From sequence record ON529851.1: DNA of 64,000 nucleotides; one strand, given 5' to 3'. Below the pieces are notes generated by a model that was not told the origin of the DNA, searched no databases, and worked only from the letters and a program-made list of their open reading frames with translations. This document shows positions 1 through 64,000 of this stretch, one piece after another. Position numbers and translations under genes: made by a program. Numbering within the stretch: the stretch's first letter is position 1; each line of letters starts with the position of its first letter.

Positions 1-20
1 ATCCGCCACACAGGAAAAGG

Positions 21-95
21 TGGCCCACCCAGGAGCGCTCGCATCTCCGTCTCGGGGATTTCACTCCCGTGCTAATCTGTCTCAGCTATGAGTGG
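21..95 (-). tRNA. tRNA-Phe(GAA)-like, atypical
   Basis: Acceptor CCACTCA/TGGGTGG-G-CCA, D arm GCT/AGC, anticodon loop with GAA but 8 nt long or bulged, irregular T loop (ATGCGAGCG). Confidence 0.6.
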
Positions 96-96
96 A

Positions 97-180
97 TGGT
101 GGGAAGGGAGAGAATTCGCACTCTCACAGCTTGCGCGGGGGATTTACAGTCCCTTGGGCTCACTCGTGCCCAGCCTGCCC
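97..180 (-). tRNA. tRNA-Tyr(GTA)
   Basis: Cloverleaf, AGGGA-CTGTAAA-TCCCC anticodon arm, long variable arm, encoded CCA. Confidence 0.92.
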
Positions 181-246
181 AAAATGTTACGGCTCAGTCG
201 CCGCCGGTCATGGTGATCTCCTGGATCAGATGAAGGTGTTGGAACG

Positions 247-281
247 GAAAAGGCCCGCCTGGTGGAAACCAGGCGGGCCTT
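247..281 (-). terminator. Intrinsic terminator (attenuator) upstream of the Tyr/Phe tRNA array
   Basis: 13-bp stem AAGGCCCGCCTGG/CCAGGCGGGCCTT followed by a T run on the minus strand. Confidence 0.8.
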
Positions 282-312
282 CGAAACTTGGGTGTTCTAA
301 GTGGGTATCAGA

Positions 313-408
313 TTAAATCTGCGTCCCACCATCGCCCATGCACGAATGGCCCGCCCGGTTAAACCGGACGACCTGAATCTGCTGCACGTTGTTGCGATAG
401 GTGAACAT
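313..408 (-). CDS. Candidate leader peptide MFTYRNNVQQIQVVRFNRAGHSCMGDGGTQI (31 aa)
   Basis: ATG lies at the predicted TSS of the 416-444 promoter; composition biased to F/Y/R/N/V/Q/I; contains an antiterminator arm. Confidence 0.72.
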   Translation of the reverse strand: MFTYRNNVQQIQVVRFNRAGHSCMGDGGTQI

Positions 409-415
409 GAGGAGA

Positions 416-444
416 CATTTACTACAGGTGGCGGGCAGTGTCAA
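416..444 (-). promoter_or_regulatory. Housekeeping-sigma promoter TTGACA-N17-TAAATG
   Basis: Perfect -35 and 17-nt spacer; TSS about 409, giving a leaderless mRNA. Confidence 0.7.
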
Positions 445-446
445 CA

Positions 447-659
447 TTATTGTCGACGATGGACCCAAGTTTTTTCGATCTCGCGATCCCAGACGCCCCA
501 ATTGCCGTCCGTCGGATAGTCGCGGTAGCGCCAGCCGCCGCAGTAACGGCACATGGCTTCGGTCTGGTCAGCCTCAGCGGGATGCGGCTCGCAGTCCCCC
601 GAGACGTCGCACAAAGGCCACCCGTCCGGCCCCAGGGTGGGGTCGTCCGGGTCCGTCAC
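447..659 (-). CDS. Hypothetical protein, Cys-containing (70 aa, GTG start)
   Basis: GTGA overlap with the stop of 656-952; CxxC motif. Confidence 0.6.
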   Translation of the reverse strand: MTDPDDPTLGPDGWPLCDVSGDCEPHPAEADQTEAMCRYCGGWRYRDYPTDGNWGVWDREIEKTWVHRRQ

Positions 660-952
660 AGCGTGTAGTCGACAGCGGGGTCGGGAAGCCAGACCTCTTC
701 CAGCAGACGTTCCTGCCACTGGGCCTCGTGGTCCCAGGACAGGATCACGCCGGACCGCGTTTCGCTGCCGTCGGTCAGCGTCGCGCAGCCGTAGACGTCA
801 AAGGGAGGCGCGCCATCATAGGAATGATGGCGCAAGGTATAGTGATGGGGACCGTTGCCGCCGCACCAGCGCACCAGAACTTTCGCTCCGTCGGGGAGAG
901 CGCGGATTTCGGCCGGGGTCAGCCTGGGGGTATCGGGGACGGCGTGGGTCAT
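656..952 (-). CDS. Hypothetical protein (98 aa)
   Basis: ORF translationally coupled to neighbours. Confidence 0.7.
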   Translation of the reverse strand: MTHAVPDTPRLTPAEIRALPDGAKVLVRWCGGNGPHHYTLRHHSYDGAPPFDVYGCATLTDGSETRSGVILSWDHEAQWQERLLEEVWLPDPAVDYTL

Positions 953-1215
953 CAGGCGGGGTTCGGCGGCGTATACGGCATGGGGCGCAGACGGGGCTCG
1001 GTGCGCGGATGACTGATTCCGGTCGGCATGATGTTCAGTTGCAACCCGGCGCCCCGGCGCAGCAGCATCATGAAGTCATGGGCACGCACAGCCTCGGCCG
1101 GCGAGGCGAATACCAGTTCGATCAGCACGCGATTGCTGTCGGTGCTGCACGCGGTCGCGATCTCGTCAGGCTCCAGGTCCAGAGCCTGCGTGGGACTGAT
1201 GTTGAGCCGGCTCAT
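952..1215 (-). CDS. Hypothetical protein (87 aa, MSRLNISP...)
   Basis: ATGA overlap with the def stop. Confidence 0.65.
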   Translation of the reverse strand: MSRLNISPTQALDLEPDEIATACSTDSNRVLIELVFASPAEAVRAHDFMMLLRRGAGLQLNIMPTGISHPRTEPRLRPMPYTPPNPA

Positions 1216-1754
1216 GCGCGTTTCATCCGACGCACGTTGTCCTGGTGCTTCTTCAGCAGCATCGCCCGCTTCAGCGGCGAGACCCGGTCGATGTTGCGCA
1301 CCCCGTCCAGGTGGTCCATCTCGTGCTGAAGGCAAATGGCCTTGTAGCCCTTGCCGGAGAGGCTCTGCATACGGCCGTGAATGTCCTGGTATTCGACCGT
1401 CACTTCCCGATGCCGTCGCACGGGGAAAAAGACGCCCGGCATGGACAGGCATCCCTCCGGCATCTCGATCATGTCCTCGGACTTGTCGACGAACGTCGGG
1501 TTGATCAGGATCAGTTTGGGACGATCGACCATGGCGTCCTGCACCGGCAGGCCGACATCCGGCAGGTCGATCATGGTGAAGATGCGCAAGGGCACGCCGA
1601 CCTGAACGGCGGCGAGCCCCGCGCCTTCCGCCAGCAACATGGTGTCGACCATGTCGAAGCAGAGCGCCCGCACCTCGTCGGTGATCTCGAAGACCGTATC
1701 AGAGGGCTTCGTCATCCGGGCGTCGGTGCAGGGGATGATCTGGCGCAGCGCCAT
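1212..1754 (-). CDS. def: Peptide deformylase
   Basis: Motifs GAGLAAVQVG, EGCLS and QHEMDHLDG. Confidence 0.95.
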   Translation of the reverse strand: MALRQIIPCTDARMTKPSDTVFEITDEVRALCFDMVDTMLLAEGAGLAAVQVGVPLRIFTMIDLPDVGLPVQDAMVDRPKLILINPTFVDKSEDMIEMPEGCLSMPGVFFPVRRHREVTVEYQDIHGRMQSLSGKGYKAICLQHEMDHLDGVRNIDRVSPLKRAMLLKKHQDNVRRMKRA

Positions 1755-1981
1755 TAGGGCAGGCTCCCCAGGCCGCCGGCGGCGGAAGCCCGCCCATCAC
1801 GCCAGCGGCCGACGGCGCTGACCATCCGATCGGCCTGGCCCTCGACGACTTCCAAGACGTCGATCGCCTGCATCAGCGCCATGCGCGCGTCTTCCAGGTC
1901 AAGGTCCTGGAGTTTGACAATGCGGCCCCGCACCACGACCTGATAGTCGTGGTACGGCGCCCGTTCGGCCACTTCGGACAT
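1754..1981 (-). CDS. Hypothetical protein (75 aa)
   Basis: ORF coupled to def. Confidence 0.65.
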   Translation of the reverse strand: MSEVAERAPYHDYQVVVRGRIVKLQDLDLEDARMALMQAIDVLEVVEGQADRMVSAVGRWRDGRASAAGGLGSLP

Positions 1982-1984
1982 GGC

Positions 1985-2278
1985 TCAGATTTCGCCGAGC
2001 GCGCTCAGGTACAGGTCCAGGATGGCGTCTTCTTCCTGGCGCTTGGCCTTGTCCTGCTTGCGCAGGCGCAGCACCTTGCGCAGAATCTTCACGTCGTATC
2101 CCTCGCCCTTGGCTTCGGCGAAGACTTCCTTCATGTCGACCATGACGGCCTGCTTGTCCTCTTCGAGGCGCTCCAGCCGCTCGATGATCGAGCGCAGGCG
2201 GCCCTGGGCGGAGGCGGTCAGGGCGTCGTCGGCCGACATGGCGTTGGCGGGCTCGACGCCGGTGGTGGTCTCGGTCAT
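1985..2278 (-). CDS. gapR: GapR / DUF2312 nucleoid-associated protein
   Basis: LRSIIERLERLEEDK...EVFAEAKGEGYDVKILRKVLRLRK...EEDAILDLYLSALG is the DUF2312 signature. Confidence 0.9.
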   Translation of the reverse strand: MTETTTGVEPANAMSADDALTASAQGRLRSIIERLERLEEDKQAVMVDMKEVFAEAKGEGYDVKILRKVLRLRKQDKAKRQEEDAILDLYLSALGEI

Positions 2279-2302
2279 AGGTCTCTCGGGGTTGGTCGCC
2301 GG

Positions 2303-2548
2303 TTATCCGGTGATGAGGAAACGGAGGACGGCGAGAAGTTCGCGGTCCGCATCAGGCTGTAGGGCCTTCTGGTCGATGAGGCGCAGGGCGGCGTTCTTGC
2401 GCGCCTGCTTCTTGGCGGCGTGGACGCCGAGAGTTTGCGCCAAGGCGCGCATCTCGGTCTCGTCCACATAGGCGCCGAGCGCATCCCCATACCGCCGGTT
2501 GGCGGGATAGGTGGCGTAGTCGGGGGCGAGCGGCGGTAGGCCGTCCAT
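2303..2548 (-). CDS. Hypothetical protein (81 aa)
   Basis: ATG coupled to the upstream stop. Confidence 0.6.
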   Translation of the reverse strand: MDGLPPLAPDYATYPANRRYGDALGAYVDETEMRALAQTLGVHAAKKQARKNAALRLIDQKALQPDADRELLAVLRFLITG

Positions 2549-2724
2549 CACATGTCTCCACAAGGATCGTGCAGGGTGTCGCCCTGGTCGAGGTCCTCGA
2601 CGAAACGGCCGTCCCGGAAACGACCGGTGGTGGTCTGGCCGTTGAGCCGGCGCACGACCCGCAACTGATGGTCCAGCCAGTAGTAGGGCACGCCCCACGC
2701 CTCGCGGTAGACCGGCTCGGTCAC
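2548..2724 (-). CDS. Hypothetical protein (58 aa, GTG start)
   Basis: GTGA overlap with the stop of 2721-2981. Confidence 0.55.
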   Translation of the reverse strand: MTEPVYREAWGVPYYWLDHQLRVVRRLNGQTTTGRFRDGRFVEDLDQGDTLHDPCGDM

Positions 2725-2981
2725 GAGTAGGTCGCGCCTGAAGCGCGAACCACCAGATCGGCGACAGGTTTGCCGTGGGCGACGATCATCTCGTCGTAGG
2801 TGTTGATGTGGAAACGCATCAGGGCGTTGTCGACCGTCTGCCAGGCGTAGGCCTTCCACGCGTCGCGGGCGTCTTCGCGGCGCGTGAAAGACCCCACGAA
2901 GATGATCTTGCGCGGATCGCGGAAGGCTTCGTCGCGGGGATGGGGGTGCTCGCCCCCATAGACGTAATAGGTGTCAGGCAT
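2721..2981 (-). CDS. DUF4170-like protein
   Basis: VYGGE...F.DP..I.FVGSF...DA..AWK..AWQTVDNALMRFHI resembles alphaproteobacterial DUF4170 (from memory). Confidence 0.7.
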   Translation of the reverse strand: MPDTYYVYGGEHPHPRDEAFRDPRKIIFVGSFTRREDARDAWKAYAWQTVDNALMRFHINTYDEMIVAHGKPVADLVVRASGATYS

Positions 2982-2983
2982 GC

Positions 2984-3871
2984 TTACAAAGTCACGATCA
3001 ATCGGGGATTGAAGTTCGGGTTCAGTTCATGCCCGACATAGCCGCGCGGATTGCAGATCACGCGGGTCTCGCCGATCTGGTAGTCGCTGCTGTCATGCAT
3101 ATGACCATGGACCCACAGGGCGGGCTCCCATTCCAGCATCAGCGGCTCCAGCCGCGAGGCGTAGGCCGGGTTCAGCGGCGATCCCCGATAGCGATGGTGG
3201 CTCGACTGCTCCGACGGCGCATGGTGAGTAATCACCACGGTCGGGCCGTCATGCGGAACCCGTAGCGTTTCGGCCAGGAAGAACCGGCTCTCCAGGTGAA
3301 GGCGCCGCGTGTCTTCCGCCGTCAGGCGCTGCTGCTGCTTCAGTTCGATCTGCTGATAGTCGTTCATATCGGACTGGGCGTGCCGGATCGACAAGGGCCA
3401 GGTCCCGTAGAGATCGAAGTCGGTCCACAGGGTGGCGCCGAGGAACCGGACGTCGCCCATATGGACCTGCTCGTTATCCATGACGAAGACGCGGGCGGGC
3501 GCCAGTTCGTCCGCCTTGGCCTTCATCTTCTCGATGTGGCGGTGGTAGCGCCGCTTGCCGTAGAACTCGTGGTTGCCCGGCACATAGAGGCAAGGGACGT
3601 CAGGGAAATGACGCGCCAGCCAGATCACGCCGACGACGCCCGTCGCCAGGTCGCCGGCGGCGATGACCAAATCGATCTCGTCCGCCGTCGGCGCCGTCCA
3701 GGTGCGCCGGTCCATGCCGCCGAACTCCAGATGGAGGTCCGACAGGATCAGGGCGCGCAAGGGCCGTCGTCCGGACCGGCGCTGCGCCAGGCCGGCTTCG
3801 ATGTCGGCCTGCATGTCGGCCGCAGCCGCCACGGTGAACTCCATCTCAGCCTTGCTCCACTCGGTCTCCAT
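2984..3871 (-). CDS. Calcineurin-like metallophosphoesterase
   Basis: Motifs SDLHLE, AGD, VPGNHE, THHAP and HGHMH. Confidence 0.92.
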   Translation of the reverse strand: METEWSKAEMEFTVAAAADMQADIEAGLAQRRSGRRPLRALILSDLHLEFGGMDRRTWTAPTADEIDLVIAAGDLATGVVGVIWLARHFPDVPCLYVPGNHEFYGKRRYHRHIEKMKAKADELAPARVFVMDNEQVHMGDVRFLGATLWTDFDLYGTWPLSIRHAQSDMNDYQQIELKQQQRLTAEDTRRLHLESRFFLAETLRVPHDGPTVVITHHAPSEQSSHHRYRGSPLNPAYASRLEPLMLEWEPALWVHGHMHDSSDYQIGETRVICNPRGYVGHELNPNFNPRLIVTL

Positions 3872-3891
3872 CGTGGAGCATCCTTGAAATC

Positions 3892-4010
3892 TGGAGCGGG
3901 TGGACAGACTCGAACTGCCGCCTCCGGGTTAGCCACCCGGCGCTCCTGGGTCCACGCGAACCCCCGACGATGATTCGCGTGATCATCGTCGGCCCTAGAG
4001 CCTCACCCGC
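3892..4010 (-). ncRNA. tRNA-like RNA with a structured insertion replacing the D loop
   Basis: Acceptor GCGGGTG/CACCCGC-T-CCA, D stem GCTC/GAGC, anticodon arm CCGGG-TGGCTAA-CCCGG, T arm GGCAG-TTCGAGT-CTGTC; the 52-nt D loop holds an 11-bp hairpin. Confidence 0.75.
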
Positions 4011-4122
4011 ATAAGTTGGCAGGAGTTTTCAGATATGGCGAGCCATACCCAGGGCGACCCTCCTGCCAGGAACCCCCGTCTCGGTTTCTTTCACCGGCCC
4101 CGACACGAGCACCTGTCAAAGC

Positions 4123-4203
4123 CTATTTAGCCGTCAGGCTTGTGAGAACAAGAGAGGCGATTAGGCGCCTCTCGATGAACCACGTTGCGGACGGACGTAA
4201 CAT
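4123..4203 (-). CDS. Possible small ORF MLRPSATWFIERRLIASLVLTSLTAK
   Basis: Just downstream of the promoter at 4216-4245; contains an 8-bp hairpin. Confidence 0.3.
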   Translation of the reverse strand: MLRPSATWFIERRLIASLVLTSLTAK

Positions 4204-4215
4204 CGGCTTGCCGTG

Positions 4216-4245
4216 ATTACTGGCAGACGGCGCCGTAGCTGTCAA
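4216..4245 (-). promoter_or_regulatory. Sigma70-type promoter (TTGACA...AGTAAT)
   Basis: Perfect -35 immediately after the 4250-4284 terminator. Confidence 0.55.
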
Positions 4246-4249
4246 CAAT

Positions 4250-4284
4250 GAAAAACGCCCCGACCTTTCGATCGGGGCGTTCTT
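4250..4284 (-). terminator. Intrinsic terminator ending the main tRNA array transcript
   Basis: AACGCCCCGA/TCGGGGCGTT stem with a T run on the minus strand. Confidence 0.75.
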
Positions 4285-4595
4285 CAGAGATTCGCCATCC
4301 ACTGCTTGCGGCAGCGGGTGTGGTCCTTCCAGGACTTGCCGCCGGGACGCGACGCCATGAGGTCGTCGTAGGACGACGGCAGGACCATCCGGCGGCCACG
4401 GGCGCGGTAGAGGCGGTCGTGGGCTTCGCCGGTGTTGCGACGCCGCTCCTGCATGGTGCGGGGGCAGCGATGCATGTAGCGCCAGCGATGGCGGAAACGC
4501 CGGCAGCGGTAGGGCTCGCCGGGCTCCAGGTAGAGGACGCGCCAGCCCACGAAGTAGAAGCCGGTGTGGGTGACGCGTTCGAATTGGGGCTTCAT
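4284..4595 (-). CDS. Arg-rich hypothetical protein (103 aa)
   Basis: Strong SD AGGAGG; LPSSYDD...SWKDH...KQW pattern seen in phage proteins. Confidence 0.75.
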   Translation of the reverse strand: MKPQFERVTHTGFYFVGWRVLYLEPGEPYRCRRFRHRWRYMHRCPRTMQERRRNTGEAHDRLYRARGRRMVLPSSYDDLMASRPGGKSWKDHTRCRKQWMANL

Positions 4596-4620
4596 GACAG
4601 CCTCCTGCTAGGTTGAGTAC

Positions 4621-4656
4621 CTAGCGGGTGCTGTATTCCAGGTAGAATTTGATCAT
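4621..4656 (-). CDS. Possible uORF MIKFYLEYSTR
   Basis: AGGA SD; its stop sits in a hairpin next to the SD of 4284-4595. Confidence 0.3.
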   Translation of the reverse strand: MIKFYLEYSTR

Positions 4657-4695
4657 GGCCGCATCCTATCTCAAGCGGGGCGGTTCGTCGAGGAA

Positions 4696-4784
4696 TGGCG
4701 GATGGGGCAGGGATCGAACCCGCGTAACCCTCTCGGGTGTCGACCGCTTAGCAAGCGGCTGCCTTACCTCTCGGCCACCCATCC
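4696..4784 (-). tRNA. tRNA-Ser(GCT)
   Basis: Cloverleaf, loop TT-GCT-AA, long variable arm, G73-CCA. Confidence 0.93.
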
Positions 4785-4791
4785 GGGGTGA

Positions 4792-4876
4792 TGGCGGTGC
4801 GCCAGGGAATCGAACCCTCAACCTTGCGGTCGGCGACGGTTTTCAAGGCCGCTTGTCCCCATGGACGCTGCACACC
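4792..4876 (-). tRNA. tRNA-Ser(TGA)
   Basis: Loop CT-TGA-AA, long variable arm, G73-CCA; irregular D arm. Confidence 0.85.
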
Positions 4877-4881
4877 AAAGA

Positions 4882-4972
4882 TGGCGGACGGCACGCGATT
4901 CGAACGCGTGGGACCCAGGGGGTCCGCCTGCTTTCCAAGCAGGTGCCTTAAGCCGGGCTCAGCCAGCCGTCC
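4882..4972 (-). tRNA. tRNA-Ser(GGA)
   Basis: CCTGC-TTGGAAA-GCAGG, long variable arm, CCA. Confidence 0.93.
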
Positions 4973-4977
4973 GGTGT

Positions 4978-5195
4978 TGGTGGAGGCGAGGGGATTCGAA
5001 CCCCCGTAGACGCCGAACCCCCGCATTACCGAGGGCCGATCTCAGGTTTAGAACGCGTGTGCCGTCCTGACCATCTTCCGCAGGCCAGGAGGTCTATCGT
5101 AACGACCCCGTCGATCGGTTGCCTCTGCGTCCCGGATTTACCCGGACCGTTGTTCTGTTCCACGGTGCTCATGCCGAAACCCGAGCGACGCCCCC
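4978..5195 (-). ncRNA. Compact one-piece tmRNA-like RNA (218 nt)
   Basis: GGGGGCG/CGCCTCC-A-CCA acceptor with G3:U70, canonical T arm, no anticodon arm, tmRNA-like 5' end GGGGGCG..GGGTTTCGGC, internal GCA-started frame at 5122-5048. Confidence 0.62.
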
Positions 5196-5205
5196 GTGAA
5201 GGAAA

Positions 5206-5293
5206 TGGAGGATGGTGTGGGATTCGAACCCACGGAACCTTGCGGTCCTCCGGCTTTCGAAACCGGCGCGATCGGCCACTCCGCCAACCATCC
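5206..5293 (-). tRNA. tRNA-Ser(CGA)
   Basis: CCGGT-TTCGAAA-GCCGG, long variable arm, CCA. Confidence 0.92.
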
Positions 5294-5300
5294 AGAACAG

Positions 5301-5489
5301 TCAGGCCGAGGCCGGACTGTAGTTGTCGATGTCGTCGACCCGGATCGCCGTGCCCGCCGCAATCTGGCGGTCGGCGCTCAACAGGTCGGCGACCAGGTCG
5401 TCGGCCGAGACGGCGGTGCCGAGGGTGGCGAACTTCACGTTCACCAGGCGGCCGTCCGCAAACATCTCGTCGATCGCGGCGCGATCCAT
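5301..5489 (-). CDS. Hypothetical protein (62 aa) within the tRNA array
   Basis: ATG with SD AAAGGT; fills the gap between tRNAs. Confidence 0.7.
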   Translation of the reverse strand: MDRAAIDEMFADGRLVNVKFATLGTAVSADDLVADLLSADRQIAAGTAIRVDDIDNYSPASA

Positions 5490-5522
5490 GATAGACCTTT
5501 CTGCCGGACGCGCCGGCGGTGA

Positions 5523-5593
5523 TGGTGGAGACAGTGGGGCTCGAACCCACCAAGGCGTCCTTGCAAAGGATGCCTGCGCCCTGCGCTGTCCCC
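5523..5593 (-). tRNA. tRNA-Ala(TGC), minimal D loop
   Basis: GGGGACA/TGTCTCC with G3:U70, loop TT-TGC-AA. Confidence 0.85.
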
Positions 5594-5630
5594 GTAGGGG
5601 TTGATCGTCAGCCATGCTGACAACCATTGT

Positions 5631-5706
5631 TGGTCCTGGCACTCAGATTCGAACTGAGCCATCGTGCTCCACAAACACGCGCCTCCACCGCAGAGGCTTT
5701 ACCAGG
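5631..5706 (-). tRNA. tRNA-His(GTG)
   Basis: CGTGT-TTGTGGA-GCACG; A73 and no encoded G-1. Confidence 0.88.
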
Positions 5707-5708
5707 GT

Positions 5709-5796
5709 TGGTCGCGACGACAGGGATCGAACCTGCCCGGCCTCTCGGCCACTACCACCTCAAGGTAGCGCGTCTACCAGACTCCGCCACGTCGCG
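5709..5796 (-). tRNA. tRNA-Leu(GAG)
   Basis: CTACC-TTGAGGT-GGTAG, long variable arm. Confidence 0.92.
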
Positions 5797-5805
5797 ATCG
5801 AATGT

Positions 5806-5891
5806 TGGTGCCCGACCCCGGACTCGAACCGGGACGCCACGAGGGCCACGCCTTTTGAGGGCGCTGTGTCTACCGTTCCAGCCAGACGGGC
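5806..5891 (-). tRNA. tRNA-Leu(CAA)
   Basis: GCGCC-CTCAAAA-GGCGT, long variable arm. Confidence 0.92.
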
Positions 5892-5900
5892 AGTGAAAGA

Positions 5901-5987
5901 TGGTGCGGGTGAGAGGATTCGAACCTCCCCGGCACAAAGGCCACGAGTACCTGAGACTCGCGCGGCTACCAACTTCGCCACACCCGC
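5901..5987 (-). tRNA. tRNA-Leu(CAG)
   Basis: CGAGT-CTCAGGT-ACTCG, long variable arm. Confidence 0.92.
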
Positions 5988-5992
5988 ATTTT

Positions 5993-6074
5993 TGGAGAAC
6001 CCTGGTGGAGTCGAACCACTTGCGCCTGGATTAAAAGCCCAATCCCGGCCACCCGGATTTAACGCTCAAGGTCC
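5993..6074 (-). tRNA. tRNA-Lys(TTT), enlarged D region
   Basis: TTGGG-CTTTTAA-TCCAG; acceptor GGACCTT/AGGGTTC with wobble pairs. Confidence 0.72.
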
Positions 6075-6087
6075 CCTAAAATGATGT

Positions 6088-6178
6088 TGGTGAACGTGGT
6101 CGGACTCGCACCGACGATGAAGGTTGTAACCTAACGGGATTAAGAGCCCCGGCCTCTCGCTACTGAGGTGACACGTCC
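6088..6178 (-). tRNA. tRNA-Lys(CTT) with long variable arm
   Basis: CGGGG-CTCTTAA-TCCCG, 19-nt variable region, T loop TGCGAGT. Confidence 0.8.
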
Positions 6179-6216
6179 AAAACTGTTGTTCTTCTCCTGA
6201 AGACTTGATATGTGCA

Positions 6217-6287
6217 TGGAGCCGGCGGACGGTGTCGAACCGTCCCATGTCCACTACGAAAGGTCAGCCCTGCCACCAGGCGCCGGC
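6217..6287 (-). tRNA. tRNA-Thr(CGT)-like, degenerate
   Basis: GCCGGCG/CGCCGGC acceptor (Thr-type G1,C2,C3), good T arm, loop TT-CGT-AG with two stem mismatches. Confidence 0.55.
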
Positions 6288-6295
6288 GTTGTTGT

Positions 6296-6366
6296 TGGTG
6301 CCAAGGGAGGGAGTCAAACCCTCGCTGAACCCATACCAAGGGCTCGACCGATCACCCGGCCTTGGC
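6296..6366 (-). tRNA. tRNA-Thr(GGT)
   Basis: AGCCC-TTGGTAT-GGGTT; short D arm; CCA. Confidence 0.8.
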
Positions 6367-6374
6367 GTTGAAGA

Positions 6375-6449
6375 TGGTCGGAACACCGGGATTCGAACCT
6401 GGGACCCCTAGCTTCCCGAGCCAGTGCGCTACCGCTGCGCTACATTCCG
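6375..6449 (-). tRNA. tRNA-Pro(GGG)
   Basis: C1:G72, CTGGC-TCGGGAA-GCTAG. Confidence 0.92.
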
Positions 6450-6458
6450 ATTTGAAGA

Positions 6459-6535
6459 TGGTCGGCGAGGGAGGATTCGAACCTCCGATCCCTCCGACCC
6501 GAACGGAGTGACTTACCAGACTTGCCCACACGCCG
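6459..6535 (-). tRNA. tRNA-Pro(CGG)
   Basis: C1:G72, CTCCG-TTCGGGT-CGGAG. Confidence 0.93.
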
Positions 6536-6544
6536 ATGGAAACG

Positions 6545-6578
6545 AAAAAAGACCCCGGAGGCTATGCGCCTGGGGCCT
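6545..6578 (-). terminator. Intrinsic terminator (attenuator) about 10 nt upstream of the first tRNA of the array
   Basis: AGGCCCC-AGG/CCT-CC-GGGGTCT stem followed by TTTTTT. Confidence 0.75.
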
Positions 6579-6649
6579 GAAACAACTGCTGTTTTGGGAT
6601 TCAGCAGGTGATCGGCCCCTTAAGGGCGCCTCACCTGCGAGGACTGGAC

Positions 6650-6784
6650 TTAGGGCCAGCCTTCCAAGGAGACGCCACCGGTGGTGGGGGACTTCGGCGA
6701 CAGTTTCGTCGGCGCATGCGCGAGCGTCGACAGCGCCGTGGCGGCGGTCGAAAGATGGCTCAGCTTGTGCGACAAGGTAGTCAC
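6650..6784 (-). CDS. Candidate leader peptide MTTLSHKLSHLSTAATALSTLAHAPTKLSPKSPTTGGVSLEGWP (44 aa, GTG start)
   Basis: Codons 2-35 encode only T,L,S,H,K,A,P; lies between the promoter and the terminator of the tRNA array. Confidence 0.75.
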   Translation of the reverse strand: MTTLSHKLSHLSTAATALSTLAHAPTKLSPKSPTTGGVSLEGWP

Positions 6785-6836
6785 GATGAAGGTCCAGTCC
6801 GAAGAAGGAGCGCGAATGCGCTGTGATGAAGTCTGA

Positions 6837-6865
6837 TCTCTACAGGAAGCTTGAGCGTATGTCAA
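6837..6865 (-). promoter_or_regulatory. Promoter TTGACA-N17-TAGAGA of the main tRNA array
   Basis: Perfect -35 and 17-nt spacer. Confidence 0.7.
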
Positions 6866-6884
6866 GAACTTCAGCAGAAAAAGT

Positions 6885-6923
6885 TGGTAGAGGGGCTGAT
6901 CGCGCTTGTCGAGCGACCCTCTC
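6885..6923 (-). ncRNA. Candidate 39-nt CCA-ending minihelix RNA
   Basis: AGAGGG/CCCTCT-A-CCA hairpin starting at the predicted TSS of the 6931-6959 promoter, followed by a T run. Confidence 0.45.
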
Positions 6924-6930
6924 GAAACGC

Positions 6931-6959
6931 CTTGTGCCAGGATCGGCGGCGATCGTCAA
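6931..6959 (-). promoter_or_regulatory. Promoter TTGACG-N17-CACAAG
   Basis: Shares GCCGCCGATCCTGGCAC with the 8206-8234 promoter. Confidence 0.55.
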
Positions 6960-7062
6960 CAGGGAAAATGCACGCGCGCGGCCGAGGGGGAGCGGAAGAC
7001 CGCGCGCGTGCCCGGCAGACCGTCGGGGGACGGGGCCTGGGTCGTCGGGGGACGGGGAGGGG

Positions 7063-7299
7063 TCAGCCGGCGCGGCGCTTGAGCGTCTCGTGCAGCGGCG
7101 GATAGGGGACCGGGCCGTAGATCACCTCGACGAGGCGAGGGCGGCGGCCGGTGCGGATTTTGGAAGGCAGGGGCACGTTGCGGCGCCGCAGTTCGGCGGC
7201 GGCGGCGGCGCTCGCCAGGGAGCCTGACAGGTAGACGCCGATCAGTTCGGCGACCGTCAGGGTCATCATGCGCTGGGCGCGGGTGGTGTTGTGAGCCAC
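7063..7299 (-). CDS. Hypothetical protein (78 aa)
   Basis: GTG start with SD GGAGAG. Confidence 0.65.
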   Translation of the reverse strand: MAHNTTRAQRMMTLTVAELIGVYLSGSLASAAAAAELRRRNVPLPSKIRTGRRPRLVEVIYGPVPYPPLHETLKRRAG

Positions 7300-7397
7300 G
7301 AGGGTCTCTCCATCTGGATGTGATCCAGGCGGGAGACGCGGTTTCGCGCTGGGTGACCGGTGTGGTCCCCGTCCTGGAAATTACCAGATGCGAGAGT

Positions 7398-7589
7398 TTA
7401 GTCGGAGGGCTTGGCCCCGAAGACCGAGGCGATCGCCGTCAAAGCCTTCTTGACCCGGTTGGGCCGCTGGGTCAGCGCCGAGGCGCAGACCTTCTTGATT
7501 TCGTCGAGGGTGAGCGAGGCCGGGTCACGCAGGCCGCGCGCGGCGATCGAGCCGACGCTGGCGGAGGTGACTTCGGGGGTGATGCTCAT
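7398..7589 (-). CDS. Hypothetical protein (63 aa, MSITPEV...)
   Basis: ATG after GAGG, just downstream of tRNA-Asp. Confidence 0.65.
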   Translation of the reverse strand: MSITPEVTSASVGSIAARGLRDPASLTLDEIKKVCASALTQRPNRVKKALTAIASVFGAKPSD

Positions 7590-7600
7590 GGAAAAACCTC

Positions 7601-7675
7601 TGGCGAGTCCAAGGGGAGTTGAACCCCTCTCTCCACCGTGACAGGGTGGTGTCCTAACCGATAGACGATGGACCC
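7601..7675 (-). tRNA. tRNA-Asp(GTC)
   Basis: CCACC-CTGTCAC-GGTGG, G73-CCA. Confidence 0.94.
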
Positions 7676-7706
7676 GTATCAGAGGGTCGATCCGCAGGAA
7701 GATGCT

Positions 7707-7784
7707 TGGAAGGGCGCCGGAGACTCGAACTCCGCTCACTTGGTTGAAAGCCAAGTATCCTGCAAACCGCTAGACGAGCGCCCC
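7707..7784 (-). tRNA. tRNA-Glu(TTC)
   Basis: CTTGG-CTTTCAA-CCAAG, CCA. Confidence 0.9.
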
Positions 7785-7818
7785 ATAAAGCACAGGGCGT
7801 CGAACACGAGAGCCGCGA

Positions 7819-7884
7819 TTAGGCGGCGGTCGTATCTCGGCCCTGGAAGGCCTCTCGTTCGTAGCTGGTCAGACGGTAGATCAT
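7819..7884 (-). CDS. Candidate leader peptide MIYRLTSYEREAFQGRDTTAA (21 aa)
   Basis: ATG at the predicted TSS of the 7891-7919 promoter, directly ahead of the Glu/Asp tRNAs. Confidence 0.5.
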   Translation of the reverse strand: MIYRLTSYEREAFQGRDTTAA

Positions 7885-7890
7885 TTGGTG

Positions 7891-7919
7891 CTTGTAACAG
7901 AACTGTCGGTGGGTGTCAA
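7891..7919 (-). promoter_or_regulatory. Promoter TTGACA-N17-TACAAG
   Basis: Perfect -35 and 17-nt spacer; leaderless. Confidence 0.68.
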
Positions 7920-8095
7920 GAAGGACGGCGAAACTTTTTGGCCTTTCGGGCGGGTCGATCCTCATCGACTTCAGGCTCGGCCGCGTCCCTGCCCATCCAC
8001 AGGGCCGCGAGAAACGCGGGCGGACCCATCAGGGCTTCCAAGCGCTTCAAGGCCCGGTCGTTGGCCGCCAGGAAGGCGTCGCCGTATTCAAGCAT
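7916..8095 (-). CDS. Hypothetical protein (59 aa, MLEYGDAF...)
   Basis: SD GAGG upstream of the ATG. Confidence 0.6.
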   Translation of the reverse strand: MLEYGDAFLAANDRALKRLEALMGPPAFLAALWMGRDAAEPEVDEDRPARKAKKFRRPS

Positions 8096-8156
8096 GGAAC
8101 CTCGGAGGATACAGGGGCAGGCTTCAATGGACGGCGTTTGACCGCGCCCATCTCGG

Positions 8157-8198
8157 TGGTAGCAGCACACCAGCCCTGCTCGGCTGGCCCCGCCCCTC
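8157..8198 (-). ncRNA. Second candidate CCA-ending minihelix RNA (42 nt)
   Basis: Starts at the predicted TSS of the 8206-8234 promoter; GCCAGCC/GGCTGGT hairpin; ends CT-A-CCA. Confidence 0.35.
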
Positions 8199-8205
8199 GT
8201 TCCGG

Positions 8206-8234
8206 CGTGTGCCAGGATCGGCGGCAAAGGTCAA
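8206..8234 (-). promoter_or_regulatory. Promoter TTGACC-N17-CACACG
   Basis: 17-nt identity with the 6931-6959 promoter. Confidence 0.5.
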
Positions 8235-8431
8235 GGGTAAAATCGACGGGTGACCGCTACCGGCCTCGCCTGCTGGCCCGTCCCAGCGCCTGACCTTCTC
8301 GACGCGACGCCCTTGTGGGCGTTATGGCCTTCCCGTCCGAAGACAGACGCCGCGAAGGGTCAGCGGGACCGCATGATCGTCAGCCGCACGGCCAGCGCAG
8401 CGAGAGGTTCAGAGGCCTGTCCCGGAAAGAG

Positions 8432-8506
8432 TGGAGCGACTGGTCGGAATCGAACCGACGTCCCCAGGTTGGAAGCCTGGTGCTAAGGCCCCTCAGCTAC
8501 AGTCGC
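8432..8506 (-). tRNA. tRNA-Gly(TCC)
   Basis: CCAGG-CTTCCAA-CCTGG, U73-CCA. Confidence 0.92.
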
Positions 8507-8520
8507 AGTATAAAACAAGG

Positions 8521-8596
8521 TGGAGCGACTCTCGGGACTCGAACCCGACCCTGCGCGTTGGCAACGCGTTGTACCCACCCATAATACGTGAGTCGC
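8521..8596 (-). tRNA. tRNA-Gly(GCC)
   Basis: Loop TT-GCC-AA, U73-CCA. Confidence 0.88.
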
Positions 8597-8608
8597 ATGG
8601 TTAATAAA

Positions 8609-8690
8609 TGGCACGGGTGGAGGGATTCGAACCCCCGACATATGCTGGTTTTGGAGACCAGTGCCTTGAGCCAGACTTGGCGACACCCGT
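8609..8690 (-). tRNA. tRNA-Trp(CCA)
   Basis: CTGGT-CTCCAAA-ACCAG, G73-CCA. Confidence 0.9.
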
Positions 8691-8703
8691 GTAAACTTGA
8701 AGG

Positions 8704-9228
8704 CTACTTGTAGCGCTCTTGGAGGAACTTGACAACCCGCTGCGGCGTACTTTCGTCTGCGGTGGTCCGGAAATCGATCCGGTCCCCCAACAGCGCCAGC
8801 AGTTTCTTGTCCACCTCCAGGGCCTCCCTCTCGTTGTGGTGGCGGCCGTAGGTCTGATAGGCGGACGCCGGTCGATCGAGCCAGACGTTGACGTTCTCGT
8901 AGGAATCAAAGAGGTCGAAGACCTCCTGGTGGAACTCCGGCTGGGCGTAGTCGCCCTGGCCGTAGATGCAGCCCAGCAGCAAGGGGCTGTCGGTCAGAAT
9001 CCAGTCGACGTGCCCGAGAAACCGTTTCAGCCGCGACGCCTGCTTCCAGGTGACGCGCCGTTGATCCGCCAGGGTCGCCCAGTCCTTAGAGACAGAACGC
9101 TCGGTGGCGTATTCCTCGACCTGGGCGGCGCGGTAGCCGCCGATCTTCATGTGAAAGAAGGTGCCGGCCTTGACCGTCGACTTTCCGCCGCACGGGCCGG
9201 ACCAGAAGTTCAGGACACGCGTCGTCAT
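8704..9228 (-). CDS. P-loop NTPase/kinase (AAA_28 / NadR-C-like)
   Basis: Walker A GPCGGKST, EEYA, and LTDSPLL motif. Confidence 0.8.
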   Translation of the reverse strand: MTTRVLNFWSGPCGGKSTVKAGTFFHMKIGGYRAAQVEEYATERSVSKDWATLADQRRVTWKQASRLKRFLGHVDWILTDSPLLLGCIYGQGDYAQPEFHQEVFDLFDSYENVNVWLDRPASAYQTYGRHHNEREALEVDKKLLALLGDRIDFRTTADESTPQRVVKFLQERYK

Positions 9229-9299
9229 TCAGCAAACGGACTTTCAACCGGCTGGCAGGATTCAGGTTTTGCGGGGGTGGCGCAGTGCGCCGGCAGGTC

Positions 9300-9599
9300 T
9301 TAGCTGCGCCAGCTTCCGTCGGCGTCGTCAACGACGTCCGTCGAATCCAGGTCGGCTTCGACCGTCCGGCGCTGTCGACCTCGTCCGCGTCCGCGCGGCG
9401 CCTCTTCAGCATCCTCGGGCTCGGCCAAGACGATGAGGGCCTCGACATCGTCGACGACGATCTCAACCGGAGCGACGACTTCGACGCGAGTCCAGGGCGT
9501 GCGCGACCAGCCGTGCTCAAGCACGAGGTTGCTCGCCTTCGCCGTGGGAACGTCGAAGGGCTCGCAAGTTTCCGGATGATAAACGCGCTCGGTAGCCAT
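9300..9599 (-). CDS. Hypothetical protein (99 aa), paralog of 25130-25678
   Basis: Leaderless from the 9608-9636 promoter; similar N terminus and basic C terminus. Confidence 0.75.
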   Translation of the reverse strand: MATERVYHPETCEPFDVPTAKASNLVLEHGWSRTPWTRVEVVAPVEIVVDDVEALIVLAEPEDAEEAPRGRGRGRQRRTVEADLDSTDVVDDADGSWRS

Positions 9600-9607
9600 A
9601 GTGAGGG

Positions 9608-9636
9608 ACCTTATACGAACTGCACGCGATTGTCAA
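9608..9636 (-). promoter_or_regulatory. Promoter TTGACA-N17-TAAGGT
   Basis: Consensus-like; TSS about 9601. Confidence 0.68.
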
Positions 9637-9644
9637 TTATTACG

Positions 9645-10430
9645 TCAATCGAGCGCCCATCGGAACCATACGGCCTTCTTCTCTCCCGGCGTTTCCGCGT
9701 ATTCAGCCTCCACGGGCGTGACGAAGTCGTTGAGGAAGACGCCGTTCAGAAAATCGCCCGTCGCCCGATGGCCGAGGATGAAGCGCGGGGGTCCGCCAGG
9801 TCCGTAGGTGTCGAACCCTTGACCGATGCGTCCGCCCGCAAGGCGTCGAACCGTGCACGCGGCCTGGGTCCAGAGGTAGGCGCGGTAGCGGCCGCGTCGC
9901 AGGCGCGTGTTGAGCGCCAGGCGCAACATGGACCCGACAGGCGGGGCTGCCTCAATGTGGGAGAAGACGAGTTGATCGGCGGCGTCATACAGGCCGATCC
10001 GCACCGCGCCGGCGCCGGCGGTCACCCAGACGCCGGCTTCGACCAGGCGAATCGTATCCGAGGCGACGTAGAAATCTTCAAACAGAATGGTTTCGGGCGG
10101 CAGGTCGACATCTTCCGGAGCCCCGTCCAAGGCCAGGCCAGGAACGGCGAACCCGCCCGGCGGCAAGTCCACCGCCACGACCCCGTCGACGACCGCCAGC
10201 GGCGCGAGGTCCGGGTCCCAAACCAGGACGCCGGCCTTGCGCGTCAGGGGCGCGCCTTGCGGTCCTGCCGCCGGGGCGACGCCGGAGACGGCGGCCGGCA
10301 GGTGGATGGATTCAGGGCGTCCCTCGACGCGAATGTGCAGCGTCCGGTCAGCCGTGTTGTGTCCGACCTGACCCGGCAGCAGATGCGGGCGCGCCTTCGG
10401 CGTGGAGGAGTGTTTGTTCTGGACCGCCAT
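9645..10430 (-). CDS. Putative fibre/filament subunit (261 aa)
   Basis: TGATG coupling; LLPGQVGHNTADRTL fibre-type motif; C domain similar to that of 11041-19185. Confidence 0.7.
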   Translation of the reverse strand: MAVQNKHSSTPKARPHLLPGQVGHNTADRTLHIRVEGRPESIHLPAAVSGVAPAAGPQGAPLTRKAGVLVWDPDLAPLAVVDGVVAVDLPPGGFAVPGLALDGAPEDVDLPPETILFEDFYVASDTIRLVEAGVWVTAGAGAVRIGLYDAADQLVFSHIEAAPPVGSMLRLALNTRLRRGRYRAYLWTQAACTVRRLAGGRIGQGFDTYGPGGPPRFILGHRATGDFLNGVFLNDFVTPVEAEYAETPGEKKAVWFRWALD

Positions 10431-11041
10431 CAGAGGAACCGCAGGGAAACGACATGGTGTTGAGGGGTAGGGGACCAGGGAGACACCGTCCGCACCTGCT
10501 CCACGATCATGTTCGACGTCGTCGGCGTGGTCTCGATCGTGTAATGCCCCGGCGCCAACGAGAGATCAAAACCCGGCTCCAACGTGAGGACGCCATTGAT
10601 GGCGAAGGCGTGCGTTACGATCATGACGCCTTTTGCATCGAGAAGGCGGGCCGTCAGCGTGCCCGTCCCGCCTGCGCCGCGCACCCGCATCGCGATCAAC
10701 TGGGCCGGCTCCAGCAGAGTGATCGAAGCGGTCCGCACCACGGAGCCGAACGGGAGCAGGCTCACTTCCAGGGGCGCACATCCGGGCAGAACCCACAGCT
10801 TGCGATCCATGGGTCGGCCGCCGCCGCCGGCCTGTAGCGGCCCGTGCACGACGCCGCCCTCCGTCATCAGGCGGACGTCGTCGCCGCCGAGCGTGCGTTC
10901 GGGCAGCAGGGGCACGTCCATATCGAACGCATCCGTCCCGACGCCCAGGATGCGGGCCGCCGGATCGAGCGTCAGTTCGCCCGGCGCGCGCGGCTGGGGC
11001 GGGTTGGCCTCATAGGGCGTCAGGTAAATGGTGTCAGGCAT
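10430..11041 (-). CDS. Putative fibre/filament subunit (203 aa)
   Basis: TGATG overlap with the giant gene; APGELTLDPAARIL motif. Confidence 0.7.
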   Translation of the reverse strand: MPDTIYLTPYEANPPQPRAPGELTLDPAARILGVGTDAFDMDVPLLPERTLGGDDVRLMTEGGVVHGPLQAGGGGRPMDRKLWVLPGCAPLEVSLLPFGSVVRTASITLLEPAQLIAMRVRGAGGTGTLTARLLDAKGVMIVTHAFAINGVLTLEPGFDLSLAPGHYTIETTPTTSNMIVEQVRTVSPWSPTPQHHVVSLRFL

Positions 11042-14000
11042 CAGGCGGTCGCCCATACATAGGCCACGGCCAACGCCTCTCGGGCGCTTGGCGCGGGCGC
11101 GTCCAGCAGGTTGCCCGTATCGGGCGCGGAAAGGTCACCCACCAACGCCATATCCGAGGCGCGGGATTGCGGGACGCGGCGCGTCGTCAGGACGGGCGCG
11201 ACGCCCGTGACGGCGATCATCGCCGCGTGCCAGCCGGCCGAGAGCGTCACAGCCTGTTCGACCGGCTTAGGTCCGACCGCTCCGGCGGCGGATACCTGGA
11301 CGCTCAGGGCGACATCACCCGGCGTCTGGGTCGCCGGGTCCCATTGACAGACGCCGAACCGGATCGTTCCGGCGGACGCCACGGCGGTGGTGACGCCGAA
11401 GCGACTGAAGCGGGTCTGACGCGGCAGGAAGAACGGTCGGTAGACCACCTTGCCGACCGGCGGCTGGTCCGCCGAAGCGTCCAGGCCGCAGTCCGTCAGG
11501 TAATGATCCCCGGCGCGGGCCGGCAACAGAACAGGCGCGTCGTACACCGGCGCTGGTGAGCGCCACGTTCCATCCGCGTAAAGGATGTCCCCCGGCGCGC
11601 CGCCTTCGGGAGCCACGCCGCCACGCGCGATCCGCCCGAGCGGGCGCGACTGCATCGTACCGCTCTGGTCGGTGGCGAAGAGGAGACCGTCGGTTTCGTT
11701 CAGGGCGATTTCCAGGGGCTCAAGCGCGACGGGCACATTGCCCTGCACCAGAGTGCGTTTATAGCGGATCACCACGCCGCCCGATCCCGAAACGAGCACG
11801 CCGTCTCCGTCTTCGACGTAGCCTTCCGGCGGCTGGAGGTAGAGCGTCGGCAAGGCGCCGGTGGCCGAGGTGCCGCCGGAGCCTTCCGATTCAGGCGGCG
11901 ACACCAGGATGACGGAATCGCTCAGGTCGCCGTCCACGACCGCCGCCGTCAGTTCGGCGGCGAAGCCGCGCGGCGGGTTCACATAGATGCGGTCGAAGTA
12001 GTTGATGCGGACCAAAGCATTCCGGCTAAACGCCGCCTGGGGCGTGCCGACCAGAATGAGACCCAGATCACGCGAAACGCTCGCCGTCACCTCGATCAGC
12101 GGATCGCCGCTCATGCCGACACGGATCGTTGCGAAAGGCCCGCCCGCCTGCCCGTTACTGACGATGGCGTTCGCCGCGCCCGTCGCGTCACCCACGGCGA
12201 ACGCGATCGAGATGTCGTTGTCGAACGGCGCCGTCGTATAGGTGACCGGCAGTTCGCCCAGACCATCGAGCGTGGTGATCTGAATCGGTCCGCCGAAATC
12301 AACGGAGGCCGTTTCATTCGGTCCGCGCAGTTCGCCTTGCGGCGCTTCGGTCCGCACGATCCAGATGAATTGTTGTCCCGGCGTCGGTTTCCAGCCGGCG
12401 CTGCCCTCGGCGAACCCGTCCGGCGGGGTGAGGGAGATGATGCTGTCGATCTCTCCCACCCACATATCAGCGACGCCCATGTCGCCTGCGATCGGCGAGA
12501 GGCTGATTTCCAGCGGATCGAACAGTTCGAATCCGGCGCCAAGGATGTAGTTCATCGGCTGGAGCGTGACCGCCAGGGTCTCCTCCAACTTGATATTGGC
12601 CCCGGCCTCCAGGTCCACGGTCGGCGGGAAGGGGTAGTAGAGGTCCTCGCCCAAGCCCGTCACGACGACGGCGTCCGTCTGCGGCTGGCCGCCCAGGTCG
12701 CCGGAGACGTAGATGGTGGGCAGGTAGGCGCCGATGCCGCCCTGAGCGGTGGCCTGCGGGTCCATCATGAGGATGGTTTCGCCCAGGTCCCCCGAGCCTT
12801 GAGCGCCCATGGAGATGGCGCCCACAGGGGGAACCACAGTGACTACAGGCAGAGAACCTGAGGCGTTCGCAGCTTTCGAGCCCTCGCCGGCGCCGACCGT
12901 CGAGGTCACCTGGACCGTGCCGATGGACGTGATATTGACCAGCGCCGGAATCGACAGGCCGCCCTCGAAGACCGACAGGGCCGCCAGGCCAGGTCCGCCC
13001 GCAAACGCCGGTTCCACGAAGAAGTTGGGCGTGCCGCCCACGGCGGTGCCCGGCAGATAGGAAGGATGGTCGGTCCCCGCCGGCGTGCCCGTGGTCGACG
13101 TCTGCGTGACGCCGTCCGTCAGCAGTTCCCCGAGGAAGGCCGAGCCGCCGCCGGCCGCTCCGGACGCCGTGCCATTGTTGCCTGCCGCGCCGCCGCCGCC
13201 ATAATAGCCGCCGCCGCCGCCCGCCCCGGAGGCGACGCCGCCTGAGCCGCCCGCACCGCCTTCGCTGGCTTCCAGCGGGAAACCGTCGCCGCCGCGCAGA
13301 TAGGCGCCGTTGCCGTTGCCGCCGGTGTTGGTCGCGCCGACGCCGCCTGCGGTCTGGCTGCCCCCGGCGCCCGCGTACACGGTGCCGCCGAGGCCGGCGC
13401 CGCCGCTCAGGCCGCCGCCGAAGCCGCCGGGACGGGCCGCTACGCCCGCGCCGCCGCCGCCGCCGCCCGCAATCGCCACCAGCACGCCGTTGCGCCAGAC
13501 ACGGGTCGAGCCGCCGCCGGCCCCCATGGCGTAGCTGCCCGCCCCGCCGCCGCCGCCGTCAGGCCAGCCGCCGTAAGCGCCCATGAAGTCCCTGGGCGTT
13601 GCGCCGCCCTGGCCCACTTCGAACCGCAGGTGGTCGCCAGACTGGAACAGGACGACACCGGACAGCAGGCCGCCAGCGCCGCCCAGCGAGGTGCGGGCGA
13701 TCGTATTGTTGACGAGTTGCGAGGCCGAACCGCCGCCGCCCCACAAGGTGAGATTGACGCCCCCCTCGAAGGTCGTGATGTAGTCACGAGAGCCTTGGCG
13801 GTCTCCCGGCAGGAGGGTCTCGCCGAGCGTCAGCGGGGCCAGAGCCGCGCCGGGCGCGAACTCCATAACTGCGCGGCCGTCACCGCCTGGAAGGATGGTG
13901 GCCTTCAGCGCCTGCGCGCCGCCAACGCCCACACCGGCGACGTAGTCGACGTCGTTTTGACGCGGGGGGTTGCGCCCCGCGCCGCTTTCAAGGCGGTGAT

Positions 14001-17000
14001 TGTAAGCCTGCGGACCGCCGTAGCTGGACCCGCCGCCGGCGCCGCCGGCGGTGGCCGCCGCCAGATTGAGCCCCGCCGCGCCGCCGTAGTAGCCGCCGCC
14101 GCCGCCGGGGCCAGCGGCCGCCGCCGCCGCCGTATCAGCGGTCGACCCGTCCGGGTAGCCGTGGCCGCCGTAAAGGTAGGCTCCGGTCGAGATCGAGGTC
14201 GGCAGCCGCGTGCGCACCAATCCGCCGCGATAATCCCGTCCGCCGCCGCCGATCGTGTTCGACGGGCCAACGCCGGTCACACCAATGCGGGCGCCGCCTG
14301 CACCGCCATCGCCGGGGACGGCGGCCGAATACCAGCTATTGCCGCCGCCGCCGCCGGCCGCCACCAATTGCAGGACGCCGTTGACCCAGACGCGCGAGGA
14401 ACCGCCGCCCGACCCCGCCAGGTTGGTCCCGGCCGCCTCGTACTTGCCGCCGCGACCGCCATCAGGCCAGCCGCCCAGGCCTGCGGCCATGTCCGTCGGC
14501 GCCGGCGCGCCGCCGCCCGAGGCGACATCGACTTGAACGATGTCGCCGGGCTTGACCAGGAACTCCGCCTGGCTGAAGGCGCCGGCGCCCGCGACCCCAG
14601 GCGTCGTGACCGTCCCGCGCACTGCTCCCGAGCCGCCGCCGCCCCACAACTTGACCGTCAGGAGGCCGGCGGTGGTGACTTTGAACAACCGTTCGGAACG
14701 GATGCAGTCGAGCGCGGTCTTGCCCGTGGGCAGATCGAGCGGGATCAGATAGTTGAGAACGGCGAGGCCGTCGCCGCCTGGCGCGGGATTCTGGGCCAGG
14801 GTGGTGGTGCCGCCGGACCCGAGCGAGGTGCCCGCGACAAATCCAGGGACGCCGGTCCCGCCCAGCCCGACGACGCCTGAGCCGTTCGCGGGGATCAGGT
14901 GGGAGCCGCCGCCGGCCGATCCCGCGATGCCTGCGGTGTTCGCCGTGCCGGAACCGCCGCCATAGTAGCCGCCGCCGCCGCCCGGTCCGGTCGTCAGGCC
15001 GTTGCCCAAGGAGCCCGTGCTGTAGCGGGCGTTGTTGACCCGGAAGCCGTTGCCGCCCCGGAGATAGCCGCCGCTGTAGGAGGCGTCGGCTGGGGCGGCG
15101 GTGTTGACGCCGCCTGCGGACTGCGTGCCGCCGGTGCCGTATTTCAGGTTGAGGTTGTTGGTGGGGCCGCCGTTGGCGCCGCCGCCCGCGCCGCCGGCCT
15201 CGGCCACAGAGGACCCGCCGCCGCCGCCGCCGCCACCGCCGGCGACCATAATGAGGACGTCGTTTTTGTAGAGACGCGTCGAGCCGCCGCCACCGCCCCA
15301 GCCGACCGCGCCGGAGAGGCGCGCGCCGTCGCCGCCGTCAGGCCAGCCGCCCCGGCCGCCGCCGGTCGGGGAGAAGGCTTGACCCCCTTGGCCGACCTCG
15401 ACTCGCAGGCTGTCGCCAGGGACGACGTCCACGGGCGCACTGACGTACCCGCCGGTGCCGCCAGCGCGGAACGTGCCGACCGTGGGTCCGGCGCCGCCGC
15501 CGCCCCACAGATTGACGTTGATCGTGCCCTTCTGGGTGATCGTGATCGTGCGCGCCGTCGCCGTATGGCTGAAGACGTTGGTGCCCTGGACCAGAGTGGT
15601 CGGCTCAAGCGGGGTCGCCGGAGGGGTCTCATCGAACCGGATGAAGACCTGGCCGTCGCCGCCCATGGTGACCCAGGGCTGCGTGAGGACGGCGGACGCA
15701 CTGGCGGGGCGCGCGACGCCCGTGACGTATTCAGGCAGGTCCGCGCCGGGCGGCGTGACCGTGAGGCTGGCCGTCGCATTGGTGCTGTTCTCAGGCGCCA
15801 GCGAGGAACCGCCGCCGCCGCCGCCGGCGACCGTGACAGCACCGGCGACCGAATCGCAGCCGCCGCCGCCGCCGTAGTAGCCGCCGCCGCCGCCAGGCCC
15901 CATCCCCTCGCCGACGGACTCCGGCGACCCGCCGGTCGGATAGCCGTTGCCGCCCTGGAGGTAGCCGCCGGTGTAGGAAGTGTCGGCCGGGTAGGCCTTG
16001 TTGGTGCCGCCCGCCGTCTGCGTTCCGCCCCGCCCATTGGCGAGGTTGCCGTTGTTGTTCGGGCTGCCCTCTCCGCCCGTCTCGCCGCCGCCGCCGCCGC
16101 CCGTCGCCGTATTGAGACCGGCGCCGGCCGCGCCCGCGCCGCCGGCGACCGCCAGCAGACTGCTGTTGAAGTAAATCCGCGTCGAGCCGCCGCCGCCGCC
16201 CCAACCGATCGCCGTGGAGCCCATGGCGCCGTTGCCGCCGTCGGGCCAGCCGCCCAGACCGCCCGCCGTGGGGGTCGGACCTCGCCCGCCTTGCGCAACC
16301 TGGAAGCTGAAGGTGTCGCCCGGCACGACGTCGCGGGTGAACGAAACCATGCCGCCCGCGCCGCCGTTGGCGAGCGTACCCGTGCCCGCCACGCCGCCCG
16401 CACCCGCGCCCCAGGCGCGGATCGTCACCTTGCCAGGCTTGGTGGCGGTCCAGGTCTGAACCTCGGCGCCCGAGTAGAGGCGCGTACGTTCAGGCGCAAC
16501 GGTCTGCTTGGCGACAAGCGCCAACACCGCCAGACCGTCGCCGCCATTCGTCGTGGTGGCGAGGTTCGTGGTGCCGTAGCCGCTGGATGCAACGCCCGCA
16601 ATGTAGTCAGGGTCCGTGGCGTTTGGGGCGCCGTTAGAGCCAGAGGTGGAGGCGGCGCCGGTCTCCGTGCCGCCCACCTTGCCGTTGTTCCAGCGCAGCG
16701 TATAGCCGTCGTATCCGGGATGGACGTAGCTGGAGCCGCCGGCGGACCCCGAGCCGGAGCCGCCGGAGCCGCCGCCGTAATAACCGCCGCCGCCGCCGCC
16801 GCCGTTGCGGGTGTCAGCGGTGGTCCGATCCTGCCCCTCGCCGTAGCCGTGCCCGCCGCGCAGCAGCCCGCCCGTGGCGACCGCGTCGCCGTAGCGGCCG
16901 ACCGCGAATCCGCCCGCCGCCTGGGAGCCGCCTGCGCCGTAGTTGGCGCCGCCGCCATACTCGCCGTAGTAGTAGCCGCCGGAGCCGCTGAAAGACGCGC

Positions 17001-19185
17001 CGCCGACGCCGCCGCCCGCGCCCGCGACCGCCACAAGCACGTCGTTGATGTAGATGCGCGTCGAACCGCCGCCGCCGCCGCCGCAATAGGACGTCGAGGC
17101 GTAACCGCCGTGGCCGCCGTCGGGCCAGCCGCCGAGGCCGCCTTCAGTGATCACCGAGGGCTTGCGCCCGCCTTGGCCCACTTCGACCTTGACGGTGTCG
17201 CCGGCCTTGACCGGGATCGCGACGTGCGTGAAGCCGCCCGCGCCGGCATAGCGGGTGCCCGAGGTGCTGTAGCCGCCCGCGCCGCCCGCGCCCCAAAGCT
17301 TGGCTTCCAGGAGAGAATCCTGAGCGACCGTGTATTCCTTGGCGGCCCCTTGGAAGGCGAGGGTGGTCTTGCCGGACGGCAACTCAGGCGTGGGCGGCGG
17401 CGGCTCGACGCTCAGGATCGCGAGGCCGTTGCCGCCGGGGGCCGCCTGGTTCGTGGGCGCGCTCTGCGGTGAGCCGATCGCCACGCCAGCGACGTAATCC
17501 GGGTCCGACGTCGACGGCGGGGTGGGTCCCGTGCCTTTGGTCAGAACCGCGAGATCAACGGTGGGATGCGTGTAGGACGAGCCGCCGCCCGCGCCGGAAG
17601 AGTTGGTGGACGCCAGGCCCGACGACCCGCCGCCGCCGTAATAGCCGCCGCCGCCGCCCGCGCCCACGTTGCCGCTGGAGTTGGAGGTCGTGACCGGATA
17701 GGAGACGCCGCCGCCCGAACCGCCTTTCAGGTATCCGCCCGAAGACTGGGCGTCGGTCGTGCGTTGCAGGTTGACGCCGCCCGCGCTCTGCGAGCCGCCG
17801 GTGCCGCGCCAGGCGCCGTTCGCCTCGCCGTCGGAGGCGACCAAGCCGCCGCCCGCGCCGCCGTAGCCTCGCGACGACGTCGAATTTTCATTGACGCTGC
17901 CGCCGCCGCCGCCGCCGGCCACGGCGATCAGGGCGCCGTTGCGATACAGGCGCGTCGAGCCGCCGCCGGAGCCTGCGGAGCGGACGTCCTGCTGGAAGCC
18001 GCCGCGCCCGCCGTCGGGCCAGCCGCCGTTGCCTGCGCCAGAGCCGATGGCGCCGTTATTGGAGCCGCCCGAAGCGACTTCCAGGGTCAGGATGTCGCCA
18101 GCGCTGAAGCGCGCTACGCCCGAGACGAAGCCGCCGGGACCGCCGTAAGAGGCTTCGCGCGAAGCGATGACGGAGCCGCCTGACCCGCCGCCGCCCCACA
18201 GCTTGAAGGCGATCTGACAATCCTGCGGGATTTCGTAGGTCTTGGCCGAGCCCGTGTAGGGCATGGCGTGCTTGTTGCCCGGCTCGAAGCTGGGCGGAGC
18301 AGGCGGTGCGCCCAGTTCCAGGACCGCCAGACCGTGGCCGGCGGGGAGCGCCATGACGCCCGTGGAGCCGTTGTCGGCCCCGACCGCGATGCCGGCTTCG
18401 TAGTCGGGGTCGTCCTGCTTCGGCGGCGTTTTACCGACGCCGCCGATGTTGGCGGGGGCTTCGACCGTGGGGGCGAGATAGGACGAGCCGCCACCGGCGC
18501 CCGACGAGAGGTTGGTGGTCCACTGACCGGAGCCGCCGCCGCCGCCGTAGTAGCCCCCACCGCCGCCGCCGCCGTTCTTGTTGTCGCCGTTGGCGAAGAA
18601 GCCGGAGCCGCCCTTGCGCGCCGCGCCCTGCTTGGCGGCGTTGTTGGCCGGGTTGGAGAACCCTCCCGCCGACTGTGTGCCGCCCAGGCCTGCCCAACCC
18701 GCTGTGCCGAAGCCGTCTTGTCCCACGAGACCGCCGCCGGCGCCGGAGTAACCCAGGGCCACCGTAGTGCCGGTTTCATTGTGGTTGGCGCCGCCGCCGC
18801 CGCCCGCGATCGCCACCAGGACGTCGTTGATGTAGAGGCGCGTCGAGCCGCCGCCGCCGCCTGCGGCGCGAATGGTGAAGGCGTAGCCCCCTTCGCCGCC
18901 GTCAGGCCAGCCGCCCGGAGAAACCGCAGCCCCCGTCAGCGGATCGGTCTTGCCGCCGCCCCCGACCTCGACCTTGACGACGTCGCCGGCCGCGACAAGA
19001 ATCAGGCCCGACACCCAGCCGCCGGCGCCGCCGTAGCCGACGCGGGGGGCGATGTTCGAGGCGTTCGAGCCGCCGCCGCCGCCGCCCCACAGCTTGAAGG
19101 TCAGCGCGCCAGCCGAAGCGGCGGTGAAGGTCTGGGCGGCGCCGGTGAAGCTGACCTTGGTTTTGCCGGTGGTAAGATCAGCCAT
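11041..19185 (-). CDS. Giant glycine-rich fibre/filament protein (2714 aa) with 7 tandem Gly-rich domains
   Basis: Seven xxWG(G/A)G(G/A)xG-initiated ~295-aa repeats with GGWPDGG and GGGGYYGGG motifs; SD GAGG. Confidence 0.85.
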   Translation of the reverse strand: MADLTTGKTKVSFTGAAQTFTAASAGALTFKLWGGGGGGSNASNIAPRVGYGGAGGWVSGLILVAAGDVVKVEVGGGGKTDPLTGAAVSPGGWPDGGEGGYAFTIRAAGGGGGSTRLYINDVLVAIAGGGGGANHNETGTTVALGYSGAGGGLVGQDGFGTAGWAGLGGTQSAGGFSNPANNAAKQGAARKGGSGFFANGDNKNGGGGGGGYYGGGGGSGQWTTNLSSGAGGGSSYLAPTVEAPANIGGVGKTPPKQDDPDYEAGIAVGADNGSTGVMALPAGHGLAVLELGAPPAPPSFEPGNKHAMPYTGSAKTYEIPQDCQIAFKLWGGGGSGGSVIASREASYGGPGGFVSGVARFSAGDILTLEVASGGSNNGAIGSGAGNGGWPDGGRGGFQQDVRSAGSGGGSTRLYRNGALIAVAGGGGGGSVNENSTSSRGYGGAGGGLVASDGEANGAWRGTGGSQSAGGVNLQRTTDAQSSGGYLKGGSGGGVSYPVTTSNSSGNVGAGGGGGYYGGGGSSGLASTNSSGAGGGSSYTHPTVDLAVLTKGTGPTPPSTSDPDYVAGVAIGSPQSAPTNQAAPGGNGLAILSVEPPPPTPELPSGKTTLAFQGAAKEYTVAQDSLLEAKLWGAGGAGGYSTSGTRYAGAGGFTHVAIPVKAGDTVKVEVGQGGRKPSVITEGGLGGWPDGGHGGYASTSYCGGGGGGSTRIYINDVLVAVAGAGGGVGGASFSGSGGYYYGEYGGGANYGAGGSQAAGGFAVGRYGDAVATGGLLRGGHGYGEGQDRTTADTRNGGGGGGGYYGGGSGGSGSGSAGGSSYVHPGYDGYTLRWNNGKVGGTETGAASTSGSNGAPNATDPDYIAGVASSGYGTTNLATTTNGGDGLAVLALVAKQTVAPERTRLYSGAEVQTWTATKPGKVTIRAWGAGAGGVAGTGTLANGGAGGMVSFTRDVVPGDTFSFQVAQGGRGPTPTAGGLGGWPDGGNGAMGSTAIGWGGGGGSTRIYFNSSLLAVAGGAGAAGAGLNTATGGGGGGETGGEGSPNNNGNLANGRGGTQTAGGTNKAYPADTSYTGGYLQGGNGYPTGGSPESVGEGMGPGGGGGYYGGGGGCDSVAGAVTVAGGGGGGSSLAPENSTNATASLTVTPPGADLPEYVTGVARPASASAVLTQPWVTMGGDGQVFIRFDETPPATPLEPTTLVQGTNVFSHTATARTITITQKGTINVNLWGGGGAGPTVGTFRAGGTGGYVSAPVDVVPGDSLRVEVGQGGQAFSPTGGGRGGWPDGGDGARLSGAVGWGGGGGSTRLYKNDVLIMVAGGGGGGGGGSSVAEAGGAGGGANGGPTNNLNLKYGTGGTQSAGGVNTAAPADASYSGGYLRGGNGFRVNNARYSTGSLGNGLTTGPGGGGGYYGGGSGTANTAGIAGSAGGGSHLIPANGSGVVGLGGTGVPGFVAGTSLGSGGTTTLAQNPAPGGDGLAVLNYLIPLDLPTGKTALDCIRSERLFKVTTAGLLTVKLWGGGGSGAVRGTVTTPGVAGAGAFSQAEFLVKPGDIVQVDVASGGGAPAPTDMAAGLGGWPDGGRGGKYEAAGTNLAGSGGGSSRVWVNGVLQLVAAGGGGGNSWYSAAVPGDGGAGGARIGVTGVGPSNTIGGGGRDYRGGLVRTRLPTSISTGAYLYGGHGYPDGSTADTAAAAAAGPGGGGGYYGGAAGLNLAAATAGGAGGGSSYGGPQAYNHRLESGAGRNPPRQNDVDYVAGVGVGGAQALKATILPGGDGRAVMEFAPGAALAPLTLGETLLPGDRQGSRDYITTFEGGVNLTLWGGGGSASQLVNNTIARTSLGGAGGLLSGVVLFQSGDHLRFEVGQGGATPRDFMGAYGGWPDGGGGGAGSYAMGAGGGSTRVWRNGVLVAIAGGGGGGAGVAARPGGFGGGLSGGAGLGGTVYAGAGGSQTAGGVGATNTGGNGNGAYLRGGDGFPLEASEGGAGGSGGVASGAGGGGGYYGGGGAAGNNGTASGAAGGGSAFLGELLTDGVTQTSTTGTPAGTDHPSYLPGTAVGGTPNFFVEPAFAGGPGLAALSVFEGGLSIPALVNITSIGTVQVTSTVGAGEGSKAANASGSLPVVTVVPPVGAISMGAQGSGDLGETILMMDPQATAQGGIGAYLPTIYVSGDLGGQPQTDAVVVTGLGEDLYYPFPPTVDLEAGANIKLEETLAVTLQPMNYILGAGFELFDPLEISLSPIAGDMGVADMWVGEIDSIISLTPPDGFAEGSAGWKPTPGQQFIWIVRTEAPQGELRGPNETASVDFGGPIQITTLDGLGELPVTYTTAPFDNDISIAFAVGDATGAANAIVSNGQAGGPFATIRVGMSGDPLIEVTASVSRDLGLILVGTPQAAFSRNALVRINYFDRIYVNPPRGFAAELTAAVVDGDLSDSVILVSPPESEGSGGTSATGALPTLYLQPPEGYVEDGDGVLVSGSGGVVIRYKRTLVQGNVPVALEPLEIALNETDGLLFATDQSGTMQSRPLGRIARGGVAPEGGAPGDILYADGTWRSPAPVYDAPVLLPARAGDHYLTDCGLDASADQPPVGKVVYRPFFLPRQTRFSRFGVTTAVASAGTIRFGVCQWDPATQTPGDVALSVQVSAAGAVGPKPVEQAVTLSAGWHAAMIAVTGVAPVLTTRRVPQSRASDMALVGDLSAPDTGNLLDAPAPSAREALAVAYVWATA

Positions 19186-19350
19186 CAGCAAGCCTCAGAC
19201 GCAGAAAGGCGCCCGGCGACGAACGCCGGGCGCGAAAAGGTTTGGAAAGAGCGGGGGAGACGCGCCGTCACAGCAGACCAAAGGTGAACCGAAGCCCGTC
19301 TTGTAGCACAAGACGGGCTCGATTGCCAGGAATTACGGCAGCGACTGCTG

Positions 19351-19764
19351 TTAGTTCTGGAAGCGCAGGGGCGCCGAGAAGGTCACAGCGAACGAGGCGT
19401 TCGTCGACGAGATTTCCTGGTTGAAATCGACGTAGGCGACCAGCGGGTTGGCTGCGGCGGCGCCGGCGGCGAAGTAGATCACCGCGCCGCGCGCCGTCAC
19501 CGTGGCGTTGGACCAGGCGACGTTGGAGAAGGACAGGTCGACGCGATTGCTGACGTTGTCCTTGGAGACCGTCACGGTGGTGCCCTGTCCGCCGGCGGTG
19601 TAGCCGGTGCCGGTCACCTCATTGGTGACGTCCGTCATGCGCGTGTGCGATTTCACGGCATTGTATCCCGAGCCGACCAACGCGACTTTGAAGCCGGTGA
19701 CGTCGAATTCAAGGTCCCCTTTGCAGAGGTCCTCGATCATGGAGTTGTAAACGAGAGAGGCCAT
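19351..19764 (-). CDS. Phage structural protein (137 aa)
   Basis: FKVALV...Y...GYTAGG...F.NVAW.NAT.TARGAVIY pattern of phage virion proteins. Confidence 0.8.
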   Translation of the reverse strand: MASLVYNSMIEDLCKGDLEFDVTGFKVALVGSGYNAVKSHTRMTDVTNEVTGTGYTAGGQGTTVTVSKDNVSNRVDLSFSNVAWSNATVTARGAVIYFAAGAAAANPLVAYVDFNQEISSTNASFAVTFSAPLRFQN

Positions 19765-19816
19765 GGGGTTTCTGTCTCCTAGAGGCCGTTAAAGTTGAGT
19801 TCCGACCGGCCCCCGG

Positions 19817-20506
19817 TCAGAAAGTTCCGCCGTCAATCTTGACGTTGGTGAGGGTCACGCCATCCAGGATTCCACCGGTGACGTTGATGTTGTCGGCGTC
19901 CTGAAGCGCCATGGTGCCCAGGTCGCCTGGGGCGCCCGAGCCGGACCCGACGCCGGTCGTGCCGATGTAGCGGTAGGCCTCGAAGTAGACGCCGTGGCTG
20001 GCGACCGAGACCGCGCCGGTCCCGATCGTGGCGGTCTTGCCCGCCGGGATCGTGCCGGTGAAAATCAGGACGCCGGCGGCGTAGTCGAACACCCACTCTT
20101 CATCGGTGGTGTCCGGGAAGATGCGGGCCGCCGGGCCGACGTTGGGGTCGCCGATGAAGACCTTGACCGCGTAGCCGGAGCCGAAGGTCGGGGCGATGAA
20201 GTTGATCGCCCGCGAAGCGATGTCGCCGTGGGCGGTGGTCGCCAGCCAGGCCACGTTCGCCGGCGAGGTCGGATCAGCCGTGGCGCGGATGCGCTGGGCG
20301 CCGGCGTATTCCTGGATGAAGGCGTTCGCGACCGGCGTGGCCGGGATGTCGTCGCCCTGCTGCCACACTGTCGACGGCAGCACCGGGGACGGTGAGGCGA
20401 TCGTCTCGTTCGAGCCGAACTTGAGCGCCGCGCCGGCCGTCTTGGTGACGCCGAAGATGATCTTCTTCCAGAGGAAGTCGATCTTTTCGCTGTCGAGAAT
20501 CGCCAT
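19817..20506 (-). CDS. Virion structural protein (229 aa)
   Basis: N-terminal ~190 aa paralogous to the N terminus of 20519-22690. Confidence 0.8.
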   Translation of the reverse strand: MAILDSEKIDFLWKKIIFGVTKTAGAALKFGSNETIASPSPVLPSTVWQQGDDIPATPVANAFIQEYAGAQRIRATADPTSPANVAWLATTAHGDIASRAINFIAPTFGSGYAVKVFIGDPNVGPAARIFPDTTDEEWVFDYAAGVLIFTGTIPAGKTATIGTGAVSVASHGVYFEAYRYIGTTGVGSGSGAPGDLGTMALQDADNINVTGGILDGVTLTNVKIDGGTF

Positions 20507-20518
20507 CGTCCGCGCGCC

Positions 20519-22690
20519 TTAGTTCGTGAACGACAGCGCGGTGATGGACTGCCCCGCGTTCAGGCGGAAGCGGACGAGGATTTCGTTGCCCGTGGCGTTC
20601 GTCGACGATTGCGTGCCGAAGGTGATCTGGAACGCGCCCGTCCCGCCGGTCATGACCGATCCCAGGGCGCAGCCCGCGTCCGTATCGCCGGCTTCGCCGG
20701 GGACGCCGGCGCCGTCGTAGGGCTTGAAGGCGTTCCACCAGCCGTTCGGTGCGTTCGGTGCGCTGTCCGAAGCGCCGGGCAGTTTGATGCGGCAGTCGGC
20801 GTAGGTGCCGGTGACGTTGATCTTGAAGGCCGACAAGGCCGCGCGGTTGAAGCTGAAGGTGGCGTACTGCTCGCCCGAGCGGCCGACCGACATGTTGGGG
20901 CCGGTAGGCAGGTAGGCGCTGTAATCGGTCTGGTCGTGCTTCAACACGCCGCCGACCACCAGGGCCTCATGGGTCGCCGGGGTGGGCGTGGAATCCCAGG
21001 TCGCGGCGGCGCCAGCGGGGGTCGGACCGGCGGCAAGCGACTTGCGCACGGCGGCGTTGCTGTTGGGTGCAGAGCCCAGGCCGCTGACCGGGACGGACAT
21101 CTCGTTGATGCGGCTTCCGGCAGCGCCGCGCTTGACCAGGATGTTCTTGGCCTGGATCGTCGTGGCGGCGGTCGCCCCGTTGACGTTGCGGGCCGTGGCC
21201 TGGAGAACGCCGACGTTGTGGACGTTCGTCCCGTCGATCGCCACGGTCGCCGGGGTGATGGCGACCGCCGCGACGTCGCCGCGCGCCATGGGCGTCGTGA
21301 TACCCAGAGCGGCGTAGCCCAGGGTGTCCGCCGAGATGATCCCGTTGGTGCCCGAGATCACCAGCGGGTCCGCGCCGCCGTAGTAGGTCTCGCCCGGAAC
21401 CAGATTGGCGAGCGTCAGCCCGACCGTCAGGGTCGCGTTGTCGCCGTAGTGCGGCACGCCCGAGGAATAGGCCAGCGTCCCGGCGGCGGCCTGGACGACC
21501 GTGCCGGCCGAGATGGTCGGGTTGCCGGCGCCGGCGTCGCGTACGAAGAAGACCTCATTGGTCTGGCCCGCGCCGGAGTGGGCGATGCGCGCCTTGTTGA
21601 CGCCGATCTGCGCCGCGAAGCCGGTCAGGCTGACGTCGATGGATTTCCAGAAGCCCGGCGTGGCGGCGGGGAAGTCTTTCTGATCGGCGATCGTCAGACC
21701 GTCGGTCGTGCCGTTGTCGGCCGTCCCCGTGAGGACCTTGGTGGCGACCACGGCGCCGTTGAGCGAGGCCGTGATGGAGCCCGCGTCGCCGGGACCGACG
21801 TCGCCGAACACGTTCGAGTTCACCCCGGCGGCGGTGATGCGCGTGACGGCGTCGCCCGCGACCAGGGTCGAGGCGGCGTGATCGGTCACGCCGGTCGCCA
21901 GGCGCGGAGAGTTTCCAGCGGCGTTCGCCACCGACAGGGCGCCGTTCGGGAACATCGGCGGCTGGCTGGGGACCAGCTTGCCCAGGACCTCGTTGAGGCG
22001 ATCCACGGCTTCCGACACCGGCGTGGCGTCGTCCAGAGGCACAGCGCCCGGCGTCCAGGACCCGTCGCCATGGGCGACGATGTCGCCCAGGGGCAGTTCA
22101 AAGCCGTCCGAGGCCCCCGACTTGGGGATGCCGCGCAGGCCTTGATACTGGTAGGCCTCCAGGTAGATGCCCGAGGTGGCGATGTCGACGGTGCCCGTGC
22201 CGATCGAGGCCGGCTTGGACGTCGGAATCGACGAGGCGAACAACAGGACGCCGGCGGCGTAGTCGAACACCCACTCTTCATTGGTGGTGTCAGGGAACAG
22301 GCGGGCGGCCGGACCCACGGCGGGATCGCCGATGTAGACGCGGGCGGCGTAGCTGGAGCCGAAGGTCGGCGGGATGAAGTCGGTCAGGCGCGTGTCGATG
22401 TCGCCCTGCGTCTCCGTCGCCAGCCAGGTCAGGTTCGGCGTCGAGGTGGGGTCGGTGGTGGCGGCGATGCGGGCCGCGCCCGAGCGCACCTTGACTTCGG
22501 CCGTGTCATCGGTCGGCGCGAAGGCCGGGATCAGGTCGGTCGCGCCCCAGATCGATTCCGGATAAACCGGCTGCGGCGACGGAATGGTTTCGTTGGAGCC
22601 GGCCTTGTCCGCCGCCTTGGCCGACTTGGTCGTGCCGAAGCCGATCTTCTTCCACAGAAGGTCCAGCTTCTCAGAGTCTACAATTGCCAT
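20519..22690 (-). CDS. Virion structural protein (723 aa)
   Basis: Long ORF; C-terminal ~520 aa paralogous to 22703-24745. Confidence 0.85.
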   Translation of the reverse strand: MAIVDSEKLDLLWKKIGFGTTKSAKAADKAGSNETIPSPQPVYPESIWGATDLIPAFAPTDDTAEVKVRSGAARIAATTDPTSTPNLTWLATETQGDIDTRLTDFIPPTFGSSYAARVYIGDPAVGPAARLFPDTTNEEWVFDYAAGVLLFASSIPTSKPASIGTGTVDIATSGIYLEAYQYQGLRGIPKSGASDGFELPLGDIVAHGDGSWTPGAVPLDDATPVSEAVDRLNEVLGKLVPSQPPMFPNGALSVANAAGNSPRLATGVTDHAASTLVAGDAVTRITAAGVNSNVFGDVGPGDAGSITASLNGAVVATKVLTGTADNGTTDGLTIADQKDFPAATPGFWKSIDVSLTGFAAQIGVNKARIAHSGAGQTNEVFFVRDAGAGNPTISAGTVVQAAAGTLAYSSGVPHYGDNATLTVGLTLANLVPGETYYGGADPLVISGTNGIISADTLGYAALGITTPMARGDVAAVAITPATVAIDGTNVHNVGVLQATARNVNGATAATTIQAKNILVKRGAAGSRINEMSVPVSGLGSAPNSNAAVRKSLAAGPTPAGAAATWDSTPTPATHEALVVGGVLKHDQTDYSAYLPTGPNMSVGRSGEQYATFSFNRAALSAFKINVTGTYADCRIKLPGASDSAPNAPNGWWNAFKPYDGAGVPGEAGDTDAGCALGSVMTGGTGAFQITFGTQSSTNATGNEILVRFRLNAGQSITALSFTN

Positions 22691-22702
22691 GCCAGGGCCG
22701 CC

Positions 22703-24745
22703 TTAATTCGTGAAGGAGAGCGCGGGGATCGCCTGGCCCTGGACCAGCTTGAACCGCACGAGGATGAGATTGTCGGTCGCGTTCGTGGACGACTGCGTGC
22801 CGAAGGTGATGGTGAAGACGCCCGAGGCGCCCGTCATGACGGAGCCGGAGGCGCACCCAGCCAGGGGATCGCCGGTTTCGCCGGGAACGCCGGCGCCGTC
22901 GTAGGGCTTGAAGCCGTCCCACCAGCCGCCCGGCGCGTTGGGCTGCTGATCCGAGACGCCCGGCAGTTTGATCCAGCAACCGGCGTAGGCGCCGCTGACG
23001 TTGATCTTGAAGGCCGAACGGGCCGCGCGGCGGAAGGCGAAGGTGGCGTATTGCGCGCCGTCGCGGCCGACCGACAGGTCCGGTCCGACGGGCAGGTGGC
23101 CTTGAGCGTAGTTCGTGCGGTTGTGCGCCAGCACGCCGGCGACGACCGCCGCCTCGTGCGCGGGCAGGGCCGTCGAGGCGTCCCAGGAGCCGTGAGGAGC
23201 GGCAGGCGTGTCGCCGGCGGCCGTGGACACCCGAACCGCGTTGAGGCCGTTGGGCAGCGCCCCCAGGCCCGTCACGGGCACGTTCATTTCGTCGAGGCGC
23301 GCGCCGGCCGAGCCGCGCTTGATCAGGATGGTCGGTCCGCCCAGATCGACCGTGGTCGCGCCGTTGACGTTGCGGGCCACGCCGCTGATCTTGCCGGACA
23401 GATGGCCCGAGCCATCGACCGTGATGGTCTGCGGGGTCACGGCCTGGGCCGTCAGGGTGTTGCGCGGCAGCGGCGCGTCGATCCCGGTCGCGGGGACGTA
23501 GCTGTAGGTCTTGGTCGCGATCACCGGGCCGGTGAACTGGATCGGGTCGCCGCCGCCGTAGTAGGTCTCGCCCGCCAGATTGGCGATCGACATGGAGACC
23601 GTGAGGGCGGCGCCGTCGCCGTAGTGGGGGACGCCCGAGGAATAGACCAGGGTTCCGGCCGACGCCTGCGTCACAGCGCCCGCGCTGATGGTCGGGCTGG
23701 CGGTCAGATCGTCACGCATGAAGGTGACGATGTTCGTGGGGCCGGCTTCGGTGTGGTCGATCTGCGCCGCGTTCAGACCCTGCGGCACAGGGACGCCCGT
23801 CAGGCGCACGTCGAACGACTTCCAGAAGCCCGGCGTCTCTACCGGGAAATCCTTCTGATCAGAGATCGTCAGACCGCCGTAGGTGCCGTTGTCCGACACG
23901 CCGTCAAGCAGGCGCGAGGCGACCAGGGCGCCGTTCAGGTAGACTTCGAGTTGGCCGACATCGCCCGGACCGACATCGTTCAGGGCCGTCGTCTGGACGG
24001 CGGCGGCGGTGATGCGCGTGACCGCCGTGCCCGGCGTCAGGGTGGCGGTGGTGTTGTTGGTGTAGCCTTGGACCAGGCGCGCCTGGGTCCCCGCCGTGTT
24101 CGAAACAGCGATGGCCCCGTTCGGGAACATCGGCGGCTGCGACGGGATCAGCTTGCCCAGGACTTCGTTGAGGCGGTCGACGGCCTCGGAGACCGGGGTT
24201 TCGTTGACCAGGGGCACGGCGCCCGGCGTCCAGGAGCCGTCGCCGAACTCGACGATGTCGCCCAGGACGACATGGAAACCGTCCAGGTTGTCGATCTTGT
24301 CGGCGGCGTCTTGCAGGCGGACGTTGACCTTGGAGATCGCCGTAGCGACGTCGGTGGTTTCGTCCAGATCGACGGCGCCGCTTCCCCACAGGCCTTCGCC
24401 GGTGTCGGGATCGACGCGATCGCCCAGCGGGATGTTGGTCCCGATGGGGGAGAAGTTCGCAAGGGCCAGGTTCAGGCGCTGGAGCGCCTCGGCCAGGTTG
24501 TCGGTCGGCTCCAGCACCACCAGGCCGCCGGTCCAGTCGGTGCGGTCGCCCAGGTAGATTTGATCCGCGTCGCGCGCCTCGGCGACGACGACGCTGACCG
24601 AACCGTCAGCCCCATACTCGCCCGCGAACAGAAGGCCGCAGGTGTAACCCTCGTCTTCCGGCGGGGTCTTGGCGAAGAGGGGGAACGCCCGGTGGGTCTC
24701 GACGTCGACTGCGACATCGCCCGTGACGTCGACGAGCAGAGCCAT
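22703..24745 (-). CDS. Virion structural protein (680 aa, MALLVDV...)
   Basis: ATG just after the stop of 24747-25118; paralog of 20519-22690. Confidence 0.82.
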   Translation of the reverse strand: MALLVDVTGDVAVDVETHRAFPLFAKTPPEDEGYTCGLLFAGEYGADGSVSVVVAEARDADQIYLGDRTDWTGGLVVLEPTDNLAEALQRLNLALANFSPIGTNIPLGDRVDPDTGEGLWGSGAVDLDETTDVATAISKVNVRLQDAADKIDNLDGFHVVLGDIVEFGDGSWTPGAVPLVNETPVSEAVDRLNEVLGKLIPSQPPMFPNGAIAVSNTAGTQARLVQGYTNNTTATLTPGTAVTRITAAAVQTTALNDVGPGDVGQLEVYLNGALVASRLLDGVSDNGTYGGLTISDQKDFPVETPGFWKSFDVRLTGVPVPQGLNAAQIDHTEAGPTNIVTFMRDDLTASPTISAGAVTQASAGTLVYSSGVPHYGDGAALTVSMSIANLAGETYYGGGDPIQFTGPVIATKTYSYVPATGIDAPLPRNTLTAQAVTPQTITVDGSGHLSGKISGVARNVNGATTVDLGGPTILIKRGSAGARLDEMNVPVTGLGALPNGLNAVRVSTAAGDTPAAPHGSWDASTALPAHEAAVVAGVLAHNRTNYAQGHLPVGPDLSVGRDGAQYATFAFRRAARSAFKINVSGAYAGCWIKLPGVSDQQPNAPGGWWDGFKPYDGAGVPGETGDPLAGCASGSVMTGASGVFTITFGTQSSTNATDNLILVRFKLVQGQAIPALSFTN

Positions 24746-24746
24746 A

Positions 24747-25118
24747 TTAGCGGAGACGGACCTGGATGTGGTCCTGCGGGATGATGATCCCTTGACCGGA
24801 TTCGGTGGCCCGCGAGGTGCGCAGGCGGCCGTAGAGAACCATGTCCCCTTCGGCGTCGAAGATGGCGAAGTAGTTGACCTGGACCCAGTCGTTGATCGCC
24901 GGGCCGAAGGCCAGCGGGCCAACCGTAGTCAGGTTGGTGATGCCGGCGGCGACGGTCTTGGCGAGCGTGATCGGCTGGCGGGCGTAACCGAGGTCCGCCG
25001 CCGGTTCGACGATCAGCGTGCCGTCAGGCTCGGGTGCGGACGCGAGCAGGCCCAGGGTGAGATCATCACCCCAGGCCGCGATGATCGCGTCGTGAGTCTT
25101 ATACGACAGGTTGGGCAC
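24747..25118 (-). CDS. Phage structural protein (123 aa)
   Basis: GYARQPIT...FG.A...W..V.YFAIFDA.G pattern. Confidence 0.78.
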   Translation of the reverse strand: MPNLSYKTHDAIIAAWGDDLTLGLLASAPEPDGTLIVEPAADLGYARQPITLAKTVAAGITNLTTVGPLAFGPAINDWVQVNYFAIFDAEGDMVLYGRLRTSRATESGQGIIIPQDHIQVRLR

Positions 25119-25129
25119 GGTGGAGGGCC

Positions 25130-25678
25130 TTACTTGGCCTTGCGACCGCGACGGGGGGTCTTGGTGACGGTGGTCGTGTCGGCGGCGTCTTCGACAGCCG
25201 GGACGTCGATGGCGTCTTCATCGTCCAGGTCGGAGGCGTCTTCCGCCGGGGCGGCGGAGAAGTCCTTGACGGCGGGCTCCGGCAGATGCGCGGCGGCGGC
25301 GGCCGCTGCGGCGGCCTTGGCCTGCATCTCAGCCTGGGCGACCAGCGCGGCTTGAGCGGCGGCGGCTTCCAGGGCTTGCTGCTGGGCGATCGCGGCGGCC
25401 ATGGCGGCTTGCTGCTGTTGCAGGGCCTGGGCGGCCTGGGACGCGGCCGGCGACTGACCGTTCTCGTCCTTGCCCGTGGCGCGGTCGAGCACGCGCTGCG
25501 AGGGCGCGGGGCCTTCCGGCGGGGTCACGGTGGCGAAGGGGGCGTAGGCGGCGGGGTTCGCCGGCACGAAGCGCGACCAGGTGTAGCCGGCGCCGACGAC
25601 GAGGTCACGCGCGTTGGGGCGGGTGTGCTTCTCGGGGTTGCCGTTGGGGTCGTAGATGATGACGGTGTTGTCGGCCAT
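25130..25678 (-). CDS. Hypothetical protein (182 aa, MADNTVII...), Ala/Gln-rich
   Basis: Low-complexity coiled region, KTPRRGRKAK tail. Confidence 0.75.
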   Translation of the reverse strand: MADNTVIIYDPNGNPEKHTRPNARDLVVGAGYTWSRFVPANPAAYAPFATVTPPEGPAPSQRVLDRATGKDENGQSPAASQAAQALQQQQAAMAAAIAQQQALEAAAAQAALVAQAEMQAKAAAAAAAAAHLPEPAVKDFSAAPAEDASDLDDEDAIDVPAVEDAADTTTVTKTPRRGRKAK

Positions 25679-25891
25679 GTGCGGCGTAAATCCTGCGTAT
25701 CGGGTAGATGCGAAAAAGGGCGCAGTCGAGCCGCGCGAGACTAGGCTTTCTGGCATGAATCCTGCTCAAAGTCAAGATTTCCAGCACTGAGCGCCAGGAA
25801 TCACGGCAATGAGAGTCCCCTTCGTCGCGACGCCGTCTCAATCCACATATCCACAACAGCGACGCTTCTGTGGATAAGTCAGGATTCCTGA

Positions 25892-25920
25892 TTGACGGCT
25901 CAGGGCGACCCCGCTAAATC
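25892..25920 (+). promoter_or_regulatory. Caulobacter housekeeping-sigma promoter TTGACG...GCTAAATC
   Basis: Matches the TTGACG / GCTANAWC consensus, antisense to flanking genes. Confidence 0.75.
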
Positions 25921-25925
25921 CCTAA

Positions 25926-26438
25926 TCGTCGCTTCGGAAACGGAGCGGCCGGCAACCGGGCCTCGGCCCGACTAGCCGGGCTCTGAAGGGTATGCAGTCC
26001 TGGACTGATCCTGACAGAGTTGAGGCCGGACGCCGGGGTGACCCGGTCCATCCGCCGAGACATGGTATCTCAAGGCTGCCGCAGCCCAAGAGACCGATCC
26101 TCGGGCCGCCAAAGGTCGTAAGACTGATGGTCAGGCGCATCAGCCGGTCGGCGCAGCGATGTGACGATGGGTCCTAAGGCGCCACGGACTTCGCACCCTC
26201 GGGTGCGGGAGCCAAGGCGTAGAGATGCAGTTCAGGGCCTTCGGGCTGTGGTTCTGTAGGTCAAGTCCAGCCACGGCGACGTGGTCGGCCCGCTGACCCC
26301 ACCTTCTTCGGGGAAACCTGATGCCCTGGTGGACTCTCCTGCCCCTCGCTGTAATGGCGCAGGACGGGCGCGACGTCGAACCAGAACCAGATTGTCGGGA
26401 AGGCCCGCCTCGTATCTTCGGATGCAGGCGGGCCTTTT
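25926..26438 (+). ncRNA. Large structured noncoding RNA candidate (~510 nt)
   Basis: Bounded by a promoter and a terminator; several GNRA/UUCG-capped hairpins; long-range pairing; no credible ORF. Confidence 0.68.
26400..26438 (+). terminator. Intrinsic terminator, possibly bidirectional
   Basis: AAGGCCCGCCT...AGGCGGGCCTT stem followed by TTTT. Confidence 0.8.
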
Positions 26439-26443
26439 GCGTT

Positions 26444-26875
26444 TCAGCCCTCAGGCGCCGCTGCGATCACCAGGGTGTAGGGGTACTGGACGGTGGTCAC
26501 CCCGATCTGCACGCCCACCATGACAGTGATGGCGGTCTCGGCGAGTTCGACCATAAACCCCGTCCCCACAATATAGGCGAAGCCTTCCTCATCCACGATG
26601 ACGCGGCCGTCCTCGGTGAGGAACTTGAAGCGTCCGCCGGCGTCGTCGACCAGGCTATAGTTGGCCCAGGGTTGATCCACCTTGACCATGGCGACGCCGT
26701 GCGCGGCGGACGTCTTGTCGACCAGGGGATGCAGGGGGTGAATCTCGTAACCAGTGATGGACGGCGCGAGGCCGAAGCCAACACTCGCGCCGCGCACGTT
26801 CCGCAGGCTCTGCGGGGTCGTGGCGTGGTGATGACGCGCGAGCGCCTGGAGGTCGATTTGGTAGGTGTGGGCCAC
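26444..26875 (-). CDS. Hypothetical head-module protein (143 aa)
   Basis: GTG start with SD AGGA; downstream of the capsid genes. Confidence 0.7.
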   Translation of the reverse strand: MAHTYQIDLQALARHHHATTPQSLRNVRGASVGFGLAPSITGYEIHPLHPLVDKTSAAHGVAMVKVDQPWANYSLVDDAGGRFKFLTEDGRVIVDEEGFAYIVGTGFMVELAETAITVMVGVQIGVTTVQYPYTLVIAAAPEG

Positions 26876-27033
26876 GGAATGTCCTGAGAGAATCTCGAAA
26901 GGGGTGATCGGCCGCTACCCGATCCGACGCCGTTCGACCCTATGTCCTGGCCGGCGTCCGCGCTGCGCGGTCCCACAGGCCTGGCGACCTGACTCATATT
27001 TACCCAGCGCAGGGTGTAGATGCGCTGCAAAAG

Positions 27034-27062
27034 AAAAGGGCCGCCCCTTGCGGAGCGGCCCT
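27034..27062 (-). terminator. Terminator after the capsid genes
   Basis: AGGGCCGC/GCGGCCCT stem with a T run on the minus strand. Confidence 0.75.
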
Positions 27063-27089
27063 AGTCTTTACCCGAAGGCGAAGGCCGAC

Positions 27090-27515
27090 TTAGGCCTTCG
27101 AGTTCGGTCCGGCGAACGCGTAGTACGAAACCGTACCGCTCGCTTCGACTTCCGCGTAAACGCGGATGCCAGCGGCGTCGGCGTCAGCCGCAGCCAGGGT
27201 GGCGGGGTCGAACTTCAGCACGAAGGTCTTGCCGGCGACGGCAGTGACCGTGCCACCGGGGGCGTCGACCGGGTTGGCGCCAGCGGCGTCAACGGTCTGG
27301 ACCTTGATGGTGGCGTCCGTGGCCGCGTCGACGACGATGACGACGTCGAACGGCGTTTGGCCGTACAGGTTCTTCAGGTCGCCGCGACCAGCGGTCAGGC
27401 GGTGAAGGTCGACCACGAGGCCGCCGGCGGCCGAGGCCGTGACAGCGGTGGCGCGATCATCGATCGAACGGAGCGCCAGAAGGGCGTCATAACCGTGCTT
27501 GATCTTGGAGTTCAT
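27090..27515 (-). CDS. Minor capsid/decoration protein
   Basis: Directly downstream of MCP; beta-rich 141 aa; position typical of phiCbK-like minor capsid genes. Confidence 0.72.
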   Translation of the reverse strand: MNSKIKHGYDALLALRSIDDRATAVTASAAGGLVVDLHRLTAGRGDLKNLYGQTPFDVVIVVDAATDATIKVQTVDAAGANPVDAPGGTVTAVAGKTFVLKFDPATLAAADADAAGIRVYAEVEASGTVSYYAFAGPNSKA

Positions 27516-27593
27516 CTTGAAATGTCCGTTTCGAAGAAGGTTTGTAGAGAGAAAGCCGGGGTGGCCGAAGCCACCCCTTAGCCATCATCGCCC

Positions 27594-28529
27594 TTAGGCG
27601 ACGACGGCAGCCTTCTTGATGCCCCAGACGCGAGCGGCGGCGCGGCCCGACAGCACCGCGAGGCTGATCAGCCACTCGATGCGGGTACGGTAGACGGGCT
27701 TGTCGTTGACTTGGCCGAGGTCGTCGACTTCCATCACGCCGTTTTGCAGGCCCATGACGCCCGAGTCGCCGATGTTCACGACGTAGATCGAGGTGCCGAC
27801 AGCGGCGCCGCCACCGGGGTTCGCTTCATTGAAGTCGATGACCTGGGTGTTGGTGTCGTCGTAGTCGGTGGTCAGGATGGGCAGGTCGTTGTAGAACGCG
27901 ATGCGCTCGCCGAACTCGTTCTTGTCCCAGGTGATGAAGCCGGCAACCGACGTCTGACGCGAAGCGGCCGACAGCAGGTTACGCATGCGCTTCGACATGA
28001 TCAGGTGCGTGGCACCGTCAACGGCGTCGATGGCTTCGTCCAGGACTTGCAGCGACAGAGCGTCGCCGCCCGACGAGGCGCCGGCCGGGATCAGTTGGTC
28101 GCCGACGATGCGCTTGCGCAGGCCGTCGAATTCACGCGGATCGGCTTCCGAGTCGCCGGTGATGATCTTGCCAGCCAGGAAGAGCGAGAGGGCCTTGACC
28201 TTCATCTTCTCCTGCATGGTGCGGATGTTCGCGCCATGGGTCTTGATCAGGGCCTTGTCGACGTCCAGGTCGCCGCCAACAATCTTCAGGACTTCGACCT
28301 GCGAGTTGATGACGCCGACGCCGTTGCCGTAAGCTTCGTTGAAGCCACGGAACGCAACGCCCGGCAGTTGGCCTTCTTGGGTGTAGGTGTACGAGCCACC
28401 CGGAACATCCATGAACGGCAGGACCTTCAGGAGGTCCGGATAGGCGAAGAGTTCGATGATCGCCGAACGCTTGACCTCGTCGTTGCCCATCGCCAGATCG
28501 GCGGCTTCGAGCAGAGTGAGAGCAGCCAT
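27594..28529 (-). CDS. Major capsid protein (HK97-like)
   Basis: LTLLEAA...IIELF...GVAFRGFNEAY...GGDLDVDKAL...FDGL pattern. Confidence 0.92.
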   Translation of the reverse strand: MAALTLLEAADLAMGNDEVKRSAIIELFAYPDLLKVLPFMDVPGGSYTYTQEGQLPGVAFRGFNEAYGNGVGVINSQVEVLKIVGGDLDVDKALIKTHGANIRTMQEKMKVKALSLFLAGKIITGDSEADPREFDGLRKRIVGDQLIPAGASSGGDALSLQVLDEAIDAVDGATHLIMSKRMRNLLSAASRQTSVAGFITWDKNEFGERIAFYNDLPILTTDYDDTNTQVIDFNEANPGGGAAVGTSIYVVNIGDSGVMGLQNGVMEVDDLGQVNDKPVYRTRIEWLISLAVLSGRAAARVWGIKKAAVVA

Positions 28530-28850
28530 GCTACTGTATCCTCAGAGTTTTTAATGGTGGTCGCAATTGAGGAGGCGGCCCCCGCCTCGGGCTCCCCCTC
28601 GGACCGACCACCGGCACCCGAGGGAATGAGTGAGGAGTCATGTTTCCCAGGGAAACGTGACTCCGTTCTTGTTTCGCGGATCGCCATGCGGGCGCTCGAC
28701 GCGGAAAGTAGGTTGCCCATTCGGGCGAAATCTGTGCCGGCAGTTAACGAGGGCCGGCGGCTCGGCGGGCTGATTAAGGAGAGCCCGCAGTCTCCGATCG
28801 ACGGTGCCGCCGATCACCTCTTGGCGGAGAGGAAGCCGTGGGAGGCGTCT

Positions 28851-29642
28851 TTACAGACGCGCACCCTTGTCGCCGTTCGCCAGGGCCAGCTTGTCGTTGG
28901 CCGACATGCCGCGCATCTCAGCGGTCGTCTTGCCGAGCGGACCGCGTTGGTCGCTTGCGCCACCACCGCCGGCGCCGCCGCCGTGCGTACCCTTGAACAT
29001 GTGCGGGGCTTCGTCCTTCAGCTTCATGATCCACTCCTTGGGCGTCAGCGGCGAGCCGCCGTCAGCACCGTACAGTTGCAGATCGCCTTGGAACGCCAGC
29101 ACACGGCCGTCGTCTTGGGCGCGCCACACATCGGCTGCGCGGGACAGGATGTCGCGAACCGCCGAGGGCTGGACACCGAGTTCCGGGTCGATGATGGCGT
29201 CCTTGATCGCAGTCGACACCAGCGTGCGCTTGTGCGTGCTCTCAATCTCGCCGGCCTTGGTCTTCCAGAGCGCGCCTTCCTTCTGGGCGGCGCGAATCTG
29301 GTCCTCCAGGACCTTCTTCATGTCTTCAGTACGACGGATCACTTCTTCTTCGATCCGGCGACTGTCGGTCAGTTGACCGTCTTTGACTCGCTGCGAGGTC
29401 GCCCGCAGTTCGGTCAGTTCGTTGGTGAAGGCGGTGGGGTCGTCGCCGACGATCGGCGCCAGGACCTCAACGGCCTTCTTGAGTTCGTCGCGCTCCTTGA
29501 CGAGCGAGATGTTCGTTTCGCGGAACTCGTCCATCTTGTCCTGGGGGACCAGATTGATTTGAACCTTGTCGCCTTCAGCCTTGGCGTAGGTGCGCAGGGC
29601 GTCCGGAATTTGATCGAGCGAGTCGAACGTGAAAATGGGCAT
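28851..29642 (-). CDS. Capsid scaffolding protein
   Basis: Coiled coil upstream of MCP; LKDEAPHMFK..GGGAGG tail. Confidence 0.8.
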   Translation of the reverse strand: MPIFTFDSLDQIPDALRTYAKAEGDKVQINLVPQDKMDEFRETNISLVKERDELKKAVEVLAPIVGDDPTAFTNELTELRATSQRVKDGQLTDSRRIEEEVIRRTEDMKKVLEDQIRAAQKEGALWKTKAGEIESTHKRTLVSTAIKDAIIDPELGVQPSAVRDILSRAADVWRAQDDGRVLAFQGDLQLYGADGGSPLTPKEWIMKLKDEAPHMFKGTHGGGAGGGGASDQRGPLGKTTAEMRGMSANDKLALANGDKGARL

Positions 29643-29757
29643 AAGTGGATGTGTCTCTTGGACCCTGGACCCCAGGGCATGGCGCTACGACCCGTGCGTC
29701 GCGAGATGATGTTGCGGACGACGCCTCGGGAGCGCAGTCCTATTCGGGATGACGCGG

Positions 29758-29786
29758 ACCCTAACAAAAAAGATCGCCATTGTCAA
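29758..29786 (-). promoter_or_regulatory. Head-operon promoter TTGACA-N17-TAGGGT
   Basis: Consensus-like; overlaps a 15-bp inverted repeat. Confidence 0.68.
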
Positions 29787-29860
29787 GATTCTCAGCAAAT
29801 AACGCTTGCAATCCTGACAATGGCGATCTAAAGATGGGGGTTTGCCGGAAGTTCGGGTCG

Positions 29861-30433
29861 TTATCCGACGATAGGTTGCTTCAGAGTCTTGACAGGTTTG
29901 CGGTTCTTGCGGTCAATAACGAAGCCGTAACGCGCCATGTCTGATTTAGACTTCGCCTTGTGGCACGGGTCCTTACACAAGATTTGAACGTTCTCCGGCT
30001 CCCAGAATGACCAATCCCCAAACGCCAGAAACAAGGGAATGACGTGGTCAGCCTCCCAAGCATCAGACAAGAAGCGCCAGATAACTCCGCAGGAGGCGCA
30101 CTCACCTTTGTCGCGCAAGAAGACGTGCTGGCGCATGACTGAAGGGTCGGAGCGAAGCAAGTAATTTCCGACGCAACGCTGCGAACACCAGGATCGGCGC
30201 AGGTTGATGGCGCCGTCTTTCTTCAGAATCCGCACGCCGCACCACCGGCAATGGCCCGGCGGCGGTCGGGTGATCTTCGAGGGATGGGTGCGGTGGTTGT
30301 AGGACACAGGCAGTTTCGATCCGCGCGGCTTCTTCGCGCGGCGCGGCCGACGCGTCGTTGCGCGGCGGCGGGTTACGGTGCGGGCGGTGGTCGTCTTGGG
30401 AGGCGAGGCGCGCCGCTGGGGGCGGCGGGCCAT
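29861..30433 (-). CDS. HNH endonuclease with Arg-rich N terminus
   Basis: CRWCG...CS.RC, CASCG, WEADHVIPL...N.Q.LC...CH.AK; lower GC than flanks. Confidence 0.85.
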   Translation of the reverse strand: MARRPQRRASPPKTTTARTVTRRRATTRRPRRAKKPRGSKLPVSYNHRTHPSKITRPPPGHCRWCGVRILKKDGAINLRRSWCSQRCVGNYLLRSDPSVMRQHVFLRDKGECASCGVIWRFLSDAWEADHVIPLFLAFGDWSFWEPENVQILCKDPCHKAKSKSDMARYGFVIDRKNRKPVKTLKQPIVG

Positions 30434-30466
30434 CAGGCGACCTGCGCGCGATGCTTGGGGTCGGCG

Positions 30467-30919
30467 TCAGTCATCAGTGAAGAGGTAACGCAGCGCCATC
30501 GCGTCCCAGTAGGCGTTGTGCTGGACGGCGCCCTCCAGCGTGGTCGGATAGGCCTGGGCGCGGATCATCTCGAAGGTGAGGTGGCGCTTGGCGACCATTT
30601 CGCCCGGCCCGGTCATCAGGGCGCGGCAGAAGTAGGCGATGTCGTCGGGCCAGTCCGCGATGATGTGCGGCCGCTCGTCGCCCAGCAGGAAGGCGGCGAT
30701 GGTGCGGGCGGCGTTGCCCGGCGTCAGGTGATCCCAGATGGTCTGGGTCGCGGGGACGGCGCCCATCAGCGGCTTGACGTTCTCTTCCACCCAGGGCGTG
30801 CAGGGCTGATAAGCCCGGTCCATGATGATGTAGAGGGCGCGGCCGTCCTGGCGCACCAGGGCCAGGCTCAAGAGATCGCCGCCGAAGCCGTCGAACTCGC
30901 AGTCGAGGTAGTAGTTCAC
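30467..30919 (-). CDS. DEDDh-type 3'-5' exonuclease-like protein
   Basis: YLDCEF...LLSLALV...HNAYWDA motifs. Confidence 0.8.
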   Translation of the reverse strand: MNYYLDCEFDGFGGDLLSLALVRQDGRALYIIMDRAYQPCTPWVEENVKPLMGAVPATQTIWDHLTPGNAARTIAAFLLGDERPHIIADWPDDIAYFCRALMTGPGEMVAKRHLTFEMIRAQAYPTTLEGAVQHNAYWDAMALRYLFTDD

Positions 30920-31161
30920 AGGATGTAAATCCGATCTATACGCCCAGGGGCGAGCAGGGCCGGCAGCATGCCCAGCCAGCGCGAATAGCCGTCGCGGGCG
31001 CCTTGGGTCTTCAGGCGGTGGTCCGGCGGCGGAACCACCAGGATGGTGTCGAACCGCTCGACGGTGTAGGCCCCCACGACGTAGACCTTGACGTCGCCGC
31101 CCAGGGCCGGCGCCATCCGATCGGCCAGACCCGCGTTCCAGTGAAACAGCGCTGTCGTCAT
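30916..31161 (-). CDS. Hypothetical protein (81 aa)
   Basis: ATGA coupling. Confidence 0.6.
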   Translation of the reverse strand: MTTALFHWNAGLADRMAPALGGDVKVYVVGAYTVERFDTILVVPPPDHRLKTQGARDGYSRWLGMLPALLAPGRIDRIYIL

Positions 31162-31430
31162 GTCAGCTTTCCCTTCAGCGCCGCCAGGTGGGCCAGGTTG
31201 TCGTGATGGATGCGCATCGCATCGAGCAGCGCTTCGTAGGCCGACACGGCGTGCAGCCGCAGGTTCTCCAGGTCCGTGCCGCTGCGCCGGCCCTTGGCGG
31301 GCGCTTCGGTCATGGCGCTGTTGTAGGCGTTGTGGGCCAGGGCCTGTTCGCGGTGCACGATCGTGATCTGGGCCAGCGAGACCTTGGCCTGCTGGATCGC
31401 CTCGCGCAGCTTGTCCTTGCGGGTGCTCAC
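31158..31430 (-). CDS. Hypothetical coiled-coil protein (90 aa)
   Basis: Coupled ORF. Confidence 0.7.
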   Translation of the reverse strand: MSTRKDKLREAIQQAKVSLAQITIVHREQALAHNAYNSAMTEAPAKGRRSGTDLENLRLHAVSAYEALLDAMRIHHDNLAHLAALKGKLT

Positions 31431-31858
31431 AGGCGAGTGTCCTCGGCGCCGTCGTCGAAGCCGGGCGACAGGATCGGGAAATCGCTCCAGTCAGGCGGCG
31501 GCGTCGGCAGGGCGTGGACCATGACGTCTCGGTCGCCGACCCACTCGGCGAAACGCACCGTGTGCGGGAACCGGGCGCGGCAGTCGGCAGACGTCTTGTC
31601 GTCGACGTCGTCGCGCGGGCCAAACATCGTCTCCAGGTCCTCCAGCGACCAGGGTCCGGTCGGGTTGGCGCGCAGGATGGCGTCGATCTCTTCGGTCACG
31701 GCGTAGCCCAGCCGTTCGACCACCGTGCGCAAGGTCAGCGCTTCGGCGTCGGCCTCGAACACTTCGGCCAGCAGCGCGTCGCTGAAGCGTGCGGTCAGCG
31801 TTCCGGTCACGGCGTCGTTTTCAACGGATGGGCTTGGGAGTCCGGTGTCCGTCAGCAT
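31427..31858 (-). CDS. Hypothetical protein (143 aa)
   Basis: Coupled ORF. Confidence 0.7.
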   Translation of the reverse strand: MLTDTGLPSPSVENDAVTGTLTARFSDALLAEVFEADAEALTLRTVVERLGYAVTEEIDAILRANPTGPWSLEDLETMFGPRDDVDDKTSADCRARFPHTVRFAEWVGDRDVMVHALPTPPPDWSDFPILSPGFDDGAEDTRL

Positions 31859-32073
31859 GTGATTTCATCCTCGTTGTGGACTTCTACTCCCGCCTCGAAG
31901 ATCGCTGTAATGTCGCCGGGGTCCGTGTTCACGCGCGCGATCTCCGCACGCAATTCATTAGAAGCTTGGCGGGCGTAGTGCGCGGTGATCAACCAGCTAG
32001 ACAGCGCACCAAAAGCGACTCCTAGAGTCCACGTAAACCAGGGGTTGTAGAGCCAATTGTTACAGTCAAGCAT
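31852..32073 (-). CDS. Small membrane protein, lower GC
   Basis: One hydrophobic helix; start uncertain. Confidence 0.5.
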   Translation of the reverse strand: MLDCNNWLYNPWFTWTLGVAFGALSSWLITAHYARQASNELRAEIARVNTDPGDITAIFEAGVEVHNEDEITC

Positions 32074-32114
32074 AGCGTTCGTCCCGCTCGGCGGCGATCT
32101 CGCCCAGGGTCTTG

Positions 32115-32540
32115 TCAGCCGACATGGCGGTGCTCTTCTTCAGCTTCAGCTTCTTGTTCAGCCTTGGGGCCGAGGGAGGCGCGGACCTGTTCGATCCAGG
32201 CGCGGTTGTCTTCGGCCGACGCGGCGCGCGGCGGCAGGTGGGGTCGAAAGCCGACGACTTCATGGGAACCGGGCGCGTAGACGATCTCGACCGCCTCCGC
32301 ATGAGCGATGTCGCTCTCCAGTTCCTCGGCCGGACCGGCGATCTCCAGGATCGCCAACGCCAGCCGACGCGCCAGGCGGCGGTCGAACAGCATCGTGTTC
32401 TGCCCGGTCACGATCTCCACGCAACGGCCGTCGGGGTTGCCGATCGTGCGGAAGACATAGTGAAACCGGGGGTCCATCGCCTCGGTGCAGCGCCAGACCA
32501 TGAGACCGGCCTGGATGGTCACGCTGAAGTCGTCGACCAA
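32115..32540 (-). CDS. Hypothetical protein (141 aa)
   Basis: ORF; TTG start uncertain. Confidence 0.6.
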   Translation of the reverse strand: MVDDFSVTIQAGLMVWRCTEAMDPRFHYVFRTIGNPDGRCVEIVTGQNTMLFDRRLARRLALAILEIAGPAEELESDIAHAEAVEIVYAPGSHEVVGFRPHLPPRAASAEDNRAWIEQVRASLGPKAEQEAEAEEEHRHVG

Positions 32541-32545
32541 CGACG

Positions 32546-32686
32546 TCAGCGCCGCGTGATGGGTTGCAGAGCGGTGGTGTTCATCAAGGCGCTGCGCAGC
32601 GTCTTGTAGGCCGGGACTTCGTAGACCTTCGCCGGGGCGGTGGTGTTGAAGTCGTCGACGTAGGTGTATTGGATGGGGTCGGACAT
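32546..32686 (-). CDS. Hypothetical protein (46 aa, MSDPIQY...)
   Basis: SD GAGG; fills the gap. Confidence 0.55.
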   Translation of the reverse strand: MSDPIQYTYVDDFNTTAPAKVYEVPAYKTLRSALMNTTALQPITRR

Positions 32687-32696
32687 GAAGGCCTCG

Positions 32697-32924
32697 TTAG
32701 CGGGATTGGATGTTGTGACGGCGGGCCTCGCGGCGCCGGCGCTTCTGGTCGCCCAGGGCGAGCCAGTGGAGGAAGGTGAGGGCGGCCAGGGCCAGGCTGA
32801 GCGCCGCGCCGTATTCGACGCCGGGCGGCGGGTCCTGGGTCATGGAGCCGACCATAACGAGAAGGCTGGCCGCCAACGACGTGATCGACGTCAGTAGCCA
32901 CAGGGTGCGGGCGCGCTCGGTCAT
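32697..32924 (-). CDS. Two-TM membrane protein (75 aa)
   Basis: ATGA coupling; two hydrophobic helices. Confidence 0.65.
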   Translation of the reverse strand: MTERARTLWLLTSITSLAASLLVMVGSMTQDPPPGVEYGAALSLALAALTFLHWLALGDQKRRRREARRHNIQSR

Positions 32925-33175
32925 GCGAACTTCGCGAACAGCCATTCCGCCAGCAGGTAGAGGCCGGCGGCGACGGGCGGGATCGCCGAAAAGATCGAGA
33001 CGGGCAGGATCATCACGGTGAAGTCGTGCTGCCACAGGGCGAAGGGCAACGAGAAGATCGCCCCGACCACGGCGCCCAGGAAGGCCAGGGCGACGGCCGC
33101 GCCGACGAAGGTCAGTCCGACCAGGAAGGTGATCGACCCTTGATCAAAGACGGGTGCGCCCGCCATGTCATTCAC
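32921..33175 (-). CDS. Two-TM membrane protein (84 aa)
   Basis: Hydrophobic helices. Confidence 0.65.
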   Translation of the reverse strand: MNDMAGAPVFDQGSITFLVGLTFVGAAVALAFLGAVVGAIFSLPFALWQHDFTVMILPVSIFSAIPPVAAGLYLLAEWLFAKFA

Positions 33176-33911
33176 CCCCGTCGAGCAGGTGCTGGATGCG
33201 GTCCCAGCCCGACGGGTCGATCTTGGAGATCGCCGCCAGCAGCAGGCCGACCAGGGTGTCCTTGTGGACCTGGGGTCCCGCCATGCCGTGCACCGGCGGC
33301 TGGCCGCGCGGAGCGAGGATGCCGGCCCAGGTCTCTTCCTGGTTGAACTTCTTCATCACCGTCAGGGTGACGCCGTGGCCCCGGCTCTCGTGGTAGCGGC
33401 GCTTCGGGAAGCTGTAGGTCTCGCCGGCGCGGATGACTTCGATGCCGTCGATGTGCAGGTCGACGCCGCTCTGACGGATGGTCGGCTCAGCCGATCCGAG
33501 ATGGGCCGGCATAACCTCCCACTCGTTGAACCGGCCGAAACCTTCAAGCACCTCGTCGCCCGACCCGGCGGTGGTGCTCCAGCCCGGCGTGATCGACAGG
33601 AAGATGTTCGTCACCGCGCCCAGCAGCACCGTCGAGGTGAAGTCGAAACGGTGGTCATGGCGGCAGCCGAAGGATTCCGGCTCAGTCGGCAGGTCCGGAT
33701 GCCACAGGTGCAGACGGACGTCCTCGTTCAGATAGACCTGGGCGAAGCCGACCCCGGCGTGATAGCGCGGCTTCAGCGTGCCGCTGATCAGTCCCGCGCG
33801 GACAGTCTGATAGAGGGGATGCTGATCGGACACAGAGAGGATTTCCTTGAGACGGGCGTTGGCGGCGGCGCTGGCGCGCTTGAGGGTTTCGGGGGAGACG
33901 CGATGCGTCAC
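33168..33911 (-). CDS. Cupin-like hypothetical protein (247 aa)
   Basis: LHLWHP...HDHRFDFTS...YHES motif; GTGA coupling. Confidence 0.65.
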   Translation of the reverse strand: MTHRVSPETLKRASAAANARLKEILSVSDQHPLYQTVRAGLISGTLKPRYHAGVGFAQVYLNEDVRLHLWHPDLPTEPESFGCRHDHRFDFTSTVLLGAVTNIFLSITPGWSTTAGSGDEVLEGFGRFNEWEVMPAHLGSAEPTIRQSGVDLHIDGIEVIRAGETYSFPKRRYHESRGHGVTLTVMKKFNQEETWAGILAPRGQPPVHGMAGPQVHKDTLVGLLLAAISKIDPSGWDRIQHLLDGGE

Positions 33912-34819
33912 CCCTCGCCCTCCCAACCGGCGGGGACGCGGAAGCCGGCGGCGTTCTTGTGGCCGCCGCCGCCGAACTGGCTGGCGACCTGGGAGACGTC
34001 CACCGCCTTGGGATCGTCCTTGTCCGAGCGCAGCGAGAACGAGCGCTGGCCGTCCGAGGTGTCGAAGTAGCTGGCCGAGAAGGCCTCGCCGCGACACATG
34101 ATGTTGCCGCCCTCAGAGGCGAAGATGTAGGGCAGGTTCGCGACCGGGACGTCGTAGCCGCCGATCACCATGCGGCGCTTGGCGGCGCGGATGGCGCCGG
34201 AGATTTCCGCGTCCTGCTTCTTGACCAGGGCCTCGCCGATCTTCACGGCGTGGCGCATGCCCTCGTCGTCGTCGAGCGTCTGGGCCATGTCCATCCAGCT
34301 ATCGAAGTCCAGCGGCGACAGACCCATCCAGGCGCAAACCGCCTTGGCGTTGGGCAGAGCCCAGGTCCACAGATCGCGGTCCTGGACGTAGCGGACCAGA
34401 GCCGGCGCGCCTTCGTCGTCCTTCAGGTCCCAGACGGCCGCAACGCCGTCTTCGGCGCCGAAGCAGAACTCCCACGACAGCATGGCGCCCGACTTGGTCA
34501 TGTCGAAGACGCCCATGATCGTGCCGTCCTGGATCAGCGGCTCCAGCAGGCGCTGGGCCGAGACGTGGTGATCCAGAATGGTCACCGAGGCCGCCTCGGA
34601 CACGATCTGCATCGTCGGCTCGGGCTTGTAGGAGAAGTCGACGATCAGGACGTGCTTGCCGGCGACATCCGGCAGGGTGTCGGCCTGGTAGACGCCAGGG
34701 ACCATCTTGCAGTTCGGCCAGCGAAGCTGCACGGCCCAGGCGGCGGTGAAGCCGTCGGCGCAGGGGTGATGGTAGATGCAGACGTCAGGCTCGTACCCGA
34801 ACGGGGCGTGATAGGCCAT
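33908..34819 (-). CDS. DHH/DHHA1 phosphoesterase
   Basis: YH..CADG, IVDF, LDHH, DRDLW, SLRS...GGGGHKNAAG. Confidence 0.9.
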   Translation of the reverse strand: MAYHAPFGYEPDVCIYHHPCADGFTAAWAVQLRWPNCKMVPGVYQADTLPDVAGKHVLIVDFSYKPEPTMQIVSEAASVTILDHHVSAQRLLEPLIQDGTIMGVFDMTKSGAMLSWEFCFGAEDGVAAVWDLKDDEGAPALVRYVQDRDLWTWALPNAKAVCAWMGLSPLDFDSWMDMAQTLDDDEGMRHAVKIGEALVKKQDAEISGAIRAAKRRMVIGGYDVPVANLPYIFASEGGNIMCRGEAFSASYFDTSDGQRSFSLRSDKDDPKAVDVSQVASQFGGGGHKNAAGFRVPAGWEGEG

Positions 34820-35085
34820 CAGTCTTCGGCCCCAAACGCGTCGTCTTCATCTTCGTCGTCGCTCTCGGCGAGGTTTTCGATCTCCTCGACGGCGCGCTCG
34901 ATCAGGTCGTGCGTGACGGGCGTGGTGGTCGAGGAGGCGACGTAGATTTCGTCGTCCTCGGTCAGGCCGATGACCACGACCTGCTCCAGGTCCGCGTCCA
35001 GGGCGCCTTCCAGCACCTTGTGGACAGGGACGCGGAACTGCGGGCCTTCACGCACGATGCGCTTGCGGGTGAACTTGGAACTCAT
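34819..35085 (-). CDS. Hypothetical acidic protein (88 aa)
   Basis: Coupled ORF. Confidence 0.65.
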   Translation of the reverse strand: MSSKFTRKRIVREGPQFRVPVHKVLEGALDADLEQVVVIGLTEDDEIYVASSTTTPVTHDLIERAVEEIENLAESDDEDEDDAFGAED

Positions 35086-35303
35086 GGCAGGGTCTCGGGG
35101 AACAGGTCGTATTGACGGGGGACGAACCCGACGCCCTTGCACGTTGGGCAATGGACGGTGCGGGCGCGTAGGGTGTAGGAATCGATGTCGTCGGGGTCGG
35201 GGGCGATCCACCCGGCCTGACAGCCGGCGAGGCAGACGGTGTGCTTGTCGTGGTAGGCCTCGGTCATGGCCTTGAGGGCGGCCCTAGTGATCAGGTGTCG
35301 CAT
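35082..35303 (-). CDS. Small Zn-finger protein
   Basis: C.AGC.AGW...CPTCKG.G (DnaJ-type CxxCxGxG). Confidence 0.6.
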   Translation of the reverse strand: MRHLITRAALKAMTEAYHDKHTVCLAGCQAGWIAPDPDDIDSYTLRARTVHCPTCKGVGFVPRQYDLFPETLP

Positions 35304-35661
35304 CGAGCGGCAGACCCGTCTTGAGGTCGAAGGACTGGCCGGCGGCCTTGGCCTCTTCCATCTTGCGTTTGACGTGGGTGAACTCGCAGCAGGAGAACTG
35401 GAAGCCGTGAACCAGGTCGGCGTAGATGAAGATCGGCAGTTCGCCGGACAGCTTGGATGCCGCGAAACGTGACTCCCACGCCGCCTTCAGGCGCACGATG
35501 TCCAGCGGCGTCTCCTTGACCGTCAGATAGTCGGTCTTGTCGGTCGCGAAGGTCGTGTAGACCTGGGTGCGCGGGACGGTGGCGGCGTTGCCGCGCGTCG
35601 AGACGATCTGCTCGGGCGCGACGTAAACGTATTCGCCGGTGGTGAGGGTGAGGCGGATCAT
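35284..35661 (-). CDS. FlbD/SwrD-like protein
   Basis: MIRLTLTTG..VYV....I...TV.ETPLDIV resembles the FlbD pattern. Confidence 0.55.
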   Translation of the reverse strand: MIRLTLTTGEYVYVAPEQIVSTRGNAATVPRTQVYTTFATDKTDYLTVKETPLDIVRLKAAWESRFAASKLSGELPIFIYADLVHGFQFSCCEFTHVKRKMEEAKAAGQSFDLKTGLPLDATPDH

Positions 35662-35966
35662 TCGGCGATCAACCGGAACGACATATCGCCTTCCGCGTCG
35701 CGGTGCGCGTAGATGGCAGGCCTCGGCGGGGCGAACTCGGCCCGCGCGCCCCAGGCCGCGATCAGCGTGGCGACCTCGTCGGGCGTCTCGACCACGTCGA
35801 TCGGGTCATGACCGCCCGTCATCAGGACGAAGTTGCGCAGGGCGGCGCCCTCGGCGTCGGCCGCCACGGCGAAGCCCCGGTGGTCGCAGGGATAGACTCC
35901 GACCTCCTGGACCTTGGTCGGGTTCAACAGGCGCTTGAGGCCGTTGAGCAGGGTCACTTGAATCAC
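35658..35966 (-). CDS. FlbD/SwrD-like protein (paralog)
   Basis: MIQVTLLNG...LNP..V...V.ETPDEV. Confidence 0.55.
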   Translation of the reverse strand: MIQVTLLNGLKRLLNPTKVQEVGVYPCDHRGFAVAADAEGAALRNFVLMTGGHDPIDVVETPDEVATLIAAWGARAEFAPPRPAIYAHRDAEGDMSFRLIAE

Positions 35967-36439
35967 AGGATCACCGTCGGCGCCCCAGGCGCCACGTAGC
36001 AGTTGATGGAGTCGCGGAGCCATTCATCGAAGGCTTCGCGGGTGATGAGGTCGCCTTCGCGGGGCGGGATCACGACCAGGGCGCGGAAGTTCTCCTGCCG
36101 GCGGCCGACATAGGTCATGCCCTTCGCGCCGTAGGGAATGACGCGGACGCCGTCGTTCGCTTCGGTCGGGAAGGACGTCACCAGCGGGATCAGGGCCTCG
36201 GCCTGGGCGTGGCTCGCCACCGCAAAGGCCAGGGCGCCGACCCGCTCAGGGTGGGTGGCGATGGGACGCGTGAAGCCGCCCAGCTTGTAGGCGTCCATCT
36301 GGTCCTGGGTCGGCGGATGGAGAAACCGCAGGTGCGTCGGATAGACGTGCCCGTTGCCGCAGCGGTCGTTCCCGCCGGGGCGGCGCTCGCGTGCATGTCC
36401 GCCGTCGCCGCAGACGGGGCAGTAACCCAGCAGGCTCAT
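35963..36439 (-). CDS. Hypothetical protein with N-terminal Zn ribbon (158 aa)
   Basis: CPVCG...RC.NGH. Confidence 0.65.
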   Translation of the reverse strand: MSLLGYCPVCGDGGHARERRPGGNDRCGNGHVYPTHLRFLHPPTQDQMDAYKLGGFTRPIATHPERVGALAFAVASHAQAEALIPLVTSFPTEANDGVRVIPYGAKGMTYVGRRQENFRALVVIPPREGDLITREAFDEWLRDSINCYVAPGAPTVIL

Positions 36440-36792
36440 CGCGGCGCCCACGAGACGTCAAAGGACGCGGAGCCGTGATGCCCGCCTTGATTGAAGCTGA
36501 CCGCGTATCCGGCTTTCACCAGGGCGCGGTGCGTCGACACACGACAGTCGTTGATGTAGGCCGACGTCAACTGGCCGTCGTGCCGAGGCAAGACGCTGAT
36601 GACGTCGACCTGGTCGCGCCCGACGCGGGCGGCTGCCACGATCAGGGCTTCGATCCGCTCCAGGGCCTCGTCGAGATCGAAGGCGGGCATGAGGTCCCGC
36701 ACGGCGTCTGCCGAGGCGATGCCATTGATGCGCTTGAGGCTCGGTCGTTCCATGGTCGAGTCCAGTTCAGGGCGCGGCGTCGAAGCCCACAT
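36436..36792 (-). CDS. Hypothetical protein (118 aa), paralog of 36792-37115
   Basis: TGATG coupling; shared SA..(A/V)R...P.(F/L)D motif. Confidence 0.65.
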   Translation of the reverse strand: MWASTPRPELDSTMERPSLKRINGIASADAVRDLMPAFDLDEALERIEALIVAAARVGRDQVDVISVLPRHDGQLTSAYINDCRVSTHRALVKAGYAVSFNQGGHHGSASFDVSWAPR

Positions 36793-37115
36793 CAGGCGTC
36801 GGCCGTTTCCGCCCACGAGAGGTTGATGTAACCGCGCTTGGCTGCCGAGCCCTCGAAGGCCTCGACCCGATAGCCTGCGTCGGCCAGGGTTTCGATCAGG
36901 CCCAGGACCGTGGCGTTGCCGGCGATCTTGCCGGTCATCCAGGCGCCCGAGTTGGGCTGGGGAACGATCGTCGAGATGTCGACGTGGGTGCGCCCGAGCG
37001 AAATCGCGTTGCGGATCGCGTGGTCGATCTTGGCGTAGACGCCGGTCGGGTCCAGCGCCGGCACATAGGCGCGGGCTTCGGCGGCGGACAGGAGGGGGAG
37101 GGTCTTCTTGGTCAT
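36792..37115 (-). CDS. Hypothetical protein (107 aa)
   Basis: ORF. Confidence 0.7.
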   Translation of the reverse strand: MTKKTLPLLSAAEARAYVPALDPTGVYAKIDHAIRNAISLGRTHVDISTIVPQPNSGAWMTGKIAGNATVLGLIETLADAGYRVEAFEGSAAKRGYINLSWAETADA

Positions 37116-37117
37116 GT

Positions 37118-37825
37118 TTACTCAGGGGTGATTTGGGTCGCCAGGTAGGCCTGGATGGAGGCGTGGTCGCCGCGCATGGCGGCCTCGATCTGCTCTCGCG
37201 GCAGACCGGTGATCCGCATCATGCTGCGGATGTTGCGCTCGCGCAGTTCAGCCGGCGTCACCTCGGGGATGACGAAGGTCTGGGGGTCCTTCATCTGACC
37301 GAACATCCAGGTCCTGATCTGGGCGCGGTGCGCGACTTCCCAGGCGCGGAACGCATCCTGGAGCAGACGCTGAAGGTCTTCTTCGGCCGTGACGTCGTCT
37401 GGGCTGCGGATGAACATCCAATCGCCGGCCGCTTTCGTCAGTCCCGTGATCAGGGCGATCTCGGCTGCTTCGGCGGCGCCGGTCAGGCCGTCCCAGCCGT
37501 CCTCGCCCCAGCAGTCCTCGTTGGCCTCCATGAAGAGGTCCAGGACCGCTTCGGCGTTGAAGGTCACGCCGCCGGTGGTCTGGTATTCCGCCAGCAGCGC
37601 CTGGGTGTCGAACACCGGCGGCACGGTGGTGCGCTTGTCGGCTTCGCAGACGTAAATCGTGACTCCGGGCTCAGGTCCGTAGGCTTCGTCCTCGGATTCC
37701 TTCAGCGCGTGCGCCTTGGCGGCCGCGAAGCTGTCGAACGGGCCTTGGGCGTATTCGAACTCTTCGTGGTCCGCCCAGTAAAAGCGGAAGACGCCGTCGG
37801 AGGGCGTATCGTCCCAGAGCGCCAT
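37118..37825 (-). CDS. Hypothetical protein (235 aa)
   Basis: TGATG coupling. Confidence 0.7.
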   Translation of the reverse strand: MALWDDTPSDGVFRFYWADHEEFEYAQGPFDSFAAAKAHALKESEDEAYGPEPGVTIYVCEADKRTTVPPVFDTQALLAEYQTTGGVTFNAEAVLDLFMEANEDCWGEDGWDGLTGAAEAAEIALITGLTKAAGDWMFIRSPDDVTAEEDLQRLLQDAFRAWEVAHRAQIRTWMFGQMKDPQTFVIPEVTPAELRERNIRSMMRITGLPREQIEAAMRGDHASIQAYLATQITPE

Positions 37826-38004
37826 CAGCGGGCGCCTTCCAGGGCCGCGATCAGGGCGCCGATCTCGGCGCGATGCAGGACGAAGCGCCGGTCGCCCATG
37901 TAGGTCTCGCCCGAGGTCTGCTCGACCAGGACGAAGGGCGAATTGGGATCGCACTCGACGATGTCGCCCTGCGGATTGCAGGGGTAGGTGGTGAAGGCGG
38001 TCAT
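37825..38004 (-). CDS. Hypothetical protein (59 aa, MTAFTTY...)
   Basis: Coupled at both ends. Confidence 0.6.
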   Translation of the reverse strand: MTAFTTYPCNPQGDIVECDPNSPFVLVEQTSGETYMGDRRFVLHRAEIGALIAALEGAR

Positions 38005-38348
38005 GCCGCGACGTCCTTGCGCAGGGCGTAGACGACCGGGTTGGCGACGACGTCTTCAGCCTTCGCGATGGTCTCGGTGATCTGCTGATGCGCCTTGGTG
38101 ATCGCCTCGACGTCGATGTCCAGGCGCTCGGCCGGGCTGCCTTGCAGCAGGTTGTAGAGACGGTTCTGCTCGTGGCGCAGCGTGGCGATGCCGACGCCTT
38201 TGAAGGCCAGCAGGCCCAGGCTGATGTCGCCGGCCTCGTAGCGCGCCAGCACGTCGTTGTAGCGGCCGTCGGCGTTGTTCGCGGCGATATGGTCCAGGGC
38301 TTCCTGCTCGGATTCCGTCGGGGACTGGAGTTGCGGTTGCACGGTCAT
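38001..38348 (-). CDS. Hypothetical protein (115 aa)
   Basis: Paralogous N terminus with 38353-38592. Confidence 0.7.
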   Translation of the reverse strand: MTVQPQLQSPTESEQEALDHIAANNADGRYNDVLARYEAGDISLGLLAFKGVGIATLRHEQNRLYNLLQGSPAERLDIDVEAITKAHQQITETIAKAEDVVANPVVYALRKDVAA

Positions 38349-38352
38349 GGGC

Positions 38353-38592
38353 TCAGAGGGCTCGCGGCGTGAAGTAGATCACCGGCTGGGCGATCGAGAT
38401 TTCAGCCTGTTTGATGATGTCGTCGTACTTGCCCAGGACGTTCGCCTGCTTGAGAATATGCAGGCTCGGACCGAGGTAGCGGATGATGCCGACGTTGATC
38501 TTGCCGGCGGCGTAGTCCTCCAGGGTCTGGTCGTAGACCCCGGTCTGGTTGTTCGCCCGCATGTACGCGAGGGCGTCTTCCTGGTTAGTCAT
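38353..38592 (-). CDS. Hypothetical protein (79 aa)
   Basis: ORF; paralog of 38001-38348. Confidence 0.7.
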   Translation of the reverse strand: MTNQEDALAYMRANNQTGVYDQTLEDYAAGKINVGIIRYLGPSLHILKQANVLGKYDDIIKQAEISIAQPVIYFTPRAL

Positions 38593-38603
38593 GGAACTCG
38601 TTA

Positions 38604-38864
38604 CTAAGTCGGAGGGGAGACGGCCTTCGCGTCGTAGCGGCAGGGGCGCCCTTCGAACGGCGGGGTCGTGTGGGAATAGGTGATGGGGGCGCTGACTTCG
38701 GCCTGGACCAGGATCGCCTCGACCAGGTCCTTGACCGCGACGCCCGCGTCGACCGCCGCCGCAATCACCATGCGCGCCAGTTCCGGCGCCTTGGGCTTAA
38801 GGGGCGGTGCGGCGGTGATCGTGGCGCCGTCCGCGTGCAGGGTGTTGGTGAATATGTCGGTCAT
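38604..38864 (-). CDS. Hypothetical protein (86 aa)
   Basis: Coupled ORF. Confidence 0.65.
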   Translation of the reverse strand: MTDIFTNTLHADGATITAAPPLKPKAPELARMVIAAAVDAGVAVKDLVEAILVQAEVSAPITYSHTTPPFEGRPCRYDAKAVSPPT

Positions 38865-39778
38865 CAGTGACGGCCCACGACGGAGTGGATCGCCGAGCCG
38901 TGCCAGGGGTAGGACGGCGGCGAGACAGGGTTGGCCCGGCGGAAACCTTCCACGTATGCGGCAGGTGCGTCATTGTGTGGCGTGGCGTAGGCTTCGCCGG
39001 GCTTGGGGAACACGCCCTGAGTCAGGTACGCGTATCGGTGCAGGAACCGCTGGCGCGCTTCGAGCGGCGACCAGGGTTCAATGGTGAAGGGCAGCGGCTC
39101 GACGCCGCGCAGCATCGTCCAGACGGCGTCATCGTCGGCGCGGCGCGGCATCAGATCGCGCTTCTCGGTCGCCAGCATCACCAGGTCGATCGCCTTGACC
39201 TCGGGGCTCAAGGTGGTCGGCACGCCGAAGGTGGTGAAGATGCAGTTCTCGACGCGGGCCTCGACCGCCTTGTAGCAGGGCAGAAGCTGTTTCAGCGGGC
39301 TCGACATGTCGCCGATGACGCTCTCGGCGCCGTCGTGCAGCAGGGCCGCCAACTCATGGCCGGGTTCGCAGTTCTCGCTCGCCAGGACCGAGTGCTGGGC
39401 GATCGTGTAGATCGCGTCGGACGAAACGTGGGCGCCGAGTTGCCCGGTGAAGCGACACAGCCGCGACAGGCCGGCGGCGATGTCCTCGATCGACAACGGC
39501 GTGTCGCAGGGATTGAGGAAGTCGAAGTATTCACCCGAGGCCAACTGGACCGACGGATACATCTTCAGCGGGGCGGTGGTCTTGGCGCGGGCGTTGATCG
39601 CCGCAACGTGCAAGGCGTTCTGGTCGTCCCGGTTCGCCTGCATCAGGTCGAGGTAGGCCTGGGCGACCAGGGCGGCGTCAGTGCCGGGGTCGGAAGCCCC
39701 CGAGCGGTAATCCGCGCCGCCGATGCGCGTTTTCATGGTCAGGCGGAGCGCCGCGCGCTCAAGCTGGACCTCGGTCAT
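38864..39778 (-). CDS. HD-domain phosphohydrolase (YfbR-like)
   Basis: EDIA..LSRLCRFTG...YTIAQHS...LLHDG.E...GDM.SPLK...K..D...LATE.RDL; start uncertain. Confidence 0.85.
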   Translation of the reverse strand: MTEVQLERAALRLTMKTRIGGADYRSGASDPGTDAALVAQAYLDLMQANRDDQNALHVAAINARAKTTAPLKMYPSVQLASGEYFDFLNPCDTPLSIEDIAAGLSRLCRFTGQLGAHVSSDAIYTIAQHSVLASENCEPGHELAALLHDGAESVIGDMSSPLKQLLPCYKAVEARVENCIFTTFGVPTTLSPEVKAIDLVMLATEKRDLMPRRADDDAVWTMLRGVEPLPFTIEPWSPLEARQRFLHRYAYLTQGVFPKPGEAYATPHNDAPAAYVEGFRRANPVSPPSYPWHGSAIHSVVGRH

Positions 39779-39940
39779 CGACAGGCGATTGTTGTCCACT
39801 TGGACGTCGCGCTCTCGATTATTACGGGCGGTGTCGGAGAGGGGCACTGGGAACGGGGTCCAGATGTGATTAACGCCAGCCGTTGTGCCACGGCTGGCGC
39901 TCCCTGTCAACAATACTGGCAATCAATGTCGCCTGTGGAG

Positions 39941-40300
39941 TCAGTCGCAGCCTCCGCCGCTGTCGCCGCCGCCCGACGAGCAGGACCCGGCAGAATGGTG
40001 GCTGGCGGACGTCGAGCCGTAGTCGACATAGCCGAAGTCCACGATGTGCGACGTTGGGGCGGCGCGCTTGGCGTAAGGCTGGTACGGCGTGTAGCGAGAC
40101 GCCTGGACGGGCGACTTGCCGAGGGTCGCGCGAGACGCAAACGAGCGGGCGCGCGCCGCACTGGCCGCGCGCTTGGCGGCTTCGTTGCTGCGCACCTGCG
40201 CCTCGTACCGGCGATTGGCGGCGGAGACCGCGCCGCGCGCCCACAAGATCAAAGCGATGGTGAGGGCGATGACGACCCCGATGGTGATGGCGAGCCCCAT
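39941..40300 (-). CDS. Membrane-anchored protein with Gly/Ser-rich tail
   Basis: N-terminal TM; SSGGGDSGGGCD end. Confidence 0.7.
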   Translation of the reverse strand: MGLAITIGVVIALTIALILWARGAVSAANRRYEAQVRSNEAAKRAASAARARSFASRATLGKSPVQASRYTPYQPYAKRAAPTSHIVDFGYVDYGSTSASHHSAGSCSSGGGDSGGGCD

Positions 40301-40321
40301 GCTCGTCTCCTTAAAGCGTTG

Positions 40322-40447
40322 TCAGAAAGGGCGCCGGCGGGGCCGCATCGACGTTCGGCGGTCTTCGGGCGGGGCGCGCAACACTGAAACGATCTCCACG
40401 ACAGTCGCCAGGAGCAGCGTAGCGAGCAGCAGTTGCGGCAGGCCCAT
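40322..40447 (-). CDS. Small membrane peptide (41 aa)
   Basis: TGATG coupling; hydrophobic. Confidence 0.45.
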   Translation of the reverse strand: MGLPQLLLATLLLATVVEIVSVLRAPPEDRRTSMRPRRRPF

Positions 40448-40689
40448 CAGAGGCGTCCCGACATGAAGGCGCGGTGCAGTCCCATGACCTGGGCGTCGGT
40501 GGCCTTCTTGGTCTGGGCCGGCAGGAGGCGGCGGCACATGGCGACGATCTGGGCGTCGCGGGCTTCGCCGTCCGGCTCGGGCGCGGTGTCCGCCTGGGTG
40601 AAGCGGGCGATGTAGTCGCGGCTGGTCATGGCGCCGGCGGCCTTGGCGCGGCGCGCTTCCATGTCCGGGTTGATGCGGGTCGGCCGCAC
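40447..40689 (-). CDS. Hypothetical protein (~80 aa)
   Basis: ORF; start uncertain. Confidence 0.5.
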   Translation of the reverse strand: MRPTRINPDMEARRAKAAGAMTSRDYIARFTQADTAPEPDGEARDAQIVAMCRRLLPAQTKKATDAQVMGLHRAFMSGRL

Positions 40690-40736
40690 CGGTGACTGCT
40701 CAGCGTCGGGGCGCGGCTTGCGTTCAGTCTGTCGGC

Positions 40737-41156
40737 TCAAAGGGTCAGGCTCCGGATAGGTCCGCCGGAATGGATGTCCAGCTTGATGGCGGCGGCGACC
40801 GCTTCGACCGCCGAGGCGCCGGCCAGCATCGCCCCCATCGCCAGGTCGCCGCCGGAGCCGAACGCCACCACGCCGGTGGTGTTGACCCAGGGACCTTGCG
40901 AGCCCCAGACCACCATGGTGCCGTCCGGGGTGATGACGAAGCCGTTGGCGTTGTTGCTGCCCTCGACCGGGCACTTGCCGCGCATGCCGCCCCGGACCCA
41001 CTCGCAGAAACGATGACAGATCGCGGTGCAGCCGGCGCCGCCGATCAAAACCCGCCTATGACGCCAAATCTTCTGGGAGAACCCGTCCCGTTGTCCGCCG
41101 GACGTCACGAGAGAGTCGGCGGCGAGCACGCCGTCTTTGAATGCGATGGTCGTCAA
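40737..41156 (-). CDS. Ntn-hydrolase (HslV/proteasome-beta-like) protease
   Basis: MTTIAF...LAADS, K, GSG...A.GAM..GASA.EAV..A...D..SGG. Confidence 0.8.
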   Translation of the reverse strand: MTTIAFKDGVLAADSLVTSGGQRDGFSQKIWRHRRVLIGGAGCTAICHRFCEWVRGGMRGKCPVEGSNNANGFVITPDGTMVVWGSQGPWVNTTGVVAFGSGGDLAMGAMLAGASAVEAVAAAIKLDIHSGGPIRSLTL

Positions 41157-41171
41157 GAGGGGAAATCGATA

Positions 41172-41459
41172 CTAGGGGCGTGGCTTGATGTTGCGGAAGT
41201 CCGCAGGCAGGGGCCAGCAGGTGATCAGGATGTCGTCGACGAACACGTAGAGATGCCCGGCGTGGACCCTCATGTTGTTCGCGGTGCGCTCGCGCAGGTA
41301 GATTCCGTCCAGGTAGCGTCGGAACTTCCCGGAGAACTGACTGTGGGTCGCGCCCTTCTCCAGGGCGGCGGCGGCCTGCCGTTCAACGGCGCGGCGAGGT
41401 AGACCCAGGCGTTTCCGCACTCTCAGGTCCGCGTGGTCGGTCACTTGAACATCGGTCAT
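41172..41459 (-). CDS. Hypothetical protein (95 aa)
   Basis: Own promoter at about 41468-41493; TDHA..R..KR motif. Confidence 0.7.
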   Translation of the reverse strand: MTDVQVTDHADLRVRKRLGLPRRAVERQAAAALEKGATHSQFSGKFRRYLDGIYLRERTANNMRVHAGHLYVFVDDILITCWPLPADFRNIKPRP

Positions 41460-41498
41460 GGCGCATTGTCAGCTAAACCGGCATTCAGTGTCAAGGAA

Positions 41499-41693
41499 TC
41501 AGTGGTCCGGCGGCGGCGTTTTCGGCGGCTGCGGCTCGGTCAGCGCCTTGTAGTCTTCCTCGGACATCAGGACGTAGCGGTGGTAGCCGTCCACGATCAC
41601 CAGGGGCTCGACGTAGGCCTTGCGGGAGAAGTTGGACCAGTGGTCGCGAATCTGGCTGGCGGAGATGCGCAGCAGGCCGTTGAAGCCGATCAT
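41499..41693 (-). CDS. Phd/YefM antitoxin-like protein (64 aa)
   Basis: ISASQIRDHWSNFSRKAYVEPLVI....RYVLMSEEDY matches the Phd pattern. Confidence 0.6.
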   Translation of the reverse strand: MIGFNGLLRISASQIRDHWSNFSRKAYVEPLVIVDGYHRYVLMSEEDYKALTEPQPPKTPPPDH

Positions 41694-41929
41694 TGCGGTC
41701 GATCCTTGAAACCGAACTGGGCGGGGACGCCATAGTGGGGCGCGTAGGCTGAGTAATCCTGGTCGTTCAGGATCACCCCGTGGAAGTTGCGCATGTAGCG
41801 CCGGTAGAAGATGTGGGCGCTCTTGGCGTCGTCTTCATCAAAGGCCAACTGGCGCCCGTTGACCTGGACGCCGAACGCCTCCAGCTTCGCCGTTCCAGAC
41901 GGGTTGAGCGTGAAGATGAACCGGGTCAC
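41690..41929 (-). CDS. Hypothetical protein (79 aa)
   Basis: Coupled ORF. Confidence 0.65.
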   Translation of the reverse strand: MTRFIFTLNPSGTAKLEAFGVQVNGRQLAFDEDDAKSAHIFYRRYMRNFHGVILNDQDYSAYAPHYGVPAQFGFKDRPQ

Positions 41930-42096
41930 ATCGTCTCCGCGATGAACTGCTCATCCCAGTCGGCCTCATGCATCGTCGCCGGCCAGTGCTCCGCGTTGAT
42001 CGCGTGCATCGCGCGCCACTTCACGGCGAAGGCGTCGACTTCCGCATGCAGCCGGCGCACGTAGTCGTCCAGGTTGAGTTCGGCCGGTTCAGGCAT
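41926..42096 (-). CDS. Hypothetical protein (56 aa)
   Basis: Coupled ORF. Confidence 0.6.
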   Translation of the reverse strand: MPEPAELNLDDYVRRLHAEVDAFAVKWRAMHAINAEHWPATMHEADWDEQFIAETM

Positions 42097-42289
42097 CAGG
42101 CGCTTCCAGGTCGACCTGCTTTTGACGACGGGCATGGTGTCCGGCGATGCAGGCTTGGGTCGCGAGTTCATCGCGATAGTATTTGAGACGGATCACCAGC
42201 CGCGCCATCTGCTCCTCCATGGAGGCGATCTGGTTTTCCAGGCTGATGCAGCGGGCGGACGCGGCGGCCGAAAGGAGGCTGTCGGTCAC
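42089..42289 (-). CDS. Hypothetical protein (66 aa)
   Basis: Coupled ORF. Confidence 0.6.
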   Translation of the reverse strand: MTDSLLSAAASARCISLENQIASMEEQMARLVIRLKYYRDELATQACIAGHHARRQKQVDLEAPDA

Positions 42290-42597
42290 AGCAGGGCTCC
42301 CTGCGGGCCGCCTTCCACCTGGTTTTTCGTCAGCCGGGCCAGGTCGTCAGCGGAGAGACGGGTGAAGTCGACCGCGTTGACCGTGACGGTCGATTGGACC
42401 TCGACGGTCTTGACGTCCTTGGTCGCCACCAGGATCACGCCGGCCAGGCCGGAGCCGACACCGCAGATCAGTTCGACGTGCTCGGGCTGGACGACGACGC
42501 CGAACGCCGCCAGCAGGGCGATCACGCCGAGCCAGGTCGAACGCTCGGTGGCGCGGGCGAGGACCGTGGCCCAGAGGATGTTCCAGTCGATGTTCAC
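42286..42597 (-). CDS. Two-TM membrane protein, holin-like
   Basis: E.STW.G...LAAFG...; two hydrophobic helices; no endolysin adjacent. Confidence 0.5.
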   Translation of the reverse strand: MNIDWNILWATVLARATERSTWLGVIALLAAFGVVVQPEHVELICGVGSGLAGVILVATKDVKTVEVQSTVTVNAVDFTRLSADDLARLTKNQVEGGPQGALL

Positions 42598-43448
42598 GCG
42601 GTGGTTCCATGCATGGCGCCGGCGGCGCCCGTCAGGAGGGAGGCGACGTTGACCGGCTGGGCTTTAGTCTGCGGCACGGCGAAGCGGATGTGGGAGAGGT
42701 CCAGCTTCGGCGCAGCGACGGGATCATCCAGGATCGCCAGGACCTTGTCCGGCGTCATCGGCTCAGGGATCGGAGCCTGGTCCATTTCCGGGTGGTACGC
42801 CTGCGTCAGTCGCAGCGCCTGGGTCTCGCGATCCAGAAGGCCCTTCGGCTCATTGATCCCGTAGGGCAGGCCGGCGAGCAGAGACGCGTAGGCGTTGTCA
42901 ACGTAGAAGCGGGCCAGGCCCGTCGGCAGGTCGACGTCGATCTGGGTGAAATACTCGCCGGAGCCGCAGGCCGCGACATTGAGGCCGGCGTCGGCCGCCA
43001 GGCGCGCGTAGGCGATGGTCAGGTGGTCGTAGTCCTCGCGCAGCTTCAGCGCGGCGGCCTCGGCGCCCTTCAGGTCGTCCTTCAGCGTGAGGTTTTCCTT
43101 GGTGGCGGCCGCCAGGGCGGCCTCGGCGCGCTTGGCCCGTTGCAGGTTGTCGTCGACCTGGGCGGAGAGTTCCTTCAACGCCGCGTCGCGGTCGTTCAGG
43201 GCGCGATTCAGGCGCTCGATCTCGGCCTGGGGCGTTTCGGCCGATGCAGGCGTCTCGCCCAGCTTGTCGCGGACCTCTTCCAGGAACTTCAGCTTCTCGG
43301 GGTCGAAGCACTCCGGCTGCTTGGCGAGGCGGTCGAACTCCGACGCCTTCTTGATGATGTCGTCGAAGGTCGGCAGGGCGCCCGGATTCTTCCAGGTGTC
43401 CTGGGGCAGCTTGGAGCCGTAGTCGTGGATCATGGAGATGATGCACAT
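42594..43448 (-). CDS. Coiled-coil hypothetical protein (284 aa, MCIISMI...)
   Basis: TGATG coupling. Confidence 0.75.
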   Translation of the reverse strand: MCIISMIHDYGSKLPQDTWKNPGALPTFDDIIKKASEFDRLAKQPECFDPEKLKFLEEVRDKLGETPASAETPQAEIERLNRALNDRDAALKELSAQVDDNLQRAKRAEAALAAATKENLTLKDDLKGAEAAALKLREDYDHLTIAYARLAADAGLNVAACGSGEYFTQIDVDLPTGLARFYVDNAYASLLAGLPYGINEPKGLLDRETQALRLTQAYHPEMDQAPIPEPMTPDKVLAILDDPVAAPKLDLSHIRFAVPQTKAQPVNVASLLTGAAGAMHGTTA

Positions 43449-44446
43449 CAGGCGCGACCTTCCAACAGCTTGGCGAACAGGGGATGGGCGACCGTGTCGG
43501 CGTCCAGGTCGCGCTCGATCGCCGAGGTGAGGGACGCTTCTTTCCACACGGCTTCCGACTGCGTGAGGGGAACGGCGGCGTCGGCCGCGCGCGCCTGGGC
43601 CATTGCTTCGACCGCGTCGTTGTAGCCCATGCCGGCGTCCTCAAACATGGCCTCGGCGATAGATTGCGCACTATCGTCGAGGGCGGAGGCGACGACCTGT
43701 TCGGCCGACGTCACCGGGCTGGCGCCGTTCGCCAGGGCCAGCTTGTCCGTCGCGCTCAACTGCCGGGCGGCGGCGCGGCGCTCCAGGGCGATGTCCGCCG
43801 GGGTCTTGACGCGGGGGCGCGCGCCAGTCAGGGCGTGCGTCAGAAGGGCGTGGGCTTCTTTCAGACGGGCCGTAGCCTCGTCGCGCATCTTGGAGGATTC
43901 CGACTTCAGGTCCTCGGTGCGGCGCACCACTTCCTGGCGGTCCCGCTCGATGATGGCGCTCTCGCGGGCGTAGGTCAGCGCCTCGGTGATCATCATCTCG
44001 GCCCTGGCCGGCGAGGGGATGCGCTCGCGCAGGTCGTGCAGTTCCTTGGAACGTTCAATCAGGGCTTCGCGGAACTCACCCAGCTTGGCTTCAGACTTCG
44101 TAGCGCGGGCGGACGCTTCGGCCGCTTCCTGGCGCGCGGCGGTGAGCGCCTCGGCCAGGCCCTCGGTGCGTTCAACGAGACCTTCCAGTTCGTCGGCGAT
44201 GTCCTTGGTGTCCACCACCACGGTCAGGGTTTCAGCGCCCGGCTTCGCTTCGCGGAAGGTGACACGGTAGGGGCGCGACAGGTCCGAGATCGCCCGCGTG
44301 GTGCTCGGGGTGTTCTCGGGCACAACGACTTCGTGGCCGGCGCCGCGCAGGGCCTGGGCCAGCACCGCCATCAGGGTGGACTTGCCGGAGCCTGCGTCGC
44401 CGGACACCGTCACGGTCACTTCGCAGGTTTGGTTCTTATCGGTCAT
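43448..44446 (-). CDS. Coiled-coil protein with N-terminal P-loop and a scaffold-like motif (332 aa)
   Basis: GDAGSGKST; SATDKLALANG. Confidence 0.75.
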   Translation of the reverse strand: MTDKNQTCEVTVTVSGDAGSGKSTLMAVLAQALRGAGHEVVVPENTPSTTRAISDLSRPYRVTFREAKPGAETLTVVVDTKDIADELEGLVERTEGLAEALTAARQEAAEASARATKSEAKLGEFREALIERSKELHDLRERIPSPARAEMMITEALTYARESAIIERDRQEVVRRTEDLKSESSKMRDEATARLKEAHALLTHALTGARPRVKTPADIALERRAAARQLSATDKLALANGASPVTSAEQVVASALDDSAQSIAEAMFEDAGMGYNDAVEAMAQARAADAAVPLTQSEAVWKEASLTSAIERDLDADTVAHPLFAKLLEGRA

Positions 44447-44455
44447 GGAGTTCTT

Positions 44456-44740
44456 TCAGAGCCACACGGGGCGGCGGGAAGGGCGCAGGCGAGGCGCGAC
44501 GATGGTGTTGATCCAGTCCACGAGGCGCTTGCGCAGGTCGGGATCGACGAGGCGCGCTTCAGCGTCCGGACAGGAGTAGAGACTGGACCAGCAGATGATC
44601 GCGGTTTCGAACCGGAAGCCGTAGATCGCGTCGCTGTCGAACGCTTCGACCGCATGGACCATGCAACCCTCCAGGCCGACGTCGATCTTGTCCTCAGCGA
44701 CGTTGAACGCCACCAGGAGGACGGGCTTGGGGAACTGCAT
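44456..44740 (-). CDS. Hypothetical protein (94 aa)
   Basis: TGATG coupling. Confidence 0.6.
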   Translation of the reverse strand: MQFPKPVLLVAFNVAEDKIDVGLEGCMVHAVEAFDSDAIYGFRFETAIICWSSLYSCPDAEARLVDPDLRKRLVDWINTIVAPRLRPSRRPVWL

Positions 44741-44901
44741 CAGAAGCACTTCCCGAGAATGTAGCCGATGGCGACGCCGGTCATGACGGGCGTCCCGCCG
44801 ACGACCACCAGGGTGGCCCTCCAGTGGGAGACGCACCAGGCCAGAAGCCGGTTGCCGCCCTCATCGAGCCATCCGAAGTAGTCGTCGGAGGTGGAGTTCA
44901 T
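44740..44901 (-). CDS. Small membrane protein (53 aa)
   Basis: TGATG coupling, C-terminal TM. Confidence 0.55.
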   Translation of the reverse strand: MNSTSDDYFGWLDEGGNRLLAWCVSHWRATLVVVGGTPVMTGVAIGYILGKCF

Positions 44902-45062
44902 CAGTTTGAGCCCAGGCCCTCGAAGATCGCTCCGAGGAGTTCGCCGCAACCTTCCAGAAGGTCGCCGAGGAAAGCGAAGACGAAGAAACCGTCCCAGAAG
45001 CTGTCGTTGTGACGACGCTGCGGCCGGGCCGGCTCCTTCTTCTTCAGGTCGATGCGGGTCAC
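44901..45062 (-). CDS. Small protein (53 aa, MTRIDLKKK...)
   Basis: GTGA/TGATG coupling at both ends. Confidence 0.55.
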   Translation of the reverse strand: MTRIDLKKKEPARPQRRHNDSFWDGFFVFAFLGDLLEGCGELLGAIFEGLGSN

Positions 45063-45205
45063 CCGTAGAGGACGCAGCCGGACATCACGCCGAGGATGAA
45101 GATCATCGCAGCGGCGATCTTGGTCTCCTTGACGATGGTCAGCGCCTGCTTGGCGCCGGCTTCGAGGGCGGCCTTGACGGGCAGGAAGATGGTGTTGAAG
45201 TCCAT
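45059..45205 (-). CDS. Small membrane protein (48 aa, MDFNTIF...)
   Basis: C-terminal TM; coupled. Confidence 0.55.
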   Translation of the reverse strand: MDFNTIFLPVKAALEAGAKQALTIVKETKIAAAMIFILGVMSGCVLYG

Positions 45206-45209
45206 AGGA

Positions 45210-45362
45210 TCAGGTCTCGGTTCGTTTGGGGGCGGTGAGGAAGGCGTAGAAGAGGCTGGCGGTCTCGATCACGTCATGCTTGTCGTCATCGCTGCCGCGA
45301 ATGGCGATGGCGGCGCGGAGCGCGTCCAGAGCCAGGTCGGGGTTGTAGTCGGTGGGGCTCAT
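45210..45362 (-). CDS. Hypothetical protein (50 aa, MSPTDYN...)
   Basis: TGATG coupling. Confidence 0.55.
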   Translation of the reverse strand: MSPTDYNPDLALDALRAAIAIRGSDDDKHDVIETASLFYAFLTAPKRTET

Positions 45363-45571
45363 CAGGAGGTCTTCCGAGGCCGCCCGCGTTTCGGCTTGGC
45401 CGGCGCGGGTTTCTTGGCGGGGAGGGGGCGCGGACCGTCGGGCGAAAAGCCGCCCAGGATCGCAAGGTCTTCATCGTCGAACTCGGCGATCCCGAAGGGG
45501 TTGTCCGAGTGGGCCTCTTCTTCATCCAGGTCGTGGATGAGATCATTGAGGTCGGAGTAGCGGCGAGACAT
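45362..45571 (-). CDS. Small acidic protein with C-terminal AT-hook-like motif (69 aa)
   Basis: KPKRGRPRKTS. Confidence 0.6.
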   Translation of the reverse strand: MSRRYSDLNDLIHDLDEEEAHSDNPFGIAEFDDEDLAILGGFSPDGPRPLPAKKPAPAKPKRGRPRKTS

Positions 45572-45591
45572 GATCTGGGCGGCTGACGCGG

Positions 45592-46002
45592 TTACGGGTT
45601 CGGGTTGATCCGGTAGATCGGCAGCGGCGCCGCCTCCTGACCGTTGCGCGCGGCATGGAAGAGGGCGGTGGTCTCCTCGACGGCGCCCTTGGCGATCAGT
45701 TCCGGGATGCGGAACCCGCGCACGCGGTGCGCCGCCAGGTCGCGGTCGGTAAAGGACCGCCACTGGGTCTCCGTCACCCAGCCGGCGCCGGAGGCTTCCA
45801 TCACGCGGGCCAGGCCGACGCAGGCCTTGATCTCGGTGTTGGTCATGCCGACGGTGGTCAGGTGGGCCGGCAGGGACGTCGCGGTCAGCGTGTCTTCGGC
45901 TTCAGGCAGCTTGGCGAACGCCACAGTGCCGGCGGGGCGCAGTTGCTGAGGCGCGCCGGCGGAGCCGGGGCCAGTGCGGAACTTATCGGTTTGGGAGGGC
46001 AT
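45592..46002 (-). CDS. Hypothetical protein (136 aa)
   Basis: ORF downstream of the portal. Confidence 0.65.
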   Translation of the reverse strand: MPSQTDKFRTGPGSAGAPQQLRPAGTVAFAKLPEAEDTLTATSLPAHLTTVGMTNTEIKACVGLARVMEASGAGWVTETQWRSFTDRDLAAHRVRGFRIPELIAKGAVEETTALFHAARNGQEAAPLPIYRINPNP

Positions 46003-46008
46003 GTACGG

Positions 46009-46125
46009 TTACGACTTCTTGCGCTTGTGCGGCACGGGGTTCTTCTTGGTGTTCGGTTTGGCCTTGCCGGGCTTTCCGACGGGCTTGGCGAACGGGTTGG
46101 CGGTGAGGGCGTCGAGCGGCGGCAT
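46009..46125 (-). CDS. Small Lys-rich peptide (38 aa, MPPLDAL...HKRKKS)
   Basis: TGATG overlap with the portal stop. Confidence 0.5.
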   Translation of the reverse strand: MPPLDALTANPFAKPVGKPGKAKPNTKKNPVPHKRKKS

Positions 46126-48110
46126 CAGGTGGTGCTGCCAGGTCGACGCGTGGTGGGGGCGGGGGTGGGGGCGGTCGCTTTGTTCGCGGCGGCCCGGATG
46201 GCGGCGTCGGCCTGCTTCGCCTGGATGTCCAGTTGACGCTGGGCCTTCTGCGAGGGCGGGGCTTGCTCGATGTCGCCGAGTTCTCGCGACGCCGAGACGG
46301 ACGTGGCGCCGTACTGCTGCGCGAAGGCCAGCTTCTCTTCTTCCAGGGCGCGGGCGCGTTCCTGGAGGTCGATTTCCTGCTGCTGGAAGTCGGCTTCGCG
46401 AGCGATGCGGGCCTGCTCCAGTTCCTGGGCGCGGGAGACGTAGCCGCGACGCATGGCTTCAGCGTCAGGTTGGCCGACGAAGGAGTTGGCGTCCTTCATC
46501 TTGGCGGTGAACTCGTCCAGGGTTTCGCTGGACGGGATCAGGCCGTACTTGATCCACACCTCATACACATGCTCGGACGTCAGCAGGCCGGCTTCGACCA
46601 GTTGCTGCACCGCGCGGATCGCGCGGGCGTCCAGGGCGGTCGACAGGAAGGTGGTGTCGATCTCGTAGCGCACCTTGGCGGTGTCGCTGAGCAGGACGTC
46701 GCGGAACATGAGCCAGAAGCGCACGACCTGCGTCATGCCTTCTTCCAGGGCGGTGATGACGTTCAGCAGCAACGACTGTTCGTTGGCCTCGCGCATCGCC
46801 GACTGCTGGTTGGATTCGGAGGTGGACTTGGAGGCGCCGGGCATCATGCGCCCGCCGATCGCTGCGATCTGCTGCTCCTTCTCGTTCAAGGCGCGTTCCA
46901 GGGTCTTCAGACCCTCGCCCTTGAACTCCAGGATGCCGGGCTGCTCGCCGGACGGCACTTCCCAGACGGTGCCGGGGCCGATGTGGTATTCCGCCGCGTC
47001 ATTGTCGGCGTTGCCCGGCGCGTAATAGGTCGGCAGGGCGGTGTAGAAGCGCCCATACTCCAGTTCGGCGTAGGTGCGGTAGTGCTTCAGGTTCAGGTCG
47101 ACGATGTCGAGGATCGGCGGCTTTTCGCAGTCGGCCGCGTTCGAGAAGGCGCCGAAGAAGACGAAGGGGATGAAGCGCAGCGGGTTGCCCCGGATCAGCG
47201 GCGTCAGCACCTCTTCGGGAATGCCGGTCGGGTCCTCGCGGTAGACGCGCTGGACGTAGACGCGGGAGCCGTCATCCTGGAACTCCAGGACGAGTTCGCG
47301 ATAGATCGTGGTGTAGTGGTAGCCGCCGGCAACCGTCGGATCGGGCAGCGCCTGACGCGACTTGCCCGCCGCCGGGGTCATGGTGCCGTCGGCCGTGCGG
47401 ACCATGGCGGTCTGCGGGCGCGTGCGGCGTCCACGGCGGTTCGGCTCGTCGATCCACCGGTTATCGTGACTCCCTGACGCCTGCTCGCGAACGAACTCAC
47501 GCAACAGGATGCGGGTGGGGACGTAGAAGCCGTCAACGTCTTCGATCTGCCAGTCGAGGATGTTTTCGGCGGCGTAGCCGACGGCGAACGCCTGCGGCTT
47601 GGCGCCGGGCGTCGACTTGGCGGCGTCGACGAGCACGCCGAACCGCCCCAGAGCCAACTGCTCGGTGGCGATCGTCTTGGCGAAGGTCGAGTGGCTGGAG
47701 CCGTCCTTGGCGAAACGGTAAAGCGAGGGGGCGATGTCCTGGCCGGCGTTGACGACGATTTCCTCGCCGTCCGAGCCGCGCGCGATCACCGCGCCGGGAC
47801 GCGGCAGGCCGCGCACCTGGGGCGGGCGGCGGAAGACCTGACCCACCATGCCCGCCAGGGTCTGGTTGGTCATGTTGTAGAAGACGGCGCGGTGCAGGTA
47901 TTCTTCGTACTGGGCGCCGTCGGACCCGGTCATCGGGCGCAGGTACTCCGCGCCCTTCTTCTTGATCTCGCGCTCGCCGGCGATGGCGTCGCGAATCTTC
48001 GACCACTCGGGGCGCCAGTATTCGTATTCGGGGTGAACGACGTGGCTGAAGGCCTGGACAGCGCGCTTGGTGCGGCTGATGTTCGTCGAGTTGGGCGCGG
48101 TGCCGGCCAT
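46125..48110 (-). CDS. Portal protein (DUF4055-type)
   Basis: HPEY...W.KIRD...GE...Y..YL.RAVFYN.T..TL...GRFGVLVD...IPF.FFG...PP.LDI..LNL.HY. Confidence 0.88.
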   Translation of the reverse strand: MAGTAPNSTNISRTKRAVQAFSHVVHPEYEYWRPEWSKIRDAIAGEREIKKKGAEYLRPMTGSDGAQYEEYLHRAVFYNMTNQTLAGMVGQVFRRPPQVRGLPRPGAVIARGSDGEEIVVNAGQDIAPSLYRFAKDGSSHSTFAKTIATEQLALGRFGVLVDAAKSTPGAKPQAFAVGYAAENILDWQIEDVDGFYVPTRILLREFVREQASGSHDNRWIDEPNRRGRRTRPQTAMVRTADGTMTPAAGKSRQALPDPTVAGGYHYTTIYRELVLEFQDDGSRVYVQRVYREDPTGIPEEVLTPLIRGNPLRFIPFVFFGAFSNAADCEKPPILDIVDLNLKHYRTYAELEYGRFYTALPTYYAPGNADNDAAEYHIGPGTVWEVPSGEQPGILEFKGEGLKTLERALNEKEQQIAAIGGRMMPGASKSTSESNQQSAMREANEQSLLLNVITALEEGMTQVVRFWLMFRDVLLSDTAKVRYEIDTTFLSTALDARAIRAVQQLVEAGLLTSEHVYEVWIKYGLIPSSETLDEFTAKMKDANSFVGQPDAEAMRRGYVSRAQELEQARIAREADFQQQEIDLQERARALEEEKLAFAQQYGATSVSASRELGDIEQAPPSQKAQRQLDIQAKQADAAIRAAANKATAPTPAPTTRRPGSTT

Positions 48111-48348
48111 ATAGGGATGTGTCGGTCAAAAAGACCGGGAGGGTCACCGCCCGAACGACGGACCGAGACCCTCCCGAAGGGTCAGACGAAAACGTCAGGG
48201 CCAGAAGGCCTTAACGCCGCCATACCTGCCATGAAACGGCACCTGTGTCAAGATTTACGGCAATCAAGGCCGCCGTTCGAGTCATCAATCCCGGCCGTTA
48301 ACCCTCTTTTGCCATTGACGTTGACAGATTCGCCTCTAAGGTCGGGCT

Positions 48349-48539
48349 TTCCAACGAGGCCTGCGGGCTTCCTGATAACCCGAGCGGAGGAGGTCGCCAT
48401 GTGAAAGACACACCGCCCTGGGGGAGCCAGGGGTCGGCCGGCGCGAGACTTTACCCAGAGGCGCGACCGGTCTTCAGCAGCGCACGCTTGACCACATAGT
48501 GTGAAGGCCCCGCCGAGCAATCGACGGGGCCTTCTTCTT
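48349..48539 (+). ncRNA. Candidate antisense-oriented small RNA or minigene transcript
   Basis: Promoter TTGACG-N16-TAAGGT (48315-48342); SD GGAGGAGG + ATG-TGA; terminator at 48504-48539. Confidence 0.45.
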
Positions 48540-48558
48540 GGGCGGGGTCTGGGCGGTG

Positions 48559-49266
48559 CTACGGTTGGGGCGTCCTCCATTGCAGGGCCGCGCACAGCGG
48601 CGTTTCAACCAGGTTGCGGGCGCCGGCCGCTTTCGGCCCGCCCGTATTGAAGATCGCCACCACCTCTCCGGCGCCGTTGACGATCGGGCCGCCCGACATG
48701 CCGGGGTGGGCCTCGCCCCCCAGGACCGCCTGGTGATAGGCCGTCTCGCCCGTCTTCAGGCGCTGGTCGGCGTAACCGCCGGCGAAGGTCAGGCGCTGCG
48801 CGGCGAAATCCACGCCGTGCGCGTAGCCGAAGCCCAGATACTCCGTGCCGGCGCGAAGCCCGTCGCAGTTCACCGGCGTGACCGGCGTCTCGCCCAGATC
48901 GGCGGTCAGAACCGCCATGTCCAGACGCCGGTCCAGGTAGGAGACCGCGACGATCCGCTCCTTGAAGACGCAGGCGGCGTTGTGGTCCACGACGTGGGCG
49001 GCGGTGAGGATGCGGTTGCGGGCGATGATCGTGCCGGTGCCGGTGTAGATGCGCGACCGCGCCTTCTGGTCCGGCGTCATGGCGTCAAGGTCCGCGATCC
49101 CCAGGCCGTCCGGCAGGCGCAGGCAGGTGATCAGACCGACGGTGTTCAGGTTGAGGAAGTATCGATCCTGGGAGGAGCCGGAAAGGCTCAGGGGCGCCGC
49201 CGCCGGCGTCAACGTGGACGCGAAAAGGACGATGGCCGTGAAGAGTACGGCGAGCGATCGGCGCAT
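48559..49266 (-). CDS. Trypsin-like serine peptidase with signal peptide
   Basis: GTG...ILTAAHVV...DMAVL...GMSGGPI. Confidence 0.88.
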   Translation of the reverse strand: MRRSLAVLFTAIVLFASTLTPAAAPLSLSGSSQDRYFLNLNTVGLITCLRLPDGLGIADLDAMTPDQKARSRIYTGTGTIIARNRILTAAHVVDHNAACVFKERIVAVSYLDRRLDMAVLTADLGETPVTPVNCDGLRAGTEYLGFGYAHGVDFAAQRLTFAGGYADQRLKTGETAYHQAVLGGEAHPGMSGGPIVNGAGEVVAIFNTGGPKAAGARNLVETPLCAALQWRTPQP

Positions 49267-49765
49267 GGCGAGGACCAATGTGATGTGTCAGGAATACTGA
49301 CACACTTGACCTAAAAAAGCAACGCTTACGCAACGCCCGTGCGAAAATAGCGAGAACCTTGCAGCGCTACGCACGATCCTGCGCCCCACGGTCCCCGGAG
49401 GGCCGCGCCGGGGAGAATTGTGTCATGACCTGGGCAGGTTTCACGGCGAGCGCACCTGGAGTCTTCCCCATTCCGGGTGCGTCAAAATTGGATTCAATAA
49501 TTTTTCGGAAATTCGATGTTCAGTTTTGAATCCGATTCCGGGAAAACGCGCCGGCCGTTTTGATCAAGACCCCCTACCCCCGCCCCCCTGGCGGGCGCGC
49601 GCCAGGTTCGGAAGGGAATGCTCAAATCTCAATCCATCCGCCTGGCGCCCCGGCGAAAATCGGCCAAGGGTGGGGGGCCTTGGGTCCCTGCCCGTCCCGT
49701 TTTGAAACAGGGGGGCCATGGGGGGTCCGGCCCCCCGTGGGAGGGGGCCGGGGGAGGCGGGGCCG

Positions 49766-49993
49766 TTAGGCCGCCGCCGCCATTTCCTCCGCGACCGCCG
49801 CCGAGATGCGGGCGAAGTCGGCGGCGGTGGTGTTGGCTTCGAGGTCCGCCATGGAGCGGATTTGACGGCCCGCCATGTTGGCTTTGCGGAAAGCCGCGTT
49901 CAGGACGTAGTGGAAACGGGTGGCGAGTTCACCGGCTTGTTGCGAGGCCAGCATGGTGGCGAGAACTTCGTAGTGCGATTGAACCGTTTTCAT
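49766..49993 (-). CDS. Hypothetical protein (75 aa)
   Basis: Downstream of the CtrA-box promoter at 50058. Confidence 0.7.
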   Translation of the reverse strand: MKTVQSHYEVLATMLASQQAGELATRFHYVLNAAFRKANMAGRQIRSMADLEANTTAADFARISAAVAEEMAAAA

Positions 49994-50195
49994 TTTCGTC
50001 AGTCCCTGTGCGGGGGGCCAATCCCTCCGTCCATGTGAAGAGAATACGGGGAAAGTCTTAACAAGAAGTTAACACGCACAACAAAACGCACGCCGCGCGA
50101 AGAAAAACGCACGCCGCCGGAAAGGCCGTTTTTAGCCCCATACAGGGCAGGGGAGGGCTCGCCGCTGTCAGGTGACAGGCGAGCCCCTGAAGCCC

Positions 50196-50441
50196 CTAGC
50201 TGGCCGCTCCCTCGGCCTCGCAACGCAGGTCGTCGGAGGCTTGCGCCGCGTTCAGGCAATCTTGCGCGCTCATGCCGTAGTCATCGACGTAGGCGTGAAC
50301 CTCGCCGCCCTCGACCACGTATTGAACGAGGGCGTAGGATTCGGCGGGGGGCGTCGGCAGGGTGAAGCCGTGGCCGTTAAAGGCGACAAGGCCAAGGGCG
50401 GCGACGGCGAAGAGGGCGGCGGGCAGGATCAGGCGGGGCAT
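50196..50441 (-). CDS. Secreted or membrane hypothetical protein (81 aa)
   Basis: Signal-like N terminus; SD AAGGA. Confidence 0.65.
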   Translation of the reverse strand: MPRLILPAALFAVAALGLVAFNGHGFTLPTPPAESYALVQYVVEGGEVHAYVDDYGMSAQDCLNAAQASDDLRCEAEGAAS

Positions 50442-50465
50442 GGGCGGGGTTCCTTTGGGCAGGGG

Positions 50466-50624
50466 TCAGGCGCGAAGGTCTAGGGCGGCGGCGTCCGCCT
50501 TCGCCAGCGCGTCGGCCTTGGCGTAGGCGACGGCGGCGAGGGTCAGCGTATCCAGCCGGGCGGCGATCTGGCGGCGGGCGGCGCGGCGCTGGCGGCGTTC
50601 TTGGGGGGTCAGGTCGCGGAGCAT
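50466..50624 (-). CDS. Hypothetical protein (52 aa)
   Basis: ORF in the cassette operon. Confidence 0.55.
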   Translation of the reverse strand: MLRDLTPQERRQRRAARRQIAARLDTLTLAAVAYAKADALAKADAAALDLRA

Positions 50625-50680
50625 GGGGGAAGCCTTGGCAGGAGGGCGGGGGAGGCGGGCTTGCGCCCGCCCCCTTGGGC

Positions 50681-50845
50681 TTAGGCCAGAAGGGCGGCGA
50701 TGCGGGCGGCGGCGCCTTGCGGGCGGGCTTGCTCGCCGGTCCACTCGGCGCGGACGTGCGCGGGGGCGGGGGCGGCGGCTTCCATGGCGGGCTTGCGCTG
50801 GCCGAAGGTGGCGGTGCGGGTCAGGGGCGAGGCGTTCTTGAACAT
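50681..50845 (-). CDS. Hypothetical protein (54 aa, MFKNASP...)
   Basis: SD GGAGA after the CtrA promoter at 50888. Confidence 0.65.
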   Translation of the reverse strand: MFKNASPLTRTATFGQRKPAMEAAAPAPAHVRAEWTGEQARPQGAAARIAALLA

Positions 50846-50971
50846 GGGTCGTTCTCCGTTGTTGAACCCACTATAGGGGCGCAGAACTTAACAGCAAGTT
50901 AAAATCGACAAGCCCCTGAATCTTTTTTGAGGGCAGGGCAGGGGAGGCTTTCGGCCTCCCCTTGGGGCGGG

Positions 50972-51109
50972 TCAGCCGCGCGCGCCGCGCAGCCAGCCGT
51001 CCGCCCATTGCGCGGCGTCCGCCGAGTCGAGGGGATGGGGGCAGACGTCGAAGGGCTGGCCCGATTCGTAAGCATCACGGCCAGCCTTGTAAGCGGAGGT
51101 CAGGGGCAT
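50972..51109 (-). CDS. Rmf/CrpP-like small protein (45 aa)
   Basis: AYKAGRDAY..G.....CP.......QW.DGW pattern. Confidence 0.5.
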   Translation of the reverse strand: MPLTSAYKAGRDAYESGQPFDVCPHPLDSADAAQWADGWLRGARG

Positions 51110-51375
51110 GAGAGGCGTTCCCGTCGGCGCTTTCTTGGGGCCAATCCCCTAGCGGCGACATAGGCAGATTAGCCGTCCAACCGTTAACAAGAAGTTAACG
51201 CCGAGAAAGTTTTTCCGGGCAGGATGGTTAACGGATTCGCCTCCGGCGTTAACCATAGGGCCAGGCGCGGCGCTGGCGCGAGGGCGGGTTAACCTTAACG
51301 GAATCGGGGGCCGCGTTAAGGTTAACGGCGGCGTATGGGCCTAGCCCCGCCCGGCGCGCCGGGCGGGGTCTGGCG

Positions 51376-51654
51376 TCAGGCGACCTGACGAATCAGCCGC
51401 CGTTCCCGGAACAGCCGATAGGTGAAGAAGGCCCGGCCCATTTCCGATTCGGTGTCGCCCGCGAAGTGGTCGGCGAACGCCAGCGGCATCGACGCATAGT
51501 CGGCGCCGTCGTCGCCCGTCCGGGCGATCAGCGAGCCTTCCGCGTCGCAGATGTAGAGGTCGAAGTCGCGACCGTCGTTCGGCGCGACCGCCGCGACCAA
51601 ACGGCAGGCGGCGCAGTCGTGAGCGAAGCGGGCGGTTTTGAAGAAAGAGGCCAT
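51376..51654 (-). CDS. Hypothetical protein (92 aa)
   Basis: SD GGGA; CtrA promoter at 51707. Confidence 0.7.
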   Translation of the reverse strand: MASFFKTARFAHDCAACRLVAAVAPNDGRDFDLYICDAEGSLIARTGDDGADYASMPLAFADHFAGDTESEMGRAFFTYRLFRERRLIRQVA

Positions 51655-51771
51655 GGCGTTTCCCTTGGGGTTGCCGTTGAATGTCACCCTTTATCCCACC
51701 CAACCCTTAACAAGAAGTTAACGGCGGAAAAGAAAATCGCCCGCCCGGCGAACCGGGCGGGCGGGGTCGTC

Positions 51772-52683
51772 TTAGGCGGCGAGGGCGACGTCTAGGGCCT
51801 CGCCAGCGGGCTCCGCCTCGCCCGCGTCGGCCTTGGCGTTTAGAATGAACTCGGCGGCGGCTTGGGCCTTCGAGCACGCCTGAATGAAGGCCTTGGGGTT
51901 GGAGCGGATGCGCTTGGCCCATGCGCCGATATAGGCGGCGTGGTCGTCGCGCTCGACGCTGGCGAAGCCTTGCGAGGCGCAGACAAACGCCGCCGTCAGT
52001 TCCGCGACCAATTCCTCAAAGGCGTAAGCGTCGTCGCCGAACTCGCGCCCAAAGACGCGATTCAGGCGGTGCGCCGCGCCGGTCCAATGGCCGATCTCAT
52101 GGAAGGCCGTGGAATAAAAACCGTCAACCGAAACGAAGTCGGCGAAGGCCGGAAGCTGGATGCGATCGACGCTCGGCGCGTAAAAGGCTTTCGTGCCGCC
52201 GTAACGGATTTCGGCCCCGGTGGCGGTCATGAGGGCGTCAGCGGCGGCGATGCGCTCCAGTTCCGGGCGCGCGGCGGCGGGCTCCGCTTGGGGCAGTTCG
52301 ATTCCGTCGCACTGGGCGATGTTGAACACGGTGTAAGCCTTGGCGAAGAAAGACGCCTTTTCCTCGCCCGTCGCCTTGTCTTTGCGATTCGTCCGCGACC
52401 AAAAGAACACTTGCGTTCCCTTCTCGCCCGCCCGGACGGAACCGCCCTTGGCCTTGGCTTGCTTGAACGTCAGCCAGACGGGTTCGGCATAGCCGCGCGC
52501 CTCCTGTTCCATCCAGAGCCAGAACACGTTCGCGCCGCGATAGGCGCGGCCTTCGATGTTGTGCGGCATGGCGATAGCGCCGGGGCGCGCGGTCCAAGGC
52601 TTGGCCCAAGGGCGCACGCCCGATTCCAGCTTGCCCGCGATGGTCGCGGCGATCTTGTCGAAAACGTCGTTTGCTTGGGCCAT
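51772..52683 (-). CDS. ArdC-like ssDNA-binding/antirestriction protein
   Basis: PW.KPW...Y.G.N...W.TFKQA...GG.V..GEKG...Y.VFNIAQ...Y.P..D.I.LP...F...FHE.GHWTG...RL.R...YA.EEL.AEL. Confidence 0.88.
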   Translation of the reverse strand: MAQANDVFDKIAATIAGKLESGVRPWAKPWTARPGAIAMPHNIEGRAYRGANVFWLWMEQEARGYAEPVWLTFKQAKAKGGSVRAGEKGTQVFFWSRTNRKDKATGEEKASFFAKAYTVFNIAQCDGIELPQAEPAAARPELERIAAADALMTATGAEIRYGGTKAFYAPSVDRIQLPAFADFVSVDGFYSTAFHEIGHWTGAAHRLNRVFGREFGDDAYAFEELVAELTAAFVCASQGFASVERDDHAAYIGAWAKRIRSNPKAFIQACSKAQAAAEFILNAKADAGEAEPAGEALDVALAA

Positions 52684-52970
52684 GTCAGGCGCTCCCGTTG
52701 AGGTGATAGGGCCAAACTACCGTCCAACCCTTAACAAGAAGTTAACGCCAGAAATCTTTTCCGGCAAGCCTTATTTTAACTTTTTGTTAAGACTTTCGCC
52801 CTATGGTGTATCTTGGGGAGGGATCGGCTGGGCCGTTAACCATGTTCGTTAGGGCGGCGTTAACCTTAACGGAAACGAAGGCCGCGTTAAGGTTAACGAA
52901 TCGGGCGGCGGCGTTAACCATGGGCCAGGCCCGCCGAAGGGCGGGCGGGGCCGCAGCCCCGCCGCGCCGG

Positions 52971-53333
52971 TCAGAACGGCTTGACGATTCGATAGGCGTC
53001 GTTCGCCCGCGCTTGGGCGCCGCCGTAGTCGCAAGCGAGGAAGTTTTCCGCCGCGCGGGCTTGCAGCATGAGCGACTCTTGCAGGGGCGTCGCCGGGGCG
53101 TTGTCCGGGCGCGCCTCGATCAGCTTGGCGATCACCACGCGAACCATGCCGGTCGCGTCGTTGCGGGTCAGTTGGCGCGTGTCGCGCATCCACTGAATCG
53201 CCTTTTCGTGAACGTCGTGAACCATGGTCAGGCACTCGCGATCAAAGGCCGATGCGCCGCGCGCGGCGGCGGTGATGTCGCCGAGGGTTTGCAGCATGAA
53301 GCCGATGGTCCGGGTTTTGCGTTCGTTCCGCAT
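52971..53333 (-). CDS. Hypothetical protein (120 aa)
   Basis: SD AAGGA. Confidence 0.7.
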   Translation of the reverse strand: MRNERKTRTIGFMLQTLGDITAAARGASAFDRECLTMVHDVHEKAIQWMRDTRQLTRNDATGMVRVVIAKLIEARPDNAPATPLQESLMLQARAAENFLACDYGGAQARANDAYRIVKPF

Positions 53334-53428
53334 CGCGGTGATTCCTTGGCAGGGGCGGCAACAGCGCCGCCCGACTGTTAGAACACGCGGAACGTTCCTT
53401 TACAAGAGCGTTCCGCGTCTTTTTGAGG

Positions 53429-53614
53429 TCAGCGGCGCGCCGGGCGCGACCAGCGGGGTTCGGTTCCGCGCGGCGGCATCGGGGCCGATTCGTCGTCGTC
53501 GTGGTCGCGCCACTTGCGCGAGCGGGAGGCTTCGCGGCTGGCGAATCGGTCCTGCTTGTCGAGCGTGTTGCGGGCGTCGTCGAGGGCGGCGTTACGGCGG
53601 AAGGTGCGGGCCAT
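53429..53614 (-). CDS. Hypothetical protein (61 aa)
   Basis: SD GGAG; CtrA promoter at 53682. Confidence 0.6.
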   Translation of the reverse strand: MARTFRRNAALDDARNTLDKQDRFASREASRSRKWRDHDDDESAPMPPRGTEPRWSRPARR

Positions 53615-53928
53615 GTCTGGACTCCAAGGGTTCGGGCGGCGGCCAGTCCGTCGCCCTGTTGACACCCTAGAGGCCAAGGTCTTAACAAAACGTTAAGAGC
53701 GGGGCCAGTCGAAAATCTTTCTGCTGTTAATCTTTTGTTAAGACTTTTGCCCTATGGTGTATCTTAGGGAGGGATCGGCTAGGCCGTTAACCATGTTCGT
53801 TAGGGCCGCGTTAACCTTAACAAAATCTTAAGCCCGTTAACCTGAATCGTTAAGGTTAACGGATTCGCCCGCCGCGTTAACCATGATTCCCCCGGCACAA
53901 AGAGAGGGGGCTGTCAAGCCCCCTCGCC

Positions 53929-54171
53929 TTAATCGTGGCGGAAGATCGTGCGGGGCTTCGCGGCCAGCCGCATCGCGTGGCGGCGCTCGATTCGCTTGCC
54001 CTGATAGAAATAGGTGCAGCGACCGAAACGGCCCTTCGGGCCGCGATGGATTCGCGTGACCAGTTCGCCGCCGTTCACTTGCGCGACCAGAACGGTCAGG
54101 CGGGCGGTGCGGGCCTCGACCAGCGAGGCGGTCAGGGCGTTGCGGGCGTTCAGGGCGCGGGCGGTTTGCAT
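53929..54171 (-). CDS. Hypothetical basic protein (80 aa)
   Basis: SD GGAG; CtrA promoter at 54228. Confidence 0.65.
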   Translation of the reverse strand: MQTARALNARNALTASLVEARTARLTVLVAQVNGGELVTRIHRGPKGRFGRCTYFYQGKRIERRHAMRLAAKPRTIFRHD

Positions 54172-54443
54172 CGGGCGTCTCCGTGAGGGCCAATCCCTCT
54201 TGACCTGACCAATATGGGGGCAAGAAGTTAACAAGAGGTTAACACCAGAAAAAAGTTTGGTGAAAACGACTCGCAAGTTTTCGGCCCTCGACGCCGGGCG
54301 CGGAGGGGTGCGGGCGGGCCGGGGCGGCGGGCCTCGACCGGGCGGGGCGGTCCAGCCCGCCGAGGGGCGCGGCGCGAGCCGGGGGTCAGGATCGACCGGG
54401 CGGCCAGCCCTGCCGGGCGCGGGCCGCGCGGGCGGCAGGGTCT

Positions 54444-54559
54444 CCCGTGGGCGGAAACGGCCCGACGTCAAGTTCGCCCGTGTAGGCGGAAACGGCCCGA
54501 CGTCAAGTTCGCCCGTGTAGGCGGAAACGGCCCGACGTCAAGGTCGCCCGTGGGCGGAA
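54444..54559. repeat. 35-bp tandem repeat, about 3.3 copies
   Basis: Unit GCGGAAACGGCCCGACGTCAAGTTCGCCCGTGTAG. Confidence 0.9.
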
Positions 54560-54643
54560 GTGAAGCCGCGTCAAGTCAAATCCGCGAGCGAAAGCGAAGC
54601 GGCGTCAGGTCAAGCCCGAAGGCGAAAGCGACGCCGCGTCAGG

Positions 54644-55123
54644 TCAGGCGGTCAGCGTCCGCCGATTGACCGAATCGGCGTAGGCCCAGGCGCGGTTACG
54701 CTCTTCGGCGCGGGCGTAAGCCTCGGCGGCTTCGGCGGCGCATTGCGCCTCGAACGCCTCGCGCGGAAAGGCCCGCTCGATGCGCTCGCGTTGGGTCTCA
54801 TGCCACGGGCGCGGGTCATGCTTCGGGGCGGGCGCCGGCGGCGCTTTGCCGTCCAAGGTGACGCGCGCGCCTTTAAGGCCGTGCGACCAGCAGCCGCCGG
54901 GGGTCAGGTTGTCCAGCAGGGTCTCCGCGCTCATGCCCTCGGGCGCGGTCAGGGCGAGGCCGGTGCGGCGGTTCAGGACGTGGGCCGGGAACAGGCCCGT
55001 CGCCGGGTCCGGCAGGATCAGGGCGTAGGCGGAGGCGTAGCCGTCGGAGTCGATTGCCCCGTCTTCCAGCAGATAGGCGTTGATGGCGGGGTTGGCCTTG
55101 AGGGCTTTGGCGAGGGTCAACAT
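54644..55123 (-). CDS. Hypothetical protein (159 aa)
   Basis: SD GGAG; CtrA promoter at 55169. Confidence 0.75.
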   Translation of the reverse strand: MLTLAKALKANPAINAYLLEDGAIDSDGYASAYALILPDPATGLFPAHVLNRRTGLALTAPEGMSAETLLDNLTPGGCWSHGLKGARVTLDGKAPPAPAPKHDPRPWHETQRERIERAFPREAFEAQCAAEAAEAYARAEERNRAWAYADSVNRRTLTA

Positions 55124-55260
55124 GACGGGCGTCTCCGGTTTCGATCCTGCTACCCTAGCGGACAGAAGTTAACAAGAGATTAACGCCGTGGTGATTTTTC
55201 AGGCGGGCGGGCGCCGGGCGGGCGTTAACCTTAACGGGCGTTAACGACGCCAGGCGCCGC

Positions 55261-55593
55261 CTAGTGCGCGTGGAAGTCCACGCGCCCGGCGGGCGAGACG
55301 TCGAAGTCCCAGACGTTGAAGCGGGCGGCCTCGGCGGCCTCCGCCGCTTCGGCCTCGCGGGCGGCGGCCCACGCCTCGCCCTCGGCCTTGTAGGCCGCTT
55401 CGGCCTCGGCCAGTTCCGCGCACTCGCGGGCGTAGGCCTCGGGGCAGCCGTAGCCCGTGGGGCGGTCGGGACGCGCGTCGAGCCACGCTTGCGCGGCGGC
55501 GACCGTGACGCCCGCCATACGGGGGCGGTAGCCGTAGTCGTTGCGGTGCAACTCATAATAGGTTTCGAGGATGGATTCGTCGCGGGTCAGCAT
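55261..55593 (-). CDS. Hypothetical protein (110 aa)
   Basis: SD GGAGAG; CtrA promoter at 55649. Confidence 0.75.
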   Translation of the reverse strand: MLTRDESILETYYELHRNDYGYRPRMAGVTVAAAQAWLDARPDRPTGYGCPEAYARECAELAEAEAAYKAEGEAWAAAREAEAAEAAEAARFNVWDFDVSPAGRVDFHAH

Positions 55594-55683
55594 GACAAGT
55601 CTCTCCGGCGGGACAGCCCCGCCACACCCTCACTATAGGGCAGAGGTGTTAACAGGAGGTTAACGGAACGGATAAATCGGTCA

Positions 55684-55790
55684 GGTCCCCGGTCGGAAAA
55701 TGGGGCAGGGTCCCCGGTCGGAAAATGGGGCAGGGTCCCCGGTCGGAAAATGGGGCAGGGTCCCCGGTCGGAAAATGGGGCAGGGTCCCC
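55684..55790. repeat. 25-bp perfect tandem repeat, 4.3 copies
   Basis: Unit GGTCCCCGGTCGGAAAATGGGGCAG. Confidence 0.95.
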
Positions 55791-55816
55791 GTTAACCTTA
55801 ACGGCCGGGCGCCGCG

Positions 55817-55936
55817 CTAGGCTCCGCGTCCCTTGCGGGAGTAGGAGCCTTTGCCCTTGCGGGCCTTGACCACGCGGACCCGGTAAGCCGGGGTGGCGAG
55901 GGCGGCGGCGGCGGGGTTGCGTTTCGGGGCGGCCAT
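55817..55936 (-). CDS. arfA: ArfA-like alternative ribosome-rescue factor (39 aa)
   Basis: NPAAAALATPAYRVRVVKARKGKGSYSRKG aligns with the ArfA core (N...ALL.DPLFRQRV.K.KKGKGSY.RK); SD GGAG; CtrA promoter at 55980. Confidence 0.75.
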   Translation of the reverse strand: MAAPKRNPAAAALATPAYRVRVVKARKGKGSYSRKGRGA

Positions 55937-55990
55937 GGGGTGTCTCCGTGGTTGATGGAAACACCCTAGCCGACAGAGGTTAACAAGAGG

Positions 55991-56437
55991 TTAAGCGGTC
56001 GGATATTTCGCCTGAAGCGCCGCCAGCTTGGCGCGGTCCTCCGCTTCGGCGGCGCGGCGGTCGGCGGCGGCCTTACGGGCGGCGGCGGCGCGCTTGGCGT
56101 CGCGGGCGGCGGTTTCCGGGGCCAGCCACGCCGGGTCCGCGCCGTCCGCGACGGGGGCCAGGTAAGCCAAGGGGAAGGACACCTCGACCCAATCCTGATA
56201 GCCGTAGCTTCCCGAAACGTAGAATTTGGCGTCCACGGTTTCAGGCTTTTCGCCACGCGCCTCGTCCAGTTCCCAGCTTTCGAGATAGCCATAGACGACG
56301 GTGTCGAGTCGTTGATCCTTGGGCTTCACAGGCTCATCCAGCCGGAAGATGTAAATCTCGCGGGCCAAGGGTTCCAGCGCCTCATTCAGGGCGTCGCGCT
56401 CGGCCACAAAGGCCTTCAGACGGTCAGGGGTCAGCAT
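55991..56437 (-). CDS. Hypothetical protein (148 aa)
   Basis: SD GGAG. Confidence 0.72.
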   Translation of the reverse strand: MLTPDRLKAFVAERDALNEALEPLAREIYIFRLDEPVKPKDQRLDTVVYGYLESWELDEARGEKPETVDAKFYVSGSYGYQDWVEVSFPLAYLAPVADGADPAWLAPETAARDAKRAAAARKAAADRRAAEAEDRAKLAALQAKYPTA

Positions 56438-56451
56438 GGCGGTTCTCCGGT

Positions 56452-56925
56452 TCAGGCCGCAGGCGTTTCGGTCAGGGCGGCGCGTAGGGCGTGGGTGACA
56501 GGGCGGAGCGACAGGGGGTAGGTTTTCGAGGCGTCCCAGTGGCGCTGCATCAGGGCTTCGGCCTCGGTCAACGTCTCGGCGGTCCCGCTCTTCAGCTTGA
56601 CCCAGCCGGGGGCGATAGACGACACGTCTTCCAGCACGACATAGGGCGCGGGCAGACGCACAACCTCAAAGCGCAGGGCCGGGTTTTCGGCCACGCCGAA
56701 CGATTTGTCGATCTTGAAATGGGACTCATCGTCCGTGCGGAGGCTGAAGCGGGCCTGATAGGAATCGGCGTCTTTCTTTTCGACGAAAAGGCCCAGCCCG
56801 TTGTGCCGCTTCCACTCGGCCAGCTTCTTGTTGAAGCGGGCGGGCGGCTTGGCGGTCCCGTCCGTGAAACGGATCGTCGCCCCGAAGGGGGCCAGCGCGT
56901 GCAGTTCGGTGGCGGTCAGAAACAT
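56452..56925 (-). CDS. Hypothetical protein (157 aa)
   Basis: SD GGGAGAG; CtrA promoter at 56969. Confidence 0.72.
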   Translation of the reverse strand: MFLTATELHALAPFGATIRFTDGTAKPPARFNKKLAEWKRHNGLGLFVEKKDADSYQARFSLRTDDESHFKIDKSFGVAENPALRFEVVRLPAPYVVLEDVSSIAPGWVKLKSGTAETLTEAEALMQRHWDASKTYPLSLRPVTHALRAALTETPAA

Positions 56926-57063
56926 GGGGCTCTCCCGTAGATGATGCGTCGGTTCTAGCACCGATTCGTTAACAGGAGGTTAACGCGCCGGGCGGGGCGG
57001 CGGGCGTTAACCTTAACGGCAGGCGATCAGGATCAGGCCCGCCGGGGAGGGCGGGCCGTCGCC

Positions 57064-57576
57064 TTAGACGGTGATGGCGTCGCGGGCCTTGGTCAGTTCC
57101 TCGATCAGCACATCGAGGCGGCGCACGGCCTCGGCGCCGCTATCGCAGTCTTCCTTGGCGTCCAGTTCCACCATGACGGCGGTAAAGATGGTGTCGCCCG
57201 CGTCCGTCGCATCGGCCAGGGTCGCCATCCAAGCATAATCCGCCTCGCCGTAGGCGTCGGCGAACTCGCGTTGCCACGGCGACAGGGGCGTGTCTGGCAG
57301 GGTCACGCCCAGCGTGTGCGGCATCAGGGCGGCGGCGACTTTCAACACTTGGAAGTCGCCCGCCATGCCGTCGTCACAGGCGGCTTGCAGTTCCTTGGCG
57401 ATCTGGCCCGCAAGAGCGGCGCCGGTCACTTGGTCACTGGCACGGCCCAGCACGGCCGCGTCGTCGCCGAGGTCGCGGGTCAGCAGCACGATGGCTTGAT
57501 ATTGATGGTCGGGATGGGCGCGGCAGGTTTCCACCACGTCGGCGCGGGGCAGGATGAAAGGGGTCAGGTCGGTCAT
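57064..57576 (-). CDS. Hypothetical protein (170 aa)
   Basis: SD GGGAGAG; CtrA promoter at 57620. Confidence 0.72.
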   Translation of the reverse strand: MTDLTPFILPRADVVETCRAHPDHQYQAIVLLTRDLGDDAAVLGRASDQVTGAALAGQIAKELQAACDDGMAGDFQVLKVAAALMPHTLGVTLPDTPLSPWQREFADAYGEADYAWMATLADATDAGDTIFTAVMVELDAKEDCDSGAEAVRRLDVLIEELTKARDAITV

Positions 57577-57690
57577 GGGGCTCTCCCGTCGATGATGCGT
57601 CGGTTCTAGCACCGATTCGTTAACAAGAGGTTAACGCGCCGGGCGGGGCTGGCGGGCGTTAACCTTAACGGAAGGTGAAGGGTCGGCGCG

Positions 57691-58020
57691 TCAGGGGAGG
57701 CGCGCCGGGTTCAGGGCCAGACTGACGCGGCGGGCCTTGGACGGCTTGCCGGTCAGGATTCGCTTGTCGGTCTTGGCCCCGCAGCAGGTGCAGACGGCGC
57801 GGCCTAGATCGAACCGGACCGAAGCCAGGGGGTCGCAGGTGCCGTTCACGGTCAGCTTGAGCGCGGCGTCTGACAGCTTGGGGTGATGGCCCAGCCTGTC
57901 CCGGCGCCGCTCGGCGTGGGCGCTCATGCCCGCCGCGTTGCGGTTGCCCCGGCGCACCACAGTCCCGGCGACCTTGTAGAGGCCGCCGGAAAAGGTGTTG
58001 TCGGTAACGTAGCGGCGCAT
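57691..58020 (-). CDS. Hypothetical protein (109 aa)
   Basis: TGATG coupling. Confidence 0.65.
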   Translation of the reverse strand: MRRYVTDNTFSGGLYKVAGTVVRRGNRNAAGMSAHAERRRDRLGHHPKLSDAALKLTVNGTCDPLASVRFDLGRAVCTCCGAKTDKRILTGKPSKARRVSLALNPARLP

Positions 58021-58193
58021 CAGGCGTTCACGTTGTAGTGACCGACTTTGTTGCCGTTGAGGTCGCGGACGGACCCTTCGTCGGCGCCGTTCTCGATCTT
58101 TTGGGCGAGGTCACGCAGGATGCGGGCGATTTCGTAAGGCTTGTCGCCCTCGTCAAAGGCGGCGTTGCCGGTGTCGATTTCCAGTTTGAACAT
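58020..58193 (-). CDS. Hypothetical protein (57 aa, MFKLEIDTGNAAF...)
   Basis: SD GGAG; CtrA promoter at 58236. Confidence 0.7.
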   Translation of the reverse strand: MFKLEIDTGNAAFDEGDKPYEIARILRDLAQKIENGADEGSVRDLNGNKVGHYNVNA

Positions 58194-58348
58194 GGTCTGT
58201 CTCCGTTTCGATCCTTAGACCATAGCCGACAGAAGTTAACAAGAGGTTAAGGACTTCGCGGCCTGTTGCGAGGGGTTGGCGTTAACCTTAACGGGGCGGG
58301 GCAAAAGAGGGACGGCGGCCATCCCGGCGCCGTCCAGTTGCAGGCGGA

Positions 58349-58642
58349 TCAGGCCGCGAAGGGCCGATTACGGGTGCGGCGCTCGCCGTAGTCGGTGACG
58401 GCCTCGCGCAGGTCCGAGAAATAATGACCCGACGAATAGCCAGGGCGGGGCTGATTGCGGTAGTCGACTCGCATATGGGTCACGTAGCGATTCGCGTCGT
58501 GATGGTCGGGGCCGAAGTCACGCAGGACGATGGCGCCGGGTTCGGTGGCGGAGTCGCCGCGCAGCTTGAACTCCGCGAGGGTGACGGGGAACTTCGTCGC
58601 CGCTTCAGAGCGGGCCTTGATCTTGTTGAACAGGTCGGACAT
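58349..58642 (-). CDS. Hypothetical protein (97 aa)
   Basis: SD GGAGAG. Confidence 0.7.
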   Translation of the reverse strand: MSDLFNKIKARSEAATKFPVTLAEFKLRGDSATEPGAIVLRDFGPDHHDANRYVTHMRVDYRNQPRPGYSSGHYFSDLREAVTDYGERRTRNRPFAA

Positions 58643-58826
58643 CGGTTTCTCTCCTTCGATGCCCCCAACATCGCACAAAGGTCTTAACGAAACGTTACCA
58701 CGGCGGGGCCAGGGTGGTGAAGGCGCGTTAGGGTTAACAGGGCGGGGCAAAAGAGGGGACGGCGGCCATCCCGGCGCCGTCCAGTTTGCCGCGATCAGCG
58801 TTCGCGGCGACGCGTTCGGTTGCCGC

Positions 58827-59126
58827 CTAGAGGGCGGTCAGGGCGTGCCACAGGGCGTTAGGGACTACGGCGCCCGCCGCGACCGGCGCGAAGGCGGTTT
58901 CCCCGCCCTCGGGGCCGTAGTGGGGCATGACGCAGCCGGGCAGGGCGTCGATCATGCGGATGCGGTAGAGCGGCACGTCCGCGAAAGGGGGGTTCTCGAC
59001 CCGGCCCAGCACCTCGGCGCGACCTTCGCCGCCGTTGAGGTAGCCGGGCGCATAGGTCACGATCTGGCCCGGCGCAAAGGTGGTGTTTTCCGGGGTGCGG
59101 GCGGGGGCGAGGGCGATGCGGGTCAT
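58827..59126 (-). CDS. Hypothetical protein (99 aa)
   Basis: SD GGAG. Confidence 0.7.
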   Translation of the reverse strand: MTRIALAPARTPENTTFAPGQIVTYAPGYLNGGEGRAEVLGRVENPPFADVPLYRIRMIDALPGCVMPHYGPEGGETAFAPVAAGAVVPNALWHALTAL

Positions 59127-59127
59127 G

Positions 59128-59307
59128 TCAGGCTCCAGCGGACAGAAGAACGGCGGTCGAAAGGTGTTGCGTCGCCTGCTTGCGCAGGGCGGCGGTCAGG
59201 AGGCGGGCCGCTTCCTTGGCGTTCCCGGCCAGCGCCGCCGCTTCGGCGCGCTTGGCGAAAAAGGCCTTGGACTTGCGGGCGCGCCGGGCGCGTTGGTGAT
59301 CGGTCAT
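59128..59307 (-). CDS. Hypothetical basic protein (59 aa)
   Basis: SD GGGAG; CtrA promoter at 59352. Confidence 0.6.
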   Translation of the reverse strand: MTDHQRARRARKSKAFFAKRAEAAALAGNAKEAARLLTAALRKQATQHLSTAVLLSAGA

Positions 59308-59431
59308 CGGGCTTGCTCCCTTGTGATGCCCCTAGTCCTACAGGATAGAAGTTAACAAGAGATTAACGCCGAGACGATCGGTCGGCGGGGCGCCGGGCCT
59401 TAACCTTAACGCCGGGCGGCGGTGGGGCGGC

Positions 59432-59644
59432 CTAGCGGCCAGCCCCTTGGGTCTTTTGCGCCATGCGCCGCGCGCGCCCGGCGGTCCAGCCCCGGCGGTA
59501 GGCGTCGCCGATCTGGCGGCGGTCTTCGCCCACGGCCCATGACATCCGGTTGTCGCGGCGCCCATATTCCAACCCGCCCTCGGCGTCGATGACGCCGCCG
59601 TGATATTGCGCCATCAGGGCGCGTTCCGTGACCGGGAGCCCCAT
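59432..59644 (-). CDS. Hypothetical protein (70 aa)
   Basis: TGATG coupling; AYRRGW.AG motif. Confidence 0.6.
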   Translation of the reverse strand: MGLPVTERALMAQYHGGVIDAEGGLEYGRRDNRMSWAVGEDRRQIGDAYRRGWTAGRARRMAQKTQGAGR

Positions 59645-59868
59645 CAGTGAACCCCGCCCAGCCGGGCGGCGCGCTGGCCGTCGTTTTCCATGTAGAAGTG
59701 ACCGTCGATGCGGTAGATGCGTTTCCCGGCGTCGTAGGGGCGCAAGCCCCCGAACGCGACTTGGAAGGTGGCGGGCGTGTCGCCCACGTAGAGGGTCGCC
59801 CCGTCCGGCTTGACGCAGACGGCGACGCCCTCGCGGACCTGAACGGTTCCGATCAGTCGGCGGGCCAT
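59644..59868 (-). CDS. Hypothetical protein (74 aa)
   Basis: TGATG coupling. Confidence 0.65.
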   Translation of the reverse strand: MARRLIGTVQVREGVAVCVKPDGATLYVGDTPATFQVAFGGLRPYDAGKRIYRIDGHFYMENDGQRAARLGGVH

Positions 59869-60167
59869 CAGGCGGCGGCCTTCTTGGCGGCGGGCTTGTA
59901 ACCCTCGACTCGACCGTCCAGCAGGGCGGCGCCGTCCAGCGGTCCCTCGAACGACTGCACGTCGTCCAGCGCCGCCATCGTCACGGCGCGGAAGGCCTTT
60001 TTGCGGACGTTGGAATTGACGGCCCCGTCCGTGGCGCGGCTAACGGCGCGGTAACAGGCTTCGGGGTGGGATTGCGCCTGAACCGTCCTCTTATAGACGC
60101 CCAGGTCATCGCCCAGCCAGAACATGACGACGAAATCTTGGCGGGCGGGTCGGATCGGGTGATGCAT
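59868..60167 (-). CDS. Hypothetical protein (99 aa)
   Basis: SD AAGGG; CtrA promoter at 60219. Confidence 0.68.
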   Translation of the reverse strand: MHHPIRPARQDFVVMFWLGDDLGVYKRTVQAQSHPEACYRAVSRATDGAVNSNVRKKAFRAVTMAALDDVQSFEGPLDGAALLDGRVEGYKPAAKKAAA

Positions 60168-60319
60168 CGCGGGTGGTCCCTTGCGGTGGTTTGTTCCCTT
60201 ATACATAGACGACAGAAGTTAACAAGAGGTTAAGACGCCGACGTTTTCGCGGGGCGGCGGCGGGGTGTTAACCTTAACGACAGGTTAACGGGTCAGCGGC
60301 CCCGAAGGGCCGCCTTGCG

Positions 60320-60739
60320 TCAGGCCGCGACCGGCTGGCGCAGCAGGGACCACAGCCGGTCCATCGCCTTGTTGACGACGTGAGGCGACCCGACGCCGAA
60401 CGGCGTGACGTTGACCACGTCGGCGGACTTCCAGACATAGGCCCGGATCGTGCCGACGCGCGGGCCGTGCGGCGGCTGTTCGGTGGTGACGAACAGGGTC
60501 ACGCCCAGATGGTCGAAGTCGTAGAAGCCGCCGGGGAACTTCGTGCCGAAACCCTTCATGGCGTTCTTGTCGAACCAATGACCGCGACGGCGGCGGGCGT
60601 AATCGCGCTCGATGTTGGCGAGGCAGTTGCTCGAACCCTCGAAGGCCGGGCCTTCGTGCGGGGCGGGCGCGGCGTCCGCCAGAAGGCCCGGCAGGGCGGC
60701 GGCGGCGGCGAGGGCGATGCGTTCGGCTTGGGTGGTCAT
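60320..60739 (-). CDS. Hypothetical protein (139 aa)
   Basis: SD GGAG; CtrA promoter at 60781. Confidence 0.72.
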   Translation of the reverse strand: MTTQAERIALAAAAALPGLLADAAPAPHEGPAFEGSSNCLANIERDYARRRRGHWFDKNAMKGFGTKFPGGFYDFDHLGVTLFVTTEQPPHGPRVGTIRAYVWKSADVVNVTPFGVGSPHVVNKAMDRLWSLLRQPVAA

Positions 60740-60799
60740 GGGCGTCTCCGGTTTGATAGGGCCAACCTACAGGGAGGAAGTTAACAAAGCGTTAACGGG

Positions 60800-61129
60800 C
60801 TAGTCAATGACCTTCAGGCCGGACTCGATTTGGGCGCGGTAATGGGCGGCGTTCGCCTTGGCCTCTTTGTATCCGGGGCTGTCCGCCGGGAAGCGCGCCG
60901 CCTGACGCTCATAGGTCGCGGCGGCGTCGGTCGCCATGGCCTCGATGCGGGCGCGGGCGCGGCGCCTGGCCTCGGCTTCGTTGGGCGCGGCGTCGGAATC
61001 ATAGCCGCCTTGCGACCACACAGAGGCCGATTGCCCTTCGCGCCAGTCGCCCCGGCCATGGGATTGCACGTAGCCGTGAATGACGTGACCGCCTTGGCGA
61101 TTGTCGGCTTTCAGGGATGCGACGAACAT
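60800..61129 (-). CDS. Hypothetical protein (109 aa)
   Basis: SD GGAGAG; CtrA promoter at 61172. Confidence 0.7.
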   Translation of the reverse strand: MFVASLKADNRQGGHVIHGYVQSHGRGDWREGQSASVWSQGGYDSDAAPNEAEARRRARARIEAMATDAAATYERQAARFPADSPGYKEAKANAAHYRAQIESGLKVID

Positions 61130-61287
61130 GGGACTCTCCGTGGGTTGAGGCTTCACACTAGAGGCTAGTTCTTAACAAACCGTTAAAGACTGTCAAGCGG
61201 TTTCGCAGGGCTTAACCTTAATGCCGCGTTAAGGTTAACGGCGGGCGGGCGGGCGTCGCCCCGGCGCGAGGCCGGGGCGATCCTGGG

Positions 61288-61608
61288 TCAGCCGATCAGG
61301 CGCGTCTTGAGCGTCGCCCGGCCTTCCGGCGTCAGCTTGGCGCGTTGGGCGCGGAGGAAGGTCAGGCCTGCCGCAAAGCTGTCGATGCGGCCCGCGTATT
61401 GGCGCTCCAACCACTTCAACGGTTCCGGGTAATGCGAGGCGTAGAAGGCCACGCGGCCCGGCTTGATGCGGGGGAACAGCTTGGCGCGGGCCTCTTTGAT
61501 CGAGGTCGCGCCGGGCACGGGGAGTTCCGCGACCACACGCCCCTTGCGGAGGATGTGGGCCGTGTTCAGTTCCGGCGCGTAGGCGTGGCGTTCGAGGATC
61601 AGTTTCAT
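61288..61608 (-). CDS. Hypothetical protein (106 aa)
   Basis: SD GGAG; CtrA promoter at 61651. Confidence 0.72.
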   Translation of the reverse strand: MKLILERHAYAPELNTAHILRKGRVVAELPVPGATSIKEARAKLFPRIKPGRVAFYASHYPEPLKWLERQYAGRIDSFAAGLTFLRAQRAKLTPEGRATLKTRLIG

Positions 61609-61661
61609 CGGTCGACTCCGTTTCGATCCTTAGACCATAGGCGACAGAAGTTAACAAGAGG

Positions 61662-62303
61662 TTAAGAGGTGAAGTTTTCCAGATAGCGGCGGCGCATGGC
61701 CGCGACCGTCGTCGGCGTGACCCGGACAATGTCAGCGTTTTTGCGCATCATCTCTTCACGCATGAATGACGTCGTCGCCAATTGCAGGGTGTGATTCACG
61801 CAGGAATGATAGCCGTCTTTCAGGCGCGCAATCGGCCACGTCGGCGGGTGCAACGTGACGTGTTCCAAGGCCTCCAGCGGGATCGGCAAGGGGAGGTCGT
61901 CGCGATGCTGATTGGCCTCGGTCTGCTCATAGGTCGCGCCGCGCGGGTAGACCCCCAAGATCAAATCGCCGTTGTTCAGCCGGAACCACGTCAGGCCGGA
62001 TCGCCCGTCGTCGCCGACCGCTTGCGCCAGCACGTAGCGGGCCACGGCGGCGTCCGCCGGGACGGCCCACGCCACAACCATATCCAGCGTGTTACCGTCG
62101 GCGTCGTGGGCGAAGATCGGGGAAACAGGGCCAGGTTCTTCCACGACGTCGGACGGGTCGAGGCCGAAGGGTCCGTCGAGCCAGACGGCGCGGGCCATGG
62201 TCAGGCCGTCGCTGTAGGCGTCGCGTTCGGCCAGCGTCGCAAAAGGGCCGTGAAGGATATTCGCCGGGCAACGCAGATAGTGTCCAACCGCTGAATCGGT
62301 CAT
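61662..62303 (-). CDS. Hypothetical protein (213 aa)
   Basis: SD GGGAGG; CtrA promoter at 62346. Confidence 0.75.
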   Translation of the reverse strand: MTDSAVGHYLRCPANILHGPFATLAERDAYSDGLTMARAVWLDGPFGLDPSDVVEEPGPVSPIFAHDADGNTLDMVVAWAVPADAAVARYVLAQAVGDDGRSGLTWFRLNNGDLILGVYPRGATYEQTEANQHRDDLPLPIPLEALEHVTLHPPTWPIARLKDGYHSCVNHTLQLATTSFMREEMMRKNADIVRVTPTTVAAMRRRYLENFTS

Positions 62304-62411
62304 TGGGGCCTCCCTTGAATGAGCCTCATGCCTAGCACCGATTCGTTAACAAGAGGTTAACGCCGTGCGGCGGTCGGGCGTTAACCTTAACGGGCGTTAG
62401 GAAAGCCAGGG

Positions 62412-62822
62412 TCACAGGCCCCGGCACGTTGGGCCGAACCCGGACTCGATCGACGCGGGGTCGGTCAGGGGCAGGGCGCAGCGCCCGCAGCGGCCCTCAT
62501 GATAGACCTTGAGCGCGGGCGGGATGCGCCCGGCGGCGAGGTGGGGCCACGCCCACGCGAAGGCGCGCGCGGACGGGGCGTCGGCGCCGATGCTGGCGCG
62601 GCGGCCATGCCGGAACGAATCATCGGCGAAGATCGTGCCGAGGAAGGTGTAGTCGGCTTCGTTGTCCGCGCCCGTCAGGACCGACACGAACCAGACGCTG
62701 TCCTTGGCGCCCACGCGATAGGTGAAGCGGGCGCCGGTGGTCTCGCTGACCAGCGTGACGCGGGCGCGCCCGGCGAGCATGAAACGGCGGACGGTTTCGG
62801 CGGACATTTCAGCGGCGGACAT
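62412..62822 (-). CDS. Conserved phage hypothetical protein with C-terminal Zn motif (136 aa)
   Basis: F.LAG.A.VTL.S..TG..FTYRV...GRCGRC..PLTDP.SI..GFGP.C. Confidence 0.75.
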   Translation of the reverse strand: MSAAEMSAETVRRFMLAGRARVTLVSETTGARFTYRVGAKDSVWFVSVLTGADNEADYTFLGTIFADDSFRHGRRASIGADAPSARAFAWAWPHLAAGRIPPALKVYHEGRCGRCALPLTDPASIESGFGPTCRGL

Positions 62823-62964
62823 GGGGTCGGCTCCGGGCGGGTGATCCTGTCACCCTAGAGCCGATTCGTTAACAAAAGGTTAAGCCCGCGCCGTCGCCGG
62901 GACGCGTTAAGGTTAACCGGCGGCAGGCGGGAAAACGCCGCCCGGCGAACCGGGCGGCGCGGGA

Positions 62965-63474
62965 TCAGGGGGCCAGAGGATCGGGGGCGGGGATGATCTC
63001 GACTTGACGCCGGCCCTGCTTGACGCGCCCGACCTTGATTCGCTTCTCGACGGCGGCGCGCGCCCATTCGTTGCGCGTGGTCTCGGCGGCGTGGCGGCCC
63101 GTCTCATCAACGGCGCTGTAGATGGAATACAGCAGGCCGAACAACGCGACCTCCGGCATGGCCTTGACCGCCTCCAGCATTTCGCCGTTATCGTAGGCGC
63201 CTGACACTTCCACGACGCGCGTCCCCGCGCCGTGCTGCATCAGAATGTAGAAGGTCGATTTGCGGTCGCGGCGGCGCTCGCTTTCGCCGGTGCGGCGGAC
63301 GGCCAGCTTGACGTCATAGGCGCGGTAACAGACGCCCGTGCCGGGCTTGCCGTTGTCGCTTCCCAGGATTCGCATTTCGCGTTCCGGCAGGGGATGGCGC
63401 AGGACCTCGAAGGGCTCGAAAGTCGTGTCGTCGGCGTAGCCCGACCCACGGGCGATGATGGCGCTTTTCAGCAT
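62965..63474 (-). CDS. Hypothetical protein (169 aa)
   Basis: SD GGAG; CtrA promoter at 63518. Confidence 0.72.
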   Translation of the reverse strand: MLKSAIIARGSGYADDTTFEPFEVLRHPLPEREMRILGSDNGKPGTGVCYRAYDVKLAVRRTGESERRRDRKSTFYILMQHGAGTRVVEVSGAYDNGEMLEAVKAMPEVALFGLLYSIYSAVDETGRHAAETTRNEWARAAVEKRIKVGRVKQGRRQVEIIPAPDPLAP

Positions 63475-63528
63475 GAGGGGTCTCCGGTTGCGAGCCTGTA
63501 TCTCTACAGGCCCGGCGTTAACAGGGGC

Positions 63529-63966
63529 TTAATACGTGATGTCGTTCGTGCGGTCCCGCAGGGCCTCGGCGTAGGTGTCGAAGGGCGCCGATTCGGCCTC
63601 TTCTTCGGCGTCATACCAATGGAACTTCTCGACCGGGGCGGCGTCTTCCGTCGCGCCGGGGTAGGTGCGCAGGAAGACTTCCAAGTCTTCCAGATCGGCG
63701 TCGTCCGGGTCCATTTGCAGGGCGAGGGCCTTGGGCTGGGCCGGGACCGCGCCGCCCGAATAGACGTCCACGCACACGCCCATGAAGGTCGCGATTTCGG
63801 TCGCCTGCTTCAGGAACAGCCGCTGATTGTCGCGGGGCAGGGCTTGGGCCACGGCCACCGTATAGGCGTCGCTGGCGAGGCTCCAGACCAGTTCGGTGAA
63901 GGTCTCGACGCCGTCGTCCATATCGGCGTAACCGACGACGGTGTAAAAGGCGGGGGATTCGGCCAT
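63529..63966 (-). CDS. Hypothetical acidic protein (145 aa)
   Basis: SD AGGAG. Confidence 0.72.
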   Translation of the reverse strand: MAESPAFYTVVGYADMDDGVETFTELVWSLASDAYTVAVAQALPRDNQRLFLKQATEIATFMGVCVDVYSGGAVPAQPKALALQMDPDDADLEDLEVFLRTYPGATEDAAPVEKFHWYDAEEEAESAPFDTYAEALRDRTNDITY

Positions 63967-64000
63967 GGGGCGCTCCTGTTTCGTTGGGGATACCCTAGAC

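Follow-up and report, generated by a model that had tools for sequence, protein, structure and literature searches.

The window analysed here is a stretch of 64,000 nucleotides, corresponding to bases 1-64000 of the genome of Brevundimonas phage vB_BpoS-Marchewka (ON529851.1, 348,421 bp), a member of the subfamily Dolichocephalovirinae with B. pondensis LVF1 as its host. An arfA-like gene of 120 bases lies on the minus strand within a long series of small genes that are each preceded by a CtrA-type box. The features of the locus, in the direction of transcription of this gene and after the array as a whole, are as follows.

50058..63532, minus strand: CtrA-box promoter cassettes, the window's share of an array of ~38 kb (26 boxes, with the arfA-like gene among them)
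55980..55994, minus strand: canonical CtrA-type box, TTAA-N7-TTAA, 43 nt 5' of the arfA-like ATG (motif search; invariant in five phages)
55963..55970, minus strand: -10-like element GCTAGGGT of the arfA-like promoter cassette (position, and invariance in five related phages)
55944..55947, minus strand: Shine-Dalgarno sequence GGAG, 7 nt 5' of the arfA-like ATG (read from the sequence; layout repeated across the CtrA-box cassettes of the region)
55934-55936, minus strand: arfA-like start codon, ATG (read directly)
55817..55936, minus strand: arfA-like coding sequence, 39 aa plus TAG stop (ORF and translation, Pfam PF03889, alignment with E. coli ArfA, synonymous-only variation)
55820..55849, minus strand: RNA hairpin spanning codons 30-39, up to the final sense codon (folding)
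55817-55819, minus strand: arfA-like stop codon, TAG (read directly)
55669..55791, minus strand: 25-bp tandem repeat, 4.9 copies, between the arfA-like stop and the next promoter (TRF score 216)

A blastn comparison of the gene with ON529851.1 returned 100% identity at the same coordinates, and the GenBank coding sequence MARCHEWKA_01070 (product "hypothetical protein" in the Marchewka record) has the coordinates of the ORF in the window. The initial annotation of this DNA gave the position and the 39-aa peptide exactly and left the strand unstated; the plus-strand translation of 55817-55936 is meaningless. The normal stop codon, Shine-Dalgarno sequence and CtrA box that it described are all present (TAG, GGAG and TTAA-N7-TTAA). 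The box overlaps the stop codon of the preceding gene (55991-56437), while the designation of GCTAGGGT as a putative -10 element follows solely from its position. The 25-bp repeat is kept in five phages with 3-5 copies, and its core forms another array at genome positions 69119-69215.

An ORF of 39 codons is in itself no evidence of a gene, since in this DNA of 66% G+C a 6-kb stretch already contains 70 ORFs of 25 aa or longer. Comparison of related phages provides stronger grounds. A blastn search with the arfA-like gene found only five sister phages and a weak match in Erythrobacter phage L02. At the DNA level the Kabachok copy shows 100% identity, while those in Bambus, Domovoi and Papperlapapp show 95.6-97.5% and encode the same 37 residues; in Domovoi and Papperlapapp the protein ends at R37, where an insertion of ~240 bp replaces the last two codons. 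Over codons 1-37, the five phages differ at six nucleotide positions, and all six differences are synonymous (0 non-synonymous), demonstrating that the ORF is under purifying selection. The layout of promoter, Shine-Dalgarno sequence and ATG is likewise invariant in the five phages, and the spacer downstream varies. Beyond these phages, a search of 1.84 billion representative proteins yielded 50 relatives at E<=1e-3, and a larger protein collection contains more than 5,597 clusters of relatives, all with PF03889. The Pfam E-value, the synonymous-only variation, the repeated promoter-SD-ATG cassette and the GenBank coding sequence call confirm that the ORF is a real gene.

The distribution of the boxes is highly uneven. 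All 26 copies of TTAA-N7-TTAA in the window fall at 50058-63532, with none at 1-50000 and 0 expected, and the stricter motif TTAAC-N6-TTAAC has 26 matches versus 0 in shuffled sequences. Across the whole genome (348 kb), 70 of the 71 boxes are confined to 50-90 kb, where base composition predicts 0.25. Almost all boxes read on the minus strand have, at fixed spacing downstream, a CTAnnnT element, a GGAG and a small gene's ATG; a Pfam search of ten proteins neighbouring the arfA-like product gave no match. Electrophoretic mobility shift assays (EMSA) and reporters have demonstrated binding of CtrA to boxes of this type in PhiCbK-like and Brevundimonas phages, along with activation of PhiCbK promoters (PMC9437464). 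The predicted CtrA-box promoter of the arfA-like gene is thus supported at the motif level, and early expression of the gene can reasonably be inferred from the promoter's presumed dependence on host factors alone. The gene had initially been called constitutively active, a description that is doubtful for its transcription and not apt for a promoter with a box for a cell-cycle regulator, given that CtrA activity is cell-cycle dependent.

The proposed ArfA-like identity was borne out by a Pfam search, in which the protein exceeds the gathering score of the ArfA family PF03889 (38.8 bits versus 25.5, E 6.3e-10), with protein residues 9-37 aligned to profile positions 14-42 of 44. ArfA is the sole Pfam family matching the protein at E<=10; an NCBIfam search gave no match, and no RF-1 domain of the GGQ-containing ArfB type was matched in Pfam. 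ArfT was rejected as an identity, being a separate family according to the literature, with ArfA the sole Pfam match. A single-sequence phmmer search of the PDB matched nothing but chains of E. coli ArfA taken from ribosome complexes (E 2.3e-5), and a profile built from the 50 short-form relatives matched these chains at E 1.4e-12. The alignment is ungapped and pairs phage residues 5-37 with ArfA 12-44 of E. coli, so that phage position n corresponds to ArfA position n+7. In this register, and with the roles of the E. coli residues taken from a review (PMC8012679), the following correspondences are obtained.

ArfA helix 15-24 (first 16S rRNA contacts): phage 8-17
ArfA A18 (A18T blocks RF2 activation): phage A11, within the alanine run A9-A12
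ArfA F25 (hydrophobic RF2 contact): phage Y18
ArfA strand 27-30 (joins the RF2 sheet): phage V20-R21-V22-V23
ArfA 34-39 (basic, glycine-rich stretch of the core): phage 27-32, identical

A shift of the register by one would leave the equivalent of A18 an alanine, A9-A12 all being alanine. The position aligned with A18 varies among short-form members, so that it does not define the clade and the details of register or mechanism may be different. Amongst the 50 relatives, G28, Y32 and R34 are invariant, and K27, G30 and V23 are at least 90% conserved. The peptide as a whole contains 11 lysines and arginines and no aspartate or glutamate (pI 12). ArfA is disordered when off the ribosome.

Both ends of the protein are shorter than in E. 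coli ArfA. The helix is preceded by just seven residues (M1-N7), with no counterpart of ArfA 1-7, as is also the case in the cellular short forms; in E. coli, 14 N-terminal residues become ordered with open RF2 (PMC8012679). [quoted passage not shown] Judged by profile match and alignment, the 39-aa protein is a member of the ArfA family, and its homology to E. coli ArfA suggests that it would carry out RF2-dependent rescue.

The absence of the regulatory tail, which the initial annotation presented as a feature of the phage version, has two aspects, namely what the gene lacks and where else the same form occurs. The E. coli arfA gene is an ORF of 72 codons with an internal hairpin that leads to a stop-less mRNA; the active form is 17-18 residues shorter at its C-terminus, only 46-48 residues are ordered in ribosome structures, and the sole role of the tail is in regulation (PMC8012679). 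The phage ORF stops 7 residues past the core tyrosine, compared with 33 in E. coli and 14-42 at gammaproteobacterial loci. No terminator-like site was found and there is no U-tract, and the surrounding region of 326 nt folds no better than its shuffled versions (z -0.91). The hairpin over codons 30-39 has a predicted energy of -21.5 kcal/mol, but its z-score falls from -1.95 in Marchewka to -0.97 in Bambus and +0.91 in Domovoi, where the structure is destroyed. Its helix consists of just 11 pairs with an internal loop, and its 3' arm is replaced by the insertion in two phages (Domovoi and Papperlapapp). This hairpin is probably not regulatory, and the idea of an RNase III-type regulatory site at the 3' hairpin was discarded as unsupported, the z-score being weak and the structure not conserved. 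With no terminator, a regional fold at z -0.91 and a hairpin that is not conserved, nothing points to production from a stop-less mRNA, and the description of the gene as having no regulatory tail holds.

What does not hold is any restriction of this form to phages. Tails were compared at 80 genome loci (the best 80 of 219 matches) and 80 IMG/VR loci; IMG/VR holds at least 242 short-form members. In chromosomal copies from Gammaproteobacteria (Rheinheimera, Aliivibrio, Bowmanella and others) the tail spans 14-42 residues and includes a hydrophobic stretch, whereas alphaproteobacterial copies share the short N-terminus of the phage protein and stop 4-12 residues past the core, and most viral copies at the 80 IMG/VR loci stop 7-19 residues past it. 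The median tail length is 16 at the viral loci versus 19.5 at the genome loci. Taillessness as a phage-specific trait was therefore rejected, because the split follows the clade (long in Gammaproteobacteria, short in Alphaproteobacteria and phages) and because short forms are chromosomal in SAR11. The latter follows from the synteny of all 12 of 12 Pelagibacteraceae loci, in which the short arfA lies amid housekeeping neighbours, between a response-regulator-like gene and the genes for a PfkB kinase, endonuclease III and DapB. The closest cellular relatives among the matches listed are from Denitrobaculum (72%) and an Acetobacteraceae metagenome-assembled genome (65%); the Denitrobaculum copies have long tails, unlike the phage protein. 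No Caulobacterales copy was present among the best 80 of the 219 genome matches. According to a review, ArfA is confined to the Beta- and Gammaproteobacteria (PMC8874680), and an nhmmer survey of 15,259 genomes found it in 0 of 2,376 Alphaproteobacteria, with C. crescentus said to lack it. The SAR11 chromosomal short forms contradict both the restriction to Beta- and Gammaproteobacteria and the alphaproteobacterial count of 0/2,376. Short, stop-terminated ArfA is a large clade present in phages and some bacteria rather than a phage invention.

The rescue provided by the phage version had also been described as independent of tmRNA. This stands for the arfA gene, which its lack of a tail and hairpin control would uncouple from tmRNA, but not for the phage, which encodes a permuted tmRNA of its own. 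The Rfam model RF04321 has a full-length match at 275693-275950 (57.2 bits versus a gathering score of 47, E 3.7e-8), falling between tRNA-Met and tRNA-Cys where nothing is annotated, and the frame that ends at the model's terminal UAA reads AHNDNFAAGERVLLAA. ARAGORN did not detect the Marchewka tmRNA, and the genome paper for the B. pondensis phages reports that no tmRNA was detected and makes no mention of ribosome rescue. The stretch is 94-100% conserved, and unannotated, in all 7 of 7 giant B. pondensis phages, and its acceptor part matches the annotated tmRNA of Brevundimonas phage Bajun as well as loci of PhiCbK-like phages that carry no annotation. Other related phages with reported tmRNAs are Sphingobium phage Lacusarx and Caulobacter phage Shash.

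Several further translation and RNA-repair functions are encoded by Marchewka, including a Pth2-type peptidyl-tRNA hydrolase (PF01981), RtcB, an RNA ligase, a CCA-adding enzyme, a tRNA-His guanylyltransferase (Thg1-like), SerRS and 24 tRNAs, as well as a GcrA-like regulator. The 142-aa "peptidyl-tRNA hydrolase" was considered as a candidate ArfB and rejected, as it is the Pth2 (PF01981). No release factor is annotated in the Marchewka genome. The combination suggests that the phage ArfA is one piece of a translation-maintenance kit, acting beside the phage tmRNA rather than replacing one.

The reading favored here, to which a probability of about 0.62 is assigned, is that the gene encodes a short-form ArfA, driven by a CtrA box and uncoupled from tmRNA, which rescues ribosomes via the host RF2 as part of this kit. 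Host RNA polymerase would transcribe arfA from the CtrA-box promoter with no phage protein required, so that expression could begin as soon as the phage DNA is inside a CtrA-active cell. An mRNA with an ordinary Shine-Dalgarno sequence and an in-frame TAG would release its peptide normally and never become a tmRNA substrate, and because of this stop codon the peptide would never be tagged. Enterobacterial ArfA differs in being translated from a stop-less mRNA and eliminated through tmRNA tagging. The C-terminal half of the basic 4-kDa peptide would then enter the empty mRNA entry channel of ribosomes at the 3' ends of broken mRNAs, the central strand and the aromatic residue (18-23) would dock host RF2, and RF2 would hydrolyse the peptidyl-tRNA with neither a stop codon nor a degradation tag. 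Acting alongside the permuted tmRNA, Pth2, the 24 tRNAs and the RNA-repair enzymes, ArfA may help to keep ribosomes free while mRNAs and tRNAs are being cut, either through phage-induced decay of host mRNA or by RNA-cleaving defences of the host. In a pelagiphage, HTVC027P, the ArfA (gp30) is transcribed early, at 3 h post-infection (hpi), and again late, at 12-15 hpi. Compatibility with the Brevundimonas RF2 is an assumption of this reading, since ArfA/RF2 pairs are reported to be species-specific (PMC8012679) and the order to which the host belongs is said to lack ArfA.

The alternative that survives best, though it is unlikely, is that the peptide acts as a decoy or blocker, filling the empty mRNA channel of stalled or vacant ribosomes without activating RF2 and thereby excluding the host tmRNA-SmpB or ArfB. 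Such a blocker could benefit the phage by preventing the tagging of phage proteins or by giving an advantage to the phage tmRNA. The N-terminus is shorter than that of E. coli ArfA, whose residues 1-14 order alongside RF2 in its open state; there is no conservation of the KH motif; a tmRNA is encoded by the phage itself; and binding and activation are known to be separable, since the A18T variant of E. coli ArfA recruits RF2 without activating it (PMC8012679). However, the elements predicted to contact RF2 (the aromatic residue 18, the strand 20-23 and Ala 11) are kept under purifying selection, and the chromosomal copies of SAR11 have an equally short N-terminus in cells where a rescue blocker would make little sense.

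It is less likely still that the peptide is of ArfA lineage but has been repurposed as a basic ribosome- or RNA-binding factor, serving to shut off host translation via the mRNA channel or working with RF1 or another partner. Its extreme charge (pI 12) would suit this role, in other systems translation can be inhibited by basic binders of the mRNA channel (PMC8874680), and the host lineage is reported to be without ArfA. Against this, the similarity extends beyond composition, with ArfA as the sole Pfam family and conserved positions along the whole core.

Rescue by a short-form ArfA made from an ordinary mRNA must also be weighed against retention of the canonical type of control, whereby the hairpin over codons 30-39 would cause cleavage or pausing, leave part of the mRNA stop-less and place expression under the control of the phage or host tmRNA. 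In Marchewka, Bambus and Kabachok a stable hairpin does extend precisely to the final sense codon, but the lack of a significant z-score in Bambus, the destruction of the structure in Domovoi and Papperlapapp, the 11-pair helix with its internal loop and no U-tract, the whole-region z of -0.91, and the fact that a cut within the hairpin would delete part of the conserved core together make this explanation very unlikely. That the gene is a spurious or decaying ORF without function, as its very short length and its "hypothetical" label in the Marchewka record might suggest, is hardly credible in view of a Pfam E-value of 6e-10, 0 non-synonymous versus 6 synonymous differences, a conserved promoter and Shine-Dalgarno sequence, and thousands of relatives.

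A broader hypothesis builds on the favored reading of tmRNA-uncoupled rescue via RF2 and should be regarded as tentative, being possible but on balance improbable in its full form. It proposes that the giant phages of Caulobacterales import a self-sufficient kit for rescue and RNA repair, with an ArfA tuned to the host RF2 and switched on by CtrA at infection, as a counter-defence against RNA-cutting host systems, and that short ArfAs free of tmRNA control are widespread in Alphaproteobacteria and their phages and have been overlooked, at odds with the usual picture of ArfA as a beta- and gammaproteobacterial backup silenced by tmRNA. The members of the kit under this hypothesis are the short ArfA, the two-piece tmRNA, Pth2, RtcB, the RNA ligase, the CCA-adding enzyme and the 24 tRNAs. 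Short arfA genes are easily missed because they fall below the usual ORF cutoffs.

The identity of the gene is already a matter of public annotation and, as such, is a sound but fairly ordinary finding. In the sister phages (Kabachok, Bambus, Papperlapapp and Domovoi) the product is annotated as "alternative ribosome-rescue factor" or "putative ribosome-rescue factor", the JGI and NCBI pipelines already name many short forms ArfA, and g10 of Citromicrobium phage RXM and gp30 of pelagiphage HTVC027P have been named ArfA from the same Pfam domain, PF03889. No paper was found on the missing tail, the CtrA-box promoter or the co-occurrence with a phage tmRNA for ArfA, and a literature search found no experiments on the activity of any short-form ArfA. 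If the protein is active, the phage would supply tag-free rescue, unthrottled by tmRNA, in an order said to lack ArfA, and the gene would provide the first assignable function behind the CtrA-box promoters of PhiCbK-like phages, where no gene behind a CtrA box could previously be given a function (PMC9437464). Reviews and the 15,259-genome survey depict ArfA as limited to Beta- and Gammaproteobacteria and always produced from stop-less mRNA, whereas the genes of the short-form clade have ordinary stops.

Amongst known systems, one of the closest is E. coli ArfA itself (YhdL; PF03889; 5H5U, 5MGP, 5MDV, 5U4I, 7OJ0), with which the phage protein is homologous over ArfA 12-44, the entire stretch in contact with the decoding centre, RF2 and the mRNA channel. 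Both proteins have a strongly basic C-terminal half, and the equivalents of A18 and F25 are retained in the phage (A11 and Y18). The two differ in that E. coli ArfA has 72 aa (~55 when active) and the phage protein 39 aa, without ArfA 1-7, the KH motif or the hydrophobic tail, and in that the E. coli gene carries an RNase III hairpin and internal terminator whereas the phage gene has neither, possessing instead a normal stop and a CtrA box, so that repression by tmRNA is not expected. The short ArfAs of SAR11 (Pelagibacteraceae) and other Alphaproteobacteria have the same architecture as the phage protein (31-45 aa, with a short N-terminus), although the SAR11 genes are cellular and the phage copy is viral. 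RXM g10 and HTVC027P gp30 are, like that of Marchewka, ArfAs of alphaproteobacterial phages, and the papers describing them are silent on the missing tail, the promoter and a co-resident tmRNA. The tmRNAs of Lacusarx, Shash and Bajun are rescue elements from the same broad lineage of phages, and Marchewka carries one too; however, tmRNA and ArfA are different molecules in different pathways, the former tagging the released peptide for degradation and the latter releasing it untagged. Lastly, the same dense, skewed intergenic clusters of boxes before small genes occur in PhiCbK-like and other pilus- or flagellum-dependent alphaproteobacterial phages (PMC9437464); Marchewka shares the subfamily Dolichocephalovirinae with the PhiCbK-like phages, and one of the genes behind its boxes belongs to the ArfA family.

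A stretch lying between tRNA-Met and tRNA-Cys in the Brevundimonas phage vB_BpoS-Marchewka genome (ON529851.1), which carries no annotation there, matches the Rfam model of a permuted tmRNA across its whole length (57.2 bits versus a gathering score of 47). Its tag frame reads AHNDNFAAGERVLLAA. This tmRNA was not found by ARAGORN at 275693-275950, and the genome paper on these phages reports that no tmRNA was detected. Each of the seven giant phages of B. pondensis carries this stretch, 94-100% conserved and without annotation. Elsewhere, the genome encodes an annotated peptidyl-tRNA hydrolase that is a Pth2-type enzyme (PF01981, E 1.5e-8), the type that is usual in archaea and eukaryotes. Together with the phage's RtcB, RNA ligase, CCA-adding enzyme, Thg1-like guanylyltransferase, and SerRS, Pth2 forms an RNA-repair and translation kit. 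The tRNA cluster of the window comprises Ser (three), Ala, His, Leu (three), Pro (two), Asp, Glu, Gly (two), and Trp genes; because none of these 15 tRNAs carries a suppressor anticodon, TAG is read as stop.

ON529851.1 275693-275950 (L175, another stretch of this genome, 11693-11950; outside the window), minus strand: permuted (two-piece) tmRNA, RF04321
ON529851.1 154933-155361 (L172, likewise, 40933-41361), minus strand: MARCHEWKA_03040, peptidyl-tRNA hydrolase
Window 4696-8690, minus strand: 15 tRNA genes in one cluster

arfA belongs to an array of promoter cassettes in which a CtrA box leads into CTAnnnT, then GGAG, and then the ATG of a small gene on the minus strand. Of the TTAA-N7-TTAA boxes in the entire Marchewka genome, 70 of 71 fall within 50-90 kb, and the array is adjoined by the terminase genes at 88.6-92.3 kb. 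Tandem repeats of three unit lengths occupy spacers from the stop of a small gene to the next promoter. The 25-bp unit downstream of arfA varies from three to five copies depending on the sister phage, and the core of this unit is found again in a second array, at genome positions 69119-69215; a search of this repeat for a hairpin or terminator gave nothing convincing. Relative to Marchewka, Bambus, and Kabachok, an insertion in Domovoi and Papperlapapp replaces the last two arfA codons and the stop, leaving R37 as the final residue of the protein, before a TGA stop codon.

Window 50058-63532, continuing to ~90 kb of the genome, small genes on the minus strand: ~70 CtrA-box (TTAA-N7-TTAA) promoter cassettes
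Window 55669-55791, 54450-54559, and 54554-54646: tandem repeats with units of 25, 35, and 34 bp, respectively
L005:~640-880 (Domovoi) and L002:~3300-3540 (Papperlapapp): ~240-bp insertion at the arfA 3' end

An unannotated ORF of Erythrobacter phage vB_EliS-L02, in a stretch without any annotated gene, carries the ArfA core and is probably an arfA missed in annotation. In seven IMG/VR loci (L109, L110, L112, L125, L128, L142, and L158), ArfA-like ORFs run 70-116 residues past the core into a conserved second basic region, and may represent fusions with another domain. A published survey places arfA in no alphaproteobacterium. In SAR11, short arfA is a conserved, syntenic chromosomal gene (12 Pelagibacteraceae loci), flanked by genes for L,D-transpeptidase, a response-regulator-like protein, PfkB kinase, endonuclease III, and DapB.

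L010:2448-2618 (OL955261.1 ~144.06-144.23 kb), plus strand: 56-aa ORF with ArfA core, vB_EliS-L02
Near position 3000 of each of the 12 Pelagibacteraceae loci (within L019-L090, bacterial genome loci): short arfA, 31-41 aa, ending in an ordinary in-frame stop codon
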